From IMG/VR virus record IMGVR_UViG_2799112719_000001: DNA of 64,000 nucleotides. The stretch is one strand, 5' to 3'. The notes under the pieces were generated by a model. It was given only the letters and a program-made list of their open reading frames with translations, ran no database searches and had not been told where the DNA came from. The position numbers were made by a program, and so were the translations under genes. Source of the DNA: a virus. Every line of letters begins with the position of its first letter. Position 1 is the stretch's first letter. This document shows positions 1 to 64,000 of the stretch, in pieces.

Positions 1-2
1 CC

Positions 3-2375
3 AAGAAAAGCGGGGCCGGCTGCATGGCTCACGAGTGGTTCCACGCTGCCGACTGGTTCGCAGGCAATGGCCACGCCCAGACAGAGCACCCAACAGACAG
101 CGACGCAGGCCGCGCCGCTTCTGCCCTGGTTGCTGCCATCAAGAAAACCGACTTTTATAGACGGTCGCAGGAATTAGTGACCTATAGCCCGAAGGGTTCC
201 TATTGGGTGGAAAATTGCGAGCTTGCCGCCCGTGGTTTTGAAGGTGTTATGCTGGTTTTGTTGGATGCTGCCGGCATCTGTTCCGACTTCCTGGTAAATG
301 TGAATAGCTGGGACGCTTTCACGGCTGCCGATGTCGAGCACCGCTCCAGCATTTACCCCTATCCGTCAGCCGCTGAAGCTGCCGAGCTGCTGCCCTATTA
401 TCTGGACTTTTTCCGCGCTGTCTTCGGTGCTCATGTTCAGGTATGCGCCGCCGCTCTGATGGCCGCAGAGCAGGCCACAGAGAAAGCCAACCAGGAGCGA
501 GCAATAACAGCCGCTAAACGTGAGCGCGAGGCCGCAGAGAAGAAAGCAGCCGAGGAAGCCGAGAGACAGGCCCGCGAGCAGGAGCAACAGAGACAGGAGG
601 CCGAGCGCGAGGCCAAGGCCGCAGAGATCGCCGCCGTGCTGTCCGATATTCCAGGAGTAACCGCCGCCCGTCGTATGGCTTGCAATGGTGGTGCCCTTGC
701 TGTGTGTGCTTTATGGGATGCCCAAATTATCACCGTTTTTGCAACTGCCGCAGAAGCTAAGACGATGACCGCCCAGGAGATCGCCGCCCGCGTCTCTGTC
801 CTGCAATATAAGCGCAAGCCAGCCCGCACAAAAAACCCGATGATCCACGCCCGCGCCCACTCTGTCGAGTTCTGCAAATGGGATGCCGCCGAGTTCCTGG
901 AGTGGATTGCCAACGGTGCCGGCCTGTCGCGCTTTGCTTGGGAGTTCGCAGAATTGGCCGCCAAGTATGGCCGCCAGCCTGCCGACTTCAGAGCAGAAGC
1001 CGAGAAGATGGCCGCCGACCTTGAAAGCCTGAAGGCTGCACAGGCCCAGAAATGGGCACAGGAGAGCGAGCAGGCCACCGAGCAGACCAACACCAAGGCC
1101 GAGCCGAGAAAAGCCAGCAGAAGCGACGAAAACGCCGCGCCCGCTGAGTGCTTGCAACTGGTCGAGATTGCCAACGGTGTGGCCGTCATTCCTGCCGATG
1201 GTTACGACTACCGCGCTACCCTGTTTAATCGCCGCCAGATTAAGGCGCACGGCTGCCGCTGGAATAAAGACAGCCAGCAATGGGAAGCCACCGCCGTCGC
1301 TGATGTTGCCAACGTCCGCGCATGGTTCGCACAGTCTGCCCCCGCTGCCGATGAGCAGCAGGAGCAGACCCAGGAGCCAGCAGCCGCCGCACCCGTTGCA
1401 GAGACCACCGAGGCCGCGCCTGTTATAGAGTCTGCGAAAAATCAGGCTCCCACCCTCCCCGACTGGCTCCACGTTGGCGCAATGGTCGAGACGATGCCCC
1501 GCACGATGTTAGACTCTCGCTGCCGTCCTGTCGAGGTGCCTGCCGAGGTGCTGAAGGTGACAGCCATCACCGATGAATGGGTAGAAATGCAGAACGAGAA
1601 GAGCTGCGAGAGCGTCAGAATAGAAAATGCGGTTATGTCCCTGCGTCCCTATTATAGTGAGAGTGAGAAATTAGAGCTTTTAGAGTCTGCACTTGCTGCC
1701 GATGAGCAGCAGGAGCAACTCCAGGAGCAGCAGCCGGAACCGTCTCAGGAAAAGCCCGCCCGCGTCTGTCTCTATGACATTGCAACCAATCAGCGCACCC
1801 CAGAATGGCGCACGAGTTTTGCAGACATGCAGATCGCCCAGGAGTGGCTACAACGCGCCATGAATGGCACAGGAGCACTGGCCGCCGATGCTGTTGACGT
1901 TATAGACGTTAATCCCTATTGGGGTGTATATTATAGCCATAGAAATAAAGAATATATATGTCTGTTTCTTGTGGCTGAGAATGAGAAGCCGGAATATCGC
2001 GCCGAGGAATTGCGCCACAGGCTTACAGAAGGCCGTGAGCGTCATATCTGTGCCCGACTGGAGAAAGCTATCACAGAGGCAACAGAAAGCGGCCACGCCT
2101 ATATTATAGAGGTCGATGGAGATTGCAGTCGCTTAGTGATTGAGCCAGACCCACGCCACCCCAACGCCCTGCGCTGGACGTGGTACGAGGGTGCCGAAGT
2201 CGATGAGCGACACACCGAGCAGACAGCCGCGCAATGTGCCTCTATTGCCTACACATTCCGCGAGGGTCACGCCTTAGAGTTAGGACTCCAGACCACCACG
2301 CCCAAGGCCGTGAACTTTGCCGACTACTCAGATCTGCCGGTCGTGCCACTTCAAAAAGTGGCCGCCGCTGGCTGA
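3..2375 (+). CDS. 5'-partial large Ala/Glu-rich protein with HExxH (HEWFH) zincin-like motif, polyvalent-protein-like
   Basis: Frame is open to the window edge (KKSGAGC precedes the M at 24). HEWFH lies at codons 3-7 of the tracked ORF. Long acidic/coiled linkers; visibly higher GC than the rest of the window. Confidence 0.5.
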   Translation, partial: KKSGAGCMAHEWFHAADWFAGNGHAQTEHPTDSDAGRAASALVAAIKKTDFYRRSQELVTYSPKGSYWVENCELAARGFEGVMLVLLDAAGICSDFLVNVNSWDAFTAADVEHRSSIYPYPSAAEAAELLPYYLDFFRAVFGAHVQVCAAALMAAEQATEKANQERAITAAKREREAAEKKAAEEAERQAREQEQQRQEAEREAKAAEIAAVLSDIPGVTAARRMACNGGALAVCALWDAQIITVFATAAEAKTMTAQEIAARVSVLQYKRKPARTKNPMIHARAHSVEFCKWDAAEFLEWIANGAGLSRFAWEFAELAAKYGRQPADFRAEAEKMAADLESLKAAQAQKWAQESEQATEQTNTKAEPRKASRSDENAAPAECLQLVEIANGVAVIPADGYDYRATLFNRRQIKAHGCRWNKDSQQWEATAVADVANVRAWFAQSAPAADEQQEQTQEPAAAAPVAETTEAAPVIESAKNQAPTLPDWLHVGAMVETMPRTMLDSRCRPVEVPAEVLKVTAITDEWVEMQNEKSCESVRIENAVMSLRPYYSESEKLELLESALAADEQQEQLQEQQPEPSQEKPARVCLYDIATNQRTPEWRTSFADMQIAQEWLQRAMNGTGALAADAVDVIDVNPYWGVYYSHRNKEYICLFLVAENEKPEYRAEELRHRLTEGRERHICARLEKAITEATESGHAYIIEVDGDCSRLVIEPDPRHPNALRWTWYEGAEVDERHTEQTAAQCASIAYTFREGHALELGLQTTTPKAVNFADYSDLPVVPLQKVAAAG

Positions 2376-2502
2376 CTCTTTCAGGGTGGGGCCTGTGACC
2401 GATCAAGTGCCAACGGCCTCCTACCACAGCGGCACCGCCCCACCCTCTTTATAGAACATCTGAAAATTCACAGTTTTCATAAATTCATAAATTCATTAAG
2501 TC

Positions 2503-2748
2503 ATGGTTATCATTAATGGTCATAAGCTCTATGAGGTGCCTTCATCGTGTGGAACATGCCCGTTCCTTCTGACTGGCAACACCGATTGCCCTGGTGTAGG
2601 TTCTGGATATAGCAAAGGCATTTGCCTCCAGTGGGATGAAACACACCACACCTGGGCACACATCCCCAGACGTTGTGAAAAGCTCTTCAAGCAGGCTTTT
2701 GCCCTATACGATGACAGCGGCATGGATTTAGTAATCACTAAGAAATAA
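2503..2748 (+). CDS. hypothetical Cys-rich small protein
   Basis: 81-aa ORF. ATG lies 3 nt after a TTCATAAA x3 leader repeat. Confidence 0.5.
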   Translation: MVIINGHKLYEVPSSCGTCPFLLTGNTDCPGVGSGYSKGICLQWDETHHTWAHIPRRCEKLFKQAFALYDDSGMDLVITKK

Positions 2749-2794
2749 TAATTTTTATTAACCGAGCTGCAAGGCTCACTAAACATTAAGTAAT

Positions 2795-3028
2795 ATGATA
2801 CTACGAATTATTAACGAATGGAAAGATGGCACTCGTCAAGAATCAGCAGATAACTATGGTGTATCTACTGGACGCTATAAGTTGGCATGTATGACTACAT
2901 CGGCTAAGACTTACCACCCTGATACCTTCAAGAATATCGAACGTGGTTTCCAGTATGTAAGTAACAATCCCTATAAATACAAGAATCCATGTACTACTAC
3001 TGTAACACTCGAAAGAGGTTGGGTATAG
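2795..3028 (+). CDS. hypothetical protein
   Basis: 77-aa ORF preceded by a leader hairpin ACCGAGC-tgcaa-GGCTCAC-TAAACA, similar to the leaders at 5141 and 7604. Confidence 0.45.
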   Translation: MILRIINEWKDGTRQESADNYGVSTGRYKLACMTTSAKTYHPDTFKNIERGFQYVSNNPYKYKNPCTTTVTLERGWV

Positions 3029-3059
3029 ACATTTTATAAATTCATTAATTCATTAAGTT

Positions 3060-3335
3060 ATGACAACGAGCGAAGTTTTTGGTTTGATCAAGCGACTTTA
3101 TTCAGGTTGTGGCATTGCCGAGCCAGTTGTGCGCCATGAGCATACGAATCGTTTTGGCGATACGTTGGTAGAAGTTGAGCACCCCTATCGCAGTAAGTAT
3201 CTCCAGATAGTCTATAATGGTGAGCAGATAAAAGGCCCTATCCTTGACTGTTGGATAAATCCTAACTATCTGTGTCGTTACAACTCTTCCAGTGAGATAG
3301 CAAACATTGAGCAGCTTCAGAAGTGGGCTGCATAA
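3060..3335 (+). CDS. hypothetical protein
   Basis: 91-aa ORF directly after a TTCATTAA x2 leader repeat. Confidence 0.5.
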   Translation: MTTSEVFGLIKRLYSGCGIAEPVVRHEHTNRFGDTLVEVEHPYRSKYLQIVYNGEQIKGPILDCWINPNYLCRYNSSSEIANIEQLQKWAA

Positions 3336-3387
3336 ACTCACCACTTCATTAATTCATCAAGTTATTAATTCATTAAAATATAAGATT

Positions 3388-4905
3388 ATGAATCTGTTTA
3401 CAAGTAACCCCGACTTTTATCCCACACCTAAAGAAGTGATTGCCCAGATGATGATGGGTGAGGATTTTATTGGTAAGACTATCCTGGAGCCGTCTGCTGG
3501 TTCTGGTAATATCGTTGACTGGCTGAAGCAGAACGGTGCCGGTCAAGTTATTGCCTGCGAGAATGACCCGCATTTGCTGAAGCTGTTACGTGGCAAATGT
3601 GACATCGTGGCCGAGGACTTTTTGACTGTCACCTCTGAGCAGGTTTCGCATGTTGACTATATCGTAATGAACCCGCCATTTAGTGAGGGTGCCAAGCACA
3701 TCCTTCATGCTTTCGACATTGCCCCCGCTGGTTGTACTATTGTGGCCCTTTGCAACAGTAGCAACTTTGAAAGTTGCTATCGTGATAAAACTAAGGCTCA
3801 ACTTAAAGAGACTGTTGAGTTGTATGGCCAGCGTGAGTTTTTGGGGAATATTTTCAAGAATGCAGAACGATGCACAGAGGTACATGTAGAACTGGTTAAG
3901 CTCTATAAAGAAGGTGAGGGTGAGAATGAGTTTGACGGTTACTTCTTTGAGCAGTTTGACAGTGACGTGGCCGGAGGTTCTGAAGAGGGATTGATGCAAT
4001 ATAACTTCGTGCGCGACATCGTGAACCGCTATACTTCTGCCGTGCGAATGTTTGACCAAGTGATGCAGCTGTCAAAGGATATAAATGAGGTTGCCGATTT
4101 CTACGACTTTAAGACCATTCAGGACCCCAAGACTGGTGAGTTGCGTCAGGAGAAAGTAACCTATGGTGGTTTACCTATAACCTTTGGTGCCCAGACTAAG
4201 AGCGAACATCCTACGGCTGTCAGTCATCAGCGTTATAAGCGTGAACTTCAGAAGCACTACTGGCATATCATTTTCCAGAAACTCAACATGGATAAGTATG
4301 CTACCAAGGATTTGCGCGAGCAGATCAATAAGTTTATAGAGTCGCAGAAGTGTGTTCCGTTTACTATGAAGAATATTTATAAGGTAGTGGATATGGTTAT
4401 CCAGACCAATGGGCAAAGGATGCTGAAAGCTCTGGAGGAAGCCTTTGATGTTATTTGCAGCCTGAGTGCAGAAAACTCTACCGCTGGCGAGAAATGGAAG
4501 ACTAATGCCAACTATATGGTGAATCGTCGTTTTATAGTTGACTATATCACTGAGGGCTATTTCTATGGTCGTACCAATTACACTGTTGACTTCCCTTGTG
4601 GTGGTCGTACTGAGATAATGGAGGATGTCTGTAAGGCTCTGTGTTATCTGACAGGTCGTAATTACGATGAGATAGGCCGTCTCTCTTCTGTTGGTCGTGG
4701 TAAGGAGTGGGGCAAATGGTTTGAGTGGGGTTTCTTCCGCTGTCGTGGGTATAAGAAGGGAACCATGCACTTTGAGTTTCTGGATGAAGATGTATGGGGA
4801 AAGTTTAATTATGAGGTGGCCGTCCTGAAGTCAAAAACTAAAGGCTGGGATTTGCCGAAAGTTACACCAAAGAAGTCAAAGATGAAGAGGGCTGCATCTG
4901 CATAA
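3388..4905 (+). CDS. N6-adenine DNA methyltransferase with large C-terminal domain (DUF4942-like)
   Basis: SAM motif ILEPSAGSGNI is followed by the catalytic motif IVMNPPFSEG. Start moved from 3307 to ATG 3388 because 3340-3387 is the leader repeat. Confidence 0.8.
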   Translation: MNLFTSNPDFYPTPKEVIAQMMMGEDFIGKTILEPSAGSGNIVDWLKQNGAGQVIACENDPHLLKLLRGKCDIVAEDFLTVTSEQVSHVDYIVMNPPFSEGAKHILHAFDIAPAGCTIVALCNSSNFESCYRDKTKAQLKETVELYGQREFLGNIFKNAERCTEVHVELVKLYKEGEGENEFDGYFFEQFDSDVAGGSEEGLMQYNFVRDIVNRYTSAVRMFDQVMQLSKDINEVADFYDFKTIQDPKTGELRQEKVTYGGLPITFGAQTKSEHPTAVSHQRYKRELQKHYWHIIFQKLNMDKYATKDLREQINKFIESQKCVPFTMKNIYKVVDMVIQTNGQRMLKALEEAFDVICSLSAENSTAGEKWKTNANYMVNRRFIVDYITEGYFYGRTNYTVDFPCGGRTEIMEDVCKALCYLTGRNYDEIGRLSSVGRGKEWGKWFEWGFFRCRGYKKGTMHFEFLDEDVWGKFNYEVAVLKSKTKGWDLPKVTPKKSKMKRAASA

Positions 4906-4960
4906 ATTTAGAGTGACCGAAAATCGTGCCTATGGCCTCCTACCACAGCGGCACTCTCCT

Positions 4961-4995
4961 ACCCCATCAGTCTTCTGGCTGGTGGGGTGTTTTAC
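4961..4995 (+). terminator. Terminator after the N6-MTase gene
   Basis: CCCCATCAG-tcttctgg-CTGGTGGGG then TGTTTT. Confidence 0.55.
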
Positions 4996-5091
4996 ACCTC
5001 TTTACACCTGCAAATTACACCTCTTTACACCTAAAAAAATGTGGCAAAAACAAACTTTTTTCGCTTTTTCTTGAAAAAAGTTCAAAAAATA

Positions 5092-5123
5092 TTTGGTAGT
5101 TTCAAATATTCTTTGTAATTTTG
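5092..5123 (+). promoter_or_regulatory. Bacteroidota-type promoter P1
   Basis: TTTG at 5092-5095 and TAATTTTG at 5116-5123, 20-nt spacer. Confidence 0.6.
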
Positions 5124-5176
5124 CAGCAGAAATCAGTAATAACCGCGTCACCGAGACGCACAAAACAAGTTTAGAT

Positions 5177-5512
5177 ATGGCAAAAAGCAAAATTCAAGTC
5201 CGTTTGACTACTAAGCAGGATCAAGGCATTGACTACACTCATGTTAGTTGTGCCAAAGGTATCTTAGGTGGTATCTATTTCCTGGAAGACGATGACTACC
5301 ATTTCCGTTACTCTATCCAGATGACTAACGGCTGGTGGTATGATAAGACTTTTGAGACAGAACTGGAGGCCGTTCGCTATCTGGTTCAGAACTCTTTCCT
5401 GATGAATTGGAACTATGACGTTATCAGCATTAAGCTGGGCTTTTATAGCAACTCTGAACGTGGTGCTATCACTTTCCGCGACAATATCCAGAATATTAAC
5501 TTAGCAGCATAA
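5177..5512 (+). CDS. hypothetical protein
   Basis: Internal ATG (MAKSKIQ) lies downstream of promoter P1 and a conserved leader. The tracked upstream start at 5093 falls inside the promoter. Confidence 0.5.
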   Translation: MAKSKIQVRLTTKQDQGIDYTHVSCAKGILGGIYFLEDDDYHFRYSIQMTNGWWYDKTFETELEAVRYLVQNSFLMNWNYDVISIKLGFYSNSERGAITFRDNIQNINLAA

Positions 5513-5517
5513 CAACT

Positions 5518-5910
5518 ATGGTTACGAAGAAAATACAGAAGGAAGTCATCGAGTATATTGCCGAGACTTTTAATCAGGAGCCTTACGAGTGGCTGACAGA
5601 TAATCGCTTTGTGGATCATCATGGCTGCGATGGCTATATCTTTAAGTCAGAATTGGCCGCACGTCGTTACATCCTGAGTGACATCCACGAATATGGTAGC
5701 GAGTGCGAGGGTGCTATGGGCGATGAAGATTGGATTTGTCTGCTGGTTGGTACTGGCATGAGAGAGTGTGATGCACGTCGAATTGTGGAGTCTGGTCAGT
5801 GGGAGAAAGTTGCCCGTAAAATGCTGGATAGTTGTGGTCCGTCTCACTTCCTGAGCACATATAGTGGCCAGGTGGCTACGATGAGCGATAGCAGCTTACT
5901 TTATTATTAA
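5518..5910 (+). CDS. hypothetical protein
   Basis: 130-aa ORF, tightly packed in the operon. Confidence 0.5.
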   Translation: MVTKKIQKEVIEYIAETFNQEPYEWLTDNRFVDHHGCDGYIFKSELAARRYILSDIHEYGSECEGAMGDEDWICLLVGTGMRECDARRIVESGQWEKVARKMLDSCGPSHFLSTYSGQVATMSDSSLLYY

Positions 5911-5937
5911 TTCATTAACTCATTAATTCATCAAGTT

Positions 5938-6252
5938 ATGACTAAGGTAGTTTTCCGTAAGTTCAAGGATGGCGAAGTTATTGCCGTGTTCCCAGAGGTT
6001 TCATATAACTATGTACATATCATGTCGTATCAGCATGTCGGACAGCATGGCGACTGTGTGCCCTGGATATCCTCTTTCACTAAGCCGGCCACCCCAGATG
6101 AGTATGCCGACCTGTTGGCAGAATTGAAATCTATTGGCTACGATGATTTGCAGATCTGCAAGCGTATTAATCAGAATGCCTGCCGCCGTTCTTTCTGTCA
6201 GTATGGCCAAAAGGAGGCTCCAGCTGCTATCACGTCAGCATTCCGTTCATAA
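5938..6252 (+). CDS. hypothetical protein
   Basis: 104-aa ORF after a TTCATTAA-type leader repeat. Confidence 0.5.
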   Translation: MTKVVFRKFKDGEVIAVFPEVSYNYVHIMSYQHVGQHGDCVPWISSFTKPATPDEYADLLAELKSIGYDDLQICKRINQNACRRSFCQYGQKEAPAAITSAFRS

Positions 6253-6281
6253 ATTCATTAATTCATAAATTCATTACGACT

Positions 6282-7091
6282 ATGGCAAAGAAAACGAATA
6301 ATAAGGAGAGTGTGGTTGACTACCTGAAGAGTGGTGAGCGCACAGTGGATGAAGCATGGAGCAAGGAGAGTGAGCCGTTTGTGAAGATTCGCACAGCGAC
6401 CGGCCTCTATACGTTCTATGAGTGGAGCGACCCAGTGAAGAATATGGACGCTTACAAAGAGATAGAAAACTATCGTAAGCGCGAAGAGCGCAGATTGGCT
6501 AACAAGATGAACTATGGCGATGAGCGTGGACGTAGTGCCGTGTTCTGTGACAACCGAACGGCTCTTGACCTGGCTCTGCTGAAAGACCGCCCAGACTATC
6601 TGCGTGTGGCCTATCGTGCCTACCTGATGACGCAGAAGGCTAAGAAGGAGGTTCGCCAGTATGTGTATCATAACCTGATAGTACGTGCCAACATGTTTCA
6701 TAAGGATGCCGAGAAGTTTCTGCTGAAGGAGATAGACCCCTATACGTTCGAGGTGCTGCCACCGGCATGGCGCAAGTGCATGAACGACCCGTGCCCAGAA
6801 CTGGAGGGTGTGACGCTGACAGACATCATGGAAGAGCTGACACCGGCATGGCGCAAAGGTCAGCGCATGGCCCGCCAGATGCGTGGTGGACGCTTCGTGC
6901 TCTGTGAGGTGGTGGGCTACGAAATCAACTATAAGTATGGCTATCGCTCGACGCTCAACGAGTGCAATCCATACGCCCTGGAGTATCGCGTGAAGACTGT
7001 TGGCGACGATGGCGAATATTCGCCAGTGTATAGCGTGAAGCGCGACAACGCCTATCCTGCTTTTCATGCTGAGAAAGACAATAAAAAGTAA
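6282..7091 (+). CDS. hypothetical protein
   Basis: 269-aa ORF after a leader repeat. The mirror ORF 6258-7067 (-) is judged a shadow. Confidence 0.55.
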   Translation: MAKKTNNKESVVDYLKSGERTVDEAWSKESEPFVKIRTATGLYTFYEWSDPVKNMDAYKEIENYRKREERRLANKMNYGDERGRSAVFCDNRTALDLALLKDRPDYLRVAYRAYLMTQKAKKEVRQYVYHNLIVRANMFHKDAEKFLLKEIDPYTFEVLPPAWRKCMNDPCPELEGVTLTDIMEELTPAWRKGQRMARQMRGGRFVLCEVVGYEINYKYGYRSTLNECNPYALEYRVKTVGDDGEYSPVYSVKRDNAYPAFHAEKDNKK

Positions 7092-7107
7092 CGTCTAACC
7101 GTTTAAT

Positions 7108-7470
7108 ATGTATCGTATGAGCAATTTCACTTTTACCGTCAGTCAGGTGCAAGGGGAGCACGGTCACAGCTTCCCTCTGCTGACTGCTAACGAATATCCC
7201 TGGATGAACGTCCAGATAGTGCCTACCCCACCCCATCAGCGCGACATCATCATGGACGCTCTGCGCAGACGTGGCGGTAGGGTGTGCATGGCCGAGGGCC
7301 GTCAGGACTTCGTGGCTATTCAGTCCGGTGGCGGTTCCAAGGAGCACCCCACCATTGAGGTGACTGCCGAGAACTACCGCGAGGTGGCCGATGCACTGCT
7401 GGCATGTCAGCAGGCTGCTGCCGACTTCTGGGCTGAGAACTCGGAGTATTTAGGGGAAATTCTCCGCTAA
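7108..7470 (+). CDS. hypothetical protein
   Basis: 120-aa ORF in operon context. Confidence 0.45.
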   Translation: MYRMSNFTFTVSQVQGEHGHSFPLLTANEYPWMNVQIVPTPPHQRDIIMDALRRRGGRVCMAEGRQDFVAIQSGGGSKEHPTIEVTAENYREVADALLACQQAAADFWAENSEYLGEILR

Positions 7471-7545
7471 TTTCCCCTAATTTCCCTTGTTTTATGAACA
7501 AAAACAAACTTTTTTCGCTTTTTCTTGAAAAAATATCGAAAATTA

Positions 7546-7577
7546 TTTGGTGGTTTCAGAAATAATGCTTACCTTTG
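7546..7577 (+). promoter_or_regulatory. Bacteroidota-type promoter P2 (duplicate of the P1 module)
   Basis: TTTG at 7546-7549 and TACCTTTG at 7570-7577. Confidence 0.6.
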
Positions 7578-7640
7578 CAGCAGATAAGTTAATTATTAGT
7601 ATTCACCGAGCCAACTGAGGCTCACAAAACAAGAAAGAAT

Positions 7641-7949
7641 ATGGCAAACAAAAAATCTCTTCGCAAGCGTCAGTTACAAGATCTCAGAGGTCTGGTACAT
7701 TCTAACGACTTCAAACTTCTGGTGCCAGTAGAACTGTGCTGCCTGAAGGGTGGTGGTTTCACCATTACTGCCACACACCTCTCTCCTGATGAGGACTTTG
7801 TAGATGTGTTCGTACAGAGTGGCGACTTCGACGCTATCAATGAGAATCGTGCCGGCTGCTGCATGGCCAGTGATCTGACAGCTGAGTCGTTGGCACGTCT
7901 GCATCAAGCAGCTTGGAAGGCTGCCTTTACTGGTGGCAGACTTCACTAA
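7641..7949 (+). CDS. hypothetical protein
   Basis: 102-aa ORF downstream of promoter P2 and the conserved leader. Confidence 0.45.
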   Translation: MANKKSLRKRQLQDLRGLVHSNDFKLLVPVELCCLKGGGFTITATHLSPDEDFVDVFVQSGDFDAINENRAGCCMASDLTAESLARLHQAAWKAAFTGGRLH

Positions 7950-8005
7950 TTCATTATTTCATCAATTCATCAATTCACCGTTTCATTAAAAAACAGAAAA
8001 CAATT

Positions 8006-9619
8006 ATGACACAGAAAGATTACATTGCACTGGTGAACCAGGCACAGAGAAAGAGTTATGAGTATTACGTCCTGTCGGCTCCGACTATCAGCGACACAGA
8101 GTTTGACGTGTTGGTGGCTGAGATCGAGAAGGCTGAGTCTGAACATCCTGAGTGGATAGTTCCTGACTCTCCGACACAGTGCGTAGGTTCTGACCTGTCG
8201 GCCAATGGCCGCCGTCAGATCATCCATCGTACACCGATGCTGTCGTGCCAGAAGGCTAAGAACCTGGACGAACTGGCTAAGTGGGTCAGCAAGAGTGAGC
8301 AGCGTATGAATGAGCTGACTCATAGCAACCATACCGGCGGTTACAATTATGTGCTGATGTGGAAGTATGACGGCATTTCGTGCTCTATCGTTTATCAGGA
8401 TGGCGAACTGGTGAGTGCATCGACTCGTGGCGATGGTAGGGTAGGGCAGGACATCACCGAGCATGTGAAGATGATGGGTAGTGTGCCCCAGCAGCTTTCA
8501 AAGATTTATTATGGTGAGGGCTTTTCTCTCAAAGGTCGTATCGAAGTGCGTGGCGAGATCTGTTGCAGTAAGAAGAATCTGCCGTTGCTCTCTCAGAAGT
8601 ACACCGACTGCCGTACTGCCGCCAGCAGCTTGTGCAACCAGGCCGTGCCCGATGAGTACGACATGGCTATGCTCGACTTCATTCCCTGGGATGCTATAAT
8701 TGACGAACAGATCAGCTGCCAGCGTTACCTTTGTCCTACGCCGTTGGGTTATCCTTGGCATAAGCTCTCATTCCTGGAGAACCTGGGTTTCGTGCATCGT
8801 GCAGAGACTTTCTCGCCTCATGGCTACGAAGCCTGTGCTGCCTGCATTGCAGAGCGTGAGAAGGAGCGTGACGCTTATCCATGGCCTGTTGACGGTGTGG
8901 TTATACGCATTACGCATGATGACTACTTCCAGATGTTCGGTGCCACTGAGCACCATCCTCATGGCTCTATTGCCTATAAGTTTGCACCGGCTAAGACCAT
9001 TACCCGCTGCACTCGCATTGAGGTGACTGTCGGTAAGACCGGCAAGCGTACTCCCGTCGTACACTTCGAGCCTGTCACCATTATGGGCCGTACCGTCCGT
9101 AAGGCCAGCGTGGGCAGTGAGGCCACTCTCCAGCGTCTTGGTGTGGTCATGGGTAGCACCATTGAGGTAGGACTTGCTAACGATGTCCGTCCGACTGTCT
9201 ATCGCGTTATAGAGGATGCAGAAAATCAGGCTCCCGAAGTTACGGAAAATGACCCCTTAGAGGGTATCGACTTCCCTGGTGAAGAGAGTCCTGTATGTAG
9301 CAACATTGTTGCTGCCTCTGAAGAGGAACAGCCCGAAGAGCCTTGGTTGGCTCCGTCGTTTGCAGATCTCTATCCTGAGACGCAGGTACTTCACGAGGCA
9401 CCTACGCCTCCAGTAGTGGAGCCTGCTGTCGTTCCTGTCAGTGAGGATGATGGCCAGCAGTCGCCTGGTGGCTCTGTTGCTGCTCCTAACGGTAAGCATA
9501 AGATTCTGGCTGCCGTGGCCACTCTCTGCGTGGCTCTGGCCGTTGTGTGTGGTGCTGCCGTGCTCCTGGGTGCTCTGGCCTTTGCGCTGCCTGTGCTCAA
9601 TGGAACACTTCGCGCATAA
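8006..9619 (+). CDS. ligA: NAD-dependent DNA ligase, truncated form with hydrophobic C-terminal tail
   Basis: KYDG adenylation lysine motif, EVRGEI, and an OB-fold-like VGKTGKRTPVVHFEPVTIMG. Start at MTQKDY after the leader repeat. No Zn-finger, HhH or BRCT region is visible. Confidence 0.8.
   Translation: MTQKDYIALVNQAQRKSYEYYVLSAPTISDTEFDVLVAEIEKAESEHPEWIVPDSPTQCVGSDLSANGRRQIIHRTPMLSCQKAKNLDELAKWVSKSEQRMNELTHSNHTGGYNYVLMWKYDGISCSIVYQDGELVSASTRGDGRVGQDITEHVKMMGSVPQQLSKIYYGEGFSLKGRIEVRGEICCSKKNLPLLSQKYTDCRTAASSLCNQAVPDEYDMAMLDFIPWDAIIDEQISCQRYLCPTPLGYPWHKLSFLENLGFVHRAETFSPHGYEACAACIAEREKERDAYPWPVDGVVIRITHDDYFQMFGATEHHPHGSIAYKFAPAKTITRCTRIEVTVGKTGKRTPVVHFEPVTIMGRTVRKASVGSEATLQRLGVVMGSTIEVGLANDVRPTVYRVIEDAENQAPEVTENDPLEGIDFPGEESPVCSNIVAASEEEQPEEPWLAPSFADLYPETQVLHEAPTPPVVEPAVVPVSEDDGQQSPGGSVAAPNGKHKILAAVATLCVALAVVCGAAVLLGALAFALPVLNGTLRA
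9238..9259 (+). repeat. Iteron copy embedded in the ligA coding sequence
   Basis: GTTACGGAAAATGACCCCT is 19/19 identical to 11961-11979. Confidence 0.6.
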
Positions 9620-9663
9620 TCATCAATTCATAGATTCATAAATTCATAAAATCATTATAGTAT

Positions 9664-10491
9664 ATGTCAGAAATCAGAGAAAATCAAGTAAGACCACTCC
9701 CTATATGGGATGGTGAACTATCACAGTACAGTCAGCACTTTATGACTGGTATGCAGTTTCATGGCCCATTCATCGTGACGGCTTCACAAGCTCGTAATGA
9801 CCTTGGCCAGTGTATCATCAGCACTCGATCGCCACACCTGGTATGTAAGATTCATGCTTTCAAAACCAAAATGGGCGAGGGTGGAAATGAGAAAGCTCGC
9901 GCACAGGAAAAGCGTGAGGAAATGGCACGGATGGCATGGCTTCAGCAACGTGCAGACGCTTTCGACAATGAGCGTGAGGCATTGCGTCAGGGCATAACCA
10001 TCCGCGACTATATCGAGCAGAAGGGTAGGGTGTATGACGAAGAGTTTGACCAGCCGCGTATCGTGGTAAAGGTGCCTGGACTCTCGGCCTATCTGGAACT
10101 GCTTGGGTGCCTCGATTCGTTGAATGAGGGTGAAATAGATGCTATCGACTGGACGGGTGAGCATGGTATATTGGCTACGCTTGACAGCATGGCACAGTGG
10201 GCACAGAATATCTGGGATCGAAAAGACCGCCGCTACCGTGCTTCATCGACACTCGACATGCAGCCGTTACCTGAATGGCAGGCTGATGCCTACGACCCAG
10301 AACTGCGTCCCTGGATGCCTAAGAAGCGTGGCCTCGGTCATACCTATATCGACCCCAGCCGTCGCCCAGAACTGTTGCACTCGAAGGCTCCGCAAGGCTC
10401 TGCCGACTATGGCATGATACGCGACTTGAAACGTGCGACTGCCGACAATGCAGCTGTTGGCATGGCTCCTGAAAACTATGGTGATGAATAA
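9664..10491 (+). CDS. hypothetical protein
   Basis: 275-aa ORF after a leader repeat. Confidence 0.5.
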   Translation: MSEIRENQVRPLPIWDGELSQYSQHFMTGMQFHGPFIVTASQARNDLGQCIISTRSPHLVCKIHAFKTKMGEGGNEKARAQEKREEMARMAWLQQRADAFDNEREALRQGITIRDYIEQKGRVYDEEFDQPRIVVKVPGLSAYLELLGCLDSLNEGEIDAIDWTGEHGILATLDSMAQWAQNIWDRKDRRYRASSTLDMQPLPEWQADAYDPELRPWMPKKRGLGHTYIDPSRRPELLHSKAPQGSADYGMIRDLKRATADNAAVGMAPENYGDE

Positions 10492-10594
10492 TGGTCCTGT
10501 ATGTGGTTATGTTATAACGACTCTGAAAAATCACAGTTTTCATAAATTCATTAACTCATATTTTCATAAATTCATAAAATAATGACGATTTTAT

Positions 10595-10625
10595 TTTGTC
10601 AATTCAAAGTTTTATAGTACATTTG
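10595..10625 (+). promoter_or_regulatory. parA promoter
   Basis: TTTG at 10595-10598 and TACATTTG at 10618-10625. Confidence 0.55.
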
Positions 10626-10649
10626 CACCAAATTAAAATAATATAGGTT

Positions 10650-11513
10650 ATGGAAAGACTGAAAGAAGTTTTGGCTTTTGCCAACAACAAGGGTGGGGTA
10701 GCGAAGACTACCACCGTGCAGAACGTGGCTGCCGGAATGCTGAGACGTGATCCGTCGCTGCGCATCCTCTGCATTGACCTGGACCCGCAAGGGAATCTCT
10801 CATCGCTCCTGGGATGGAGGGAAAAGATGAAACAGTATCACGAGCAGAAGCACTCGACGCTGACGGTGGCCGACGCTCTGAGGGATGGCGATAACAATCA
10901 CCTGCCAGTGTATCAGAGCCGCGAGGGGCTGTTCTATGTGCCTGCATCGCCCATGCTGGCCGAGATAGATCCTGACCTGCACCGCCAGATGCAGCCGAAG
11001 CTGGTGCTGGCCTCGCTGTTTGGTAACGACATTCACTACATGGATAACCTCTACATGGAGGCAGAGCGACTGGATGGAGACTACATAGAGGACTGCTTCG
11101 ACTATGTGCTGATAGACTGTGCTCCTGCGCTGTCAGAACTGACCTACAACGCCCTGGGTGCCGCTACGGGTGTAATCATACCCGTGCAGCTGGGTTCGCT
11201 CAGTGTGGACGGCATAGGGCGCATGATGGAGGCTTACAAGGCGGTTAAGCGGAAACTAAACAACGACCTGGATATGCGGGGCCTGCTGATAGTGATGGCC
11301 GATGAGCGCACTAACCTGGCACGAGAGACCAGCGACTTCCTGCGCGACACCTACGATGCCGACATGTTCAAGACGCGCATCCGTCAGTGTGTGAAGGTGG
11401 GTGAAAGCCAGTTCCAGCATCAGGACATCTTCGACTATGCGCCTGACTGTACCGCTGCCCGCGACTACGACGATTTTATCACGGAATTGTTGAACAATGA
11501 TAATGAGGAATAA
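10650..11513 (+). CDS. parA: ParA-type partition ATPase
   Basis: Deviant Walker A NNKGGVAKTTT; about 287 aa. Followed 2 nt later by a small RHH-like gene. Confidence 0.85.
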   Translation: MERLKEVLAFANNKGGVAKTTTVQNVAAGMLRRDPSLRILCIDLDPQGNLSSLLGWREKMKQYHEQKHSTLTVADALRDGDNNHLPVYQSREGLFYVPASPMLAEIDPDLHRQMQPKLVLASLFGNDIHYMDNLYMEAERLDGDYIEDCFDYVLIDCAPALSELTYNALGAATGVIIPVQLGSLSVDGIGRMMEAYKAVKRKLNNDLDMRGLLIVMADERTNLARETSDFLRDTYDADMFKTRIRQCVKVGESQFQHQDIFDYAPDCTAARDYDDFITELLNNDNEE

Positions 11514-11515
11514 CT

Positions 11516-11857
11516 ATGGCTACAAAATCGTATAAGAAAAAGAGTATCGTGGCTGGATCACCTGCCATTCAGGAACACGAGGCCATGATGCAGGAGGTGA
11601 TGAATGAGCAGCCTGTCAACGACACGCCAGCCGTTCCGACGGCCAGTGTGCCAACAGGTAAGGGCGTGAAGCCTACGGGTGTGTTCTCGCAGTATGCTAC
11701 TGGCATGACGAAGAATGTGCAGACGCGCATCCCCTTTGACATGTACCAGCGTTTGCTTGCCCTGAAGATGCAGAGTGAGCAGCGGGATAAGAAACTGAAA
11801 CTCTCCATCGGCGACCTGGTGCTTCAGGCCATCGACGAATATCTGCAACGGCATTGA
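11516..11857 (+). CDS. ParG/RHH-like centromere-binding partner
   Basis: 113 aa immediately after parA. Disordered N-terminus and an RHH-like C-terminus (TRIPFDMYQRLLALK...IGDLVLQAIDEYL). Confidence 0.45.
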   Translation: MATKSYKKKSIVAGSPAIQEHEAMMQEVMNEQPVNDTPAVPTASVPTGKGVKPTGVFSQYATGMTKNVQTRIPFDMYQRLLALKMQSEQRDKKLKLSIGDLVLQAIDEYLQRH

Positions 11858-11983
11858 GGTTACGTCCTCATACCCCTTACTTAAAGGCTATGCAGGAAAT
11901 CACCGATTTTGGAGAGTTACCGAATTTGACCCCTAAATTTACGACCCCGCACCCCTGAAGGTTACGGAAAATGACCCCTAAAT
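11858..11983 (+). repeat. Direct iterons GGTTACG-N7-ACCCCTAAA (3 copies)
   Basis: Copies at 11858-11879, 11916-11940 and 11960-11983. Confidence 0.7.
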
Positions 11984-11997
11984 GAAGCATTTTCTTT

Positions 11998-12060
11998 ATT
12001 TATTATATAGTATTGAGAATTTTCTTTTATGGATTTAGAAAAGATATATAATTATAACGG
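11998..12060. promoter_or_regulatory. AT-rich putative DNA-unwinding element of the plasmid-type origin
   Basis: Strongly AT-rich stretch lying between opposed iteron arrays. Confidence 0.45.
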
Positions 12061-12117
12061 TATGAAAATAGCCGGAAAAGCCTTTATACAAAGGGTTTCC
12101 GCTCTTTGCAGGGTGCA

Positions 12118-12293
12118 AATGTCCGTAACTTTCGGTGCAAATGTTCGTAACATAAGGGTAATTATCCGTAACCGTAGGGGATATTCTCTGGAACCCTTTT
12201 GTTTAGGGGTAAAACAGCGTAACCTATCGCTGAATATGGTGGAAGATTTAGGGGTAAAATCCCGTAACCTGTTTAGGGGTAAAACTTCGTAAC
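12118..12293 (-). repeat. Inverted-orientation iterons TTTAGGGGTAAAAnnnCGTAAC (3 copies) plus extra CGTAAC half-sites
   Basis: Copies at 12202-12224, 12247-12269 and 12272-12293. GGTGCAAATGTnCGTAAC x2 at 12118-12155. Confidence 0.7.
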
Positions 12294-12327
12294 TTTGAGT
12301 CGATACTAAGTTTCAACTTATAAAGAA

Positions 12328-13797
12328 ATGACTATGGCAAAGAAAAACAAAGACGATAAGATGCAGGCACTCATCAAGAGCGACAATGCCATTATCCGTG
12401 AGCTGCGCGATCAGAAGTGGATTTATAATCCCAAGGTGTTCGCACAGGTGGCTGGTGACTTCTCGCTGATGCACCAAAGGGTTCTGTTGGGTGTGCTCGA
12501 AAAGCTGCAAGACCGTATAGCCTATTCTGCTTCTGAGCATCAGAAGAATCAGCAGCTTTGGCTCCCGCTCTTCTCGCCGGACGAAATGAATACGTCGGTG
12601 GACTTCGAGATAGACCCAAGAGATATTGGTGTGACTCCTGGCCACTATCCTGAGTTGGCACAGGCTTTGTCAGATCTGATAGGTCTGAAGATGGGTTGGC
12701 CGAAGCGTAAGGGTAATAAGACGGTGTATCAGTTTGTGTCATTCTTCAGTCGCCTGGAAATGCCGATGACTGAAAGCGGATGGCGCACAGGAAAGATCCG
12801 CGTAAAGATGGATAAGGAGAATGTCAACGACTTCTTATCCATGGAGCGTGGCTATACTGACCACATCGCTAAGATTGCTCAGTTCTCGAAGAAACAGCGT
12901 ACTCCCAGACTGTATATCTACCTTTCGACGTTCAAATATAAGAAGCGTGACGAAGTAGAGTACCCAGAACTGTGCGAGTTCCTTGGCATTGATGATGAAA
13001 GTTATGTGGAGTCGCATAAGGCAGAGAATCCTAATGTGAAGCCTACGGATAATCCTTTTCATAAGTTCTCGAAGGTGAAGAAACTGATTCTGGACCCATC
13101 GAAGCAGGAAATGGATAAGTTCTCGGCTGAGAAGAAAATCGACTTCACGTTTACTTACGAGCCGATGTATAAGGATGGCCGTAAGAAGGGTAATCCTACG
13201 CATATTGAGTTTGTCATCGTTCCAGGACCGCTGGGAATTGAGCGTGAACAGGACCGCAAACGTCATGGGCAGGTGCAGAGTGTCATCAGTTCGCTTACGA
13301 AATGGTGTCCTGACATCAAACCTTACGAGGTGGTGGAACTGGCCAAGGAGGTGCAGGATGACTGGCTGGATGACTTCTGTAACTTTGCCTACGACGATGT
13401 GCGCCATCAGGTAGAGAAGACTCAGCCAGACCATGTGGCAGAATATGTCATTACGATGCTCTCTAACTGGATTAAGGATCGTCAGATGGCCGCAGAGCGT
13501 AAGCGTATAGAGGACCAGAGACAGTATGAGCTATTTGAGCGTCAGGAGGCAGAAAGTAAGTGGCCTGCTTGCTTTGCTGAGATCTCGGCATCTATACCTG
13601 TCACTTCCAGTCAGCTTTATTTCTGTGACTATGGGAATGCAGAGATAAAAGGGGTGGTTAGAAAGACCATCACTTTGTGGATAGTGAATGAGGCATTTAT
13701 ATCGGTGATTGAAAGCAAAGAGAATCTGCCGGCCTATGAGGGTGCTATCCGTAAATATTATGGTCAAATAGCCGTTCAATACAAATTGATAAGGTAA
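12328..13797 (+). CDS. Rep_3-like plasmid replication initiator
   Basis: N-terminal pattern IKSDNAIIRELRDQ...FSLMHQRVLLGVLEKLQ is typical of iteron-binding Rep proteins. The gene is flanked by iterons on both sides. Confidence 0.6.
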   Translation: MTMAKKNKDDKMQALIKSDNAIIRELRDQKWIYNPKVFAQVAGDFSLMHQRVLLGVLEKLQDRIAYSASEHQKNQQLWLPLFSPDEMNTSVDFEIDPRDIGVTPGHYPELAQALSDLIGLKMGWPKRKGNKTVYQFVSFFSRLEMPMTESGWRTGKIRVKMDKENVNDFLSMERGYTDHIAKIAQFSKKQRTPRLYIYLSTFKYKKRDEVEYPELCEFLGIDDESYVESHKAENPNVKPTDNPFHKFSKVKKLILDPSKQEMDKFSAEKKIDFTFTYEPMYKDGRKKGNPTHIEFVIVPGPLGIEREQDRKRHGQVQSVISSLTKWCPDIKPYEVVELAKEVQDDWLDDFCNFAYDDVRHQVEKTQPDHVAEYVITMLSNWIKDRQMAAERKRIEDQRQYELFERQEAESKWPACFAEISASIPVTSSQLYFCDYGNAEIKGVVRKTITLWIVNEAFISVIESKENLPAYEGAIRKYYGQIAVQYKLIR

Positions 13798-13823
13798 GGT
13801 TACGGAAAATACCCCCTAAATTT
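13798..13823 (+). repeat. Iteron copy downstream of rep
   Basis: GGTTACGGAAAATACCCCCTAAATTT. Confidence 0.6.
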
Positions 13824-13888
13824 GTCTCACATTTTTCATTTGATAGAAGTACCTTTGGCGTAGTATTCACCAAAGGTATTTTTATTGT

Positions 13889-14491
13889 ATGAGAAAAAAA
13901 TCACTGCTTTTCTGTTTTTTGTGTTGCTATATCATAGCAGCCTTATCCTCGTGTTCTGCTACTCAGACTACCATCGACCACTCAGAGAGCCACCATATAG
14001 ATAGCAGCTTTGTGCAGATGCAGTTGCAGCAGTTGGTCAGTCAGCAGCAGGCCCGTTACGACTCTCTGATGCGTGTGGTGCAGCAGCGTGACTCGATTTC
14101 CCAGAATATCAACGAGCAGGAGCGTGAGCACATCACCGAAACGGTTACGTCGTGGATCGACTCGCTGGGGCGCAAGGTGACTCAGGAGGCCCGTACCATC
14201 GACCGCCAGCGTGACCGATCAGAGGAACTGCGTCAGCAGCGTATCATCAATGAGCAGGAGCAACGCATCCAGTCGTGCCAGGAGCGCATCGACTCGCTCT
14301 ATAATCTCTTACTCGAAAAGACGGCTCTGGAGGTAAACGACACAACCAATTACCACAAAGAGGTCATCAAACCGGCACACACGCCATCGTTCCTACAACG
14401 TGTGCATGACTTCTTTACTACCTTGGTCAATGTCATCGTCTTTGCTGCTATCTTCGCCTTTATCATTCGCTGGAAACGCCGTAAGTCGTAA
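13889..14491 (+). CDS. Lipoprotein with coiled-coil and C-terminal TM helix (u-spanin-like topology)
   Basis: Lipobox ALSSC after a hydrophobic signal, a Q/E/R-rich coiled middle, and a C-terminal FFTTLVNVIVFAAIFAFIIRWKRRKS. Confidence 0.5.
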   Translation: MRKKSLLFCFLCCYIIAALSSCSATQTTIDHSESHHIDSSFVQMQLQQLVSQQQARYDSLMRVVQQRDSISQNINEQEREHITETVTSWIDSLGRKVTQEARTIDRQRDRSEELRQQRIINEQEQRIQSCQERIDSLYNLLLEKTALEVNDTTNYHKEVIKPAHTPSFLQRVHDFFTTLVNVIVFAAIFAFIIRWKRRKS

Positions 14492-15472
14492 GATACTCCC
14501 TACACCTGAAGCCTTTTCGTGGCTCAAACTCTTCAAAGGAATGGGCTACGAAATGGGCTTTTTTGTTGACCCATCCTGCCATGTCCTTTTGCCATTGTGG
14601 AATGATATGGTGTGGGTTGTTAGGATCACGGTAGGGCTGGGCATGTGGATAGACATAGCGGCCCTGATGTGAGGCCCGCGTCTCTTGTGTACGATGCCAC
14701 CAATAGGTGATGCGCTCGTAGCACTCCCTGAAGTCTGAGGTGAGCATGGTGTATAGGAAGTATTGCCCTGTGAAGCCGTAGCGGTTGATCATATTCATGG
14801 CCCGCTCACATTCTGCTATCTGTCCGTGTGTGTCACAGCCGAAGCGGATGCGGTTGTTATCGAGCCACTTCACTTTTGCCAGCAGCTGTGCTATCTCATC
14901 CGTTACCAGTCGTGCATCGAGGGCCTGATTGAAGTCCACTCGGTAGCCTCTTTCTATAATCTTTTGCAGCTGCTGTATGCAGTAGTCGCCAGCAGCCAGA
15001 ATATTGTTATCCATCAGCACTAACTTACGACGGCCCTCAATGGCTATTTCGTCCACATCCATATATGGCCGGATGGCTCCCTCTTTCTTGGGCACCACAC
15101 ACCAACGGCATTTGTTAGGACAGCCGCGAGTGAGGAATCCGTAGGCAGTATCTTTCGGGATGTTAGGATAGATGGAGTAGTCTGGCTGCAAACGGTCTAT
15201 TTCGTCGGGCAACTGGCTCAGAGGATCATAGCCGGTGCCTCCTTTGATGATTTTGTCTGCATCGTAGATATAAGTATCGTCTGGGGAAAAGTTAAACACT
15301 TTCGACATATACACAATGTCGTAGTGCTCCATGGGGCTTGCCCATGAGATTTGCCCCCCCCCCTATTACGCCAGTATCTCGCAATCTTAGCGAGTGCGAG
15401 ATTGGGGTAAATCGTGGCTCCCCACTTTTTTTTCTTGGCGTGTCCGTCCACGTCCACAAGTCCTATCTTCAT
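14463..15472 (-). CDS. Radical SAM protein interrupted by a frameshift at a G10 tract
   Basis: CPNKCRWC (CX3CX2C). The N-part MKIGLVDVDGHAKKKKWGATIYPNLALAKIARYWRNRGG joins QISWASPMEHYDIVYMSKVF if the tract is 8 or 11 G. Confidence 0.7.
15354..15363 (-). repeat. G10 homopolymer (sense strand), frameshift site
   Basis: C10 on the plus strand. In frame at 8 or 11. Confidence 0.9.
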
Positions 15473-15567
15473 ATATTAAGCATGTTTGAACAGTCTTATT
15501 TTGCAGAAATCTGTCACATTAAGCAGGTTTGAAACTTCTTAATTTACAGATACCCGTCAAATTCTAA

Positions 15568-15810
15568 TCAATTCTTACCTTTACTCTGTTGTGCCATGGC
15601 CATCAGTTTACGCTCTTCGTCGGTGGTGGTGTCAAGCGTGATTTGTTTGAAGTCTGGGTATTTCTCCCATATCAGATCAGAGGCTTCAAGAGCCTTTGAT
15701 ACGGTGTCTTTTATCAAGTCCTGAAATCCGTCCAGGTTCTTAATCTCGTTGGTCTCAGGTTCAATGCGGAAAGTTCTGTCATTGATGCCCTGTGCTAATA
15801 TAATTTTCAT
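15568..15810 (-). CDS. hypothetical protein
   Basis: 80-aa ORF with a leader repeat at 15811-15845. Confidence 0.5.
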   Translation of the reverse strand: MKIILAQGINDRTFRIEPETNEIKNLDGFQDLIKDTVSKALEASDLIWEKYPDFKQITLDTTTDEERKLMAMAQQSKGKN

Positions 15811-15994
15811 AATTTAATGAATTGATGAATTACTTAAATCATTTATTTTTCTTGTGAAGAATGACCCTGTTATACGTTTCCTCAATAGCTTTATATTCCT
15901 GTATTGTCATTGGTATAGGTGGGGTCATAGGACGTAACATTGGACGTTTTTTAGGCAATGAGTATTTTTTGTTTGACATAATCGTAATCTTTCT

Positions 15995-16808
15995 TCATAT
16001 CTCGAAATCTAATGTTAGCTGTCTGCTTGCTTCTCTGATGCGTTTTTTAGCAACCTTGAAATACTTTGGGTCTTTCTCGATGCCGATATACTGCCTTTTC
16101 TCCATGATGGCCGCTACACAGGTGGTGCCGCTTCCCATCGTATTGTCTAAAATTACCCCCCCCCATTTGGCTATAAGTCCTTATCAGGTAGCGTAGCAGA
16201 TCCACGGGCTTTTGTGTCGGATGGAACACAGTGGTCTCATGCTCTTTCTGAATATGGATGATGCTCTGAGGAAATTTCTCGTTGGGTCGGGTAGGGGCCA
16301 CCTTGCGTATTTGCTTATCGTAGTCATACGTTCTGCCGGTCTTGAACTGTCCGTAACAGTTGTTAGTCCTGGGGTGCTCCAACTTCCCCTGGGAATGGTT
16401 TGGCTCTCCGATGCCCATCTGAGGGTTATAGACAGGCAGCTGCTTATAGAACACACAAATATCCTCATGGCAACGCATGGGCATACGGTTGGCATTCAGA
16501 AAGCCGGTGCCGCGTCCTTTATCCCATATCAGATTGTATCTCCAGAGCTTCCTATTGCTTTGCATGAGGTCGCTGGTAAACATTCCCTGGGCAAAGAGTA
16601 TAATTGCACCATTGGGCTTAATAATGCGCTCATATTGCGCCCAAAGTGGCTGGAACGGAATTATTCGGTCCCATTGCGCATTAGGGTTGTCTTTGTGAAG
16701 CACCTGGTATGGCAGATCGCAGATGATGGCATCAATGCTTTCGTCTGCTATCCCTGTCATCAGGTCCAGGCAGTCGCCTAAGTATATGTTGTTTGGCTCT
16801 ACGTTCAT
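15995..16808 (-). CDS. N6/N4-type DNA methyltransferase (DPPY family) interrupted at a G9 tract
   Basis: IYLGDCLDLM and AIICDLPYQ (DPPY variant), then HPTQKPVDLLRYLIRTYSQMGG. With G8 it continues VILDNTMGSGTTCVAAIMEKRQYIGIEKDPKYF to a stop at 15995. Confidence 0.75.
16156..16164 (-). repeat. G9 homopolymer (sense strand), frameshift site
   Basis: C9 on the plus strand. In frame at 8. Confidence 0.9.
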
Positions 16809-17425
16809 TTCGTTTCTATTGAGTTTCCATCGTTTGTGACCTTCAGGCGAAACATCTTCAGGCGGTCATCACCATCTGAGAGGTTGGCATTGAGCCAGGC
16901 CATGATGTTCTCGCCCACGAACTCCATGATATCCTTTGTGTCGTAGGTGTCGCAGGATGGATAGGTCATTTCCACTTCGATCGTCAGCTTCTTATAGGGC
17001 TTCGGATAATTGAGCATCTGGTGTTTCCATTTCTCCATGTCCTCGAAAGATGGTTTGAATTGGGGAAAGATGATCTTATCAGGGATAGAGCCTAATGTGC
17101 TCTTTGGAGCAGGCACACTCTTTACCTCTTCCAACGCCTGAAAGAAAGCCTCGAAGGGTAGTCTGTGAAAGCCTAACTCATCCTGTGGATGCAATTCGGC
17201 ATATTGCTTATCGAAGAGAGACACGATGCTTGGTACTGGTCTGCCGCTAATGATACATATCATTCTTGCTGAGTATTTGATATGGCGGTGCTTGGTGCCT
17301 CGTGCCAGTTTTACGCCTGGTATTGGCGTATCGTCGTAGATGATAGTCGTATCGAAGTCGTACACCTGTCCTACTTCAAACTTCGCTCCTTCGATTTCCA
17401 GTCCTATAATACACTTCGCTTTCAT
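16805..17425 (-). CDS. hypothetical protein
   Basis: 206-aa ORF. ATGA overlap with the downstream MTase. Leader repeat at 17426-17446. Confidence 0.5.
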   Translation of the reverse strand: MKAKCIIGLEIEGAKFEVGQVYDFDTTIIYDDTPIPGVKLARGTKHRHIKYSARMICIISGRPVPSIVSLFDKQYAELHPQDELGFHRLPFEAFFQALEEVKSVPAPKSTLGSIPDKIIFPQFKPSFEDMEKWKHQMLNYPKPYKKLTIEVEMTYPSCDTYDTKDIMEFVGENIMAWLNANLSDGDDRLKMFRLKVTNDGNSIETK

Positions 17426-17444
17426 AATTTAATGAATTTATGAA

Positions 17445-17930
17445 TCAAAACTTTTTCCATTCATCTTCGCATGGTAGCAGTTCTGGGTTGTCGATGACAT
17501 TGCCGATGACTGTCAGCGAACTGTCTTTCAGATCTTCGCTCGGTATGCTGCTGGGAGCAAGTTTCCAGGGTGCCAATGGTCCATACTTTCCACATCTACT
17601 GATGAAGAAACCATCAATGCCCCATTTTATCAGTCCATGAGTGGTGTGGCTTCCGGCACTCCAGGCATCCACAATGTCGCCCTCATAGACTCGCTTCCCT
17701 GTCTTATCCTTGGTGCCGACATATTGCCCGACGGTGTTAGGATCTACGGTGTGCCAGTAGCCACCTTTGCTACGTTCTCCTGGCTCATCGTTGAAAATGC
17801 TGGGTATCTCTTTGAAGCCAGTCACTTCGTCGTGGTTATCAGTCATAGCGATATGGAGTGGGGCATAGAATCCTTTTATCCATTCGCCGGTCTTGATGTC
17901 TTTACCTCTAAATCGAATTTCTCTTCTCAT
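17445..17930 (-). CDS. YopX-family protein
   Basis: MRREIRFRGKD start and a C-terminal VIGNVIDNPELL signature. The tracked start at 17975 overlaps the neighbouring small ORF. Confidence 0.65.
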   Translation of the reverse strand: MRREIRFRGKDIKTGEWIKGFYAPLHIAMTDNHDEVTGFKEIPSIFNDEPGERSKGGYWHTVDPNTVGQYVGTKDKTGKRVYEGDIVDAWSAGSHTTHGLIKWGIDGFFISRCGKYGPLAPWKLAPSSIPSEDLKDSSLTVIGNVIDNPELLPCEDEWKKF

Positions 17931-17935
17931 AGTTA

Positions 17936-18103
17936 TTACTTTTTGATTAGTTCGTGCGCGTCGTAGCCGCACCATGTGCAGATGCCGAGAGCGACGTTAG
18001 GCGCATAGTTTTCTTTGCCACATTTGGGGCAGCGGATGAGCAGTAGGGTGTCTGTGTCCTCGTAGTGCTCAACACCAGGTGCTAAAATCTTTGGCTTACT
18101 CAT
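17936..18103 (-). CDS. Small zinc-ribbon protein (55 aa)
   Basis: Own translation: MSKPKILAPGVEHYEDTDTLLLIRCPKCGKENYAPNVALGICTWCGYDAHELIKK. Leader repeat at 18104-18120. Below the track's length cut-off. Confidence 0.4.
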   Translation of the reverse strand: MSKPKILAPGVEHYEDTDTLLLIRCPKCGKENYAPNVALGICTWCGYDAHELIKK

Positions 18104-18115
18104 AATTTGATGAAT

Positions 18116-18370
18116 TTATAAAAACCAGTGATGAAGTTGACTCTCCATGATAACGTCTCGCAGTCCGTCGATATATACATAGACACCAGCAGCTGTAACT
18201 TTGCGGATGGTGGCCGTCATGCCATTGTCTGAATGAATGACATCGCCAGGCTTCAGATCATCGACTGTGAGCGGTGTATGTTCCACCTCTGCAATATTTA
18301 TCATCGGTGGCTCACTGTTTGTCTTTATCGGCTCTTGGTAGAGCTGGGTGATAATCAACTTCTTTGTCAT
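18116..18370 (-). CDS. hypothetical protein
   Basis: 84-aa ORF with a leader repeat at 18371-18399. Confidence 0.5.
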   Translation of the reverse strand: MTKKLIITQLYQEPIKTNSEPPMINIAEVEHTPLTVDDLKPGDVIHSDNGMTATIRKVTAAGVYVYIDGLRDVIMESQLHHWFL

Positions 18371-18381
18371 AAATTGATGAA

Positions 18382-18891
18382 TTATTGAATTGATGGAATA
18401 CCTGCGCTTCTGAGTGCGCTGGCGGTCATGCGCCGGTAGTCATTTTCTAAGAGTCGTTTAACGACGCGATACGCCTTCCAGAACCATTTAGTACGAGGAT
18501 AGCCGCCGTGGGTTGTTATCTTATAGATGAAGTCTATCTGATAGTTTACCATACGTTTCTCTTTGTCCTCATCGAAATGCGTCTCAGGATCGTAGTTGAT
18601 GACCTCGATGTGCTTAAACACTTTCTTGATCTTACGAGGGTAGCGTGTCTTTGGAAACATTTTCTTGCGTATCTTTTTGAACTGTTGTTTTGTTACCTCC
18701 TGAGTAAAAGAGGCTGTCATGTGGAATCCGTTGTTAGGCTGCCACTCTCCTGGCTGTGAGTAGTCGTGTTCGTCTGCACTTACAAGATGAATGTGGTCGG
18801 GAATTTTGTCCGGCACCAAAATCATTCGTTTTGTCTCGGCAATCTTCACTACCTGCTCCCTGGGTATTATGTAAACCTTATGTTCGCTCAT
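18382..18891 (-). CDS. hypothetical protein
   Basis: 169-aa ORF in the operon. Confidence 0.5.
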   Translation of the reverse strand: MSEHKVYIIPREQVVKIAETKRMILVPDKIPDHIHLVSADEHDYSQPGEWQPNNGFHMTASFTQEVTKQQFKKIRKKMFPKTRYPRKIKKVFKHIEVINYDPETHFDEDKEKRMVNYQIDFIYKITTHGGYPRTKWFWKAYRVVKRLLENDYRRMTASALRSAGIPSIQ

Positions 18892-19115
18892 AATTTATTT
18901 TTTTTGTATTCAATACCGGCATTGATGCCAGTGGATAAGAGCCTTTTCACGAAGGCTTTGAACTCTGTTTCTTCCATGAGGCAAACAGTATGGAAACCTT
19001 TGTGTTGGTTTCCTCTCTTGGTGCCGATGGCCTCTATCATATTCCACTCGCTGTTTGTGACATGTTCAACGTCCTCTTCCAGTTCCTTTGGTATGATGAT
19101 TTCTTCCTTTGCCAT
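18888..19115 (-). CDS. hypothetical protein
   Basis: 75-aa ORF. ATGA overlap. Preceded by the duplicated 110-bp intergenic element. Confidence 0.45.
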   Translation of the reverse strand: MAKEEIIIPKELEEDVEHVTNSEWNMIEAIGTKRGNQHKGFHTVCLMEETEFKAFVKRLLSTGINAGIEYKKNKL

Positions 19116-19214
19116 ATCGTTTCACTTTATACTTGGTTTTACCTTTTAGATGTCGGTAGTACCTGTAATCAGCAGGTATTTCAAATTCCTTTGAGCGGAA
19201 GTAGTCTATTGCAA

Positions 19215-19709
19215 TCATGGGCAAATCATTCTTTTTAGATGGTCTAATGCTGCATTGATTTCGTGGATGTTGTCATTATTGCTTTCCCCATACATACGCA
19301 GCAGCTCTTTCACACGCTGTTTGAAGGCTCTGTTTGGATGGTGAATCACTTTCATTTCGCTTCCGTCGGTTCCTTTCTCTACGACGATGTGCAGGCCGGA
19401 AATGATCTCTGCCAGTTCCTCTTTCGACACTTCACGCACAAAGATGCCGGCAATCTCGGTATAGCGGTATGTGTTGCCGTTTTCAATGACTGTCACGTTC
19501 CACTCAGGGCAGCAGCCTGGCTTTGATGGTGGGTACTTGAAAATCTGTTTGATGGTAACAACATTGCTGAAGATGTCAACAACCTTTTGGCCTACCTCAA
19601 AGAGAAACGGTTTTACGCTTGTAATGGCGTAGTCCTCTTCTTTATTCCATTTGTCCCTGGCAATTACTGCACTGCCATCTTCTCGGACGTTTATTGAGTA
19701 TTCTAACAT
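19215..19709 (-). CDS. hypothetical protein
   Basis: 164-aa ORF with a leader repeat at 19710-19729. Confidence 0.5.
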   Translation of the reverse strand: MLEYSINVREDGSAVIARDKWNKEEDYAITSVKPFLFEVGQKVVDIFSNVVTIKQIFKYPPSKPGCCPEWNVTVIENGNTYRYTEIAGIFVREVSKEELAEIISGLHIVVEKGTDGSEMKVIHHPNRAFKQRVKELLRMYGESNNDNIHEINAALDHLKRMICP

Positions 19710-19720
19710 GAATTTATGAG

Positions 19721-20149
19721 TTAATGATTCTTTTTTACATCGCGGGTCTGATAACTACGGATGCCTGTGTAGATGGTTCCGAGTTGGTCTTTCCCTATTT
19801 TATTGCGGAGATATTCTTTTGATAGTTGTACGATATAGCAGCCGCAATGGTTTTCGTTGGCTTTTATTTCTGTAATGCTGAATCCCCATCGACGCAATAA
19901 GCGTAAGGCGATATTGAGATTCTTCTGACTATTGAATCGTATTCCGCAAGTTGGATCAAGTACGATTTTTCCTGCATAGTCTGGATTGAGAATGATGTTT
20001 TGTATAAACACTATTCCATGTTTGGAAAAATCCTCTACGAGCATTTGCCTAAACTCAGAGACAGGAAACAGCTCTCTTTTTTGTTGCATCCTTGCCCTGA
20101 AGCATTCATCCATTAAATAGGTGTTCATAATTACTATTCTTTTAACCAT
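19721..20149 (-). CDS. hypothetical protein
   Basis: 142-aa ORF in the operon. Confidence 0.45.
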   Translation of the reverse strand: MVKRIVIMNTYLMDECFRARMQQKRELFPVSEFRQMLVEDFSKHGIVFIQNIILNPDYAGKIVLDPTCGIRFNSQKNLNIALRLLRRWGFSITEIKANENHCGCYIVQLSKEYLRNKIGKDQLGTIYTGIRSYQTRDVKKNH

Positions 20150-20490
20150 TTACACATAGCTACACATTTGCCTTTGGTGTGTTCGCAGTTATCGTTGTAG
20201 ATGTTGAAACCGAGTCTGCGATACCAGTCAATAAGGAATGTCCCTTTGCGGGCATCGAGATAGATGCTACCCAAGTCCAACTTGCGGGCAAAGGCTTCCA
20301 CCTCTTTCATCAGAGCGGTACCAATGCCCTGTTGTCTGTCGGTCTCGAATACCATGAGCGAATTGATATATCCGGCGCGAGGGGTTTCGTCATCGAGTGA
20401 CAACTTGACCATCGCCCTGCCGTCCGATGTGATGAAGGTATAGCTCTTTCCCCACCACCAAAGATTTTCGTGTAGTATTATTTCCTTCAT
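20134..20490 (-). CDS. GNAT-family N-acetyltransferase
   Basis: RQQGIGTALMKEVEAFA acetyl-CoA-binding-type motif in a 118-aa ORF. Confidence 0.6.
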   Translation of the reverse strand: MKEIILHENLWWWGKSYTFITSDGRAMVKLSLDDETPRAGYINSLMVFETDRQQGIGTALMKEVEAFARKLDLGSIYLDARKGTFLIDWYRRLGFNIYNDNCEHTKGKCVAMCKWLKE

Positions 20491-20897
20491 TCTTCTTCCT
20501 TATTTACTTTGGACCTAAAATCTAATGGGTTTAGTTTACGAGGTTTTTTTAGAGCCAGAATGAGATCATCGGCGTATGAGACTGCATCCTGTGCTATACA
20601 CTGCCCCATGGTCTTGAATCCCTCTCGATATGCTCTTTGGTGCATTTGTTCCAGGAGTTGTGTATTGATGCAGCAGGCATTCAGGATGGCTTGCATGGCT
20701 TTTCCAGCAAATTGAGGGCGATACTGATCATAGTCTATATTGTCTATCAATTCCACTTCGTCAGGGGATAATGGCTCTCCCATGCCTTCCAGCAGCACAC
20801 GTCCATCTTCCAGAATTTTCTTCACAGGCATGGTAATGCCGGAGCTGATGATGCGCCCCTTCAGTGGTTCGTCGTAAAAGTTTAACGTATTAGTCAT
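20487..20897 (-). CDS. hypothetical protein
   Basis: 136-aa ORF with a 4-nt overlap. Confidence 0.5.
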   Translation of the reverse strand: MTNTLNFYDEPLKGRIISSGITMPVKKILEDGRVLLEGMGEPLSPDEVELIDNIDYDQYRPQFAGKAMQAILNACCINTQLLEQMHQRAYREGFKTMGQCIAQDAVSYADDLILALKKPRKLNPLDFRSKVNKEEE

Positions 20898-21106
20898 AAT
20901 CCTATAGTTATTTGTTCATGTTTCTTTTTCAGTTCATCTTCTTTTCTTAGTCTTCGAGGCAGGTCCACGTTGTAAATGGTGGTTGCAACTTCTGATAATG
21001 GCAGCATCAGGTTTCGGGCTGTTTGTTCAATATCTCTGCATCGACGATACTCTGAGCATATCTTGCCTATCCATCTTTCAGCGGACGTTCTTTTTCGCTT
21101 TGCCAT
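20894..21106 (-). CDS. hypothetical protein
   Basis: 70-aa ORF preceded by the second copy of the 110-bp element. Confidence 0.45.
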   Translation of the reverse strand: MAKRKRTSAERWIGKICSEYRRCRDIEQTARNLMLPLSEVATTIYNVDLPRRLRKEDELKKKHEQITIGL

Positions 21107-21205
21107 ATCGTTTTACTTTATACTTGGTTTTACCATTCAGATGTTTGTAGTACCTGTAATCAGCAGGCTTTTCAAATTCCTTTGAGCGGAAATAGTCTAT
21201 TGCAA

Positions 21206-21619
21206 TCATTCCTGTTCGTTTTCGCAGTTAATCTGTCTGATACGCTCTTCGCAGATATGGATGATCTTCTCGTAGTCGAGCAGACGGCTTTCACCCTGTT
21301 TGGTACGGAGCACGCGCTTTACGATGTCTGCATCCCAGGGGTTCAGGTTCCAGTCAATCCATATCGACCAGGGCTGAATGACATGCTGGCTGTAGTCGCT
21401 ATTGCCACGATTGTAGGCCCGTACACTGGTATTCAGTATGCCGACACGCGCCAGTTTCTTATATTCCTCCCAACTGATAATCTTGTGTTCGGGATGACTA
21501 TCGAGCAGTTCAGCAGCTATCTCCAGAGCAATCTTTATGTCCTGGTCGCTACATTTACTCTTTCCGTCTTCATACAGGACAGATGTCCTGATAATCTGTG
21601 CAGCTTCTTTGTTTGTCAT
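21206..21619 (-). CDS. DUF3310-like phage protein
   Basis: IQPWSIWIDWNLNPWDADIVKRVLRTKQG...DYEKIIHICEERI resembles the DUF3310 pattern (recalled from memory). Confidence 0.4.
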   Translation of the reverse strand: MTNKEAAQIIRTSVLYEDGKSKCSDQDIKIALEIAAELLDSHPEHKIISWEEYKKLARVGILNTSVRAYNRGNSDYSQHVIQPWSIWIDWNLNPWDADIVKRVLRTKQGESRLLDYEKIIHICEERIRQINCENEQE

Positions 21620-21622
21620 AAT

Positions 21623-21961
21623 CTATTTTGCTTCAATGATGATACGTTTTACATTTCCTTTTTTGTCCTTTTCGCAATGATAGGTAAGTTCGCATTCTTC
21701 ATACAGCCATCGGCGCATGTTCTCTTTACTCTCCAGCAGGAAACGAATCATGGCATAGCCTGCCAACTTGCGATATTGCGCTTCCAAGGGGAAATAGTCG
21801 TAGTGCTCCTGGCCGTCATCAAGTGCCGGATTCTTTGGCTTGCATCCACGTTTAACGGCAGGGGTAATGGAAAAAGCCCAATCGTGTTGCAGCTTTTCCA
21901 ATACCTTCCTGGCACCGTTAATCTCGAATGATTCTATCAGTAGTTGGTTCATTCTTTCCAT
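21623..21961 (-). CDS. hypothetical protein
   Basis: 112-aa ORF. Confidence 0.5.
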   Translation of the reverse strand: MERMNQLLIESFEINGARKVLEKLQHDWAFSITPAVKRGCKPKNPALDDGQEHYDYFPLEAQYRKLAGYAMIRFLLESKENMRRWLYEECELTYHCEKDKKGNVKRIIIEAK

Positions 21962-22674
21962 TCTTTAATATGAAACCCGTCTGCTATCAGGTTACGCTCG
22001 AATATCTCAGCTCGCTCGGTATCTTTGTCATAATAGATGTTATACCGTTCACCACCTTGCTCTGAGCAGTCTGTCATCAGAATATATCCGCGACGCAGGG
22101 CATTGTAGCGGTGGGATGTCTGACTCTTAGTGTACTTACACATGACGATGTGTAGTTTGGTCTTACGGTCCAGTCCGTAGGTCACTCTCAGTATCTCCTT
22201 ACGATGAGCCTCTTTTCTGGACTGACTTTTTCGCTGCATCCATTGGCGGTATTTCTTGGGATTCTCCCGTGCCATAATCCGTGCAGGATGCTCACGCTTG
22301 CCTTCGCGTATCTCTTGCCACATTTGGGCGGTAGCTCTCTTGCAGGCATCGCTTGGCTGTTTGCCCTTCAGTGAGGCGTAGTAGCCGTTACGTTTGCATA
22401 CTTTCTTTACCTGTGCTGCCTGTCGCCTCTTGATGCCCTGGAGTCCTTTCTCGCTCTTTTGCAGTCCCATTTCACGGGCAAAGCGGTGGAGCGTCGAATG
22501 GCTTAGTCCGCTGGCCTGCATGATGCAGGAGTTTTCTATCTCAGGAAACCATTTGCGTAGCCATGCCGTTTGTGCTTCATTCAGCACAATCTTTTTGGTG
22601 ATACCGGCCATGTTGCGCCCCGATGGGACGGTCTGCATGGTGATGGTGCCTGGGAATGGTTCTATCTTTTTCAT
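21949..22674 (-). CDS. Basic putative DNA-binding (HTH) protein
   Basis: 241 aa, K/R-rich, with the HTH-like segment IMQASGLSHSTLHRFAREMGL. Confidence 0.4.
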   Translation of the reverse strand: MKKIEPFPGTITMQTVPSGRNMAGITKKIVLNEAQTAWLRKWFPEIENSCIMQASGLSHSTLHRFAREMGLQKSEKGLQGIKRRQAAQVKKVCKRNGYYASLKGKQPSDACKRATAQMWQEIREGKREHPARIMARENPKKYRQWMQRKSQSRKEAHRKEILRVTYGLDRKTKLHIVMCKYTKSQTSHRYNALRRGYILMTDCSEQGGERYNIYYDKDTERAEIFERNLIADGFHIKEWKE

Positions 22675-22733
22675 TGTCGGTTATCAAAATGGGGTAGGTC
22701 AGCAGCGCGTGACAGAGGTACTGATGAGTTGTT

Positions 22734-23156
22734 TTAATACTCTGGCAAATTCCCAATGATAACATCCATTTCTTCTGAGATAAGGCGTTTTTCCTCTTCG
22801 TCACCTGTGCAGATGGCCTTAGTCATGTTACATTGAACTTCCGTAAGGTGCAGGATGGCTGTCTTTATCTCTTCAATAGGATCTTCTTCGTATGGATTTG
22901 GAAAGTCCCATCTGACAACAATCGTGTCTTTGATGTTTTCATTCACTTTGAATCCCTGTTTACTCAGGAAGAAAACGAGGCGCATGTAGTTCTCATCAAT
23001 GTTCTCAGCAGGGGTGCCGATGAGATTGATTTCACATTCTGTTTCACCTTTGGCAGCAGCATCTTTTATCTGCTGGATGATGTTCTTTACCCAATCCTGT
23101 TTGCTAATGGCAATGCAGGTCATTTCTTGAATCTCTTGTAAATTGAAAGTTTCCAT
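22734..23156 (-). CDS. hypothetical protein
   Basis: 140-aa ORF with a leader repeat at 23157-23185. Confidence 0.5.
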   Translation of the reverse strand: METFNLQEIQEMTCIAISKQDWVKNIIQQIKDAAAKGETECEINLIGTPAENIDENYMRLVFFLSKQGFKVNENIKDTIVVRWDFPNPYEEDPIEEIKTAILHLTEVQCNMTKAICTGDEEEKRLISEEMDVIIGNLPEY

Positions 23157-23175
23157 AATTTTATGAATTTATGAG

Positions 23176-23412
23176 TTAATGAGTTTTCTTACAGGGGCAA
23201 TTAGCATAGTGCTCATAAGTCCAGTTGCTATATAGCCCTGGGCGTGAAGCCATATAGAGGTGCCCATTCTTTTTTGCTATGCAGTAGGTGTTGTATTCCT
23301 CTACAATCTCGAAGCCGTCATGTTCGAGGTCGTATTCTTCGCAGTGTTGTAAAACTACTGCCAGAATAACCAGGAAGGCGATAACCATAATGACTTTGAC
23401 AATCTTATCCAT
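23176..23412 (-). CDS. Small membrane protein
   Basis: N-terminal TM segment VIMVIAFLVILAVVL. Confidence 0.45.
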   Translation of the reverse strand: MDKIVKVIMVIAFLVILAVVLQHCEEYDLEHDGFEIVEEYNTYCIAKKNGHLYMASRPGLYSNWTYEHYANCPCKKTH

Positions 23413-23424
23413 GCTGATGTATAT

Positions 23425-23883
23425 TTATGGTATAACACACAAATCTATGCCCATTGGGTCATGTTCATCGCAATATGCTTTGCATTCTTCGAGAGTGCCG
23501 CTGAATGGATATTCGTGTTCGTGGTGATTCCAGACAGCGTGAGTCTTTGCCTTGGCCAGTTTATCCTTAAAATCCTGACTGTTTACGTCCATGTAAGCAC
23601 GAAGTTTTAGTGCATCGTGAGGATTAAAGTGTAATGATGGCGTTTTGTCGATGATTTCTTTCATCACGGCCCAATAGGTGTTTTGTTCCCATTTGTTAGC
23701 AGGACGTGCGCGACCATCTGCACGGGTTACAGCCTTGCGCTCTACGATGTCAATGCCATTAAAGGAAAAGATCTGCTTATTGTTTCTTGGATTCAGTCCG
23801 AGAGACATAAATACACAGTTGCTTCCCTGTATTCTCATCAGAGTGCCAGGGCGATATATTCGCTTGTAATTTCTATTCTTCAT
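23425..23883 (-). CDS. hypothetical protein
   Basis: Start set at MKNRNYKRIY because the leader repeat lies at 23884-23905. Confidence 0.5.
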   Translation of the reverse strand: MKNRNYKRIYRPGTLMRIQGSNCVFMSLGLNPRNNKQIFSFNGIDIVERKAVTRADGRARPANKWEQNTYWAVMKEIIDKTPSLHFNPHDALKLRAYMDVNSQDFKDKLAKAKTHAVWNHHEHEYPFSGTLEECKAYCDEHDPMGIDLCVIP

Positions 23884-23887
23884 AAAT

Positions 23888-24451
23888 TTATGAATTGATG
23901 ATTTCCTCAATAGGTTTGTCACTCTTTACACCGACGATGATCTCAGCGGTCACGGTGTCCTGGTGAACATCCTCGAAGTCGTGGTGAATCTCTACCAGTT
24001 CGGTGTCTCTGATGCTTTCCATGAGTTCCTGTTTGGCCACCGTTTCCATGTAGTGAAGGCGACGGTTACGCTCCATTTCGTCGAATCCCGTCAGGAATGA
24101 CTTTTCTCTCTTCATCGTACTTCTGAGGATTTCCATACGGACGTGTTGACCGTTAATCTGAATCATGGGATTGTTACGGAATGGATCTTGCATTTCAGTG
24201 AGTTCCCTGGTTAGCTTCGCATTCTGCTCTACCAGCACTTTGCCACCCTCGTAAAGTGATTCATTCTCCTGCTTCAGCCGTCTGTTCCAAACTCTGAAAG
24301 CAAAGTTTGACAGGATAATCAGGAAATAGAGTAGGTCGAGAATGGTGTGATAGGTGTCGCCCTTGATATAGGCTGCCACCGATATAGCCAACAGTCCTAC
24401 GATAAGCAGGATGTTGAACGTCCAGAAGCAAATAGTCTTTACTCTCTTCAT
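23888..24451 (-). CDS. Membrane protein with coiled-coil
   Basis: Two N-terminal TM segments after MKRVKTICFWTF. Confidence 0.45.
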   Translation of the reverse strand: MKRVKTICFWTFNILLIVGLLAISVAAYIKGDTYHTILDLLYFLIILSNFAFRVWNRRLKQENESLYEGGKVLVEQNAKLTRELTEMQDPFRNNPMIQINGQHVRMEILRSTMKREKSFLTGFDEMERNRRLHYMETVAKQELMESIRDTELVEIHHDFEDVHQDTVTAEIIVGVKSDKPIEEIINS

Positions 24452-24456
24452 AATGA

Positions 24457-24933
24457 TTACTTGATGATAGGTTTCTCTACTGTGCGCCACCATACTTTTT
24501 CAAACTCCGGCTCACAGATAATTTCTTCTGCACCTTCATAGTCCCAGACATGGAAGAATGGGGCCTTGATGCCTTTGCTCTTGATATGGTCGTTACTGAC
24601 AAACTTTCCGTAACGGATGGTGTCATCCTCTTCTGTATAGACAGCAACGCGATCACCTACCGTCGGTGGTAGCTCTGATGCTTTCATCCATGGCCAGTGG
24701 TGGATAGGTCGCTTGATCTGAATGTCGGTGCCGGCTGTCGGGCCTCCGTCGGCATCACAGGTGTAACGCTGGCTCTTATCGCCCTCGCTAACTATCATGT
24801 GGACTTTTGAGCGGTGCCAGTGCTCGATGCAGCTCTTTGCCCAATCCTCTACGAAAGCCTGCTGTTGCTGTGCATCGGCGGCTTCCTCATTGTCTTCATA
24901 CCAGGTGGTAGTTCTTAATTCGTACTTTGCCAT
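24457..24933 (-). CDS. hypothetical protein
   Basis: 158-aa ORF. Confidence 0.5.
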   Translation of the reverse strand: MAKYELRTTTWYEDNEEAADAQQQQAFVEDWAKSCIEHWHRSKVHMIVSEGDKSQRYTCDADGGPTAGTDIQIKRPIHHWPWMKASELPPTVGDRVAVYTEEDDTIRYGKFVSNDHIKSKGIKAPFFHVWDYEGAEEIICEPEFEKVWWRTVEKPIIK

Positions 24934-24935
24934 AA

Positions 24936-25127
24936 TTATAGGTGTCTTTTGGTCATCTGTTTCTCCAGACGTTCTTTCATGGCTTTGGCCGTTACAACAG
25001 CCCTGTCATGTTCTTTGGGGTCACGAAGCAGCTTGCAGATGCGGTTTACCTGTTGGGGTGTCACCACCATTTCCGTAGCGGTGTTGATGGTAACACTCCC
25101 GCCAGTGATAGGATATTCTTTTTGCAT
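24936..25127 (-). CDS. hypothetical protein
   Basis: 63-aa ORF with a leader repeat at 25128-25155. Confidence 0.45.
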   Translation of the reverse strand: MQKEYPITGGSVTINTATEMVVTPQQVNRICKLLRDPKEHDRAVVTAKAMKERLEKQMTKRHL

Positions 25128-25154
25128 TTAATGAATTGATGAATCTATGAATGA

Positions 25155-26822
25155 TTACCCGAAGTCGAGCATGGAATTTTTCTGCTTCTGCTGATATTCC
25201 TCGTGGTACATCTGCCAGATGTCACGGTAATGGTTGATGTCATCCATCAGTTTGCCACGCATCTGCTTGGTGACATTCTTCTGCTCGTTGATGGCAGCCT
25301 GTCGGTTGTCGGCACTGAGCATCTGACGCAGGCAGTGGCCTACGATGGTACGAGTGCCCCAGCCACCGAAGCTGAGGTTACTCTCAGGACAGATAATCGT
25401 ATCTCCACAATAGGAGTACCAGATGTTATCCTCGATGGTGTAGAAGTTGACGGCATCCTCACCAATAACCATCAGTACGTCGGGCGCATCCTTATAGATG
25501 GCGGCACAGAGGGCAACACCTTTCCAGGTCTCTAACTTCACAAACAGCATGTCATCCAATAGCTGCTGGTCGCGCAACAGGTCAATGAGCTGCTCATTGC
25601 TGGAGTCAGCACATCCGCGCTCATCGAAATGGAGTTTCAACTGATCGCCGTTATTGCCACCGTAGAGCCATGTAAGGTAGGCATGGAGAATCTTATCATT
25701 CCAGGATGGGAGCATCTGGCGCACCTCTTCCTGGTCTGCTTTGTCGAATACCAGTTTGGTAAGGTCAAACTCAATGCAGTTGGCCCAATCTCTGAGGTAG
25801 GGTTCAGGTGACAGGCGCACACAGTTGCTTTCCAGTCCTAACAGCTCGTGTGTCTGTGTGCCAAACTCCTTTTGGAACTCATCGAATACCTTGTTGGTGA
25901 TGTTGGCAAAGACAGGACCTAATAGGTCAAAACGAGCCTCGAAGGTGTCGATGCGCTCTGCCAGTGTTGGCTCTTTCACTTCTGCCAGTTCCACCGTCAT
26001 GTCACCATCGGCATCCCTCTGCTCCTGAGTCTTCAGGAAGGTGTCGAGCATCTGCTGGCGACGCTTCAAATCATCTTCGGCCATCATCAAACGGATTTTG
26101 TCTGAGGTGGCTCTGTCGGGCTTCTGGCCAGGCTTCAGCTCGTTTAGTTTACTTTGGTAGAATTGTTCCAGTGTGATGGCCTTTACCTGATACTGCTTGG
26201 CCAAAGCAGAAAAGTTTTTCAGCGAATTATTCTGCTGATAAAACTCCACCACGGCACAAAGGTACTCGTGGAATTTCTTTAATCTCTGTTCGTTCATATA
26301 TAAATTGATTTTAGGGGTTATAGTGTCCTGTGCCTTTTCCGTAGGCAGTGGCTTTGCAGCTGCTTCTTTCTTCTCGGCCTTCTGGCGTTTCTTCTGCTCT
26401 GCTTCCTCTTGTAAGGCTTGCTGACGCTCTGCCTCACGTCGTTTCTGCTCGGCGATCTTCTCTTCACGAAGCTGCTGGGCGCGTTCCTTTTCCTCGGCCT
26501 CGCGCTGGCGGTTCTCTTCGTCGATCTTTTCCTGGGCCACTTTCAGCTGCTCTTTCCATGCCTCCAGTTTTTCCTCGGCGGCCTTTGCTTTGGCATCTGC
26601 TTTCTCGGCCCGTTCACTCCATCCAAAGGGAGCACCCACCAAACGATTCTCTTTCACCATTCGACGGGCTACGCAGGGATTTATACTGCTGCTCGATGCT
26701 GGGATAGTCCTGCCGTCAGGATGTTTCCAGATCTGATGCTTGGTGGTACGGTCGAGTACAAAGCCATTCTTTTTCAATAGCCGCTCCCAATCTTTCTTGC
26801 TGATGTTATGTAAACCTCCCAT
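25155..26822 (-). CDS. Large protein with an N-terminal HicA-like domain and K/E coiled-coil
   Basis: MGGLHNISKKDWERLLKKNGFVLDRTTKHQIWKHPDGRTIPASS resembles the HicA/YcfA fold pattern. Followed by a long EEK-rich coil and a C-terminal globular part. Confidence 0.45.
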   Translation of the reverse strand: MGGLHNISKKDWERLLKKNGFVLDRTTKHQIWKHPDGRTIPASSSSINPCVARRMVKENRLVGAPFGWSERAEKADAKAKAAEEKLEAWKEQLKVAQEKIDEENRQREAEEKERAQQLREEKIAEQKRREAERQQALQEEAEQKKRQKAEKKEAAAKPLPTEKAQDTITPKINLYMNEQRLKKFHEYLCAVVEFYQQNNSLKNFSALAKQYQVKAITLEQFYQSKLNELKPGQKPDRATSDKIRLMMAEDDLKRRQQMLDTFLKTQEQRDADGDMTVELAEVKEPTLAERIDTFEARFDLLGPVFANITNKVFDEFQKEFGTQTHELLGLESNCVRLSPEPYLRDWANCIEFDLTKLVFDKADQEEVRQMLPSWNDKILHAYLTWLYGGNNGDQLKLHFDERGCADSSNEQLIDLLRDQQLLDDMLFVKLETWKGVALCAAIYKDAPDVLMVIGEDAVNFYTIEDNIWYSYCGDTIICPESNLSFGGWGTRTIVGHCLRQMLSADNRQAAINEQKNVTKQMRGKLMDDINHYRDIWQMYHEEYQQKQKNSMLDFG

Positions 26823-26824
26823 AA

Positions 26825-26968
26825 TTATTCTGCATGAATAAAACAGTCTCTCGTTTCTTCGTCGCAATGCTCAATAGTCTGGATGTCTCTGCTGGGGCAG
26901 AAGGCACCGTATTGGTCGAATCGCTCACAGATGCTTGCTAAACCGCAGTTTACGCCGTGACATTTCAT
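26825..26968 (-). CDS. Small Cys-rich protein (47 aa)
   Basis: Own translation: MKCHGVNCGLASICERFDQYGAFCPSRDIQTIEHCDEETRDCFIHAE. Fills the gap between neighbouring genes. Confidence 0.3.
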   Translation of the reverse strand: MKCHGVNCGLASICERFDQYGAFCPSRDIQTIEHCDEETRDCFIHAE

Positions 26969-26985
26969 AGTTATTTGTTGTTTGC

Positions 26986-28002
26986 TCATAGGTTAATAGT
27001 AATAGTTACAATGCCTTCTTTCACTTTGATTTCGCCCGTCCATCCTCTGCGCTGCAATTCCAGTGCAAGCTCTTTGTCGGTAAAACCGTCAAGTGTAATC
27101 TTTTGTTCCAGGGTAGGTGATGTTTTGCCCTGGGTGCTTGTGATATGGCCTCTATCCATCAGCAAAGGTAACTCCTGCTCTGCTGGTGTGGCCTCTGGTT
27201 CCTTTTCGGCCTCCGTTTTTGGAGCGTCGGCTTTGGGATTCTTTACTTTCTCCGCTTTTTCCTTTGGTTTCTCCTTCTTTCTCGCTGGCAATGGTCTTGC
27301 TGTCGCGTTTGCTTTCGCCCCGCGCCCCCGCATATCATCCGCAGGATTAAAGGTGTCAATGTCTTGCTCATCGCACCAATAGAAGCCACCGGCGGGACGG
27401 CCTTTCAGGATGGCACGGTCAATGTTCCAAATCCCAAGCTCTTTCTCAGCAGCACCTTTCTTGGGCCAAATCTTAATCACCTCCAGTGTGCTCATGTCGA
27501 TCTGAGCAACTGGTCTCGGCGCACGGTTCCGGCTGCGCCCCAGTCTGTCAACATCCTGTTTCATATCGTTATTGATTTTTGGAATTTTTTGGTCTGTTTT
27601 TGGCAATTCTTGTGTCGTTTCTGGAAATTTTTGTTCCAAAATAGGCTCTTTCCGTTCCATTTTTAACAATTTCCGTTCTGAAAAGTTCCTTTTTTGTTCC
27701 GAATGTCCCGTATGCTGTGATATCGTCACATCCTTATCTCTTGTCAGGTCGCTATACTCAAATCCTGGTTTCACGCCTGCGAACTTCAACACATGCACTA
27801 CCACACTGGCACCTTTTACCTTATCGCTGAATCCAAGCATAGCCTTGCTGATGGCCTCCCTCAGTATATCCTTGGTCAGCTTTTCGCATGGCTCATCGTA
27901 GAGCGTCTTGAAAAGGCGATCGAATATCCAGCGCGTCTTAGTGGCAAAAGCCTTGATGTTTTCCTGCTGGCTCCAACTTGTATGTGCTTCCTTCAGTGTC
28001 AT
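26986..28002 (-). CDS. Putative DNA-binding protein
   Basis: 338 aa. NUMOD-like segment IKIWPKKGAAEKELGIWNIDRAILKGRPAGGFYW and K/E/P low-complexity linkers. Confidence 0.35.
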   Translation of the reverse strand: MTLKEAHTSWSQQENIKAFATKTRWIFDRLFKTLYDEPCEKLTKDILREAISKAMLGFSDKVKGASVVVHVLKFAGVKPGFEYSDLTRDKDVTISQHTGHSEQKRNFSERKLLKMERKEPILEQKFPETTQELPKTDQKIPKINNDMKQDVDRLGRSRNRAPRPVAQIDMSTLEVIKIWPKKGAAEKELGIWNIDRAILKGRPAGGFYWCDEQDIDTFNPADDMRGRGAKANATARPLPARKKEKPKEKAEKVKNPKADAPKTEAEKEPEATPAEQELPLLMDRGHITSTQGKTSPTLEQKITLDGFTDKELALELQRRGWTGEIKVKEGIVTITINL

Positions 28003-28436
28003 GCCTGATTTCTCCTATATCCTAATGCCCGCATCAATGCCTGTGTCTCTTTGATGCCAGGAATGTGGGCGTACTCGGTGCTCACGTCTAAGATCTCCAC
28101 CTGTCGCAGACTGTAACGGGTGGTGCAGTATTCTGTGCGCCACATGCCGGCCACATCGTCGGCATTTGTTGGCAGTCCATCGGGTAAGTCTTTCTCAGGA
28201 TCACGATACCAGGCCCGTGTCTTCCTGAAGGCTCCATCCTGCACTTCCATCTTTACGCAAACATCCGTGTCGATGTTGCCACTGAGCCAGTGGATAGCCT
28301 GTGCCGGTTCATCGGGTGTAAAGCAGAAGCCACGGCTCTCTGTGCGAAAGCCTTTATGTTTGCTCTCGTTGATGAGCGTCTGCCCTGCTTTCAGTCGCCG
28401 CAGTTCCTCGCGGCTCATAAATCGGTAAAGTATCAT
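27999..28436 (-). CDS. hypothetical protein
   Basis: 145-aa ORF downstream of the minus-strand promoter at 28484-28515. Confidence 0.5.
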   Translation of the reverse strand: MILYRFMSREELRRLKAGQTLINESKHKGFRTESRGFCFTPDEPAQAIHWLSGNIDTDVCVKMEVQDGAFRKTRAWYRDPEKDLPDGLPTNADDVAGMWRTEYCTTRYSLRQVEILDVSTEYAHIPGIKETQALMRALGYRRNQA

Positions 28437-28483
28437 TTCGTGTTCAGCAGATTAAAACCTTCTTATACTACAAATCTCGCTTG

Positions 28484-28515
28484 CAAAGATACGAATAAAA
28501 CCCCGATTTGACAAA
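28484..28515 (-). promoter_or_regulatory. Minus-strand promoter for 27999-28436
   Basis: Reverse complement gives TATCTTTG (28484-28491) and TTTG (28512-28515). Confidence 0.5.
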
Positions 28516-28597
28516 TTAAAACAGAGTTAATTTAGTAAAAAGAAACAATTTTTGCATTTTTACCAAGATTTTTAATCAGATTTCCCCTAAAATTCAT

Positions 28598-28605
28598 TAT
28601 CTTTG
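28598..28605 (+). promoter_or_regulatory. -7 box TATCTTTG for 28640
   Basis: Consensus TAnnTTTG lies 35 nt upstream of the ATG. Confidence 0.45.
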
Positions 28606-28639
28606 CAACCGAAATCCGATTTTTAATCTGTTCCCAAAA

Positions 28640-29452
28640 ATGGCAAAGCAATATTATTACTACAAATGTGATGAGTATAGCAAGGTAGGCCGTGCCCTTG
28701 GTAAGTTCTGGCGCAAGGTCGTTCAGGCTGCCTATCGTGCCGATGCCTATGCTAAGAAGTATGGTGCCTGTAACTATGAGCAGCCCGTCCAGTTCTTTGA
28801 GGGCGGTGTTGACTATCTGATTTTTGAGACTACACCTGATGAGCGTGTTTGGCGTAAGAAACTGGTGGCAAAGGATGGTACGGCTCTCTATGAGCCTAAC
28901 TGTATGTACCGTGCAGACATCCTGGTGATTCCTGATGACCGTTTCCATCCGTCGAATACCTGGAATAAGATCTACTCAAAGAAGCACCTGACATGGGAAC
29001 AGGCAAAGCCACAGAAGACGTTAGACCAGTGGGCGGCCATCGCTAAGATGAAGCGTACCGATGACCGCGAGAAGGATGCAAAGGCTCTCGATGAGCGTAT
29101 GTCCCGTTACTCCTTTGTGTCGTATCTGGAGTTTTATGGTGATGAGTCTGTGCCTCGCAATATGAGCAAGGCCGACTGTCCGGCATGGCTTCGTCGTGCC
29201 ATCCGTGCAGAACAGGACCGCCAGGCATTGCCGGTGGTAGAAGTTTATCCGCTTTTTGCTTTGCTGGATATGAAGCCAGAAGGTGAAGGCGTAGTAAACA
29301 TGTCGGTAACACCTAATTTCTTCCTGTATGGTGACAGTTACTATATCTGTGCTGAATACCCCTGCTTTGCAGAGGGCTTGCATACCATTATGGAGGGGCT
29401 ATATACCTATAAGCAGAATATGGCTCTTCGTCAGGAGAAAGCAGAGTCTTAA
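28640..29452 (+). CDS. hypothetical protein
   Basis: 270-aa ORF downstream of TATCTTTG at 28598. Confidence 0.5.
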   Translation: MAKQYYYYKCDEYSKVGRALGKFWRKVVQAAYRADAYAKKYGACNYEQPVQFFEGGVDYLIFETTPDERVWRKKLVAKDGTALYEPNCMYRADILVIPDDRFHPSNTWNKIYSKKHLTWEQAKPQKTLDQWAAIAKMKRTDDREKDAKALDERMSRYSFVSYLEFYGDESVPRNMSKADCPAWLRRAIRAEQDRQALPVVEVYPLFALLDMKPEGEGVVNMSVTPNFFLYGDSYYICAEYPCFAEGLHTIMEGLYTYKQNMALRQEKAES

Positions 29453-29474
29453 CCTCTATATATAATAATAATGT

Positions 29475-29804
29475 ATGGGTAAAAAGAAGAAAAAGGACGT
29501 TTACGAGGAAGCAGAGCGAGAGGGCACCACCATTGAGGATTATATCATTCCTCAGAAGGTGCAGGCGTTCATAGATGCCTACGAGCCTGTAGAGCAACAG
29601 AAGTTTGCTACGACCATTTTTGATGAAACCAAGCTCCGTGCTTTCTTCAAGGCGTACATTACGACGCTGGGCGATCCGCTCGTGGTCTATCTGACCCGTC
29701 TTGAAAATGCAGGCTTTAAGATGCAGGTATCTACTCAGAATGAGCCTGCTATCTTCGTTACAGAGAAAGCCGTCGGTGGCTTCTCTATGCTGGAAGAGTT
29801 GTAA
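29475..29804 (+). CDS. hypothetical protein
   Basis: 109-aa ORF followed by a hairpin and T-run near 29920-29960. Confidence 0.5.
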   Translation: MGKKKKKDVYEEAEREGTTIEDYIIPQKVQAFIDAYEPVEQQKFATTIFDETKLRAFFKAYITTLGDPLVVYLTRLENAGFKMQVSTQNEPAIFVTEKAVGGFSMLEEL

Positions 29805-29962
29805 CTGATGAATTGTTTTTCATACGAGATTTGTTTTAGTAGATTAGTTATTAAGTAGTTTGTTTGGTACAGCGGTATCTCAGAAAATCAAAGGTAATTC
29901 ATGGTATTAGATTTAAGGTTGGCCACCCGTCCCGTCGTGATGACGTGACAGGTGGTTTTTGG

Positions 29963-30721
29963 TTACTTATGGTCAGGTTCATCGGCTGCTATCCACATGG
30001 CCTCTTTTTGTTCGCGTCCCTGCTGGTAGAACTTTGACAGCTCCGCATTCTGCCGCTCGATGATATCCATCAGCCGATTGCGCTCTGCGTCGAAGCTGGC
30101 CTGGCAGTCACGCCTTATCCTGTCCTCACGCTCATGGTGTTCTCGCTCCGTAGCCCGCATTTCGTTGGCGTGTTCCAACTGCATCCGAAGGATGGTCTCT
30201 ACCAAGTTCTGCTGTCCTGCCGTGTTGTCTGCTGCTTTCTCGCTGGTCTCTTCCGCTTCTGGCAGTGGCCTGCCCGCGTCTGTCCGTTGCTCCAGCTGCA
30301 TCAGTGCTTCGTCGCGCCGGTGCTGTTGCTCACTCTGCCTGGCAAGTCCCTCGGCAACGACGGTGGCCTGTGCCTGTGAACTGATCTGCCGCTCAGTAAT
30401 CCGCGTTTCCACGATGCCCCTGCCGCGTCCCTCCTTGATGCCGTAGCCGTCAACGGGTAGCGTCTGACTGTTGCTGTCGGGTAGGGTAGGGCGTATCTCT
30501 GCTGGCATACCGTCACCGTCAAAGAAGAATCCGTCTAACGGAATGTTGTAGTAGTTGCAGAAACGCAACATTGCAGTCACATGGACGGGAACCTTCCCAT
30601 CCAGCCATTTGTTTAGTGACACATAGTCACCACACCCCAGGGCTTCCAGCAAGTCCTTTTTGGCGAGTTTGTGGCTATCCATGAATTGCTGGAGATAGCC
30701 GTAGTTGTACGAGTAATCCAT
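29963..30721 (-). CDS. XRE/CI-like HTH transcriptional repressor with coiled-coil C-terminus
   Basis: N-terminal LAKKDLLEALGCGDYVSLNKWLDGKVPVHVTAMLRFCNYYNIPLDGFF is HTH_XRE-like. Divergent from 30941. Confidence 0.6.
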   Translation of the reverse strand: MDYSYNYGYLQQFMDSHKLAKKDLLEALGCGDYVSLNKWLDGKVPVHVTAMLRFCNYYNIPLDGFFFDGDGMPAEIRPTLPDSNSQTLPVDGYGIKEGRGRGIVETRITERQISSQAQATVVAEGLARQSEQQHRRDEALMQLEQRTDAGRPLPEAEETSEKAADNTAGQQNLVETILRMQLEHANEMRATEREHHEREDRIRRDCQASFDAERNRLMDIIERQNAELSKFYQQGREQKEAMWIAADEPDHK

Positions 30722-30899
30722 ACTGTTTGCAATTATATTTATTTAACACTAAAATGATACTCAACTGCGATTAAAGCCTTTATATTAAAACCTTTCCGAA
30801 CTTATTAAAAACATACCCTTAAAACATTAAAACTTGGTTAAAATGTTAAATCTCGAAAGAAAAACCGATTAAAACCTTGTTTTTACAAAAATAATTCCT

Positions 30900-30907
30900 T
30901 ACCTTTG
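30900..30907 (+). promoter_or_regulatory. -7 box TACCTTTG for 30941
   Basis: Consensus match in the intergenic region divergent from the repressor gene. Confidence 0.5.
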
Positions 30908-30940
30908 CGCAAAAATACAAAAAATCATCCGAATATCAAC

Positions 30941-31429
30941 ATGATTATCGAGAAATTAACACAACCAGGAGCGCATTTGAACTGCGACGATTTGACTCCT
31001 AATCAGAAGAAACTCCTTTGGGAGATAATGAAACGGCATGGTGCATCACAGGGATTCGCCTACGACCGCTTCTTTAAGGAGGGCTTTGCCCTTTGGGAGC
31101 TGAAAGGTATCGACACTATAAAACGTCAGTTCCTTTCTGACCGCTTTTCTGAACTCTTCCCAGACCAGACCACCATGCCTGAAGCATTGGCTTTGGGTGC
31201 CATTCTTGATACCGTAGTGGCCACGAATGGTGAGTTTTATCGTACCCTCGGACGTACCTTTGGTATGAAAAAGGTGTTTACCGATCTTATGGGGACGCTG
31301 GGCATGGGTAGTAACTCGGTCCTCAATAAGTTTTCCACTGACGATTGGAAAGACTATGAGCGTATCGGTGTGCAGGCTGTGATGCAGGAATTTGAAACGG
31401 AAGTAGCGACACTGGATAATGGCGACTAA
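30941..31429 (+). CDS. hypothetical protein
   Basis: ATG lies after TACCTTTG at 30900. The tracked TTG start at 30905 sits inside the -7 box. Confidence 0.5.
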   Translation: MIIEKLTQPGAHLNCDDLTPNQKKLLWEIMKRHGASQGFAYDRFFKEGFALWELKGIDTIKRQFLSDRFSELFPDQTTMPEALALGAILDTVVATNGEFYRTLGRTFGMKKVFTDLMGTLGMGSNSVLNKFSTDDWKDYERIGVQAVMQEFETEVATLDNGD

Positions 31430-31824
31430 TGCAGCAGCGACACTTCGAGAAACGGAAACGTGGACGGCCATTGAAAGACCGTCGAAAGCACCTTCAGATA
31501 GCAGCGACTATTGACTATCGGGGTACTGACGATGACGTGCTGACCTTTGTTTTTCGTGGTGCCGGCCAGCAGCTGATTACTAAAGTTTTCCAATATCTCG
31601 TAGGCCATTCTCACGGCATTGCCCGTGAAGCTGTCGTTACTGAGGAACATGACATTATCCGTCGCAACGGAAAAGGCTACTGGCGCATAGCAGCAGAGAT
31701 ACACGATCCTAACTATCACTTTGCATCGTTAGACGATATGCAGCTGCTCATTGAAGCCACCCTGCACCGCCTCCATCCCTGCACCGTCCACTGGATGCCC
31801 ATCGAGAAGTTCTTGAATGTTTAG
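31429..31824 (+). CDS. hypothetical protein with a basic AT-hook-like N-terminus
   Basis: KRKRGRPLKDRRK. Start overlaps the preceding stop codon by 1 nt (TAATG). Confidence 0.45.
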   Translation: MQQRHFEKRKRGRPLKDRRKHLQIAATIDYRGTDDDVLTFVFRGAGQQLITKVFQYLVGHSHGIAREAVVTEEHDIIRRNGKGYWRIAAEIHDPNYHFASLDDMQLLIEATLHRLHPCTVHWMPIEKFLNV

Positions 31825-31862
31825 CATGTGGCTATGGTATAGCCACTAAAAGAAAAGAAGAT

Positions 31863-32501
31863 ATGAAGATAATTGATGTTACTATCGACCTTGAAACTTG
31901 CTCACTCGCTGCGAATGCTGCCGTGATGCAAGTGTCTGCCGTGGCGTGGAATAGACATGCCACCGCTGCCGACGAACTGTTTGTAAAGAATATCCCCGCC
32001 TTTGATGCCCGTGTCGATCTGCGCTCGTGCGTCATGGATGGTTTCGACTTCGACCGCGAGACGATCAAGTGGTGGAGCAATAAGCCCCAGGAACTCAAAG
32101 ATGAGATTACCAATGGCGACTGCTACCCCATCAAGGAGGTGTTTGAACAGTTTGCTCAATGGATGACTGAGGCCAAGGAATACAGCCAGGCTGATGTAGT
32201 ATGCCTCTGGGCACAGGGTGCCGACTTCGACATTGCCATCCTGCGCCATGTGCTCAATAAGTATGGTATCAAGTTGCCTATCGGCTACCGTGACTTCCGC
32301 GATGCCCGCACCTTTATTGCAGAGGTGGGTAGTCGCATGTTACTGGAGGATCATGTCGATGGCATTGCCGACCATGGTAAGGTATATGCAATGTTACCCG
32401 ATTTTCCAGAAAAGGCAGATGTGCATAATGCGCTCTTCGATGCCAAACGCACCACATGGTCACTCTGGCATGTAATCTCTTCTATCCCCGACCGTCAATG
32501 A
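31863..32501 (+). CDS. DEDD-type 3'-5' exonuclease
   Basis: IDLETCS (ExoI-like), WAQGADFD (ExoII-like), and HNALFDA (ExoIII, DEDDh). Confidence 0.65.
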   Translation: MKIIDVTIDLETCSLAANAAVMQVSAVAWNRHATAADELFVKNIPAFDARVDLRSCVMDGFDFDRETIKWWSNKPQELKDEITNGDCYPIKEVFEQFAQWMTEAKEYSQADVVCLWAQGADFDIAILRHVLNKYGIKLPIGYRDFRDARTFIAEVGSRMLLEDHVDGIADHGKVYAMLPDFPEKADVHNALFDAKRTTWSLWHVISSIPDRQ

Positions 32502-32508
32502 TGCGCGT

Positions 32509-35500
32509 ATGATTTACGACCCATTGATAGATGAATTGGCTGCGCTGCCGCTAAACCTTCTCGTGACTCCTGCCGACCAGCAGACAGAGGAAGGCCAGAC
32601 GGCGTGTTGGTGCCCGTTCTGTAAGGGTAATGCCGGCTCCACTCCACACTTCATTATCTACAACCGTAAGCGTGGTGGACTGTACGGCAAACCCGTAGAA
32701 CACTGGTTCTGCACCAAGACAAAGCGAGGTGGCTATGGTGCCATCGAACTCTATGCCGCAATGAAGGGGCTGGGGTACTGGTGGCGCAAGGATAGTCACT
32801 CAGCACAGACATTCATCTGTGTGGGTGAAGATCTGCGTCAGGCTTGCTTGCAGCTGGCTATGCTGGCCGGTCACACCAAGGAAGAGGTGGGCGAGAAATG
32901 GCCACAACTGCTGAAACGTGACTACCGAGAGACGGCTATCCGTCCCCAGGAGCGTGTTACCTTTGAACCGAAGACTGGTTTTACACCGCAGGACCTTGCA
33001 GCACTCGGCTGTACTACCTGGCTTGACTACGACGGTGTGGAGCATTACGGTTTTGAGACGGGTAATAAGGATGCTGGTTGGCATTTCGACCCTGCCGACA
33101 TCCAGCGCGACTTTAAGATCTCAGCTGTCGGTAAGGTGACGCTGCCCGCCGTCAGTCGTAAGGGCGAGCCGGTATCAGAGGTATTGGTGAGCACACCATG
33201 GAATCCTATCTTTGTGGCTCTCGTGGATGATGAGACTGAGGATAGCGGCTCTATTTTCTTCCCTGCCCTGGGCATACCGCCTATGGTGTTCTGCAATACT
33301 GATGAGCACACATCGGCCAAGGTGAGCAGATGGTTGGCAGGCGATAAGGTGTTTGTTCGTGCATTAGAACTGAAGACCTCAGAGAATACGGGTGTCCGTA
33401 AGGCCATCCAGGAACTCGACCCAGAAGAGCGTGTCACCGAGGTTAAGCAGGAGTGGCAGGAGTCTTCAGATAAGAATGGTAACGTGAAGATGGAGTTGGT
33501 GGATGTGCCGCTTCGTGATAAAGACATCAAGGCAAAGGCGATTATCTATTGTCCGTCGGCTCCTGATGCCGTGGCCACCTATTATCACATGAAGGCTTTG
33601 CGCCATACCTACCCCAAGCAGTTTGGTTCTCGTTGGTATCATGTGTGTTTCCCCTATGGTGCCGTGCCGTTCTCTCCCGTGCATTATAATAAGATGCACC
33701 GTTTTGCGGATAATATCTACACCCTTTTCCCGTCGGCTACCAAGCAGACATTGAAAGCGCGTGACATCAGCTGCCGCTATCGTGACGTGCTCCGTGCCGA
33801 ACTGCCTGAGACCATCGGCGACCGTGCGCACCTCTATTTCCCGCGTCTCTATTGCCATCCTGTGCAGACGGTCAGTGAGTTTTTCCTGGCCTATCAGATG
33901 TTACCCCGCGAGGCATACCAGAATGACGAAGACATCAACCGCCTCTTTTCATCATGTATTACGTCGGCTCTCAGCAGCGACCCCTTTGAGCGCAAAGAGA
34001 AAAGGGATAAGAATGGCATGGTGAAAGAGGTGTATTACACCATCAATCCTGCTACCCTTTGGGAGTTTATGGCCAGTGCTGGCTATGCCCGTGATGTGCG
34101 ACCCGATGAGCCGGATAAGATAGGCCGCTATGTGCATATCGACGGCCCATTTGCCGATGAACTGGAACCGTCATCAATGGTGCAGGCCACCATTGAGCAA
34201 CTGAAGGCGTATGCCCGACAACTCAATGATTCACGCCCTGGTATGCCGGATGAGTACGAGCTGATGGTGCAGGCCGTGCTTCGTGCCAATAAGGAGATCA
34301 ACGAGAAGACCATTGCCTCGTTGCCCAGCGTGAAACTCAACTATGCCGATGGCTATGGCCGTCATGTTGAGCATTTCTTCTATGACAATGGGGCCTTGCG
34401 CATTACGGAGAATGAGATTTCTATGCAGCCCTACGACCGCATCGACTTCAATGTTGAACGTGCCGAACTGCTGCATTGGAATATGACACCGATTAAGAAC
34501 CTGCCTTTTGAGATCTCCGAGAATCCTGAGTACCGCACCCGTCTGGAGGCTATCAAGAATAAGCGTGAGCAGAAAGATGACAACGGCAAACCGCTCTATA
34601 CTTTACAGCAGCTGGCACAGGATGACAACGACCTGGCACTTTGGGCACAGAGCCACCGATGGATAGTGGACTGGAAAGGCAAGAATGAAAATGAAATGTG
34701 GCCTGCTCTGCGTGTCATTCGTGGCTTCGCTAATGAGGAATGGGAACAGGAGCAACGACTGTTGCACGATGGTAAGCAATTCTCAGTAGAGGAACAGATG
34801 GAACTCGACTGTCGCTTTGCTAACCTGATATTCTGCCTTGGTCGTATGCTTTGGCGTTACCGTGACAGTAAGAGTAACTGCATCAGTTATCTTATCGAAA
34901 ACGTGGTGTCTGCTGCCAACCGTGCTGAAGGTGGCTCTGGTAAGTCAACATTCGTGCGCGTGTTTGCTGGCTGTGCCGCCCACATCCTGAATATCAATGG
35001 TCGTGACCTGGTGAGTAACAAGGAGTTTTCGGCTAACCTCGCAGAATATCAGCACCACAAACACCGTGTAGTGCATTGGGAGGATGTCGATGCCAGTCTT
35101 GACTTCGGAAAGCTCTACAACCTGACAACAGGTGATTTCTCCGTGCGTTATATGTATAAGGATAGAATCACCATCCCATTGTCTGAGGGTCCTGGACATG
35201 TGGTGACTTCCAACTATCCCTTGCATGATCTTGATGACTCTACCATGCGCCGTGTGTGTCTGGGTGGTTTCTCACACCGTTTCTGTGGCCAGAACATTAT
35301 GAAGAATAAGGCAGCGCGTTATATCTCTGACATTATGCCGGACTTTAACGCTGTGTCGCCTGAAAAACTCTCTGCATCGTCACGCAACCAGATAGCCATG
35401 ATCTGTGCGCTGGCGGTGCAGTTTGTTATGCGCTACGATGAAAAGGTTGATGCCCAGAAGAAATACATGGAAGAGCGTACCCTTACGCAGACGCTTACGC

Positions 35501-36150
35501 CTCAGTTCCTACGCTTTGCCCGTGTGTTCTTTGCCCAGGAGCATGTCTATGGTGTGCCTATCGACCTCGATTCCATGCTGGAGGAATACAAGGCCGACTT
35601 TGCAGAAGCCAGCAAGAGCCGTGATGATTCCTTCTCGCCAAAACGCTTTAAGGAGCGTGTGCTGTCCTACTGTGAGACGGCTGGCATTCAGATGAACCCG
35701 CCGCAACTCTTCAAGAAAGCAGATGGTAAGGTGCTGAAGAAAGCAGAACAGACCAACTACTTTGCTCATCAGGCATGGCGTACCCGTCGCTACTTTGATG
35801 GGCGAGAGTGGGAGGATGACCAGACTATCCAGCCGAAACAGATACGCGAACTGACCCGTACAGAACATGCGGTATATTTCTATCGTATTGGTAAGGACCA
35901 GATACCGGCCAATAACGACGAATTGATGAAACAGTATGCCGTCTTTATCACTCAGCCCGACCCAGCACCGATTACTGACGATAACGGTAATATCGTGACA
36001 CTGACAGAAGAGGAACAGGCCCGCTGGCGTTCTTATCTGGATTCCCGTCAGCGTAAGCGTGTGGCTGGTGGCTCTGCCGTACCTACGGCTGCCACCGCAA
36101 CCGATGGCTCTCCGTCGGCTCCACCCCAGGAAGAGGATCTGCCCTTCTAA
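32509..36150 (+). CDS. Primase-helicase (SF3/D5-P4-like P-loop NTPase)
   Basis: N-terminal CWCPFCKG zinc motif; Walker A AEGGSGKSTF at about aa 800; Walker B-like VVHWEDVD; acidic tail ending EEDLPF. Confidence 0.6.
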   Translation: MIYDPLIDELAALPLNLLVTPADQQTEEGQTACWCPFCKGNAGSTPHFIIYNRKRGGLYGKPVEHWFCTKTKRGGYGAIELYAAMKGLGYWWRKDSHSAQTFICVGEDLRQACLQLAMLAGHTKEEVGEKWPQLLKRDYRETAIRPQERVTFEPKTGFTPQDLAALGCTTWLDYDGVEHYGFETGNKDAGWHFDPADIQRDFKISAVGKVTLPAVSRKGEPVSEVLVSTPWNPIFVALVDDETEDSGSIFFPALGIPPMVFCNTDEHTSAKVSRWLAGDKVFVRALELKTSENTGVRKAIQELDPEERVTEVKQEWQESSDKNGNVKMELVDVPLRDKDIKAKAIIYCPSAPDAVATYYHMKALRHTYPKQFGSRWYHVCFPYGAVPFSPVHYNKMHRFADNIYTLFPSATKQTLKARDISCRYRDVLRAELPETIGDRAHLYFPRLYCHPVQTVSEFFLAYQMLPREAYQNDEDINRLFSSCITSALSSDPFERKEKRDKNGMVKEVYYTINPATLWEFMASAGYARDVRPDEPDKIGRYVHIDGPFADELEPSSMVQATIEQLKAYARQLNDSRPGMPDEYELMVQAVLRANKEINEKTIASLPSVKLNYADGYGRHVEHFFYDNGALRITENEISMQPYDRIDFNVERAELLHWNMTPIKNLPFEISENPEYRTRLEAIKNKREQKDDNGKPLYTLQQLAQDDNDLALWAQSHRWIVDWKGKNENEMWPALRVIRGFANEEWEQEQRLLHDGKQFSVEEQMELDCRFANLIFCLGRMLWRYRDSKSNCISYLIENVVSAANRAEGGSGKSTFVRVFAGCAAHILNINGRDLVSNKEFSANLAEYQHHKHRVVHWEDVDASLDFGKLYNLTTGDFSVRYMYKDRITIPLSEGPGHVVTSNYPLHDLDDSTMRRVCLGGFSHRFCGQNIMKNKAARYISDIMPDFNAVSPEKLSASSRNQIAMICALAVQFVMRYDEKVDAQKKYMEERTLTQTLTPQFLRFARVFFAQEHVYGVPIDLDSMLEEYKADFAEASKSRDDSFSPKRFKERVLSYCETAGIQMNPPQLFKKADGKVLKKAEQTNYFAHQAWRTRRYFDGREWEDDQTIQPKQIRELTRTEHAVYFYRIGKDQIPANNDELMKQYAVFITQPDPAPITDDNGNIVTLTEEEQARWRSYLDSRQRKRVAGGSAVPTAATATDGSPSAPPQEEDLPF

Positions 36151-36198
36151 ACTCGAAATAACGTAATAACGTAATAACAACAAAAAACAAAAAAGATT

Positions 36199-36801
36199 AT
36201 GGCTCGTTACAGATTTTCTATCGACGCAGGCACCTTCATTGGTGCAAGGTTTTTGAACTTAACACTTACCGAGGGTGGCAAACCCATCCCTGGCATTTTC
36301 ATTCCTGCCGGCATCAATGGTATTGAGGTGCAGACTGACAACCGCGATGAGGGTAAGCGTAATCCATCAGGCATCCGTGCCTTCCTGAACTTCCAGCAGC
36401 GTATTTGTAACAACAAGTACATCGAGGCTGTGAAGCAGTCACTCATGCGTAAGGGTGAGGAAATTACCCTCTACAATGTGCCCGCCTATCAGGTGGCTTA
36501 CACACTGCCGGAAGAGAAGCGTAAGCCTATCCGTGAGGCATTGAAGAAACGCATCCTGGCCGAACATCCTGAGTGGAAGGATCAGACTGACACACAGGGC
36601 ACAGACCTCTCTCGTGCTATCTCTACGCTGATGCCCTATCAGGTGGGCGACTCTTATCTCATGGAAGAGCAAAACGCACAGCAGCAGCCGCGTAATGCTT
36701 CTGCACCTGTCTCGCAGGCTGTCACCGGCTACTCCGCTCCTACCTCTAACGACTATGACCCCTTCGGTGGTGAACAGGCTCCAGATGATCTCCCATTCTA
36801 A
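36199..36801 (+). CDS. Putative ssDNA-binding protein (non-canonical) with an SSB-type acidic tip
   Basis: Globular N-part, Q/P/S-rich linker, and a terminal PDDLPF (compare E. coli SSB DDDIPF). Located between the helicase and the clamp. Confidence 0.45.
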   Translation: MARYRFSIDAGTFIGARFLNLTLTEGGKPIPGIFIPAGINGIEVQTDNRDEGKRNPSGIRAFLNFQQRICNNKYIEAVKQSLMRKGEEITLYNVPAYQVAYTLPEEKRKPIREALKKRILAEHPEWKDQTDTQGTDLSRAISTLMPYQVGDSYLMEEQNAQQQPRNASAPVSQAVTGYSAPTSNDYDPFGGEQAPDDLPF

Positions 36802-36820
36802 ACCATAAATTCGTAAAGAT

Positions 36821-37972
36821 ATGAAATTTAGTGTTTCCTCCCGTGAGCTGCTGCGCATCCTGAAGGCTACTGGTGCAGTCATCCTCCGTAAGAACAGCCT
36901 TCCCATTCTGGCCGACCACCTCTTTACCCGTGATGGCGATAAATTCTTCATCACTGGCTCTTCACAGGAAAATTCGTTGACGATGCCTATTGGTATTACG
37001 CTCGACAATGGTAGCGACTTCCAGCCGTTCTGTTTGTTGGCCGTTGACATTATCCCGCTGCTGGGTGCTCTTCCTGAACAGCCGATAACGGTAGAAGTGG
37101 ATATGAGCAACCATATTGCTAAGATCATCTACCAGAGTGGTCAGGTGTCGGTGCCTGTTGAAGACAGTGCCGAATATCCGCGTGTGTCCGATGTAAAGGA
37201 GCCAAAGACTTCTTTCGACATCGAGGCCAATATTTTCTTCCCTGCTGTGAAAGCGGCCAACGGCTGTACGGCTATTGACAGTACGCTGCGCCCTCAGATG
37301 TCTGCCGTTGCTCTTGACGTACAGGATGAGGGTGTGGTATTTGTTGGCTCTGATGGCCACTCGCTCTATAAGTATTCCTATCAGCATGGCGCACCGTTCC
37401 TGACTGGCAGTAAGGTGGTTATCCTTATTCCCAACACCATTGCAGGACAGCTTCAGGCTCCCTTTGCCGGTGTTGAGACGCTGACCATCCAGCATGACGG
37501 TAAGCATGTGTGCCTGAAGGCTGGTGATATCACCTTTACCATCCGCGACATTGAACAGAAGTACCCCAACTACAACTCTGTCATTCCAAAGAACAGCCCC
37601 TATCATGCCACCCTGCCTGTGGCTGCTCTCGCTGGTGCAGTGAAGCGTGTGCAACTGATGGCCAGTGATGCGTCAAACATGGTGAAACTCTCCAAGGAAG
37701 GTATGTTCCTGAACCTGTCGGCTGAAGACTACGATTTCTCGAAGACGGCATCAGAGAACCTGGTGCTGGCAGAGGTGGATAATCCGCTGACCATCCCAGA
37801 TGGCTTTGCTATCGGCTTCAAGGCTTCGTCGTTGCTGATGCTTCTGGGTAATATCTCTACCGACAATGTGACGTTGCAGCTGTCTGAACCCTCTCGCGCT
37901 ATTCTGGTCCTGGAGGATGCTCCTAACAGTGCTCTCGTGGAATTGTTGATGCCTATGCAGCTGAATGCCTAA
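36821..37972 (+). CDS. dnaN: DNA polymerase III beta sliding clamp
   Basis: 383 aa. MKFSVSSRELLRILKATGAVI start, length and overall pattern are typical of DnaN. Confidence 0.8.
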   Translation: MKFSVSSRELLRILKATGAVILRKNSLPILADHLFTRDGDKFFITGSSQENSLTMPIGITLDNGSDFQPFCLLAVDIIPLLGALPEQPITVEVDMSNHIAKIIYQSGQVSVPVEDSAEYPRVSDVKEPKTSFDIEANIFFPAVKAANGCTAIDSTLRPQMSAVALDVQDEGVVFVGSDGHSLYKYSYQHGAPFLTGSKVVILIPNTIAGQLQAPFAGVETLTIQHDGKHVCLKAGDITFTIRDIEQKYPNYNSVIPKNSPYHATLPVAALAGAVKRVQLMASDASNMVKLSKEGMFLNLSAEDYDFSKTASENLVLAEVDNPLTIPDGFAIGFKASSLLMLLGNISTDNVTLQLSEPSRAILVLEDAPNSALVELLMPMQLNA

Positions 37973-37979
37973 TACTGTG

Positions 37980-37999
37980 CCCAGCGGTTTTCCGCTGGG
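37980..37999 (+). terminator. Hairpin after dnaN (CCCAGCGG-tttt-CCGCTGGG)
   Basis: Perfect 8-bp stem with no clear U-tract. Confidence 0.4.
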
Positions 38000-38016
38000 T
38001 CTAATCTCTCTCATCT

Positions 38017-38337
38017 ATGAAATCTATCTGTCAATGTTTCTATCAGACGGTAGGCCACACCTTCTACTACATCTTCAATGATGGCACCGTGCGCTCTACG
38101 CGCAATGTCCTGTCAGATCCTAAGACGTGGAAGGTGATAGCCTCTTACAATGGTAAGGGCTACCGTCGCATCCGCATAGATGGTAAGACGTTCAAGGTGC
38201 ATCGTCTTGTGGCTACGGCCTTTGTGCCTAACCCAGATAATCTGCCTTACGTTCTTCATATTGATGGCGACCGCGAGAATAACCACTACACCAACTTGAA
38301 ATGGTCAGCAACGCAGAGCAACCATGAAGTTAAGTAG
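38017..38337 (+). CDS. HNH homing endonuclease
   Basis: KVHRLVATAFVPNPDNLPYVLHIDGDRENNHYTNLKW (HNH_3/NUMOD4 pattern). Confidence 0.8.
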   Translation: MKSICQCFYQTVGHTFYYIFNDGTVRSTRNVLSDPKTWKVIASYNGKGYRRIRIDGKTFKVHRLVATAFVPNPDNLPYVLHIDGDRENNHYTNLKWSATQSNHEVK

Positions 38338-38640
38338 AGTTTTGTATCATCACAATCGGCATGGTGGCTTGTGCCACAACTCACCTCGCCTGCATCGTGT
38401 CATCCGTAATGTCTGTATCACTGCTGGTGATTGTGGTGGGTGGTATCATCCCATCCACCCCTCAGACATAGGGCTGAATATCCTGCGCATCCTCTCCGTG
38501 GATCCTTTCGACCTTTATACGTCACTCCCCGCACCCCAAGGTAAGGATAGCAATTCATACATTCGTGGTGACATCCGCTTTCGCCTCTCCCTGCTCCAGC
38601 AGCTACTAATGTTAATTCTAATCGTGTTATTATCTGTCTT

Positions 38641-39084
38641 ATGAAAAAGTTAAAAGTAAAAGTAATCAATAAGTCTCACCATCCGCTGCCAGCCTATGCT
38701 ACCGCACTTTCTGCTGGCATGGATCTCCGTGCTAATCTCGATGAGCCTATTACGTTGGAACCTTTGTGTCGCAAACTGGTGCCAACAGGTTTATTTATCG
38801 CTCTGCCTCCTGGCTATGAGGCACAGGTACGCCCTCGCTCCGGCCTTGCTCTGAAGCATGGTATCACTTGCATCAATACGCATGGTACTGTCGATGCCGA
38901 CTACAGAGGCGAAGTTGGCGTGTTGCTCGTGAACCTCGGCAATACTCCGTTTGTCATCAATGATGGTGAACGTATTGCTCAGATGGTCGTTGCCCGTCAC
39001 GAACAGGTGGCTTTCGAGTCAGTCGATGTCCTGGATGAAACAGAACGTGGTGATGGTGGCTATGGTCATTCAGGCGTAAAGTAA
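38641..39084 (+). CDS. dut: dUTP diphosphatase
   Basis: [29 protein letters not shown] and [11 protein letters not shown] motifs. Confidence 0.9.
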
Positions 39085-39085
39085 G

Positions 39086-39239
39086 ATGGTAGCACAGTCC
39101 CCTATTGTCCTCGGTCAATATTCTCCGTCTCAGAATGGCATAGTGGTGTCGCCTTTTGGCCCATCACTATGTGTTTCTGGGGGGGGGCAATGGCCATGAT
39201 ACAGACAAACCCAAAATACTTATAGAGTATGACCTGTAG
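39086..39239 (+). CDS. C5-MTase TRD-like mini-ORF, cassette A (out of frame at G9, in frame at G8)
   Basis: MVAQSPIVLGQYSPSQNGIVVSPFGPSLCVSGGG then NGHDTDKPKILIEYDL*. ATG lies 1 nt after the dut stop. Confidence 0.55.
39179..39187 (+). repeat. G9 tract in cassette A
   Basis: Counted directly in the sequence. Confidence 0.9.
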
Positions 39240-39391
39240 GCATTCTGTTACGACAACTCTCATTAACCCTGACAGGGGGGGGGCAAATCGCTCGTACCAT
39301 CAAGTATCAGTATTATAAAACCAGCCTGGCTAACTTTCTGCTGAAAACACAGCGTGGAGCAACCGGCGTATTGATAGAGTATGATTTTTAG
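39229..39391 (+). CDS. TRD-like mini-ORF, cassette B (out of frame at G9, in frame at G8)
   Basis: MTCRHSVTTTLINPDRGG then QIARTIKYQYYKTSLANFLLKTQRGATGVLIEYDF*. The ATG lies inside the EYD codons of cassette A. Confidence 0.45.
39275..39283 (+). repeat. G9 tract in cassette B
   Basis: Counted directly in the sequence. Confidence 0.9.
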
Positions 39392-39568
39392 AGTAACCAA
39401 TGTGGGGAAACCCAAGCAGATTAGGGGGGGCAAATCCGACCTATCAATGTTACGCAAGATCTTTGCGCTGCCACTCTCACTACCCGCTACGATGCTGTTG
39501 GGCCTACTAATATTATCACATTGGCCCATTACCCGATGACAGTTGTATTGATAGAACATGATCTATAA
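39381..39568 (+). CDS. TRD-like mini-ORF, cassette C (out of frame at G7, in frame at G8)
   Basis: MIFRVTNVGKPKQIRGG then QIRPINVTQDLCAATLTTRYDAVGPTNIITLAHYPMTVVLIEHDL*. Paralog of cassette I. Confidence 0.55.
39424..39430 (+). repeat. G7 tract in cassette C
   Basis: Counted directly in the sequence. Confidence 0.9.
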
Positions 39569-39736
39569 GGCAATAGGTTGGACTCGCTCTGCTTCTGGAC
39601 GTGGTGACGTTACTCGTTACCATTTGAAGAATGTTTGCAATACCATCACCTCATTTTCAGGGGGGGCATTGGCAAAGATTCCACAACAGGAATGTATAAC
39701 ACCACTCCTTATATCTTAGTTGAGCACGAACTGTAA
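39558..39736 (+). CDS. TRD-like mini-ORF, cassette D (out of frame at G7, in frame at G8)
   Basis: MIYKAIGWTRSASGRGDVTRYHLKNVCNTITSFSGG then GIGKDSTTGMYNTTPYILVEHEL**. Closest to the M.HhaI segment ITLSAYGGGIFAKTGGYLV (recalled from memory). Confidence 0.6.
39660..39666 (+). repeat. G7 tract in cassette D
   Basis: Counted directly in the sequence. Confidence 0.9.
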
Positions 39737-39747
39737 TAAGAAAAAAT

Positions 39748-41201
39748 ATGATTGCAAAGATTTATCCAGACAACCACCCTGAACTTCAGGGCAAAAAGGA
39801 TCCGAAGCACCCTGTGAGGTACTTCGATATCCGAAAACTCACCCCCCCGAATGCTATACGCTCATGGGCGTTCCAAGCCCATACATCGACGTGCTGATGA
39901 GTACCGAACAGCGACCTTATACGGCTTTTGTCGGTGTTGATAATCAGCTGGCAGTATTCGGACTTGAACCGACGGCAACGATGAAAGAAGTAGAGGAAGC
40001 CTACCGTGAGGCCCTGGAAAGCCTTGAAGCTCCTATTCCCGATGATGAAGAGAATGATGATGAAGTCCCCGTTTCCGAAGATGAAGACGATGCCGAAGAG
40101 ATTTCCCTTATGCGCCAGAACTACGAACTGGCCTACAACACTATTCTGAAAGCACCGACTGAAGAAAAGTTTGGCCCTGTGCAGATCATCAGTAATAGCA
40201 ACCACTATAAACTCGCTGGCAACTCCATCGTCTGTGATGTTTTGATGTATATCTATGAGGAAATTTTCTATCCTACTGGCCGTCGTTTGCCTGCCGAACA
40301 GCAGGATATGTTTGCACTGCCTCAGTTCCAGCTTTCCCGTAACTGGAAAAAGCAACCTCTAAAACTCGTTACTTTGTGTTCTGGCTATGATTCGCAAGCG
40401 ATTGCATTCGATATGTTGAAAGAGCGTTATCCTGATTTCGATTATAGATTGATGGCTTGGGCAGAGTTTGACCCTGAAAGTAAACGTGCCCTTGATGAGC
40501 AGCCTGCCGTTGTTGCTCATAATCTTCTTTTTCCAGATGCAAAAGACCTCAATCGTGGCGACATGACAAAGGCTGACTGGAGCGACCTTGCAGATGAAGG
40601 AATCGACTTCCTGACTTATTCTACTCCATGTCAGAGTATTTCACAGGCTGGCAAACGAGAGGGCATCAAAAAAGGCTCTGGCACCCGTTCTGCCGTACTG
40701 TGGCATACTGAGGATGCCGTAAAGGTGATGCACCCAAAGATCCTTCTGCAAGAGAATGTCCGTGCGCTGATTAACAGCGTCAATATGCCCGACTTCCGCG
40801 AGTGGTGTCAACTGTTGGAAAAGTATGGATATGTCAACTTCCTGGCACCGTCATTCCCGACACCATGGGGAGAAACGAAACGTGATAAGAAGACTATACC
40901 AGGCATTCTGAATAGTAAGCATTATGGTGTGCCGCAAAATCGTGAGCGTGTCTATATGATTTCTGTCCGTAAGGATGTGCTTGACGATACGCAATATGAG
41001 TTTCCGCGTCCATTCCCATTGGAAAAGTGCATTGCAGATATCCTGGAAGATAATGTCGATGAGCGTTTCTTCCTGAAGCCCGATTCAGTAATCAAATTCC
41101 TTACAGTGAATGAGAGTGACCAGCAGGCTCAGATATTCTATATTGTCACAGATCATAAACTCTCTGATGAAGAGATAGCAAAGGCTCGTGCCGGTCAATA
41201 G
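39748..41201 (+). CDS. C5-cytosine DNA methyltransferase catalytic core, circularly permuted (IX-X-I-IV-VI-VIII), N-terminus out of frame at a C7 tract
   Basis: RKLTPPECYTLMGVP (IX), KLAGNSIVCDVL (X), LCSGYDSQ (I), TPCQSISQAG (IV), QENV (VI), QNRERVYMI (VIII). ATG 39748 joins the tracked ORF 39864-41201 if the C7 tract becomes C8. Confidence 0.8.
39842..39848 (+). repeat. C7 tract in MTase motif IX
   Basis: Counted directly in the sequence. In frame at 8. Confidence 0.9.
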
Positions 41202-41203
41202 AT

Positions 41204-41416
41204 ATGATGTACTTGCGTGATAGAGACCCAGCCAGTTCTAATGACTCTGTGAGAGTATGCTCCAGTGTAAACCGTGACCTCGATTGCATCAGTTTTCGTG
41301 GTGCCCATGCTGACAGAAACTTTCATCAGGTCATAGAACTTGGCTCTTCTCGCGTCACGAATACAATAACGTCCGTTCAAAAAGATAACCTCGTATGGAT
41401 AGAGAGAATGATATAA
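41204..41416 (+). CDS. TRD-like mini-ORF, cassette F (intact, no tract)
   Basis: The ORF ends GSSRVTNTITSVQKDNLVWIERMI*. It starts 2 nt after the core stop codon. Confidence 0.55.
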   Translation: MMYLRDRDPASSNDSVRVCSSVNRDLDCISFRGAHADRNFHQVIELGSSRVTNTITSVQKDNLVWIERMI

Positions 41417-41601
41417 AAACCACTCCCGCCACCGTGCCCGATGAGTCAGCAGCGGGTGCCCCTGTCGGAAAGCCGTTGGGTATTATCCGTTACCCTCACG
41501 GCAAGTTTCGTGGTGGCATACGTCCGGCTGATATTCTCCCTCCATTAACCAATTCCGATTTTCAAAACAACAACTTTGTCATTATCGAATATGACCTCTA
41601 A
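41395..41601 (+). CDS. TRD-like mini-ORF, cassette G (intact, no tract)
   Basis: The ORF ends GGIRPADILPPLTNSDFQNNNFVIIEYDL*. It overlaps the end of cassette F. Confidence 0.55.
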   Translation: MDRENDIKTTPATVPDESAAGAPVGKPLGIIRYPHGKFRGGIRPADILPPLTNSDFQNNNFVIIEYDL

Positions 41602-41853
41602 ATCCGCTGTAAGGCATTATATCCCCAGCCGTCCATTCCTCTCGACCGCTACGAGGGGGGGCAATTCGTGTTGCAAGTCAGACAGGCAACCGAACTGGGC
41701 TATATCGAGTGTGTCAGCGGTGGGTGTTTCGATATGGCTTACCCATCCTCTCAGCTTCGACGCTCCCGTGTCAAAGAGGATGGGCGTGTTGCTTCCGTCC
41801 TGATGTCTGGTGAAACGTCTCAATGTGTGTTTATAGAATATGACTTTGATTAA
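41591..41853 (+). CDS. TRD-like mini-ORF, cassette H (out of frame at G7, in frame at G8)
   Basis: MTSKSAVRHYIPSRPFLSTATRGG then QFVLQVRQATELGYIECVSGGCFDMAYPSSQLRRSRVKEDGRVASVLMSGETSQCVFIEYDFD*. Confidence 0.5.
41655..41661 (+). repeat. G7 tract in cassette H
   Basis: Counted directly in the sequence. Confidence 0.9.
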
Positions 41854-42040
41854 GCTGTCGCATACAACCTCCGCACCTCCAAAACCCTTACAGGGGGGGG
41901 TACTTCTTCCCATTAACACAGCATCCGGCGGTATCTGTTGCACCCTTAACACCCGTTACGACGGTATGCAACTCCCCGAAGACATCCTCAGTCTCGCACA
42001 TTATCCCAAGACGGTCATCCTTATTGAGCACTATCTATGA
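41840..42040 (+). CDS. TRD-like mini-ORF, cassette I (intact; tract is G8)
   Basis: MTLIKLSHTTSAPPKPLQGGVLLPINTASGGICCTLNTRYDGMQLPEDILSLAHYPKTVILIEHYL*. Confidence 0.6.
   Translation: MTLIKLSHTTSAPPKPLQGGVLLPINTASGGICCTLNTRYDGMQLPEDILSLAHYPKTVILIEHYL
41893..41900 (+). repeat. G8 tract in cassette I (in frame)
   Basis: Counted directly in the sequence. Confidence 0.9.
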
Positions 42041-42155
42041 GGGTAGAATCAATGTTTCGCAGGATGGTTTAATTATTTCTCCTTTTGGCATTTCTCCTAC
42101 TCATACCGCTGGCCACGGTAATTGTCCCAAAATCCTAATAGAGTACGATTTGTAG
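42024..42155 (+). CDS. TRD-like cassette J (no ATG, possible TTG start; paralog of A without a G tract)
   Basis: Own translation: STIYEGRINVSQDGLIISPFGISPTHTAGHGNCPKILIEYDL*. Confidence 0.3.
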   Translation: MSTIYEGRINVSQDGLIISPFGISPTHTAGHGNCPKILIEYDL

Positions 42156-42163
42156 CCACTGTG

Positions 42164-42190
42164 CCCGCTGGTTATCCAGCGGGTTTTCTC
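42164..42190 (+). terminator. Rho-independent terminator after the MTase cassette array
   Basis: CCCGCTGG-ttat-CCAGCGGG followed by TTTTCTCTTT. Confidence 0.65.
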
Positions 42191-42219
42191 TTTGTCCCTA
42201 CCTCCCGCTATTTCTGCAC

Positions 42220-42227
42220 TATCTTTG
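42220..42227 (+). promoter_or_regulatory. -7 box TATCTTTG upstream of the tape measure gene
   Basis: Consensus match 23 nt upstream of the ATG. Confidence 0.4.
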
Positions 42228-42249
42228 CCTAAAATAAACGTGATTTTAT

Positions 42250-45200
42250 ATGGCAGATACAAAGAAATCCGAGGTAGTCATTACCTGTAACGCCCAACAG
42301 CCAAAGGCCGCTGTCCGTGCTATGGAAACGGAGCTGAAACGTCTTCAGGCTGCATACAAGCAACTCTCCGACGCTGGTAAGGCCGGCACAGAGAGGGCAA
42401 AACAGATGGCTCACGAAATCAAGGAACTCTCCATCGCCGTGAAGGAGGGTAAGGCCAACATGGATAAGATTGTTACCGTGACAAACAATCTTTCCAACTC
42501 TTCCCTGTCACAGCTGCAACGTGCTTTGCGCCAGGTGAAGAAAGAAATGGGCCGTGTCAGTACCGATTCGCCTAAACTCGATGACCTGCGCCAGAAATAC
42601 AAGGCCATCACCGACCAAATCAAAATCCTTCAGGGTGAAATGGTCAACATCCAGAAGCACATGGGCAATTTCTCCCAGACTTCTGACGCATGGCTCTCTC
42701 GTGCCATCAATCAGCAGAAGCAACTCGTGGCTCAGACTGACAAAACGAATAGTGGCTATCAGCGTCAGGTGGATATTCTGCATCAGCTTCAGGCCGAACA
42801 GCAGAATAGGGCAATGGCTACCGTATTGAATGGTGGTGCTACTGCTGATGATCTCCGTGCCGCTCGTGCCTCTATCACGTCTTACCGTGACCAGTTAGGT
42901 AAAGGTGGTATTATGCCTGTTGGTGGTGACGTGGCACGGGAAATTGAAGCCTGTAATGTCGCTCTGAAGAAATGTGATGAGCAGTTGGATGTTATTGCCG
43001 GTAAGGAGAAACAGATTGAGCCGACCGTGCAGGAGATAGAGCAGGATATCACGAAATTGGTTGGTAGTCTGGCTAACGCCTCTCCTGAACAGCTCCGTAA
43101 GGGTTTGGAGCAATGCCGTAACCAACTGGATAAGATGGCTGCAAACGACCCCAACCGTCAGAAGTGGGTTACTTGGGCAAAGCAGCTGAAAACGGCTCTC
43201 GAAGGTGTGGACCGTGAAGCCGTTGACATCGACAAAGTGATGCGTAACCTCAAAAAAGAGCCATTGGAGAATCTTCGTAAGGCTGCAAAGCAGTTGGAAG
43301 AGGAAATGGTGAAACTGAATCGTGAGGATGCAAAATATAAGGATCGCCAGAAACAACTACAAAAGATTCGTGGTGAGATAGACAGTGTTACGCGCTCTAT
43401 CAATAATCAGGCTTCTGCATGGAGTACGACGTTTAGAAATATCTCCATGTACTTTGGTGTGTTCCAGCTCTTCTCGATGGCACAGCAGAAGCTCCAAGAA
43501 ATGCTCCGTAGTAACCTGGCTTACTCCGACCAGTTGGCAGACATCCGTAAGGTGACTGGACTGGCCACTAAGGATGTGAACGAATTGGCTGAAAGCATAG
43601 CAAAACTTGATACGCGCACAAGCATTCAGGAGTTGTCAGATTTGGCGTACCAAGGCGGTAAGATGGGATTTGGAAAATACGGTGTGGAAGGCATGGTCGA
43701 ATTTGTCCGTGCTGCCGATCAAGTTAAGGTTGCTCTTTCCGATGACCTCGGCGAAGACAGCCTCTTGCAGATTTCAAAGCTCATTGATACGATGGGCCTC
43801 ATTCCGAAACTCGGTGTCGAAAAATCCATGCTGTCTGTAGGATCTGCCATTAACCAGCTTGCGGCCACTTCTACTGCCAGTGGTACGCATATCGTGGACT
43901 TCTCGAAACGCCTTACAGGTTTGTCGCGTATTACAGGAATTACTACGCCGGAGCTTTTGGCATTGGGAAGTGCAGCGGATGCTTTAGGGCAGGCTCCTGA
44001 AGTTGCAGCCACGGCCTTTGGTAAACTCTTCACGTCTTTGCAGACCAATCACAATCTGATTGAACAGCAGCTAAACATGGAGAAAGGTACTATCAATAAC
44101 CTTTTCTCACAGGGTAAGGCTATGGAGGCCATTCTGCAAATCATGGAAAAGATGCGTGATAAGGGTAACATGAATGCGCTGGGTAACATCTGGAAAGATC
44201 TTGGTTCTGAGGGTCAACGCTTGATAGGTGTGATGGCCACCATGTCGAAGAATGTAGATACTGTACGCGCACATGTAGAGGAAGCTAACGAGGCTTTTGA
44301 AGAGGCAACATCGCTGACCACGGAGTATGCCATGAAGCAGGAAACGGCTAATGCCATTCTTGAACGTGCCAACCAACTTTGGGTAAGAACATTCGTGAAC
44401 CCAGAGGGTGTTGACACCGTGAAGGAGCTGTCGCAGGCTTGGTATGACATGAGCCAAAAGCTGACCTCTTCGGCTCTCTACATGGGTCAAATAAGACTCG
44501 TGCTGACAATGATTATTGCTGCCGTGAAGCTGCTGGTGGTTCTGTTGCCTACGCTTATCCAGTTCCTGTTGTTCAAGGGTGCTTATATGGGCGTGATGGC
44601 TCTCTATCGTGGCTTCGTGGCAATGAAGACTGCCATTATCGGTGCTATGGTGGCACAGCAGGGCCTTAACACGGCTATGAAGGCTAACATCTTCGGACTG
44701 ATAATCTCCCTGATAGCTTCTGCCGTCGTTTGGCTAACAAACTATGGCAATGCTGCCGATGATGCTGCCAACAAGCAGAAGACGATGAACGAGTACATCA
44801 AGGAGGCTGCTGCTGAGATCGACAAAGAGACTCGTAAACTGGAATCCTATAAGCGTGTCCTGGAAGACGCGAACACGTCACAGGCACAGCGTGAGCGCAT
44901 CCTGAGACAGTTTAACCGTACTTACGGCACCTATCTGAATAAACTCGGCATCGAGGTTAATTCGGTGGATGACCTGCGTAAGCATTACGCGCTCTTGAAT
45001 GATGAACTGCGCAAAAAAATATATTACCAGACGAAGCAACGCGCTTACGATCAGGAGTTGGGCGATAAGGCTGGAGAGTTGGGCAAAAAGGCTCGTGCTT
45101 TCTCTGACCTGACGGTAAATAATTCGCGTGATGGCTCTTTTGCTGCCTACGATACCAAATGGCTTGAAGATCAGATAAACCAGAATCAGAACACTTATGG

Positions 45201-47889
45201 TAGTGTAAACTGGGTTTCCATCTATTCTGACATGGTGCAGAGCCGTTTCGGTAGGCGTACTGATGGTAGAAGTGGCTTTAATAACGACTATTCGGTATTT
45301 ACCGATATGGCTGGTACTGAGCATAATGTAGCAGCTTATGGCAAGGCTATTCGTGAATATGTGGATGCCTGGCAGGAGTATAACAAGACGAAAAAGAGTA
45401 TTGATGCAGCTCTTGACCCGCTCATCGGCGACTACGATCCGTTTGCTGAGACTCCAGGCGAACTGACGAATGATGCTGTTGACAAAGAAGCTGAGAAGCG
45501 TCGCCGTGCAGAGGAAGCAGCCCGTCGCAAGGCTCTTCGTGCTGAAATGCGCGAGGAACAGGATAAGGCCAAGGCTATCATCGACAATGTAAAGAACTAC
45601 TACGAGCGTCAGATTGCTGCCATTACGGAAATGGCTACCCGTACCGGCATGGATTCAGAGCTTCAGAAGAAACTCGTGGATGGTATGACGGTACGCATGA
45701 ATAGCGCATTGGCCAATGTTCGCCAGGCTATTGCCGGCACAGAAAACGAATGGGCTGATTTCCGTCAGTCGATGATGGATGATCTCTACGAGCCGCTTTC
45801 TGCCGATGGCACCAACCAGTCAACGAAGTTGCTCGACAATATCATTCACAATGACATCGACCAGCTGAAAAAGATGATTGAAACGCTCTCTAAGGAGCTG
45901 GGGCAGAATGGTTCCGTATTGCTCGATCAGATATGGCGTAAGGCTACTGAGAATGAGTTGGCCAATGCAAAACAGGCAAATACGGCATACCAGGCCCGCC
46001 AAAAGGTGTTGTTGGAAAAGAACTATACCGGCAAAGTAAACCGTGACTATGAGGGTCAGATGGAGCAGTTGGGCGTGGCCGAGCTGACTTCCAACCAGTC
46101 GAAACAACTGATGCAATGGTCTCAGGAAGGTAAGTCTGAGGACATTCAAAACTTCGTTAATAGTCGCTCTCAGTTGTGGCAACAGGCATTCTTGAAAGCT
46201 CGTGAGCATATTGTGGATGTCTTTGCTGCTGATGTCTCTACTGAAGATGGCCAGAAGGCTATGCTTACGTTGCTCTTTGGCGAGGACTACAATGGTACGT
46301 TATCCGGCTCTGCCTTGGAGTCTATGCTGAATATGGACTTGCAGCAGTGGCAGGTGTTCTATCAGAAGCTCATCGAAATGTCCGACGCTTACACCGATGC
46401 CCAGAAGAAAGCCTATGACGAAGCAAAGCGCCGTGCTGACTTCGTGTTTAACAACCGTCCTGACATCCAGGGCATCGACAAAGCCACACAGGATCTTTCG
46501 ACTATCAATAGCGACCAGCAGCGTTTCGGCTCTGATAAGAACTTCACACAGCAGCTTGGAATGTCCTGGGATATGGATTCTGACCCAGAGATACTGCGCT
46601 ATCGCCTGCTGTCGGAAAAGGCCCGTCTCTACTATCAGGAAATGAAGTCGCTCCGTGAGCAGGATAAGATCAGCGAACAGCAGTTGACCGATGCTAAACG
46701 TCAGATGATGGAGGCACAGACGGCCATGGCCGATAAGGTGGCCGCTAAGTTCAATGAGCGTGTTCAACTGTTGCAGTCATTCAGCGAACCGATGGCGACC
46801 TTTGCCGAAGGGGTAGGGGAGTACCTGGAAAGCCTCTCTGATGATGCGGAGGATTCTAACGAGAAGATGAAGAACATGGCTAAGACCATGCTCAAAGCCT
46901 ACGCCAAGATGACGCTTCAGCTGATGGCCGAAGACCTGACTCGCCGCGTCACCAAGCAGCTATACCATCGTCAGGAGGAAGCCGACGAAACGCTGCATCA
47001 GCAGACATTGCTCCAGATACAACAGATGTACCAGGCACTCATGCTGACAGCACAGCAGACGGGCGACGCTGCACGTCTCACACAGCATTCGACATCTAAC
47101 GCTGCCGAACTGTCTGAGGAAGCAACGGCCACAACGGGTAAGGTGGGACTTGGTATTGCCGGTGGTGCTGCTAAGATCATTGGCACCTTGGGCTTCTGGG
47201 GTATTCCGCTCATCGCTGTTATCACAGCCTTGCTGATGGGCTTGCTCTCATGGGCTATCTCTGCTGCCTTTGGCGGTAGTGACAGTGGCGGTGCTGATTC
47301 TGGTCCTAACGTAAAGCTGGCCACGGGTATGCTGACATACGACGGTGGTAACGTGCAGTCTGTTGGTGGCGGTTCCACTCCATCCGGCGACACTACAAGC
47401 CCTGTCCTCGGTACAGATGGCAAGGTGTATAACGCTAAACAGGTAGGTAAACTTCAGACGGGCATTGTTACACAGCCTATCGCTACCATGGTCAACGGCC
47501 AGCCGTCTCTCGTGGGCGAGAAAGGCCCTGAAATGGTAATTGGTAGGGAAACAACAGCAGCTATGCAAATGGCGCGTCCTGACCTTATCAATGAGATTGT
47601 GAAGTTCGATAAAAACTTCTCAGGGCGTGGATTCCGCACTTATGACGATGGCAACCTGTCCGACTTCACGGTGCCCGATGCGTCAGCAGCGGGTGAAAAC
47701 ATGCTCACCTCTGATGACATCCAGGGATTCCGTGATACGATGGCAGAGTTTACGGCCATGATGTTGTTACTCCAGAAGAATGGCCTGCACGTCAACAAAT
47801 TCGGACGTGGAAGCGTCACTCAGGAGTCTGCCGACGGTGCCGCATTCATGCGTCGTAACTCCGGCGATCGTCTGTGGCGTAAGGGCTAA
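42250..47889 (+). CDS. Tail tape measure protein
   Basis: 1879 aa. Coiled-coil N-part, TP901-type core-like segment (GKMGFGKYGVEGMVEFVRAADQVKVALSDDLGEDSL...), central TM helices and a Gly-rich C-part. Confidence 0.7.
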   Translation: MADTKKSEVVITCNAQQPKAAVRAMETELKRLQAAYKQLSDAGKAGTERAKQMAHEIKELSIAVKEGKANMDKIVTVTNNLSNSSLSQLQRALRQVKKEMGRVSTDSPKLDDLRQKYKAITDQIKILQGEMVNIQKHMGNFSQTSDAWLSRAINQQKQLVAQTDKTNSGYQRQVDILHQLQAEQQNRAMATVLNGGATADDLRAARASITSYRDQLGKGGIMPVGGDVAREIEACNVALKKCDEQLDVIAGKEKQIEPTVQEIEQDITKLVGSLANASPEQLRKGLEQCRNQLDKMAANDPNRQKWVTWAKQLKTALEGVDREAVDIDKVMRNLKKEPLENLRKAAKQLEEEMVKLNREDAKYKDRQKQLQKIRGEIDSVTRSINNQASAWSTTFRNISMYFGVFQLFSMAQQKLQEMLRSNLAYSDQLADIRKVTGLATKDVNELAESIAKLDTRTSIQELSDLAYQGGKMGFGKYGVEGMVEFVRAADQVKVALSDDLGEDSLLQISKLIDTMGLIPKLGVEKSMLSVGSAINQLAATSTASGTHIVDFSKRLTGLSRITGITTPELLALGSAADALGQAPEVAATAFGKLFTSLQTNHNLIEQQLNMEKGTINNLFSQGKAMEAILQIMEKMRDKGNMNALGNIWKDLGSEGQRLIGVMATMSKNVDTVRAHVEEANEAFEEATSLTTEYAMKQETANAILERANQLWVRTFVNPEGVDTVKELSQAWYDMSQKLTSSALYMGQIRLVLTMIIAAVKLLVVLLPTLIQFLLFKGAYMGVMALYRGFVAMKTAIIGAMVAQQGLNTAMKANIFGLIISLIASAVVWLTNYGNAADDAANKQKTMNEYIKEAAAEIDKETRKLESYKRVLEDANTSQAQRERILRQFNRTYGTYLNKLGIEVNSVDDLRKHYALLNDELRKKIYYQTKQRAYDQELGDKAGELGKKARAFSDLTVNNSRDGSFAAYDTKWLEDQINQNQNTYGSVNWVSIYSDMVQSRFGRRTDGRSGFNNDYSVFTDMAGTEHNVAAYGKAIREYVDAWQEYNKTKKSIDAALDPLIGDYDPFAETPGELTNDAVDKEAEKRRRAEEAARRKALRAEMREEQDKAKAIIDNVKNYYERQIAAITEMATRTGMDSELQKKLVDGMTVRMNSALANVRQAIAGTENEWADFRQSMMDDLYEPLSADGTNQSTKLLDNIIHNDIDQLKKMIETLSKELGQNGSVLLDQIWRKATENELANAKQANTAYQARQKVLLEKNYTGKVNRDYEGQMEQLGVAELTSNQSKQLMQWSQEGKSEDIQNFVNSRSQLWQQAFLKAREHIVDVFAADVSTEDGQKAMLTLLFGEDYNGTLSGSALESMLNMDLQQWQVFYQKLIEMSDAYTDAQKKAYDEAKRRADFVFNNRPDIQGIDKATQDLSTINSDQQRFGSDKNFTQQLGMSWDMDSDPEILRYRLLSEKARLYYQEMKSLREQDKISEQQLTDAKRQMMEAQTAMADKVAAKFNERVQLLQSFSEPMATFAEGVGEYLESLSDDAEDSNEKMKNMAKTMLKAYAKMTLQLMAEDLTRRVTKQLYHRQEEADETLHQQTLLQIQQMYQALMLTAQQTGDAARLTQHSTSNAAELSEEATATTGKVGLGIAGGAAKIIGTLGFWGIPLIAVITALLMGLLSWAISAAFGGSDSGGADSGPNVKLATGMLTYDGGNVQSVGGGSTPSGDTTSPVLGTDGKVYNAKQVGKLQTGIVTQPIATMVNGQPSLVGEKGPEMVIGRETTAAMQMARPDLINEIVKFDKNFSGRGFRTYDDGNLSDFTVPDASAAGENMLTSDDIQGFRDTMAEFTAMMLLLQKNGLHVNKFGRGSVTQESADGAAFMRRNSGDRLWRKG

Positions 47890-47896
47890 CCACTGT

Positions 47897-47917
47897 ACCC
47901 AGCCGTTCTCGGCTGGT
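47897..47917 (+). terminator. Hairpin after the tape measure gene
   Basis: ACCCAGCCG-ttct-CGGCTGGT. Confidence 0.4.
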
Positions 47918-48866
47918 AACTATTGACATTGATTCTTGTACTACATACTGTTTATGTAATTTTTCGGTGGTCACGCTGTGAAGCGTGGCCACCGCCTGTG
48001 TAATTAAAGGCGTGGGCTATTCTCGCGCTGAAGGTAATCAGAATATCGCGCTGGCTCCGCTCTTGGGGTAATATCACAGCCTTTATATATGTGATTTTAA
48101 GCACATATTACCCCAATTTAATTACGCTGCAAATTTACGAATTTTCCGCGACATGGCCAAATGTTTTGGCGATTATTTTCTAATTATTTTCGCGCTCCTG
48201 TCGGTATTGTTCCCAGCGGTTTATCCGCTGGGTCTTCCTGGCTATCCCCGCACCCCTCAGTGGCGGTCAAAGGATGAGCAAGTGTTGGCACTATCATTCC
48301 CTGAAACGCCCTTAGATACTACTTTCTGGCCGCTTTTTAGGCTCCAAAAAGTTGAAAAAGTCATTTTCTGGCGTACCCTTACTATTATTTTGCGAAAATT
48401 CTTTCTCGATAATTCTCAAATTTCCGCACCTTAAAATGTAATGAGCAATAATGCGAAAGCTCTGCTTTCTCTTTTGATAATCAATGAGTTGTGGAGGAAC
48501 GGGGGAGGGCAGTTAAGCGGAGAAAACGGGATTTTTTCGTTCTAATTCCATATTTCTGTTTTTCTCCTGTATGCGTAATAGTTTGTGAAAAAGAGGTAAA
48601 AATAACTTTTTACCTTAGTATTAGGTATGAGAATCAACAAGTTAGCACTAAGTGTTTTCATCCTTTTTCAAACTTTTCTCATCCTTAAAAAACTTTTTTC
48701 CCCGAAAATGACATTAGGCTTCGTGGTAGATGTGGCTGCAAAAAGTTATTTTAGGGTTTGAGGGTGGTTTTGTCACTGAGAGGGGGAGAAATCGGGCGAA
48801 AACAGAATAAAACCCTCATAAAAGTGTTAAATTTTGGGGGAAATAAGAATAAAACCCGAATTATAT

Positions 48867-48897
48867 TTTGTCAATTCAAGAAAGTTTCTTATTTTTG
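48867..48897 (+). promoter_or_regulatory. Promoter for the 48948 operon
   Basis: TTTG at 48867-48870 and TATTTTTG at 48890-48897. Confidence 0.55.
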
Positions 48898-48947
48898 CAT
48901 CGAAAATCAGACTAAGAACTGATTAAAACCATAATAATATATAAGGT

Positions 48948-49331
48948 ATGAAAGTATATCTCGTCATCCTGAATTGGGTCCTTGCAAGCGCACTGGTGAG
49001 TTGTGCGCTGTGGCTGGCTCCCCTCGTTGGGGGCTGGCCACTACCTGTTGGTATGTTCATCGGTTGCATGATGACTGCCGGCATGGTGTCGTGGCAGTAT
49101 TACAAAGACCAGTCGCCGGAAAAGGAATGGAAGTGGCGTAAAAACTACTTCAAAAAGGACTATCGTATCGAGATCATGGCGCAAGTGGCCATCACCGCCA
49201 TATTGTACGGTCTCTCGTGTCTGTTTTGGCAGGGATTCTTCCTGCTGTTGGCCGGATTCTTTGCTGCATGGATCCTGAACATCCTCGTGGAATGGCTCTG
49301 GGCGGCCATACATCCACACTACCGTCGCTAA
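48948..49331 (+). CDS. Membrane protein (about 4 TM segments)
   Basis: Hydrophobic segments throughout. Lies downstream of TATTTTTG at 48890. Confidence 0.5.
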   Translation: MKVYLVILNWVLASALVSCALWLAPLVGGWPLPVGMFIGCMMTAGMVSWQYYKDQSPEKEWKWRKNYFKKDYRIEIMAQVAITAILYGLSCLFWQGFFLLLAGFFAAWILNILVEWLWAAIHPHYRR

Positions 49332-49341
49332 AAAGAAAAGT

Positions 49342-50352
49342 ATGTTTGACCAACTCTGTTCTGTATATAGCGACTCCCACGATAACTGTGGCCGTTTCGT
49401 TGACCGCGAGACGGGCGAGATTATCCAGCAGATGACCATCCGCGAGTTCTGTCTGACCGACCGCTGGAAGCCAGTGGTTGATCAGCTTCGCGCTATGGTG
49501 GCAGAGTATGGCGAGAAAGCGGCCAAGGCGCGTGATGACTACCGCGAAATGAAGACGCTGCTGCCTGGTGCTACTCTGTCGGGCCTCTTTGAGCTGCGTG
49601 AGGTTGACGTGGAGAAAACCAATCATCGTACAGGTGAGAAGTTCATCGTCAGGGAAATGGTGTCACGCCGTCAGGCACACCTCTTGCAGCATACAGGTTT
49701 CCTGTGTATCGACATCGACCGCCAGGATAACCAGTCGCTCCAGGATATGAAGGTCATCCTGCGCACATTGCGCCATCGGCCAGAGGTGGCACTGTGCATG
49801 AAGTCGTGTTCTGGCACAGGTTACTTCGTGCTTATTCCGTTGGCTTATCCTCAGTATCATCGTCAGCAGTTTGCGGCCTTGCTCCGCGAGTATGCAGCCC
49901 TGGGCATCGTCATCGACCGTAAGTGTGCCGATGTGACGCGCATCCGTTTCGCGTCCTACGATGATAAGCCGTTTATCAATAACAACGCTATTCCCTATTC
50001 AGGGGTGGACCTCGGCGAGCAGATGCTGGCACCCAAGGCTGCTGTCTATACACAGCGTAGTGAGACATCCGACGAACTGGTGCAAAAGGTGGAGATCCTG
50101 GTGCAGAAGCTCGAAACGACGCATACCGATATTACCAATGACTATGACGTATGGATCCGCATAGGCATGTCGCTGGCATGTCTGCCGGAGCCTTGGGGCA
50201 GTCAGTTCTTTCATCGAGTGTCTTCTATCAGCAATAAGTACAATGCTTCTGACTGTCAAAAGAAGTTTGAGTACAACAGTAATCCAACGACTATATCAAT
50301 AAATTACTTCTTTGCCCGTTGCAAGGAAGCAGGAATCACATTAAGGTATTAA
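49342..50352 (+). CDS. VirE/BT4734-like primase-type protein with a PriCT-like segment
   Basis: FLCIDIDRQDN, MKSCSGTGYFVLIPL, ADVTRIRFASYD, and DYDVWIRIGMSLA. Confidence 0.55.
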   Translation: MFDQLCSVYSDSHDNCGRFVDRETGEIIQQMTIREFCLTDRWKPVVDQLRAMVAEYGEKAAKARDDYREMKTLLPGATLSGLFELREVDVEKTNHRTGEKFIVREMVSRRQAHLLQHTGFLCIDIDRQDNQSLQDMKVILRTLRHRPEVALCMKSCSGTGYFVLIPLAYPQYHRQQFAALLREYAALGIVIDRKCADVTRIRFASYDDKPFINNNAIPYSGVDLGEQMLAPKAAVYTQRSETSDELVQKVEILVQKLETTHTDITNDYDVWIRIGMSLACLPEPWGSQFFHRVSSISNKYNASDCQKKFEYNSNPTTISINYFFARCKEAGITLRY

Positions 50353-50356
50353 CAAT

Positions 50357-51259
50357 ATGTATCTCATCAAACCATCAGTAGAATTATGGCCTGCGCCAGA
50401 GCAGTGGCAGGAACAGGTGGCTCGTGCTGCCCGTCTGTGCTATGCCTCTGAAGGTGGGCAGAAGAGTGCCGAGGACTTCTGCGAAATGCTGAAGAAACGT
50501 AATCACCTCTCGATGTTCCGGCATGGATCACGCTATTTCGTGGTGCCTAACGTGCAGCACTCTGAGGAAGCCGATAAAGAACATTTCCCGTTGTGGATGT
50601 TTACGGCTCTGAATAACTCGCCCTATGTGGGCATCGTCTATCACAAGGATAAGAAGGCTAAGACGCGCAACTACTTTGTCTCTACCAACCTTCAGTATCT
50701 CATGGATAACCCTCGCATTGAGTCACAGCTGGTGCCTTACGAGGTGACACTCCAGCAGTTTGTGGGAAAGGCCAATGAACTGAACTTTGTCACGGCATTG
50801 GCTCTGGTTCGTTATACGGTATGTGTGACAACGCAGATCAGTACCAGCCGCGAACTGAACCGCACTTCGCCTAACAACATTGCGGAGCAGAGCACCCGCT
50901 ATGTCAACTTCGGCAAAAAGGGTGGCATCACCATCTGTTTGCCTCACTGGTATAACTGTGCTCACTGGACGAAGAAACTGATGGCCCGCACGTTCTGGAA
51001 GTGTAGCGAGTGGGCATATAAGCTGGGGCTTCGCCTCGGACTGCCTGCACAGGATGCGCGTGGTTTCCTGGCTCTTGATACGGCTACCCGTGTGGCCTAT
51101 ACCTACAATGTCTTCGAGTGGAAAGCCATTATGCGCTTGCGTCTCACTGGTGAAACAGGCAAGCCACATCCCAATGCACAGATCGCTGCACAGCAGATTC
51201 ACGATGCCATTCTGCCTCAGATGCGTGTCTATGGTGGCGAAAGCGCGACTTTAGTGTAA
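50357..51259 (+). CDS. ThyX-like (flavin-dependent thymidylate synthase family) protein with a divergent signature
   Basis: TSRELNRTSPNNIAEQSTRYV aligns by eye to the ThyX signature RHRxxSxxxxSxRY, but reads R-T-S. Confidence 0.5.
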   Translation: MYLIKPSVELWPAPEQWQEQVARAARLCYASEGGQKSAEDFCEMLKKRNHLSMFRHGSRYFVVPNVQHSEEADKEHFPLWMFTALNNSPYVGIVYHKDKKAKTRNYFVSTNLQYLMDNPRIESQLVPYEVTLQQFVGKANELNFVTALALVRYTVCVTTQISTSRELNRTSPNNIAEQSTRYVNFGKKGGITICLPHWYNCAHWTKKLMARTFWKCSEWAYKLGLRLGLPAQDARGFLALDTATRVAYTYNVFEWKAIMRLRLTGETGKPHPNAQIAAQQIHDAILPQMRVYGGESATLV

Positions 51260-51294
51260 TAACTCATATTTTTTTAACTTAAAAGTAAATTTTC

Positions 51295-51738
51295 ATGGAA
51301 AAAACTTTGAATTACCCCCCCCTGGAAGAGCTGAAGACGCTCACGGAGGAAGAGGTCAGAGCATGGTTTGGAAAAGTCCGTATCTGGCGTGATGAGCACA
51401 TCGACGAACTGCGTCATCAACAAGAGACGGCCATCTTTAACATCAGGACTGAGCAAAAGGTGGAACGTAACCGTATTATCTGCCTGATTGAACTGAAACG
51501 CTCTCAACTGCCGACTGGTGGCAATACAGATGAGCGTGAGCGAACACTGACACTGCGTAACGAGATTCATAATCTCGATTACGAAATGCAGACGAATGAC
51601 ATCAACAGCCGTAAAAAAATTGCGGATATCAAGTATGAGTCTAAACGGGCCATCAATGACATTCAGCGTCAATGGGAAACCGCTACGGGAACCTTGAAAC
51701 AAGCCCTCGCTTTCGTCTGCAATAAGACTGAGGACTAA
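51295..51738 (+). CDS. Coiled-coil hypothetical protein (contains an in-frame C8 tract)
   Basis: 147-aa ORF. The C8 tract at 51315-51322 encodes PP. Confidence 0.5.
   Translation: MEKTLNYPPLEELKTLTEEEVRAWFGKVRIWRDEHIDELRHQQETAIFNIRTEQKVERNRIICLIELKRSQLPTGGNTDERERTLTLRNEIHNLDYEMQTNDINSRKKIADIKYESKRAINDIQRQWETATGTLKQALAFVCNKTED
51315..51322 (+). repeat. C8 tract (in frame)
   Basis: Counted directly in the sequence. Confidence 0.9.
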
Positions 51739-51770
51739 GTTACTATAATTATAATTATGATAAATAAACA

Positions 51771-52553
51771 ATGAAACGACCACTCGCCCACACTGCGATA
51801 TACAAGCCTGAAGGCCCTGCACAGGAGTATGCTGTCTGGGGATGCAATCTCTATAAGGGATGCGTCCATCAGTGTACCTATTGCTATCTCCGTCGTGGCC
51901 CGATGGCAAAGCAGCTCGGCGGTGCTGTGCCTGAGATAGAGAAAAAAGTGGGTGGTACGGAAGAGAAGGCTTACCGACGCTTCTGTATGGAAGTGGATGC
52001 TTACCATGAGTTGTTTAGGGCTGATGGTGGCATTTTCTTCTCTTTCAGTACCGACCCAATGCTTCGTGAGACGTATGCACTGACCATAAAGTGTGCTATC
52101 TATGCCATGGAGCACCATGTGCCGGTGTATATTCTCACGAAAGCGACATGGTGGGTACAGAATACTGAGATTATCCAGCAGCTCTTTCCGTACCGCTATT
52201 ATCTGCATATCGGCTTCACACTGACAGGCTTTGACTATATGGAGCCAAACGCTCCAAAGAACAGTAACCGCCAGGTGGCAATGATCATGCTGGAGAGCAT
52301 GAATTTCAAGTGCTGGGCTTCGATGGAGCCAGTCATTGACTTTGCTATGTCGTTGGCTATCATTGAGACCGTAAAGGATGTGTGCCGTGAGTTCCGCATC
52401 GGCCTCCTGTCGCCCTACTCTGCCAAACGGTATGATTGGAATGAGTGTGACCGATTCATGCAGCATGTCGAAAAACTATCAAACGAGTATGAGTTTAAGG
52501 TCGTTTGGAAGGAATCTATCAAGAAATTTTACCGAGAAGAAAAACCTGAATAA
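51771..52553 (+). CDS. Radical SAM protein (SplB/DNA-repair-photolyase-like)
   Basis: NLYKGCVHQCTYCYLRRG (CX3CX2C near the N-terminus). Confidence 0.6.
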   Translation: MKRPLAHTAIYKPEGPAQEYAVWGCNLYKGCVHQCTYCYLRRGPMAKQLGGAVPEIEKKVGGTEEKAYRRFCMEVDAYHELFRADGGIFFSFSTDPMLRETYALTIKCAIYAMEHHVPVYILTKATWWVQNTEIIQQLFPYRYYLHIGFTLTGFDYMEPNAPKNSNRQVAMIMLESMNFKCWASMEPVIDFAMSLAIIETVKDVCREFRIGLLSPYSAKRYDWNECDRFMQHVEKLSNEYEFKVVWKESIKKFYREEKPE

Positions 52554-53044
52554 TGGCAAACAGAACACAGCAGAATCCAGTAGTCAGCTCCGATGAGTGG
52601 TACACCCCTCGTTGGGTTGTGGACGAACTCGGCCCGTTTGACCTTGATCCATGTGCGCCTATGCAACCTCCATACGAGATTGCGCCGTTGTCGTTCAATA
52701 AGGAGCAGGATGGATTGAGTCAGACGTGGCCGGACGCTGCTGTTGTGTTTATGAATCCACCTTATAGCCGTCCGCTGCTGCGTCCGTTTGTTGAGAAGCT
52801 GGCAGAGCATGGCAATGGTATCGCATTGCTGAAGAATCAGGTGGATAATCTGCTGTTCCAGGAAGTCGTTTTTGCTCGTGCCACCTCGATGCTCTTCATG
52901 CGTCATCGCATCAAGTTCATTACACCTGATGGCACCACCGGCTCCCCGTTCTTTGGCTCGGTGCTTGTGGCTTTTGGCCATGAATGTGACCGCCGCTTGC
53001 GCCGATCTTCCATCCCAGGAAAGTATGTTGTATTAAATATGTAA
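52553..53044 (+). CDS. Phage Dam-family N6-adenine DNA methyltransferase
   Basis: SDEWYTPRWVV, DLDPCAP, DGLSQTW, VFMNPPYS and HRIKF. Start overlaps the previous stop (TAATG). Confidence 0.8.
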   Translation: MANRTQQNPVVSSDEWYTPRWVVDELGPFDLDPCAPMQPPYEIAPLSFNKEQDGLSQTWPDAAVVFMNPPYSRPLLRPFVEKLAEHGNGIALLKNQVDNLLFQEVVFARATSMLFMRHRIKFITPDGTTGSPFFGSVLVAFGHECDRRLRRSSIPGKYVVLNM

Positions 53045-53069
53045 TTGTATTAACAAAATTGTTTTAATT

Positions 53070-53468
53070 ATGGAAGCATTTGATTTTATCAAAAAAGAGT
53101 TGCCAGACGTATTACTGGCTAAATTGGATTTTGACGTAGTTCTTTCAAAGCGTCAAGTGGTCGAGAAAATCTCGGCATTGGAGCCTACTTTTGGAGGCAT
53201 GGCCGTCCATTACGAAAACCATGGGCGTAGAGTAGAAATTATTTGGAGCAAGGCACTCCAGGAGAAATGGGCCGACCGTCTGAATGCCGGTCAAAAGGTG
53301 CGCTACATTCAAAAGAATAGCAAAGGACAGGTTATGAAACCCCAATGCCGTGATGGTGTTCTTTCTGAGTCTGGTGTCTTCTGGGTTGGCACAGATCGTT
53401 GTGTGTATGCTGATTTTGGCGAAGGCTCTGAAGCCTACGACATTACTCATATAGAACCAGCTGAATAG
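53070..53468 (+). CDS. hypothetical protein
   Basis: 132-aa ORF. Confidence 0.5.
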   Translation: MEAFDFIKKELPDVLLAKLDFDVVLSKRQVVEKISALEPTFGGMAVHYENHGRRVEIIWSKALQEKWADRLNAGQKVRYIQKNSKGQVMKPQCRDGVLSESGVFWVGTDRCVYADFGEGSEAYDITHIEPAE

Positions 53469-53470
53469 TT

Positions 53471-53794
53471 ATGCCCTACGGAGTCTGTAAAGTTTGTGGA
53501 TGCACAGACAATGATCCGTGTCACAATCCGTCGCACGGTAATTGCTGGTGGGTGGATGATTCCCATGAGCTGTGTAGCCATTGTGCTGATAAGACGATTG
53601 CGGATGATCCTGCAACTCAGCATTGCATCAACAGCAAGGGCTTTGACCCCTACCCTGGTATTGATCGTAAAGACCTTGCATCCCTCGGCTGTCCTTTTCC
53701 TGATGATACTGGAGATATGTGTAGTGAATGCTCTCACATGAGTTTTTCCAGCGTGTTTACAGGAGAATGTGATTTAGGTATAAAAATTAGATAA
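53471..53794 (+). CDS. Cys/His-rich small protein
   Basis: GVCKVCGCTDNDPCHNPSHGNCWWVDDSHELCSHC. Confidence 0.5.
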   Translation: MPYGVCKVCGCTDNDPCHNPSHGNCWWVDDSHELCSHCADKTIADDPATQHCINSKGFDPYPGIDRKDLASLGCPFPDDTGDMCSECSHMSFSSVFTGECDLGIKIR

Positions 53795-53811
53795 TTAAAG
53801 AATATCAGGTA

Positions 53812-54627
53812 ATGAATAGATATATTTGTCGTGCAAAGGCCGTTGAAGATGGCCGTTGGGTGGTAGGTGAGCCGCATATCATGTCCTTACAACCGCACAT
53901 CCATATTTCACCTTTGGAGTCTGTCAGGATAGATCCTAATACGCTTGGAAGGTTTACAGAATGGCGTGATAAGAACGGTAAGCCTATCTTTGAGGGTGAT
54001 ATCCTGTCACTAATACTTCCTGATGGTAGTGGCCGTTTGTTTATCGTAGAATGGCAACGTCAGATTAGACATTTGGAGTCTTTGAAAGACTTTGAGCCAG
54101 ACGGTAATCCCGTAGAGATTAGCGGATGGTGTTTCACCTGGGGTAAGCATCGACTATTGCCATCGTATATCGGCGAGGTGCCCGACTATAAGCGTATGGA
54201 GATCGTCGGCAATATCCATGATAACAGTGACATGCTGACTGATGAAAACGAGGCTAAGATTACTGGTCAGCGTGAACTCATCGGTAATACTTGCTGTCTC
54301 TCAAACAAACCTGGTGTGCAGGTCTTCATGTATGACCTGAAGGATGACAATGGCAGTTGGTTGGCCCGTTGTTTCCTCACTTCTGATGGTGTCTATATGT
54401 CCTACTCTGAATGGGGTAATTTCTTCCACTACTTTATGGCTCCTGGTAAGGATGGTATTCGTAAGTTTATGCTTGGTATTAGCGACGGCTACTTTGCCAA
54501 CAAGCTCTGTGAAGTGGAATGGAATACGGCACCGACAAAGGTAGCTGCTGCTGCCAAGCGTCATGCAAAGTATGTCCTGCCGGTACTCCAGCAGGCTATT
54601 CGTGAACAGTTGGAACAGGAAGGGTGA
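53812..54627 (+). CDS. YopX-like N-terminal domain protein
   Basis: The segments FTEWRDKNGKPIFEGDIL and MEIVGNIHDNSDML match the YopX pattern. Confidence 0.5.
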   Translation: MNRYICRAKAVEDGRWVVGEPHIMSLQPHIHISPLESVRIDPNTLGRFTEWRDKNGKPIFEGDILSLILPDGSGRLFIVEWQRQIRHLESLKDFEPDGNPVEISGWCFTWGKHRLLPSYIGEVPDYKRMEIVGNIHDNSDMLTDENEAKITGQRELIGNTCCLSNKPGVQVFMYDLKDDNGSWLARCFLTSDGVYMSYSEWGNFFHYFMAPGKDGIRKFMLGISDGYFANKLCEVEWNTAPTKVAAAAKRHAKYVLPVLQQAIREQLEQEG

Positions 54628-54631
54628 CTAT

Positions 54632-54907
54632 ATGGTAGAAGAATCTCTTTGGGGTGTGTCGCTCTCAATGGCAGCAAAAGAGTTGCCGATGACTGAGAGT
54701 GTTCTGGCACAGACGATACAGAGTATGCGGATCTGTCAGCAGAAGTATAAGGAGGATGAGCCTGAGTTCGACCGTCTGAATCATTTGATAACAATGGTTG
54801 GTGGTATCTCCTATATGATGCAGGGAGTTGAAGCAGCTTTGAATGCTATGGTGATTGATATGCTGAAAGAGTATAAACAGATGAAAGAGAAAGTATCTCA
54901 CGAATGA
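54632..54907 (+). CDS. hypothetical protein
   Basis: ATG at MVEESLW lies just after the previous stop. Confidence 0.45.
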   Translation: MVEESLWGVSLSMAAKELPMTESVLAQTIQSMRICQQKYKEDEPEFDRLNHLITMVGGISYMMQGVEAALNAMVIDMLKEYKQMKEKVSHE

Positions 54908-55164
54908 TGGATCAACTGGTTTATATAGTAGTAGTTTACGGCTATCTGTTGCCGACAATCATTTTGTTTGTCGATTTCCTTTGGCATGTCTGCTGTAAGG
55001 TGAAAAAGGGCGAGAGATTTTATAGTGGTTATATGAAGAAACAGATGATGATGTTTGTTCCCTGTTTCAACTACTTCTGGGCGTTATTTACTCTCCTTGA
55101 TTGGCTTGATGCCATTGGTCGTTTCTTACAAAAATATCTTCCAGGACTAAAAAATATAAACTGA
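54904..55164 (+). CDS. Small membrane protein
   Basis: ATGA overlap; two hydrophobic segments. Confidence 0.45.
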   Translation: MMDQLVYIVVVYGYLLPTIILFVDFLWHVCCKVKKGERFYSGYMKKQMMMFVPCFNYFWALFTLLDWLDAIGRFLQKYLPGLKNIN

Positions 55165-55173
55165 ATTTTAATT

Positions 55174-55731
55174 ATGTCTGAGACTAAAAAACATTATCGT
55201 GTCTATATGGCCCTGGACCTCGTGACAGAGGATGAGGGCAGGACATTGGCCATGGTGAATGTTATGCGTATGTCGAATGAACCGGCACCATTGCCTATGA
55301 TGACACAGTTCATGGGTGGCATGTCAAACCTGGCTCCAAAGGTGATGGTGGTGCAGCAGCCTACGCATGGCAAAACAAACCAGCGTACAGGTGTTGATCC
55401 TGACCTTGATTGTGATGACTTTGAACGTGGAGAGCCTGAAGGCTATTGTGATGGTATGGGACATTACCATTGTGATGAATGTAAGTGGCGTAGTCAGGAG
55501 TCGATTAACCAAAAGCACGAGGACTTCATGCGTCATCAGAACCATAAAAAGGAATGGCCGAAGATTAAAGCCATTGTTATTGATTCTGGCGAAGAGGTAA
55601 TGGTCGATGACCATGCTATTGATTTCTTTGGAACCAGTTATTATAACATGTGGCATAATACAGCAAATGGTATGACATACCATGACGATGACCTGGAATT
55701 TATCGACGAAAGACTGCAAAAAACAACATGA
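55174..55731 (+). CDS. hypothetical protein
   Basis: 185-aa ORF. Confidence 0.5.
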   Translation: MSETKKHYRVYMALDLVTEDEGRTLAMVNVMRMSNEPAPLPMMTQFMGGMSNLAPKVMVVQQPTHGKTNQRTGVDPDLDCDDFERGEPEGYCDGMGHYHCDECKWRSQESINQKHEDFMRHQNHKKEWPKIKAIVIDSGEEVMVDDHAIDFFGTSYYNMWHNTANGMTYHDDDLEFIDERLQKTT

Positions 55732-55966
55732 CTATGAATCAGTATAATGTATCGGGGGGGTAAAATCGCCCTTCAGAGGGAATGGACTAAGCCGTACTGC
55801 TATGCTCTTTAAGATAGCAACATTGGCAGGTCATAAGTTGACTGTTCCCGAAATGAATAAGTTTAAGAATGTCAATCCTCGGAGTCTTGAACGTGTGTAT
55901 AACGAAGTGATCCGCATGGGTGATTCTGGTAATGCCATGTTTGCCCTACGATTGATACTGAAATAA
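55728..55966 (+). CDS. Small ORF interrupted at a G7 tract (in frame at G8)
   Basis: ATGA-coupled start. MTMNQYNVSGG then VKSPFRGNGLSRTAMLFKIATLAGHKLTVPEMNKFKNVNPRSLERVYNEVIRMGDSGNAMFALRLILK* fills an otherwise empty 240-nt gap. Confidence 0.45.
55754..55760 (+). repeat. G7 tract
   Basis: Counted directly in the sequence. Confidence 0.9.
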
Positions 55967-55974
55967 AAAATGAA

Positions 55975-56601
55975 ATGAAACGTAAACGTATATATATTTC
56001 TGGTCCTATCACTGGCACAACGGATTATAAAGAGCGTTTTGCTGCCGCTGCTGACTTTCTCCGTAAAGGTGGTTATAAACCCGTGAATCCTACGACGATG
56101 TTCGGATGGTTCCAGTTTATCTTTGAGAAGTGTCCCTATCGGCTTCAGGTGCTCATTGACTGTCTCGTGCTTTCTACTTGTAAGGGAATTTACTTGATGA
56201 ATAATTGGCGGTCATCGGCTGGGGCAACGCTTGAAAAAGCTGTGGCAGATTTTTTAATGCTGGAATTGAATACACAGACTTCTGTAAGATACCCAGGTTT
56301 ACAATCTCCAGTTTCCGTTTCTCCTTCTGAGGTTTTTAAGGGTGAGACTCTTCATGTTTTTATTGATGACTTCAGAATTTGGATGGGGATGGATGACGCA
56401 TGGCATTTGCGCATAAATATGTGTGCGCATGAGGTGCGAGAAAACAATCCTGTTACTTTCGTTGTCCGTTGTGATGATTATCCTTATATTACTGATATGT
56501 TGAAGCAAATAGCAAAGAAGCATGAGGGTGAAGGTTTCCTTCCATTTCGTGCAGAGATACGATACACTGGCTCTGATTATTACTTCTATACTGAAATATG
56601 A
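55975..56601 (+). CDS. DUF4406 / nucleoside 2-deoxyribosyltransferase-like N-domain protein
   Basis: RIYISGPITGTTDYKERFAAAADFLRKGGYKPVNP. Confidence 0.45.
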   Translation: MKRKRIYISGPITGTTDYKERFAAAADFLRKGGYKPVNPTTMFGWFQFIFEKCPYRLQVLIDCLVLSTCKGIYLMNNWRSSAGATLEKAVADFLMLELNTQTSVRYPGLQSPVSVSPSEVFKGETLHVFIDDFRIWMGMDDAWHLRINMCAHEVRENNPVTFVVRCDDYPYITDMLKQIAKKHEGEGFLPFRAEIRYTGSDYYFYTEI

Positions 56602-56786
56602 CAAAATATAGTAGCAAAGATATTCTTCGGCTTCATAAGAAGTCTGTTGACAAAGCCATCCGTGATATCTATAACATACGGCCTACTGGTGATCCTAACA
56701 AGGATTTCGACGGCTTTCATACTATCATTGAAAAAGATATAGCAGAAAATGAAAATCTCTATCCTGCATCTGGTCCTGAAGTGTAA
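56598..56786 (+). CDS. hypothetical protein
   Basis: 62-aa ORF with an ATGA overlap. Confidence 0.4.
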   Translation: MTKYSSKDILRLHKKSVDKAIRDIYNIRPTGDPNKDFDGFHTIIEKDIAENENLYPASGPEV

Positions 56787-57045
56787 GTGGTACGACATGA
56801 TAGCTGCTGGCATCAAGACAGAAGAGTATCGTGCCATGACTCCATATTGGAAGAAACGCCTCGCAAAACATTATACGCACGTTTGTTTCCATCGGGCCTA
56901 TACATCTACGACTATATATGTAGAACTGAATGGTATCACTGAGGGTTATGGTAAACCTGAATGGGGTGCAAAGAATGAGGTTACACACATTTTGCACCTC
57001 GGTAAGCAGGAATCTTGTATCTGGAAATATATCAATCATCAATAA
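56749..57045 (+). CDS. ASCH-domain-like protein
   Basis: ILHLVLKCKWYDMIAAGIKTEEYR pattern. Confidence 0.5.
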   Translation: MKISILHLVLKCKWYDMIAAGIKTEEYRAMTPYWKKRLAKHYTHVCFHRAYTSTTIYVELNGITEGYGKPEWGAKNEVTHILHLGKQESCIWKYINHQ

Positions 57046-57058
57046 AAAGAAAAAAACT

Positions 57059-57958
57059 ATGGCAAAATTTCAAGATGTAATCGAATGTCTGAAAAAGGGT
57101 GGTTCTGCCCGTCGTATTTCGTGGACTGATAACTGCGAAATCATCCGTCAAATTCCGCAGTGTATCTCAAAGGACATCGTGCCTAAGATGACCTCATTGC
57201 CTGCAAGTATCAAACCAAAAATCAGCACTGTTGGCTCTGGTGAAATCTCATACCATGACCAGGTAATCGTCATTACATTTGTCGATGATGAAAAGACTCC
57301 TGCCAGTGCCACATACTTCATCCCCACATGGGAAGATATCTTTGCTGAAGACTGGTCCTGTCTGACACCTGCCGATGAGCCTGAAACGGAAGAAAAAACC
57401 CCTGTGCTTGAAGCGTCAGCTTCGAGTGAAGACCAGCAGCCGGTCATCGACACCTCTATTCCCGTCACTATGCGCATCAAGACTTACGAGGATGCCTTTA
57501 ATGAGGTAAACATCCGTGCCATGCAGGGTGATAAGGTGGCCGAAAAACTCATTAAGGATTTGCAGTTCAATTCGCCTTACACAGACGATCTGCTGGCATA
57601 CATCAAGCTCCGCATTATCACCTATGCCATCAATGAGGGCTGGGAACCTCAGTTCGTTGTTGATGAGTATCGCTACTGGCCTTGGTTCTGGCTCTATACA
57701 CAGCAGGAGATAGACGCTATGAACGAAGCGGAGCGTTCTAAGCTGCTGCTCGTCGGGGGTGCCGCGGATAGCGGTGCGCTTTGCGGTCTCGCTTTTGCGA
57801 TCTCGAATCGCGCTTTCTCGGGCTCGCACACGTTCATCGGTGCTCGCCTGGCCTTCAAGTCTCGTGAACTTGCAGAGTATGCTGGTCGCCAGTTTATTGA
57901 GCTTTGGGCGGCTTTCTCATTCAAACCTGTTGTGAATGGCCATGGCAAAGGAAAATAA
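57059..57958 (+). CDS. DUF2829 (Tad2-like) N-domain fused to a C-terminal domain
   Basis: The DUF2829-like domain starts MAKFQDVIECLKKGGSARRISW and ends IPTWEDIFAEDW. Confidence 0.5.
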   Translation: MAKFQDVIECLKKGGSARRISWTDNCEIIRQIPQCISKDIVPKMTSLPASIKPKISTVGSGEISYHDQVIVITFVDDEKTPASATYFIPTWEDIFAEDWSCLTPADEPETEEKTPVLEASASSEDQQPVIDTSIPVTMRIKTYEDAFNEVNIRAMQGDKVAEKLIKDLQFNSPYTDDLLAYIKLRIITYAINEGWEPQFVVDEYRYWPWFWLYTQQEIDAMNEAERSKLLLVGGAADSGALCGLAFAISNRAFSGSHTFIGARLAFKSRELAEYAGRQFIELWAAFSFKPVVNGHGKGK

Positions 57959-58202
57959 ACCGTCGCTTGATCCCAAGGGGATGTTGCTCTTGCAAATCAC
58001 TCAGCTGTTTCAGAAAAACAATATCGACCCGAATTTATCGGTGGAGGTGATGGCTGAAATGCTGATGCAGTTGTTTGTCGGAATGCAGGTGCTCACAACG
58101 GAAGACATTAACCCGCAGGTCCAGGCTTTCTTTGACAGAATGAAAGCAAAGGCCGCTGAAGTGTTACCTAAAATAGTTGCTGAGAGAAACAAAGCATCGT
58201 AA
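57936..58202 (+). CDS. hypothetical protein
   Basis: 88-aa ORF. Confidence 0.45.
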   Translation: MAMAKENKPSLDPKGMLLLQITQLFQKNNIDPNLSVEVMAEMLMQLFVGMQVLTTEDINPQVQAFFDRMKAKAAEVLPKIVAERNKAS

Positions 58203-58216
58203 TAAAATTATCTGTT

Positions 58217-59053
58217 ATGTTGAGAAAAGACTATATCAAAAAGAAGGTGGCCCCAAAGGAGGGCATCGGCATGTTCCTGGCAGAGCGTGTACTGAAGACC
58301 TGGCATGAGGACTTCGTGGATCAGGACACCCAGGAAATAGTGAGCATAGAACGTAACGAAGTGCTCTATGACCGTGACAAGAAAGTGGACTCTAAGATGG
58401 CAAAGGACATTGAAGAGTATGGCATCACTGAGATCTGCGTCACCAACACCCCTGGCCGTGCAGAGGAACTAAGAACTTTCTGCCGTCTCGGTCATGTAAA
58501 GGTGACGATGAAGGGTATCACAAAGACGGGTGTGGTCATCTGTCGTGCAGAGTCCATTCGTCAGGCTATGGACCTTGCAGCCGATTATACAGAGGGAGCC
58601 ACCGAGGAAGTGTTTGGCGAGCATTGCAGTAATTTCCATATTACCGATGTGGAGATTCTTAATGACATTACCTTTATCGGACGCACAGCAGCCGACATCA
58701 AGGCAGAACAGGAAGCCTTGGAAAAGGATAAGGATGCACCCGTAAAGATGCCGTTTAAGGTGCTGGCTACCTATGCCCGTGCTGAAGAGTGGATTGAGAA
58801 TACCAGCAACAAGGATGCCTGGGTCAAGAAACGTAAGTTTGTGGCATGGGCACATGATATTAAGGATGCGCGTAACATTGTTACGGCATGGATTAAGAAG
58901 GATGTTGAAACAGAGGTAGGCGAAAACAATCGTGAGACGCTGGTCATCGTGGCCGCTACACCATTCACCGTGCATACCTATCTGCCGGCATCTGTTTGTA
59001 ATGAGTATATCGAACATCCAGAGCTTCGTCTATCTACCGAGGCTGAAGAGTAG
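58217..59053 (+). CDS. hypothetical protein
   Basis: 278-aa ORF. Confidence 0.5.
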   Translation: MLRKDYIKKKVAPKEGIGMFLAERVLKTWHEDFVDQDTQEIVSIERNEVLYDRDKKVDSKMAKDIEEYGITEICVTNTPGRAEELRTFCRLGHVKVTMKGITKTGVVICRAESIRQAMDLAADYTEGATEEVFGEHCSNFHITDVEILNDITFIGRTAADIKAEQEALEKDKDAPVKMPFKVLATYARAEEWIENTSNKDAWVKKRKFVAWAHDIKDARNIVTAWIKKDVETEVGENNRETLVIVAATPFTVHTYLPASVCNEYIEHPELRLSTEAEE

Positions 59054-59065
59054 TATCTTTGCACT

Positions 59066-59803
59066 ATGGCTAACATCTATTTACGCACGTCACGTTATGT
59101 CGCCGCATTTATGCGGGCTACTGGTGATGGAAACTCGTTACCAATGACAACACCCATTGAGTTTTCACCATATACTCCTGAGTATGTGGTGTTGACCAAT
59201 GGGCTGCGTATCATACCTGAGAAACAACAGCATCGTGCATCGTGCTACTCACAGTCAGCATGGCAGAACATGCTCCGTGGCCGTCTGCCGAATGGTGGTA
59301 AACCGATCATTGTCCGTGACCCATCGGAGTATCTGACCTATGCCGAGGTGTGTACGCTGGAGGCTTTGACCAACAAAACGAAGACAGATGCCTACGAGTT
59401 CCTATGTATTGCTACTCCGCGAGAGATCTGCATCGACGGCCATGTGCAGCGCGTCTATAAGTCGCATACGCTCGATACCAGGGCCGCACAGCAGCTTCGG
59501 GAACTGTTGCGAAATACATTCATTCGTACTTTCCTCGATTTCTCTACCCGCAACAAAGTGTTTGCACAGTCTAACGGTATTCACCGTTCAAACATTGAGG
59601 TGCTGGAGCGTTTTCTCATGGCATACGATATTCCCGTGTCGCATGATAAGAATGAGCGTAGTACCCTGCGCCGACTCATACAACGATGGAAAAAGGAGGC
59701 TGAATATATGGCAAAGTCACCGGCCATTATCAATGATGAGCTGGTGACGCGCATCGACAAACACGAAATATACGGTGGACTACCCAAATATGATGATGAT
59801 TAA
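59066..59803 (+). CDS. hypothetical protein
   Basis: 245-aa ORF. Confidence 0.5.
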   Translation: MANIYLRTSRYVAAFMRATGDGNSLPMTTPIEFSPYTPEYVVLTNGLRIIPEKQQHRASCYSQSAWQNMLRGRLPNGGKPIIVRDPSEYLTYAEVCTLEALTNKTKTDAYEFLCIATPREICIDGHVQRVYKSHTLDTRAAQQLRELLRNTFIRTFLDFSTRNKVFAQSNGIHRSNIEVLERFLMAYDIPVSHDKNERSTLRRLIQRWKKEAEYMAKSPAIINDELVTRIDKHEIYGGLPKYDDD

Positions 59804-59991
59804 CGATGATAATTAACAATGAAAGGAAAGTATATAAAAAGTAGAAATCACTTGTTAAAATATGATAAATAATGAGGTATTTTCGCGTTTTTTATGGTCA
59901 CAGCGTGTCCGCGTCTATTTCGTCACTTTCGCCAGTCCAGTGTGCTGTCATTATATGACAGCCCCTATAAATCAATAAAACCCAAAGAGAT

Positions 59992-60483
59992 ATGAATAAT
60001 CAAGAATGCAAAGAATTGATGCTCGATGCCATTGTCCGCGTCGATGTCTATCTGGCGAGTCAGTGTAACATCACACTGCCGCCATCTGTTTCGTTGGCCA
60101 GTTTGAACATGACGGTTTCTACTTTCGGTACAGCTGCTTTTTCTGCTGCACTGTCTGACAGTGCGGTTGTGATGTTGAAAGAAGAGCCGTCGTTAAAGGT
60201 GAAAAATGGCCGTCAGGCCGCTGGAAACGTCTATACACATGAGCTGCAAGTGCCTGTGTTAGTGGAGCGTGATAGAGCAGAAGCCCTGGTGCAGACGCTT
60301 TTAGGTCAGGACTTCCATGTGGTCTATACTCGTGCTGATGGCTCAAAGGATTTTTCTTTCTCCCTCCCTGGTGCTGCCACCTGCGACATAGAGGAAAGCC
60401 ATTCTACTGCGACTTCGACAACGCTAAAATTCAAAATCCTGTCTTCGAGCCAAACTATCAAGCTCATTCCTCCTTCTGCTTAA
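59992..60483 (+). CDS. hypothetical (possibly virion-associated) protein
   Basis: 163-aa ORF followed by a strong terminator. Confidence 0.45.
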   Translation: MNNQECKELMLDAIVRVDVYLASQCNITLPPSVSLASLNMTVSTFGTAAFSAALSDSAVVMLKEEPSLKVKNGRQAAGNVYTHELQVPVLVERDRAEALVQTLLGQDFHVVYTRADGSKDFSFSLPGAATCDIEESHSTATSTTLKFKILSSSQTIKLIPPSA

Positions 60484-60516
60484 TATATATAATAAGGTAT
60501 AGCCCTATCTCTTATG

Positions 60517-60544
60517 CCCGCTGGTTTCCCCAGCGGGTTTTTTG
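60517..60544 (+). terminator. Rho-independent terminator
   Basis: CCCGCTGG-tttcc-CCAGCGGG followed by TTTTTTG. Confidence 0.75.
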
Positions 60545-60605
60545 TTTCCCCGAAATCGCGTTTTACAGCGAGAAATAGCGTCCATTCCCTATCCTCTGTG
60601 TTATC

Positions 60606-60613
60606 TACCTTTG
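60606..60613 (+). promoter_or_regulatory. -7 box TACCTTTG for the head module
   Basis: Consensus match 27 nt upstream of ATG 60640. Confidence 0.45.
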
Positions 60614-60639
60614 CGAGTAGAATAAAATTCGCAAAAGAT

Positions 60640-62277
60640 ATGAATGGACTTCTCGAACTTCTGACAACAAAGCTGTGGATGATTATGCCTGAATACGTCC
60701 ACGGCTCTCGTGCTATTTGGGAGCAAAACCTGAATGGCCGCATAGCACTCGATCTTCAGCAGAAGAAAAAGCCCTATGCCATGCAGATACAGGATGGCCA
60801 GGCTGTCGGTGTCATCAATGAGTACCAGGTGACAGAAAACGGTAAGACTACCTCCCGTTGGTGGATGGACGAAATGGATGCTCCTTTTGTCAATGTCATG
60901 CCGGTGGATGGTCCTATCACTCGTGAAGGTGGTGCTTGCTCCTATGGCTCGATGGATTTGCGCGACTGGATGATGGAGGCTGCAAATAATGAGTTCTGTC
61001 AGGCACACATCTTTGTTATTAACTCTCCTGGTGGTTCTGCATGGGCTATCAATGATTTCAAGCAGGCTATCGACTATGCCCATGAGCATGGTCAGAAGGT
61101 ATATGCTTTCGTGGATGGCCTCTGTGCCTCTGCTGCTATGTACCTGGCCAGCGTATGTGATGAAGTGTACTACATGCACCCCAAGGATATGTTTGGATCC
61201 ATCGGTGTGATGGCCGCTTTCTATACTGAAAAGAATGGCACCACCAATCAGTACACCAATGAGACTTACCATGAGCTGTACGATCCTGAGTCTTACGACA
61301 AAAACAAGTGGTATCGTGACATTGCTGAGAATAGCAAGAATGATAAGAAGCTGATGGATGACCTGAAAAAGACGGGCGTAGAGTTCCGCGCTGACATCCA
61401 AAAGTCTTTCCCTGCTGCTACTGAGAAGCATATCCATGGTGCGCTCTTCGAGGCACAGGAGGTCACAGGCATTCTCTGTGATGGCCAGATGACTCTCGGA
61501 GAGGTCGTTGCCCGTGCCTTTGAGGTAGCCAACGGTTCTGCTACTCCCATTGAGCGCGTCGCTCCTGTTAAGCCGGAGGATGACGTGCCAGAGGATGATC
61601 CAGCTCCCGCCGCTTCTGCAAAAGCAACCACTACTGAAGCATCCGCTTCGGGTGAAAAGAATAACCCCTTAAACAAAGAGAATATGAAACAGTACGAAAA
61701 GATTGCCACCGCTTGCGGTGTAGAAGAGCTTATCGTCAACGAAGAAGGTGCCCACTTCGTGCCCTCTATGTTGGATGCGCTCAATCAGACGCTCGAACAG
61801 CAGGCTTCCGATAAGGCTGCCGCTGATGAGCAGGTACAGACTCTTCAGACCCAGCTCTCTGAGGCAGAGAATGCCAAGACTGAGGCCGTCAACGCCAAGG
61901 AGCAGGAACTGAATGACTCTCACGAGAAGGCTATGGGCGAGTTGAAGACCGCTCACGAGCAGGAGATTAACAACATGAAGCAGCAGCACGAAGAGCAGCT
62001 GAATGCCGAGAAGGAAGCCAAGGGTAAGGTCGAGCAGGAGCTGGCAGAGGTGAAGGAAAGCCTGGCCACTGCCGAGCAGCAGTTGAAAGACCGCGAAGCT
62101 CAGATTGAGACCTTGAAGGGCAAGCCTGGTGATCAGCAGGAGGGTTCGCCTGCCAACAATGGCACTGGTGCTGAGTCTCACGAAGCTACCTGTGGTATGC
62201 CGGACTACGACCACAACAAGACCCCGCTGGAGAATGCCCGCATCCGCAAGGAGTACATGGAATCTCTGCAAAAGTAA
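60640..62277 (+). CDS. S49/ClpP-like prohead protease fused to a coiled-coil scaffold
   Basis: VINSPGGSAWA and DGLCASAAMYLAS. C-terminal E/K/Q coiled coil. Start set after the terminator and TACCTTTG at 60606. Confidence 0.7.
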   Translation: MNGLLELLTTKLWMIMPEYVHGSRAIWEQNLNGRIALDLQQKKKPYAMQIQDGQAVGVINEYQVTENGKTTSRWWMDEMDAPFVNVMPVDGPITREGGACSYGSMDLRDWMMEAANNEFCQAHIFVINSPGGSAWAINDFKQAIDYAHEHGQKVYAFVDGLCASAAMYLASVCDEVYYMHPKDMFGSIGVMAAFYTEKNGTTNQYTNETYHELYDPESYDKNKWYRDIAENSKNDKKLMDDLKKTGVEFRADIQKSFPAATEKHIHGALFEAQEVTGILCDGQMTLGEVVARAFEVANGSATPIERVAPVKPEDDVPEDDPAPAASAKATTTEASASGEKNNPLNKENMKQYEKIATACGVEELIVNEEGAHFVPSMLDALNQTLEQQASDKAAADEQVQTLQTQLSEAENAKTEAVNAKEQELNDSHEKAMGELKTAHEQEINNMKQQHEEQLNAEKEAKGKVEQELAEVKESLATAEQQLKDREAQIETLKGKPGDQQEGSPANNGTGAESHEATCGMPDYDHNKTPLENARIRKEYMESLQK

Positions 62278-62319
62278 TCAAGTTCACTTAGTAATAACCC
62301 CTTAAAAACAAAAAGAATT

Positions 62320-63600
62320 ATGGCTGAAAACAAAGCACCAGAGTTCATCGGTCGTGAGGCTCTTACTCATGTGGCCGAGCAGGTAGGTAAGCAGATCGTG
62401 ATGGGTCCTGCCTACGAAGATCCCGAATTGCTCGATCGTCTGGGCATTCAGGTTATTAGTGGTGTGCAGTTCAAGAAGACTGACCATCTGCTTGTTCGTA
62501 AGGGTGGCACTACCCGTCGTAAGAAGGTTGGTACACCTGTCGAGAACAAGATTGGTTTCCTGAAGGAGCGCACCTTGGTTGCCAAGCTCACCTGGAACCG
62601 CTACAAAGACAACATCGACAACTATGTTGAGACTGTCTTCGGTACCGACGGTAAGGCTGGTGGCGACTATCCTCTCTCTACTGTTGCTGTCGAAGCTATC
62701 CTGAAGTCTTATGCCGAGGATTTGAAGAGCAATCTGTTCTTCGGCAAGATGGCCTACGAGGACAGCGAGGACGAAGCAAAGCAGAAGCTCTCTCTCTACG
62801 ACGGTTTCCATACCGACATTGAGCAGGACATCGAAGATGGTATTATCTCTGCCGAGAATGGCAACCTGATTGCCTGTGATGCTATCTCTGTGCCTTCTGA
62901 TGCACATGACAGCACTCCGTTTGACACGGTGCTGGAGTGGTACACCAAGTGGGATGCCCGTCTGCGCCAGCAGAAGGTGATCAAGCTCCACTGTGACGTG
63001 CTCCGTGGTCTCTACATCGCACAGGGCTATGCCAACAAGTATCATGGCAATACCAAGGTGAACTACCTGCCCAACGGCAACTTCACCGTGCCCGAAATGC
63101 CTCGCGTAGAGTTCTGTCCCTCTGATGCCTGGGGTGTTGGTACACGCCTGATGGCCACTATCCCCAACAACCTCCAGTATGGAGTTGACTCTGAGAACAA
63201 TCAGACCTTCGTTAAGACACAGTTTGGCACCGATGAGGATGCACAGGATGTGGTATTCCAGATCCAGTCTATCCAGGGCACCCGTGTCTTCAATCCGTTG
63301 GCTTCTGCATTCGTTATCAGTGACGGCTCGATTGCTGAGAATGTCATCAATGGTGACTACGAGAACTCGAAGCTGGTCATCACACTGGATGGCGGTGGCT
63401 CCGGCGCAAAGGTAACTGTCAACGGCGAGGACTACGATGAGGTTCAGGAGTTTGCTCCTAACACCATCCTCACGCTGGTGGCTGTGCCTGGTACTGGTAA
63501 GGCTTTCGATCGTTGGTCTAACGGTAAGACCACCGCAACGATCAATGTGACCGCTACGGGTATGCCGATGGCTCTGACCGCATTCTTCAAGAATGCCTAA
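62320..63600 (+). CDS. Major capsid protein (putative)
   Basis: 426-aa ORF directly after the protease-scaffold gene. C-terminal Ig-like extension. Followed by a hairpin at 63606-63632. Confidence 0.55.
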   Translation: MAENKAPEFIGREALTHVAEQVGKQIVMGPAYEDPELLDRLGIQVISGVQFKKTDHLLVRKGGTTRRKKVGTPVENKIGFLKERTLVAKLTWNRYKDNIDNYVETVFGTDGKAGGDYPLSTVAVEAILKSYAEDLKSNLFFGKMAYEDSEDEAKQKLSLYDGFHTDIEQDIEDGIISAENGNLIACDAISVPSDAHDSTPFDTVLEWYTKWDARLRQQKVIKLHCDVLRGLYIAQGYANKYHGNTKVNYLPNGNFTVPEMPRVEFCPSDAWGVGTRLMATIPNNLQYGVDSENNQTFVKTQFGTDEDAQDVVFQIQSIQGTRVFNPLASAFVISDGSIAENVINGDYENSKLVITLDGGGSGAKVTVNGEDYDEVQEFAPNTILTLVAVPGTGKAFDRWSNGKTTATINVTATGMPMALTAFFKNA

Positions 63601-63700
63601 ACCTAATTCCGCACAGGGCGGTTCGCCGCCCTGATGCGGTAACGGTTTCCCTGAGAACAGTTCTGCAAAAAAGTAACAACCCTAAAAATTAGAAAAGAAT

Positions 63701-64000
63701 ATGGCTGATACAGTATCTTGTCCCGCTCTCGATCATTTCCTGAACGCTGACAACTGCTTTGAAAACATTGGTGGCACATCGGCTGTGGCTTACTACTTCG
63801 TCAAAGATGACCTGTCGGCTCCCCTGGAATTGACTGGCAATGTGTACTCTACACCTGCCTTTAAGACTGGTAAGGGCCTCTATCGCATCGACCTGAAGGA
63901 TGAAACCCAGCAGATTAAGGGTGACGGCCAGGGCAACAACAAGGGCTATAATCTGACTTACAACGCCGTCATCGACGCTGTGAATAAGAAGGTGAGCCTC
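63701..64000 (+). CDS. 3'-partial structural-module protein
   Basis: ATG at 63701 has the same leader style as the capsid gene (AAAAGAAT-ATGGCTGA). Open to the window end. Confidence 0.4.
   Translation, partial: MADTVSCPALDHFLNADNCFENIGGTSAVAYYFVKDDLSAPLELTGNVYSTPAFKTGKGLYRIDLKDETQQIKGDGQGNNKGYNLTYNAVIDAVNKKVSL

Follow-up and report, generated by a model that had tools for sequence, protein, structure and literature searches.

A permuted C5-cytosine methyltransferase core and an array of putative detached target-recognition domains in a phage genome

Can a single C5-cytosine methyltransferase (MTase) draw its specificities from several target-recognition domains (TRDs) made as separate small proteins? 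The question is raised by a viral DNA stretch of 64,000 nucleotides (the window), in which nine same-strand mini-ORFs with the common end motif '[ILV]3-E-[YH]-[DE]..stop' surround one C5-MTase core. The original prediction took them for a library of switchable TRD C-halves, unlinked from the core. Our analysis partly supports this interpretation. The best reading is that of separately translated, individually phase-variable TRD subunits serving one core in trans, which we consider probable, with moderate confidence. A phage population of this kind could carry many DNA-methylation patterns and so escape from host restriction.

Anatomy of the array

When all six frames of the 64 kb were scanned, the end motif with its stop turned up nine times, and all nine matches fall in the array. 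This is far beyond chance, and the array is real. The cassette coordinates and end motif given originally were right; of the ten short ORFs counted then, nine are cassettes, accompanied by the core (Table 1). Every cassette closes with a terminal hydrophobic strand and acidic residues ('ILIEYD') followed by the stop. The downstream ATG sits within the E-Y-D codons of the preceding cassette, usually 11 or 14 nt ahead of the end of the preceding stop, and this overlap of starts and stops provides translational coupling between adjacent cassettes. The ATG of cassette A is separated from the dut stop by 1 nt, and cassette D closes with two successive stops, TAA TAA, 11 nt upstream of the core ATG. 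A terminator-like hairpin 8 nt 3' of the J stop closes the array and precedes the tape-measure gene (42250-47889). From dut, whose L030 homolog carries PF00692/PF22769, to this terminator (38641-42194, +) the segment appears to form a single operon in a Bacteroidales-type phage.

Table 1. Coordinates of the array and its neighbours in the window
Feature	Position	Strand	End motif + stop	Characteristics
dut (dUTPase)	38641-39084	+		ORF; adjoins array upstream
Cassette A	39086-39239	+	39216-39239	canonical-looking TRD, 'YSPSQNGIVVSPFGPSLCVSGGG...KPKILIEYDL'; G9 39179-39187 = OFF, G8 = ON
Cassette B	39229-39391	+	39368-39391	'RGGQIARTIKYQYYKTSLANFLL...GVLIEYDF'; G9 39275-39283 = OFF, G8 = ON; ATG within E-Y-D codons of A
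Cassette C	39381-39568	+	39545-39568	'IRGGQIRPINVTQDLCAATLTTRYDA...VVLIEHDL'; G7 39424-39430 = OFF, G8 = ON
Cassette D	39558-39736	+	39713-39736	'CNTITSFSGGGIGKDSTTGMYNTTPYILVEHEL'; G7 39660-39666 = OFF, G8 = ON
Permuted C5-MTase core	39748-41201	+		484 aa at C8; C7 39842-39848 in motif IX
Core N-terminal segment	39748-39828	+		MIAKIYPDNHPELQGKKDPKHPVRYFD; family-specific, nearly invariant; columns M66-D92 of alignment A1
Core motif IX	from 39829	+
Acidic insertion between IX and X	39900-40199	+		direct repeats D3, D6; length differs among homologs
Core motif X	40206-40232	+
Core motif I	40365-40397	+
Core motif IV (PCQ)	40614-40643	+
Core motif VI (ENV)	40743-40769	+
Core motif VIII (QNRER)	40926-40958	+
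Core TRD N-half and tail	40995-41198	+		conserved
Cassette F	41204-41416	+	41393-41416	'HQVIELGSSRVTNTITSVQKDNLVWIERMI'; intact ORF, no tract
Cassette G	41395-41601	+	41578-41601	'ILPPLTNSDFQNNNFVIIEYDL'; intact ORF, no tract
Cassette H	41591-41853	+	41827-41853	'TRGGQFVLQVRQATELGYIECVSGG...CVFIEYDFD'; G7 41655-41661 = OFF, G8 = ON
Cassette I	41840-42040	+	42017-42040	'LQGGVLLPINTASGGICCTLNTRYDG...VILIEHYL'; G8 41893-41900 = ON
I/J toggle	41840-42155	+	J 42132-42155	TRD J 'RINVSQDGLIISPFGISPTHTAGHGNCPKILIEYDL' at 42027-42155, reached from ATG of I
Terminator-like hairpin and T run	42163-42194	+		9-bp stem, 7 GC pairs, then TTTCTCTTTG

In the assembly, intact ORFs that start with ATG are limited to F, G and I. 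Homopolymer runs interrupt A, B, C, D, H and the core, J is without an ATG of its own, and I is the sole tract-bearing unit in frame. All seven tract-bearing ORFs become continuous at a tract length of 8.

Judged by its motif order, the core is a circular permutant in which motifs IX-X are followed by an acidic linker, motifs I-VIII and then the conserved front half of the variable region. In phmmer alignments, motif IX lies N-terminal and motifs IV-VIII lie C-terminal. PF00145 matches the core as encoded in two stretches (130.6 bits) and an un-permuted construct in a single stretch (profile 43-323/324, 147.5 bits); Foldseek gives M.MpeI, M.HhaI and M.HaeIII as top matches of the core fold. 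Because the core is permuted, cassettes stand on both sides of it. It carries no recognition loops of its own. The C7 tract leaves it out of frame in this assembly, so the consensus genome would make no enzyme; an in-frame relative, P0001 (484 aa), is 97% identical. The Met of MIAKIYPD and the next 27 residues are nearly invariant, also in homologs with a TRD fused upstream; L037 beta and P0177, which are cis enzymes, lack them. This segment may be a docking platform for the terminal strand of the TRDs.

Relationship of the cassettes to TRDs encoded in cis

The TRD nature claimed for the cassettes was borne out by comparison with L037, a Muribaculaceae MTase with TRDs between motifs VIII and IX. 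Cassette J aligns to the cis TRD at L037 alpha 287-323 (65% identity, E 2.6e-16), and in L037 beta the cis TRDs at residues 105-140, 174-207 and 223-246 are matched by C (40%, E 3e-6), F (37%, E 2e-6) and G (42%, E 1e-3), respectively. I aligns to L037 beta 104-124 (E 8e-5), A to an L037 cis TRD (E 1e-3), and the G type also occurs in cis in P0177. Moreover, an exhaustive phmmer search with J returned 77 clusters, among them full-length PF00145 proteins in which J-, F- and G-type TRDs stand in tandem ahead of motif IX. On these alignments, J, C/I, F, G and A are genuine TRDs, homologous to the tandem cis TRDs of canonical multispecific C5-MTases. No cis counterpart in L037 was detected for types B, D and H; H matches phrog_16427 'DNA methyltransferase' weakly (E 0.004).

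The M.HhaI segment given in the original prediction was correct in substance: the M.HhaI sequence, 100% identical to PDB 10mh_A, contains GKGGQGERIYSTRGIAITLSAYGGGIFAKTGGYLVNGKTRKLHPREC. The A-type profile aligns to M.HhaI 221-257 and had no match among PDB sequences. A family cassette, 'RRRLYSPYGIAPTVYGYQGGG', aligns to M.HhaI 236-257 with 13.6 bits, a score equalled in 0 of 300 shuffles, and similarity to M.HhaI is undetectable for C/I, H and F. Both recognition loops, the RGGQ type and the T-L/GGG type, are present in the cassettes, which are thus more than the C-halves originally proposed. In an AlphaFold2 model of a natural TRD-core fusion both TRD parts had pLDDT below 50, and adding cassettes to the un-permuted construct lowered its Pfam score by 4-7 bits.

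Detachment from the core, as predicted, is seen in each TRD having its own start and stop. A-type TRDs occur solely as stand-alone proteins of 48-79 aa in a database of 5.8e9 proteins, and the ON form of A (50 aa, P0121) has an identical copy in two other contigs.

Conservation and tract variation in related phages

The architecture is kept in about 30 related phage loci, whose cores are 53-98% identical and which carry 1-12 detected cassettes each. We parsed 164 cassettes in 30 loci, 88 of them with tracts. In 74 of these 88 the two half-frames, both open, join in frame at a length of 8, and dN/dS is 0.08-0.36 per cassette type (F about 0.08, H about 0.13). The Tyr or His codon that forms the next ATG is TAT or CAT at 52 of 52 junctions, a synonymous choice (TAT background before D/E, 37%); TAC or CAC is found only at cassette ends without a detected next cassette, including D and J of the window. 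The cassettes are therefore conserved as coding units.

Cassette order, number and side vary between relatives. The D-type TRD is conserved in three contexts: as a core fusion in L017, as a detached unit a short way upstream of the core in the window, and as a detached unit over 2.5 kb downstream of it in L006-L009. In many relatives one TRD remains joined to the core in cis, so that detached copies might in principle serve as spares. The clade of the window (the window itself, L001, L003, L004 and L032) has no cis TRD, with core and cassettes conserved.

Seven of the 11 G/C runs of 7 or more in the window fall in the 2.8-kb array (binomial P about 9e-8), and overlapping G7 matches number 22 in the whole window against 3.8 expected. 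Between genomes that are 93-99% identical, G/C tract length differed in 13 of 19 comparisons of consensus assemblies (not reads), A/T runs in 0 of 12. Muribaculaceae isolate genomes have G7 to G12 at homologous sites, and three contigs break off no more than 8 nt from a tract. About 63% of the tracts across loci are OFF, near the two-thirds expected without selection. This hypervariability of the G runs supports the predicted individual switchability of the cassettes.

The tract of cassette I has two outcomes besides OFF. At G8 its ATG leads to TRD I, at G7 or G10 to an alternative frame that continues into J (product of 104-105 aa), and at G9 to 25 aa with neither TRD. The same toggle is present in L002 and L011, thus in three lineages, with the alternative frame open for 55 codons, and other metagenomes contain gene calls for such products of ~100 aa (P0160, P0164, P0175). 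The toggle is meaningful only at the level of translation, and what it yields is separate from the core.

Proposed working, alternatives and known systems

According to the reading we prefer, the locus would be a modular multispecific C5-MTase taken apart into a core and nine TRD mini-genes. Each TRD protein of 50-105 aa would bind the single core in trans, filling the gap between the C-terminal tail of the core and the invariant N-terminal 'MIAKIY...VRYFD' hairpin; it would complete the small domain and direct methylation at its own target sequence. The seven G/C tracts would be contingency loci that change length by a slipped-strand mechanism. The core tract in motif IX would act as master switch and A, B, C, D and H would each have one private ON/OFF switch, while the I tract would select TRD I, TRD J or neither. 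Progeny phage populations may then hold mixed methylation repertoires, a possible bet-hedge in which protection from host Type II restriction is balanced against exposure to methylation-dependent restriction.

It is conceivable, though we think it unlikely, that only a cis TRD joined to the core works and that the detached cassettes are a silent store comparable to pilS. They would be moved or mixed into the expressed position, over evolutionary or infection time, by recombination at the boundaries that they share, the G-tract ('GGGGGGGGCAA') and 'ATAGAGTATGA'. The shuffled order and number of cassettes and the core-fused TRD of many relatives fit this view, as does L032, where a precise deletion from the A tract to the B tract has created an in-frame A::B chimera. 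However, silent donors would not need an ATG kept by synonymous choice, a stop of their own or a uniform in-frame length, and core and cassettes are conserved in the clade of the window, which has no cis TRD. Moreover, every cassette is directly oriented, inverted repeats were not detected and no recombinase is among the ORFs examined; downstream cassettes cannot reach the N-terminus of the core by deletion, and the I/J toggle is a translational device.

Somewhat less likely still is that RNA-polymerase or ribosomal slippage on G7-G9 yields constitutive, sub-stoichiometric TRDs and core whatever the DNA length. On this view the tracts would govern dosage instead of acting as ON or OFF switches, with the TRDs still acting in trans. 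Homopolymers this long are known to be slippery as templates, all tracts (7-9) are within one base of the in-frame length, and a gene whose core is OFF in the consensus could hardly be useful if slippage did not restore it. Against this, tract lengths vary in the DNA of near-identical genomes and up to G12 in isolates, the signature of slippage at the DNA level. Both processes are compatible and can coexist.

We give little credence to the idea that the mini-proteins are made but do not serve as MTase subunits, being for example free TRD-like DNA-binding peptides that mimic targets of, or inhibit, host restriction or nucleases dependent on methylation, or that modulate a host MTase. Expression as free small proteins and the absence of tracts from F and G would suit such roles, and assembly with the core is itself our inference. 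Yet module-by-module homology links the cassettes to cis TRDs of working-type multispecific MTases, a core devoid of recognition loops is always present with them, and the same TRD type is found core-fused in relatives. Finally, debris of a multispecific MTase gene in decay, with accumulated stops and frameshifts, or homopolymer sequencing errors, as six of seven tract-bearing units out of frame might suggest, is very improbable given the shared architecture, dN/dS, in-frame joining and retained start codons described above, the invariant A/T runs, the in-frame core and A known from other contigs, and a divergence of the loci that excludes one recent clone.

For the arrangement of detached TRDs, presumed novel in the original prediction, no description was found in Pfam, PHROGs, cultured-phage records, reference databases or the literature searched. 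To our knowledge, no C5-MTase has separate specificity subunits, and none was found in the literature searched. Its components have known counterparts. M.SPRI, M.phi3TI, M.rho11sI and M.H2I are multispecific C5-MTases of Bacillus phages whose TRDs all belong to the same polypeptide and lie between motifs VIII and IX. Like the window, they combine one core with several short modular TRDs of different sequence, a likeness that is one of general description; the sequence comparison was with uncharacterised Bacteroidales or metagenomic multispecific MTases (L037, P0177, P0198), of which L037 and P0177 have cis TRDs homologous to J, C/I, F, G and A. Cis modules also end in a hydrophobic strand with acidic residues. 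In contrast to them, the TRDs of the window each have their own start and stop, most have a private homopolymer switch, and the core is permuted.

Split C5-MTases (M.AquI alpha/beta, M.EcoHK31I) and the engineered complementation of M.HhaI, M.SssI and M.MpeI from fragments are precedents for an enzyme that is broken in the variable region and reassembles from separate polypeptides; L037 itself looks alpha/beta split. Those enzymes consist of two large halves, each with catalytic motifs, whereas in the window the TRD alone (about 50 aa) is detached, in nine alternatives. A separate, exchangeable specificity determinant is also found in HsdS subunits and phase-variable Type I and Type III MTases (phasevarions), where simple-sequence-repeat or recombinational switching makes the methylome of a population heterogeneous. 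These are N6-adenine MTases with a large HsdS; the window has a C5-MTase with up to seven independent switches on one enzyme.

Natural circularly permuted C5-MTases (M.BssHII, M.Alw26I, M2.Eco31I, M.Esp3I, M2.BsaI; PMC5944983) share with the core motifs IX-X ahead of I-VIII and a permutation point in the variable region. They are monospecific with a cis TRD, unlike the core of the window with its separate TRD genes on both sides. A permuted core flanked by TRDs is consistent with an origin by tandem duplication of a multispecific gene.

The homopolymer tracts, with reversible frameshifts and bet-hedging, resemble phage contingency loci. PolyG stretches within receptor-binding proteins of Campylobacter phages are such loci. 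Others have been described in T2/T4 (bioRxiv 10.1101/2025.10.21.683753). Known phage contingency loci concern host recognition or single genes, whereas the tract array of the window would gate modules of DNA-modification specificity, and one of its tracts, unlike theirs, would select between two alternative products.

The array and its methyltransferase core

Nine short plus-strand frames, the cassettes A to D and F to J, flank one C5-cytosine methyltransferase (C5-MTase) gene, referred to as the core, between dut and a terminator-like hairpin. All nine end in a terminal hydrophobic triplet-E-Y/H-D/E motif, with the stop at most three codons later. In a six-frame scan of the whole window the end motif with its stop occurred nine times in 64 kb, and all nine occurrences were in the array. 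The positions in the original prediction proved exact when ORFs and end motifs were checked on the plus strand. The frames it described as short ORFs are intact for F, G and I; A, B, C, D, H and the core are broken at homopolymer runs in the assembly. In each of the seven units with a tract, the frame is continuous when the run is exactly 8 long. These 2.8 kb hold seven of the 11 G/C runs of at least 7 in the window (P ~9e-8). Mini-ORFs and frameshifted cores of this kind are at present uncalled or labelled 'hypothetical'.

Coordinates of features in the window
Feature	Position	Strand	Remark
LPD1-domain protein	24-2375		context gene
NAD-dependent DNA ligase	7913-9619		context gene
Radical-SAM domain protein	14463-15472	minus	phrog_9298, E 2e-84, match from profile position 39
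84-aa ORF, '...RNRGGG'	15218-15472		likely N-terminal part of the radical-SAM protein
G10 run (C10 on plus)	15354-15363		between these two parts
Beta-class N6/N4 DNA methyltransferase	16047-16808	minus	PF01555, 46 bits, 'DLPY'
G9 run (C9 on plus)	16156-16164		at '...YSQMGGG', SAM-motif region
570-aa protein with HicA-toxin-like domain	25155-26867	minus	context gene
1213-aa DUF5906 protein	32509-36150		context gene
DNA polymerase III beta clamp	36821-37972		context gene
dut	38641-39084
Cassettes A, B, C, D	39086-39736	plus
C5-MTase core	39748-41201	plus
Acidic, internally repeated insertion in core	39900-40199		EAPIPDDEENDDEVPVSEDEDDAEE
Cassettes F, G, H, I, J	41204-42155	plus
ATG of cassette I	41840	plus
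Terminator-like hairpin	42163-42194
ORF	51295-51738	plus
C8 run	51315-51322		20 nt into this ORF
ORF	55174-55731
G7 run	55754-55760		just past this ORF

Repaired to C8, the core encodes 484 aa, and an in-frame protein from elsewhere (P0001) is 97% identical to it. Its motifs follow the order IX (RKLTPPEC), X (AGNSIV), an acidic insertion, I, IV, VI and VIII (LCSGYDS, TYSTPCQ, LLQENV, QNRERVYM), and they share one frame only at C8. The C-terminal part after motif VIII consists of ~64 residues of the conserved first portion of the variable region. PF00145 matches the core as encoded in two stretches (130.6 bits, cut-off 22) and the core un-permuted in silico, with the N-terminal part moved to the end, in a single stretch (147.5 bits, profile 43-323 of 324). 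In phmmer searches of PDB sequences, motif IX aligns with M.MpeI residues 335-355 and motifs IV-VIII with residues 115-253. The AF2 model of the homolog P0004, a natural fusion of a target-recognition domain (TRD) and a core, was matched by Foldseek to M.MpeI (4dkj), M.HhaI and M.HaeIII (E 1e-8 to 3e-7); built from a 70-sequence alignment with a mean pLDDT of 64, the model is informative for the catalytic fold only, both TRD parts being unreliable (pLDDT <50). By these motifs the core is a C5-MTase with motifs IX-X N-terminal to I-VIII in one polypeptide and with the break in the variable region, and as far as its sequence goes it has no recognition loops of its own. Nor does it share a polypeptide with a TRD in the window, where D ends in TAA TAA ahead of the core ATG. 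The acidic insertion falls between motifs IX and X, and some homologs of the core (P0094, P0096 and P0074 among them) have an extra insertion of 60-100 aa between motifs III and IV.

The cassettes as target-recognition domains

Searches of the nine cassettes against Pfam and PHROGs gave no match except a weak one of H to a 'DNA methyltransferase' PHROG; the cassettes have no Pfam or PHROG family of their own, and an A-type profile matched no PDB sequence at E <=10. The decisive evidence that the cassettes are real TRDs comes from the cis TRDs of relatives. When bacterial genomes were scanned with the core profile, distant relatives came up in Bacteroidales (Muribaculaceae isolates, Bacteroides and Prevotella MAGs). 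One of these, L037 (Muribaculaceae Isolate-036), encodes an enzyme of canonical motif order on two ORFs: alpha carries motifs I-VIII, the N-half of the TRD region and one TRD, and beta carries six tandem TRDs followed by motifs IX and X. Six cassettes align to individual TRDs of this enzyme. An exhaustive phmmer search with J (1.84 billion representatives) returned 77 clusters, comprising stand-alone ORFs of ~50 aa, ORFs of ~100 aa with a C-terminal match, and full-length PF00145 proteins (183-257 bits to PF00145) with an internal match. Two proteins, P0177 and P0198, carry J-type TRDs in tandem with other TRDs between motifs VIII and IX, and P0177 has F- and G-type TRDs as well. The resemblance of the cassettes to C5-MTase TRDs claimed in the original prediction is borne out by this homology to the tandem cis TRDs of L037, P0177 and P0198.

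Ends, homopolymer runs and L037 matches of the array units
Unit	End	Run in assembly	Run lengths compared	Match in L037
A	KILIEYDL	G9	9, 7, 8, 8	alpha 287-323, E 1e-3
B	GVLIEYDF	G9	9, 7, 9
C	VVLIEHDL	G7		beta 105-140, 40%, E 3e-6
D	YILVEHEL	G7	7, 7, 9, 8, 7
Core		C7	7, 8, 8, 8, 8
F	LVWIERMI	no run		beta 174-207, 37%, E 2e-6
G	FVIIEYDL	no run		beta 223-246, 42%, E 1e-3
H	CVFIEYDFD	G7	7, 6, 8, 7, 8
I	VILIEHYL	G8	8, 8, 9, 9, 8	beta 104-124, E 8e-5
J	KILIEYDL			alpha 287-323, 65% over 37 aa, E 2.6e-16

Comparison with M.HhaI points to the same region. A cassette type from the related locus L007 (RRRLYSPYGIAPTVYGYQGGGNLQPLVLIEYE) aligns to both M.HhaI recognition loops (236-257, GQGERIYSTRGIAITLSAYGGG) with 13.6 bits, a score that no shuffle out of 300 attained. 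Profiles of the A and J types align to this segment too, in an identical register, with marginal scores that 4 and 6 of 300 shuffles attained, respectively; HMMs of the other cassette types gave no match to M.HhaI in this comparison with 300 shuffles. Cis TRDs also end in a hydrophobic strand and acidic residues (KVLVEN, ALILEE, GILTIEN, HLVVERGD), so the 'IEYDL' end is where such a module normally stops. Insertion of each cassette into the un-permuted core lowered the PF00145 score by 4-7 bits, the Pfam model handling the TRD as an insertion. The nine modules fall into at least seven sequence types. Homologs of TRDs that lie in tandem in cis, they are nevertheless not arranged in tandem within one polypeptide between motifs VIII and IX: every module has its stop and the next its own ATG, except for J, which has no ATG of its own in any clade member.

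The Bacteroidales enzymes were surveyed at six loci (L035-L039 and L060; Paramuribaculum intestinale, Muribaculaceae Isolate-036, Bacteroides and Prevotella MAGs) and are canonical-order, alpha/beta-split multispecific C5-MTases. They contain 7-8 tandem TRDs with G7-G12 and C7-C12 runs (e.g. L037 3736-6064). A C run after the TRD of alpha acts as a switch that leads either to a stop or, in a different frame, into one more TRD ('RVYDSNGIATALTTGWHPYIMES'); the stop of that frame overlaps the ATG of beta (ATGAATAA). An N6/N4 methyltransferase gene lies directly upstream.

The core protein retrieves ~30 phage-like loci from IMG/VR and Logan assemblies (core identity 53-98%), most of which have an array in which 1-12 cassettes ending in the same way were detected. 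Cassette types recur from locus to locus, in changed order and on different sides of the core. Among the 50,697 deposited phage genomes no close relative of the window was found: megablast with 38600-42400 gave no match, and tblastn with the core matched only the catalytic half of unrelated phage MTases (<45% identity) and no annotated relative. A-type cassettes occur in a collection of 5.8 billion proteins only as stand-alone proteins of 48-79 aa, one of which is identical to A of the window at G8.

Start and stop signals of neighbouring cassettes are interlocked. Counted back from the end of a stop codon, the ATG of the following cassette lies at 11 nt in 42 cases and at 14 nt in 17, and it arises from the Tyr/His codon of the preceding E-Y/H-D/E end. 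Wherever a cassette follows, this codon is TAT or CAT (52 of 52 ends), against a genome-wide background in which Tyr before Asp/Glu uses TAT in only 37%. The four TAC/CAC ends all lack a detected cassette after them and include D, which precedes the core, and J, the last in the array. Pairwise dN/dS within cassette types is 0.08-0.36, values that are rough because synonymous sites are near saturation.

Cis TRDs on the core polypeptide are present in relatives. Many, such as P0004, have a TRD of another type fused to the core, and in the L017 clade a D-type TRD is fused to it in frame. The D-type TRD is conserved in all three contexts, fused, detached 11 nt upstream of the core as in the window, and detached >2.5 kb downstream of it as in L006-L009. 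The core Met and the next 26 residues (MIAKIYPDxHPxLQGKKDPxHPVRYFD) are near-invariant, even in TRD-fused relatives, and absent from cis enzymes; this segment is a candidate docking platform for the last TRD strand. In the human-associated L017 clade most cassettes have no G run, and in one 103-aa mini-protein (L017 3543-3855) a B-type TRD runs on into a C-type TRD, the first end, 'VLSEYSF', having no stop. Mini-proteins can therefore carry two TRDs.

Homopolymer tracts and the I/J toggle

In seven coding sequences of the array a homopolymer sets the frame, with an in-frame length of 8, and its length is polymorphic among near-identical genomes. Comparison with genomes 93-99% identical to the window (L001, L003, L004, L030, L031, L032) revealed differing lengths in 13 of 19 comparisons of G/C runs vs 0 of 12 for A/T runs of 6-7. 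Homologous places in Muribaculaceae, isolates included, and other Bacteroidales genomes have G7-G12 and C7-C12. Across the family loci 164 cassettes were parsed, 88 of them with a G run, of which 74 are in frame at length 8, 10 at 9 and 4 at 7; the observed lengths are 6 (n=4), 7 (n=32), 8 (n=33), 9 (n=17) and 10 (n=2), which leaves 33 cassettes ON and 55 OFF. Three independent metagenomic contigs (L001, L003, L030) end within 8 nt of a cassette G run (window 39429, ~39652 and 39652), which suggests assembly breaks from run-length heterogeneity within the sample. The predicted individual switching of the cassettes agrees with this hypervariability of run length between near-identical genomes, as seen in consensus assemblies. 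At C7 the core is OFF, and of the cassettes only F, G and I can be read, so that a genome with the assembled sequence would not methylate.

The run of cassette I has a further property. From the ATG of I, G8 gives TRD I (66 aa), G7 or G10 leads into an alternative frame, open for ~55 codons, that runs into TRD J (104-105 aa), and G9 gives 25 aa. The arrangement recurs in L002 and L011 (76% core identity), and gene calls from other metagenomes include I/J-like products (P0160, P0164, P0175). In L008 no J follows I, and the alternative frame is closed. Such a toggle makes sense at the translation level only, and its product is unattached to the core. Together with the kept starts and stops, it suggests that the TRDs are translated apart from the core, as the parts of split C5-MTases of the M.AquI type are.

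Further run-interrupted genes are found elsewhere in the window. A second DNA methyltransferase, of the N6/N4 beta class, is truncated by a G9 run, its PF01555 match ending at profile position 182 of 221; the run is probably another contingency switch on a modification gene. The radical-SAM gene, parted by G10 from its likely N-terminal ORF, is a third run-interrupted gene.

Alternatives, proposed mechanism and known systems

The main competing explanation regards the detached cassettes as a silent archive that serves as a reservoir. Cassettes are indeed shuffled between relatives, and L032 (170-379, Logan DRR452114; window 39190/39275) has an exact deletion between the A and B G runs that fuses the first half of A in frame to the second half of B (P0144, 69 aa). 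If this is not an assembly artefact, the runs also act as recombination or slippage points able to make hybrid cassettes. An archive, however, fits poorly with conserved starts and stops, with the I/J toggle and with a clade that has no cis TRD at all. Flanking inverted repeats and a dedicated recombinase, as expected of a shufflon, an hsdS inverton or pilE/pilS, were not found: inverted repeats at the cassettes are short and at chance level, and the window ORFs examined include no recombinase. Transcriptional or ribosomal slippage at the runs, in place of heritable switching, is possible and would not exclude the latter. A role of the peptides outside methylation is unlikely in view of their module-for-module homology to cis TRDs. 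Finally, debris of a decayed tandem MTase, the outcome that the original prediction had itself set against its reading, is excluded by the conserved architecture, the selection on cassettes seen in dN/dS and the kept start codons, and sequencing error as the sole cause of the run lengths by the stable A/T runs and by G7-G12 in isolate genomes.

Several ways of joining or rearranging the cassettes were also rejected. All cassettes are in direct orientation, which rules out an inversion shufflon, and their stops mix TAG, TAA and TGA, which rules out stop-codon reassignment. Read-through or a +1 frameshift into the neighbouring cassette is opposed by the A/B junction, where the next frame has a stop two codons before the ATG, and the junctions show no conservation of a slippery sequence. 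Distances that reach hundreds of nucleotides rule out ribosome hopping.

Read from its sequence, the locus consists of a permuted, loop-less core and nine homologs of multispecific-MTase TRDs, laid out as translationally coupled mini-genes, with seven hypervariable runs gating the core and six TRDs. We propose that each TRD protein would complete the small domain of the core in trans and set the target sequence, its last strand docking on the N-terminal segment of the core. Run slippage would give each progeny genome its own subset of active TRDs, which may hedge protection from Type II restriction against exposure to methylation-dependent restriction. Permutation by duplication and truncation of a multispecific ancestral gene would leave cassettes on either side of the core, as seen here. 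On balance we lean towards the view that C5-MTases can use separately encoded specificity subunits of ~50-100 aa, with a phage library of up to a dozen, each tract-gated, a further tract as master switch of the core and one or more three-state tracts that select between two subunits, whereby one genotype would yield combinatorial 5mC methylomes.

Since the work on SPR and phi3T, it has been a question how a multispecific MTase brings its alternative TRDs to a single catalytic site. If the proposal is true, a C5-MTase can receive its TRD in trans as an autonomous, exchangeable module, and phage counter-defence diversifies methylation through several independent contingency switches, extending phage contingency loci from host recognition to DNA modification. 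A small core with plug-in specificity peptides of ~50 aa would be attractive for programmable methylation tools, and the prediction of methylation motifs from metagenomes would be aided.

Permuted, split and multispecific C5-MTases, phase-variable methyltransferases and phage contingency loci are already known. In the literature searched nothing turned up on TRDs encoded as mini-proteins of their own, on arrays of such units with individual switches, or on a tract that selects one of two TRDs. To our knowledge C5-MTases are thought to be single-chain enzymes, and this one would be the first with separate specificity subunits, a logic like that of HsdS that is here proposed for C5-MTases. Circularly permuted C5-MTases occur naturally, e.g. 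M.BssHII (PMC5944983); enzymes of this type share the permuted motif order of the window core but carry the TRD in cis, whereas in the window it is detached.
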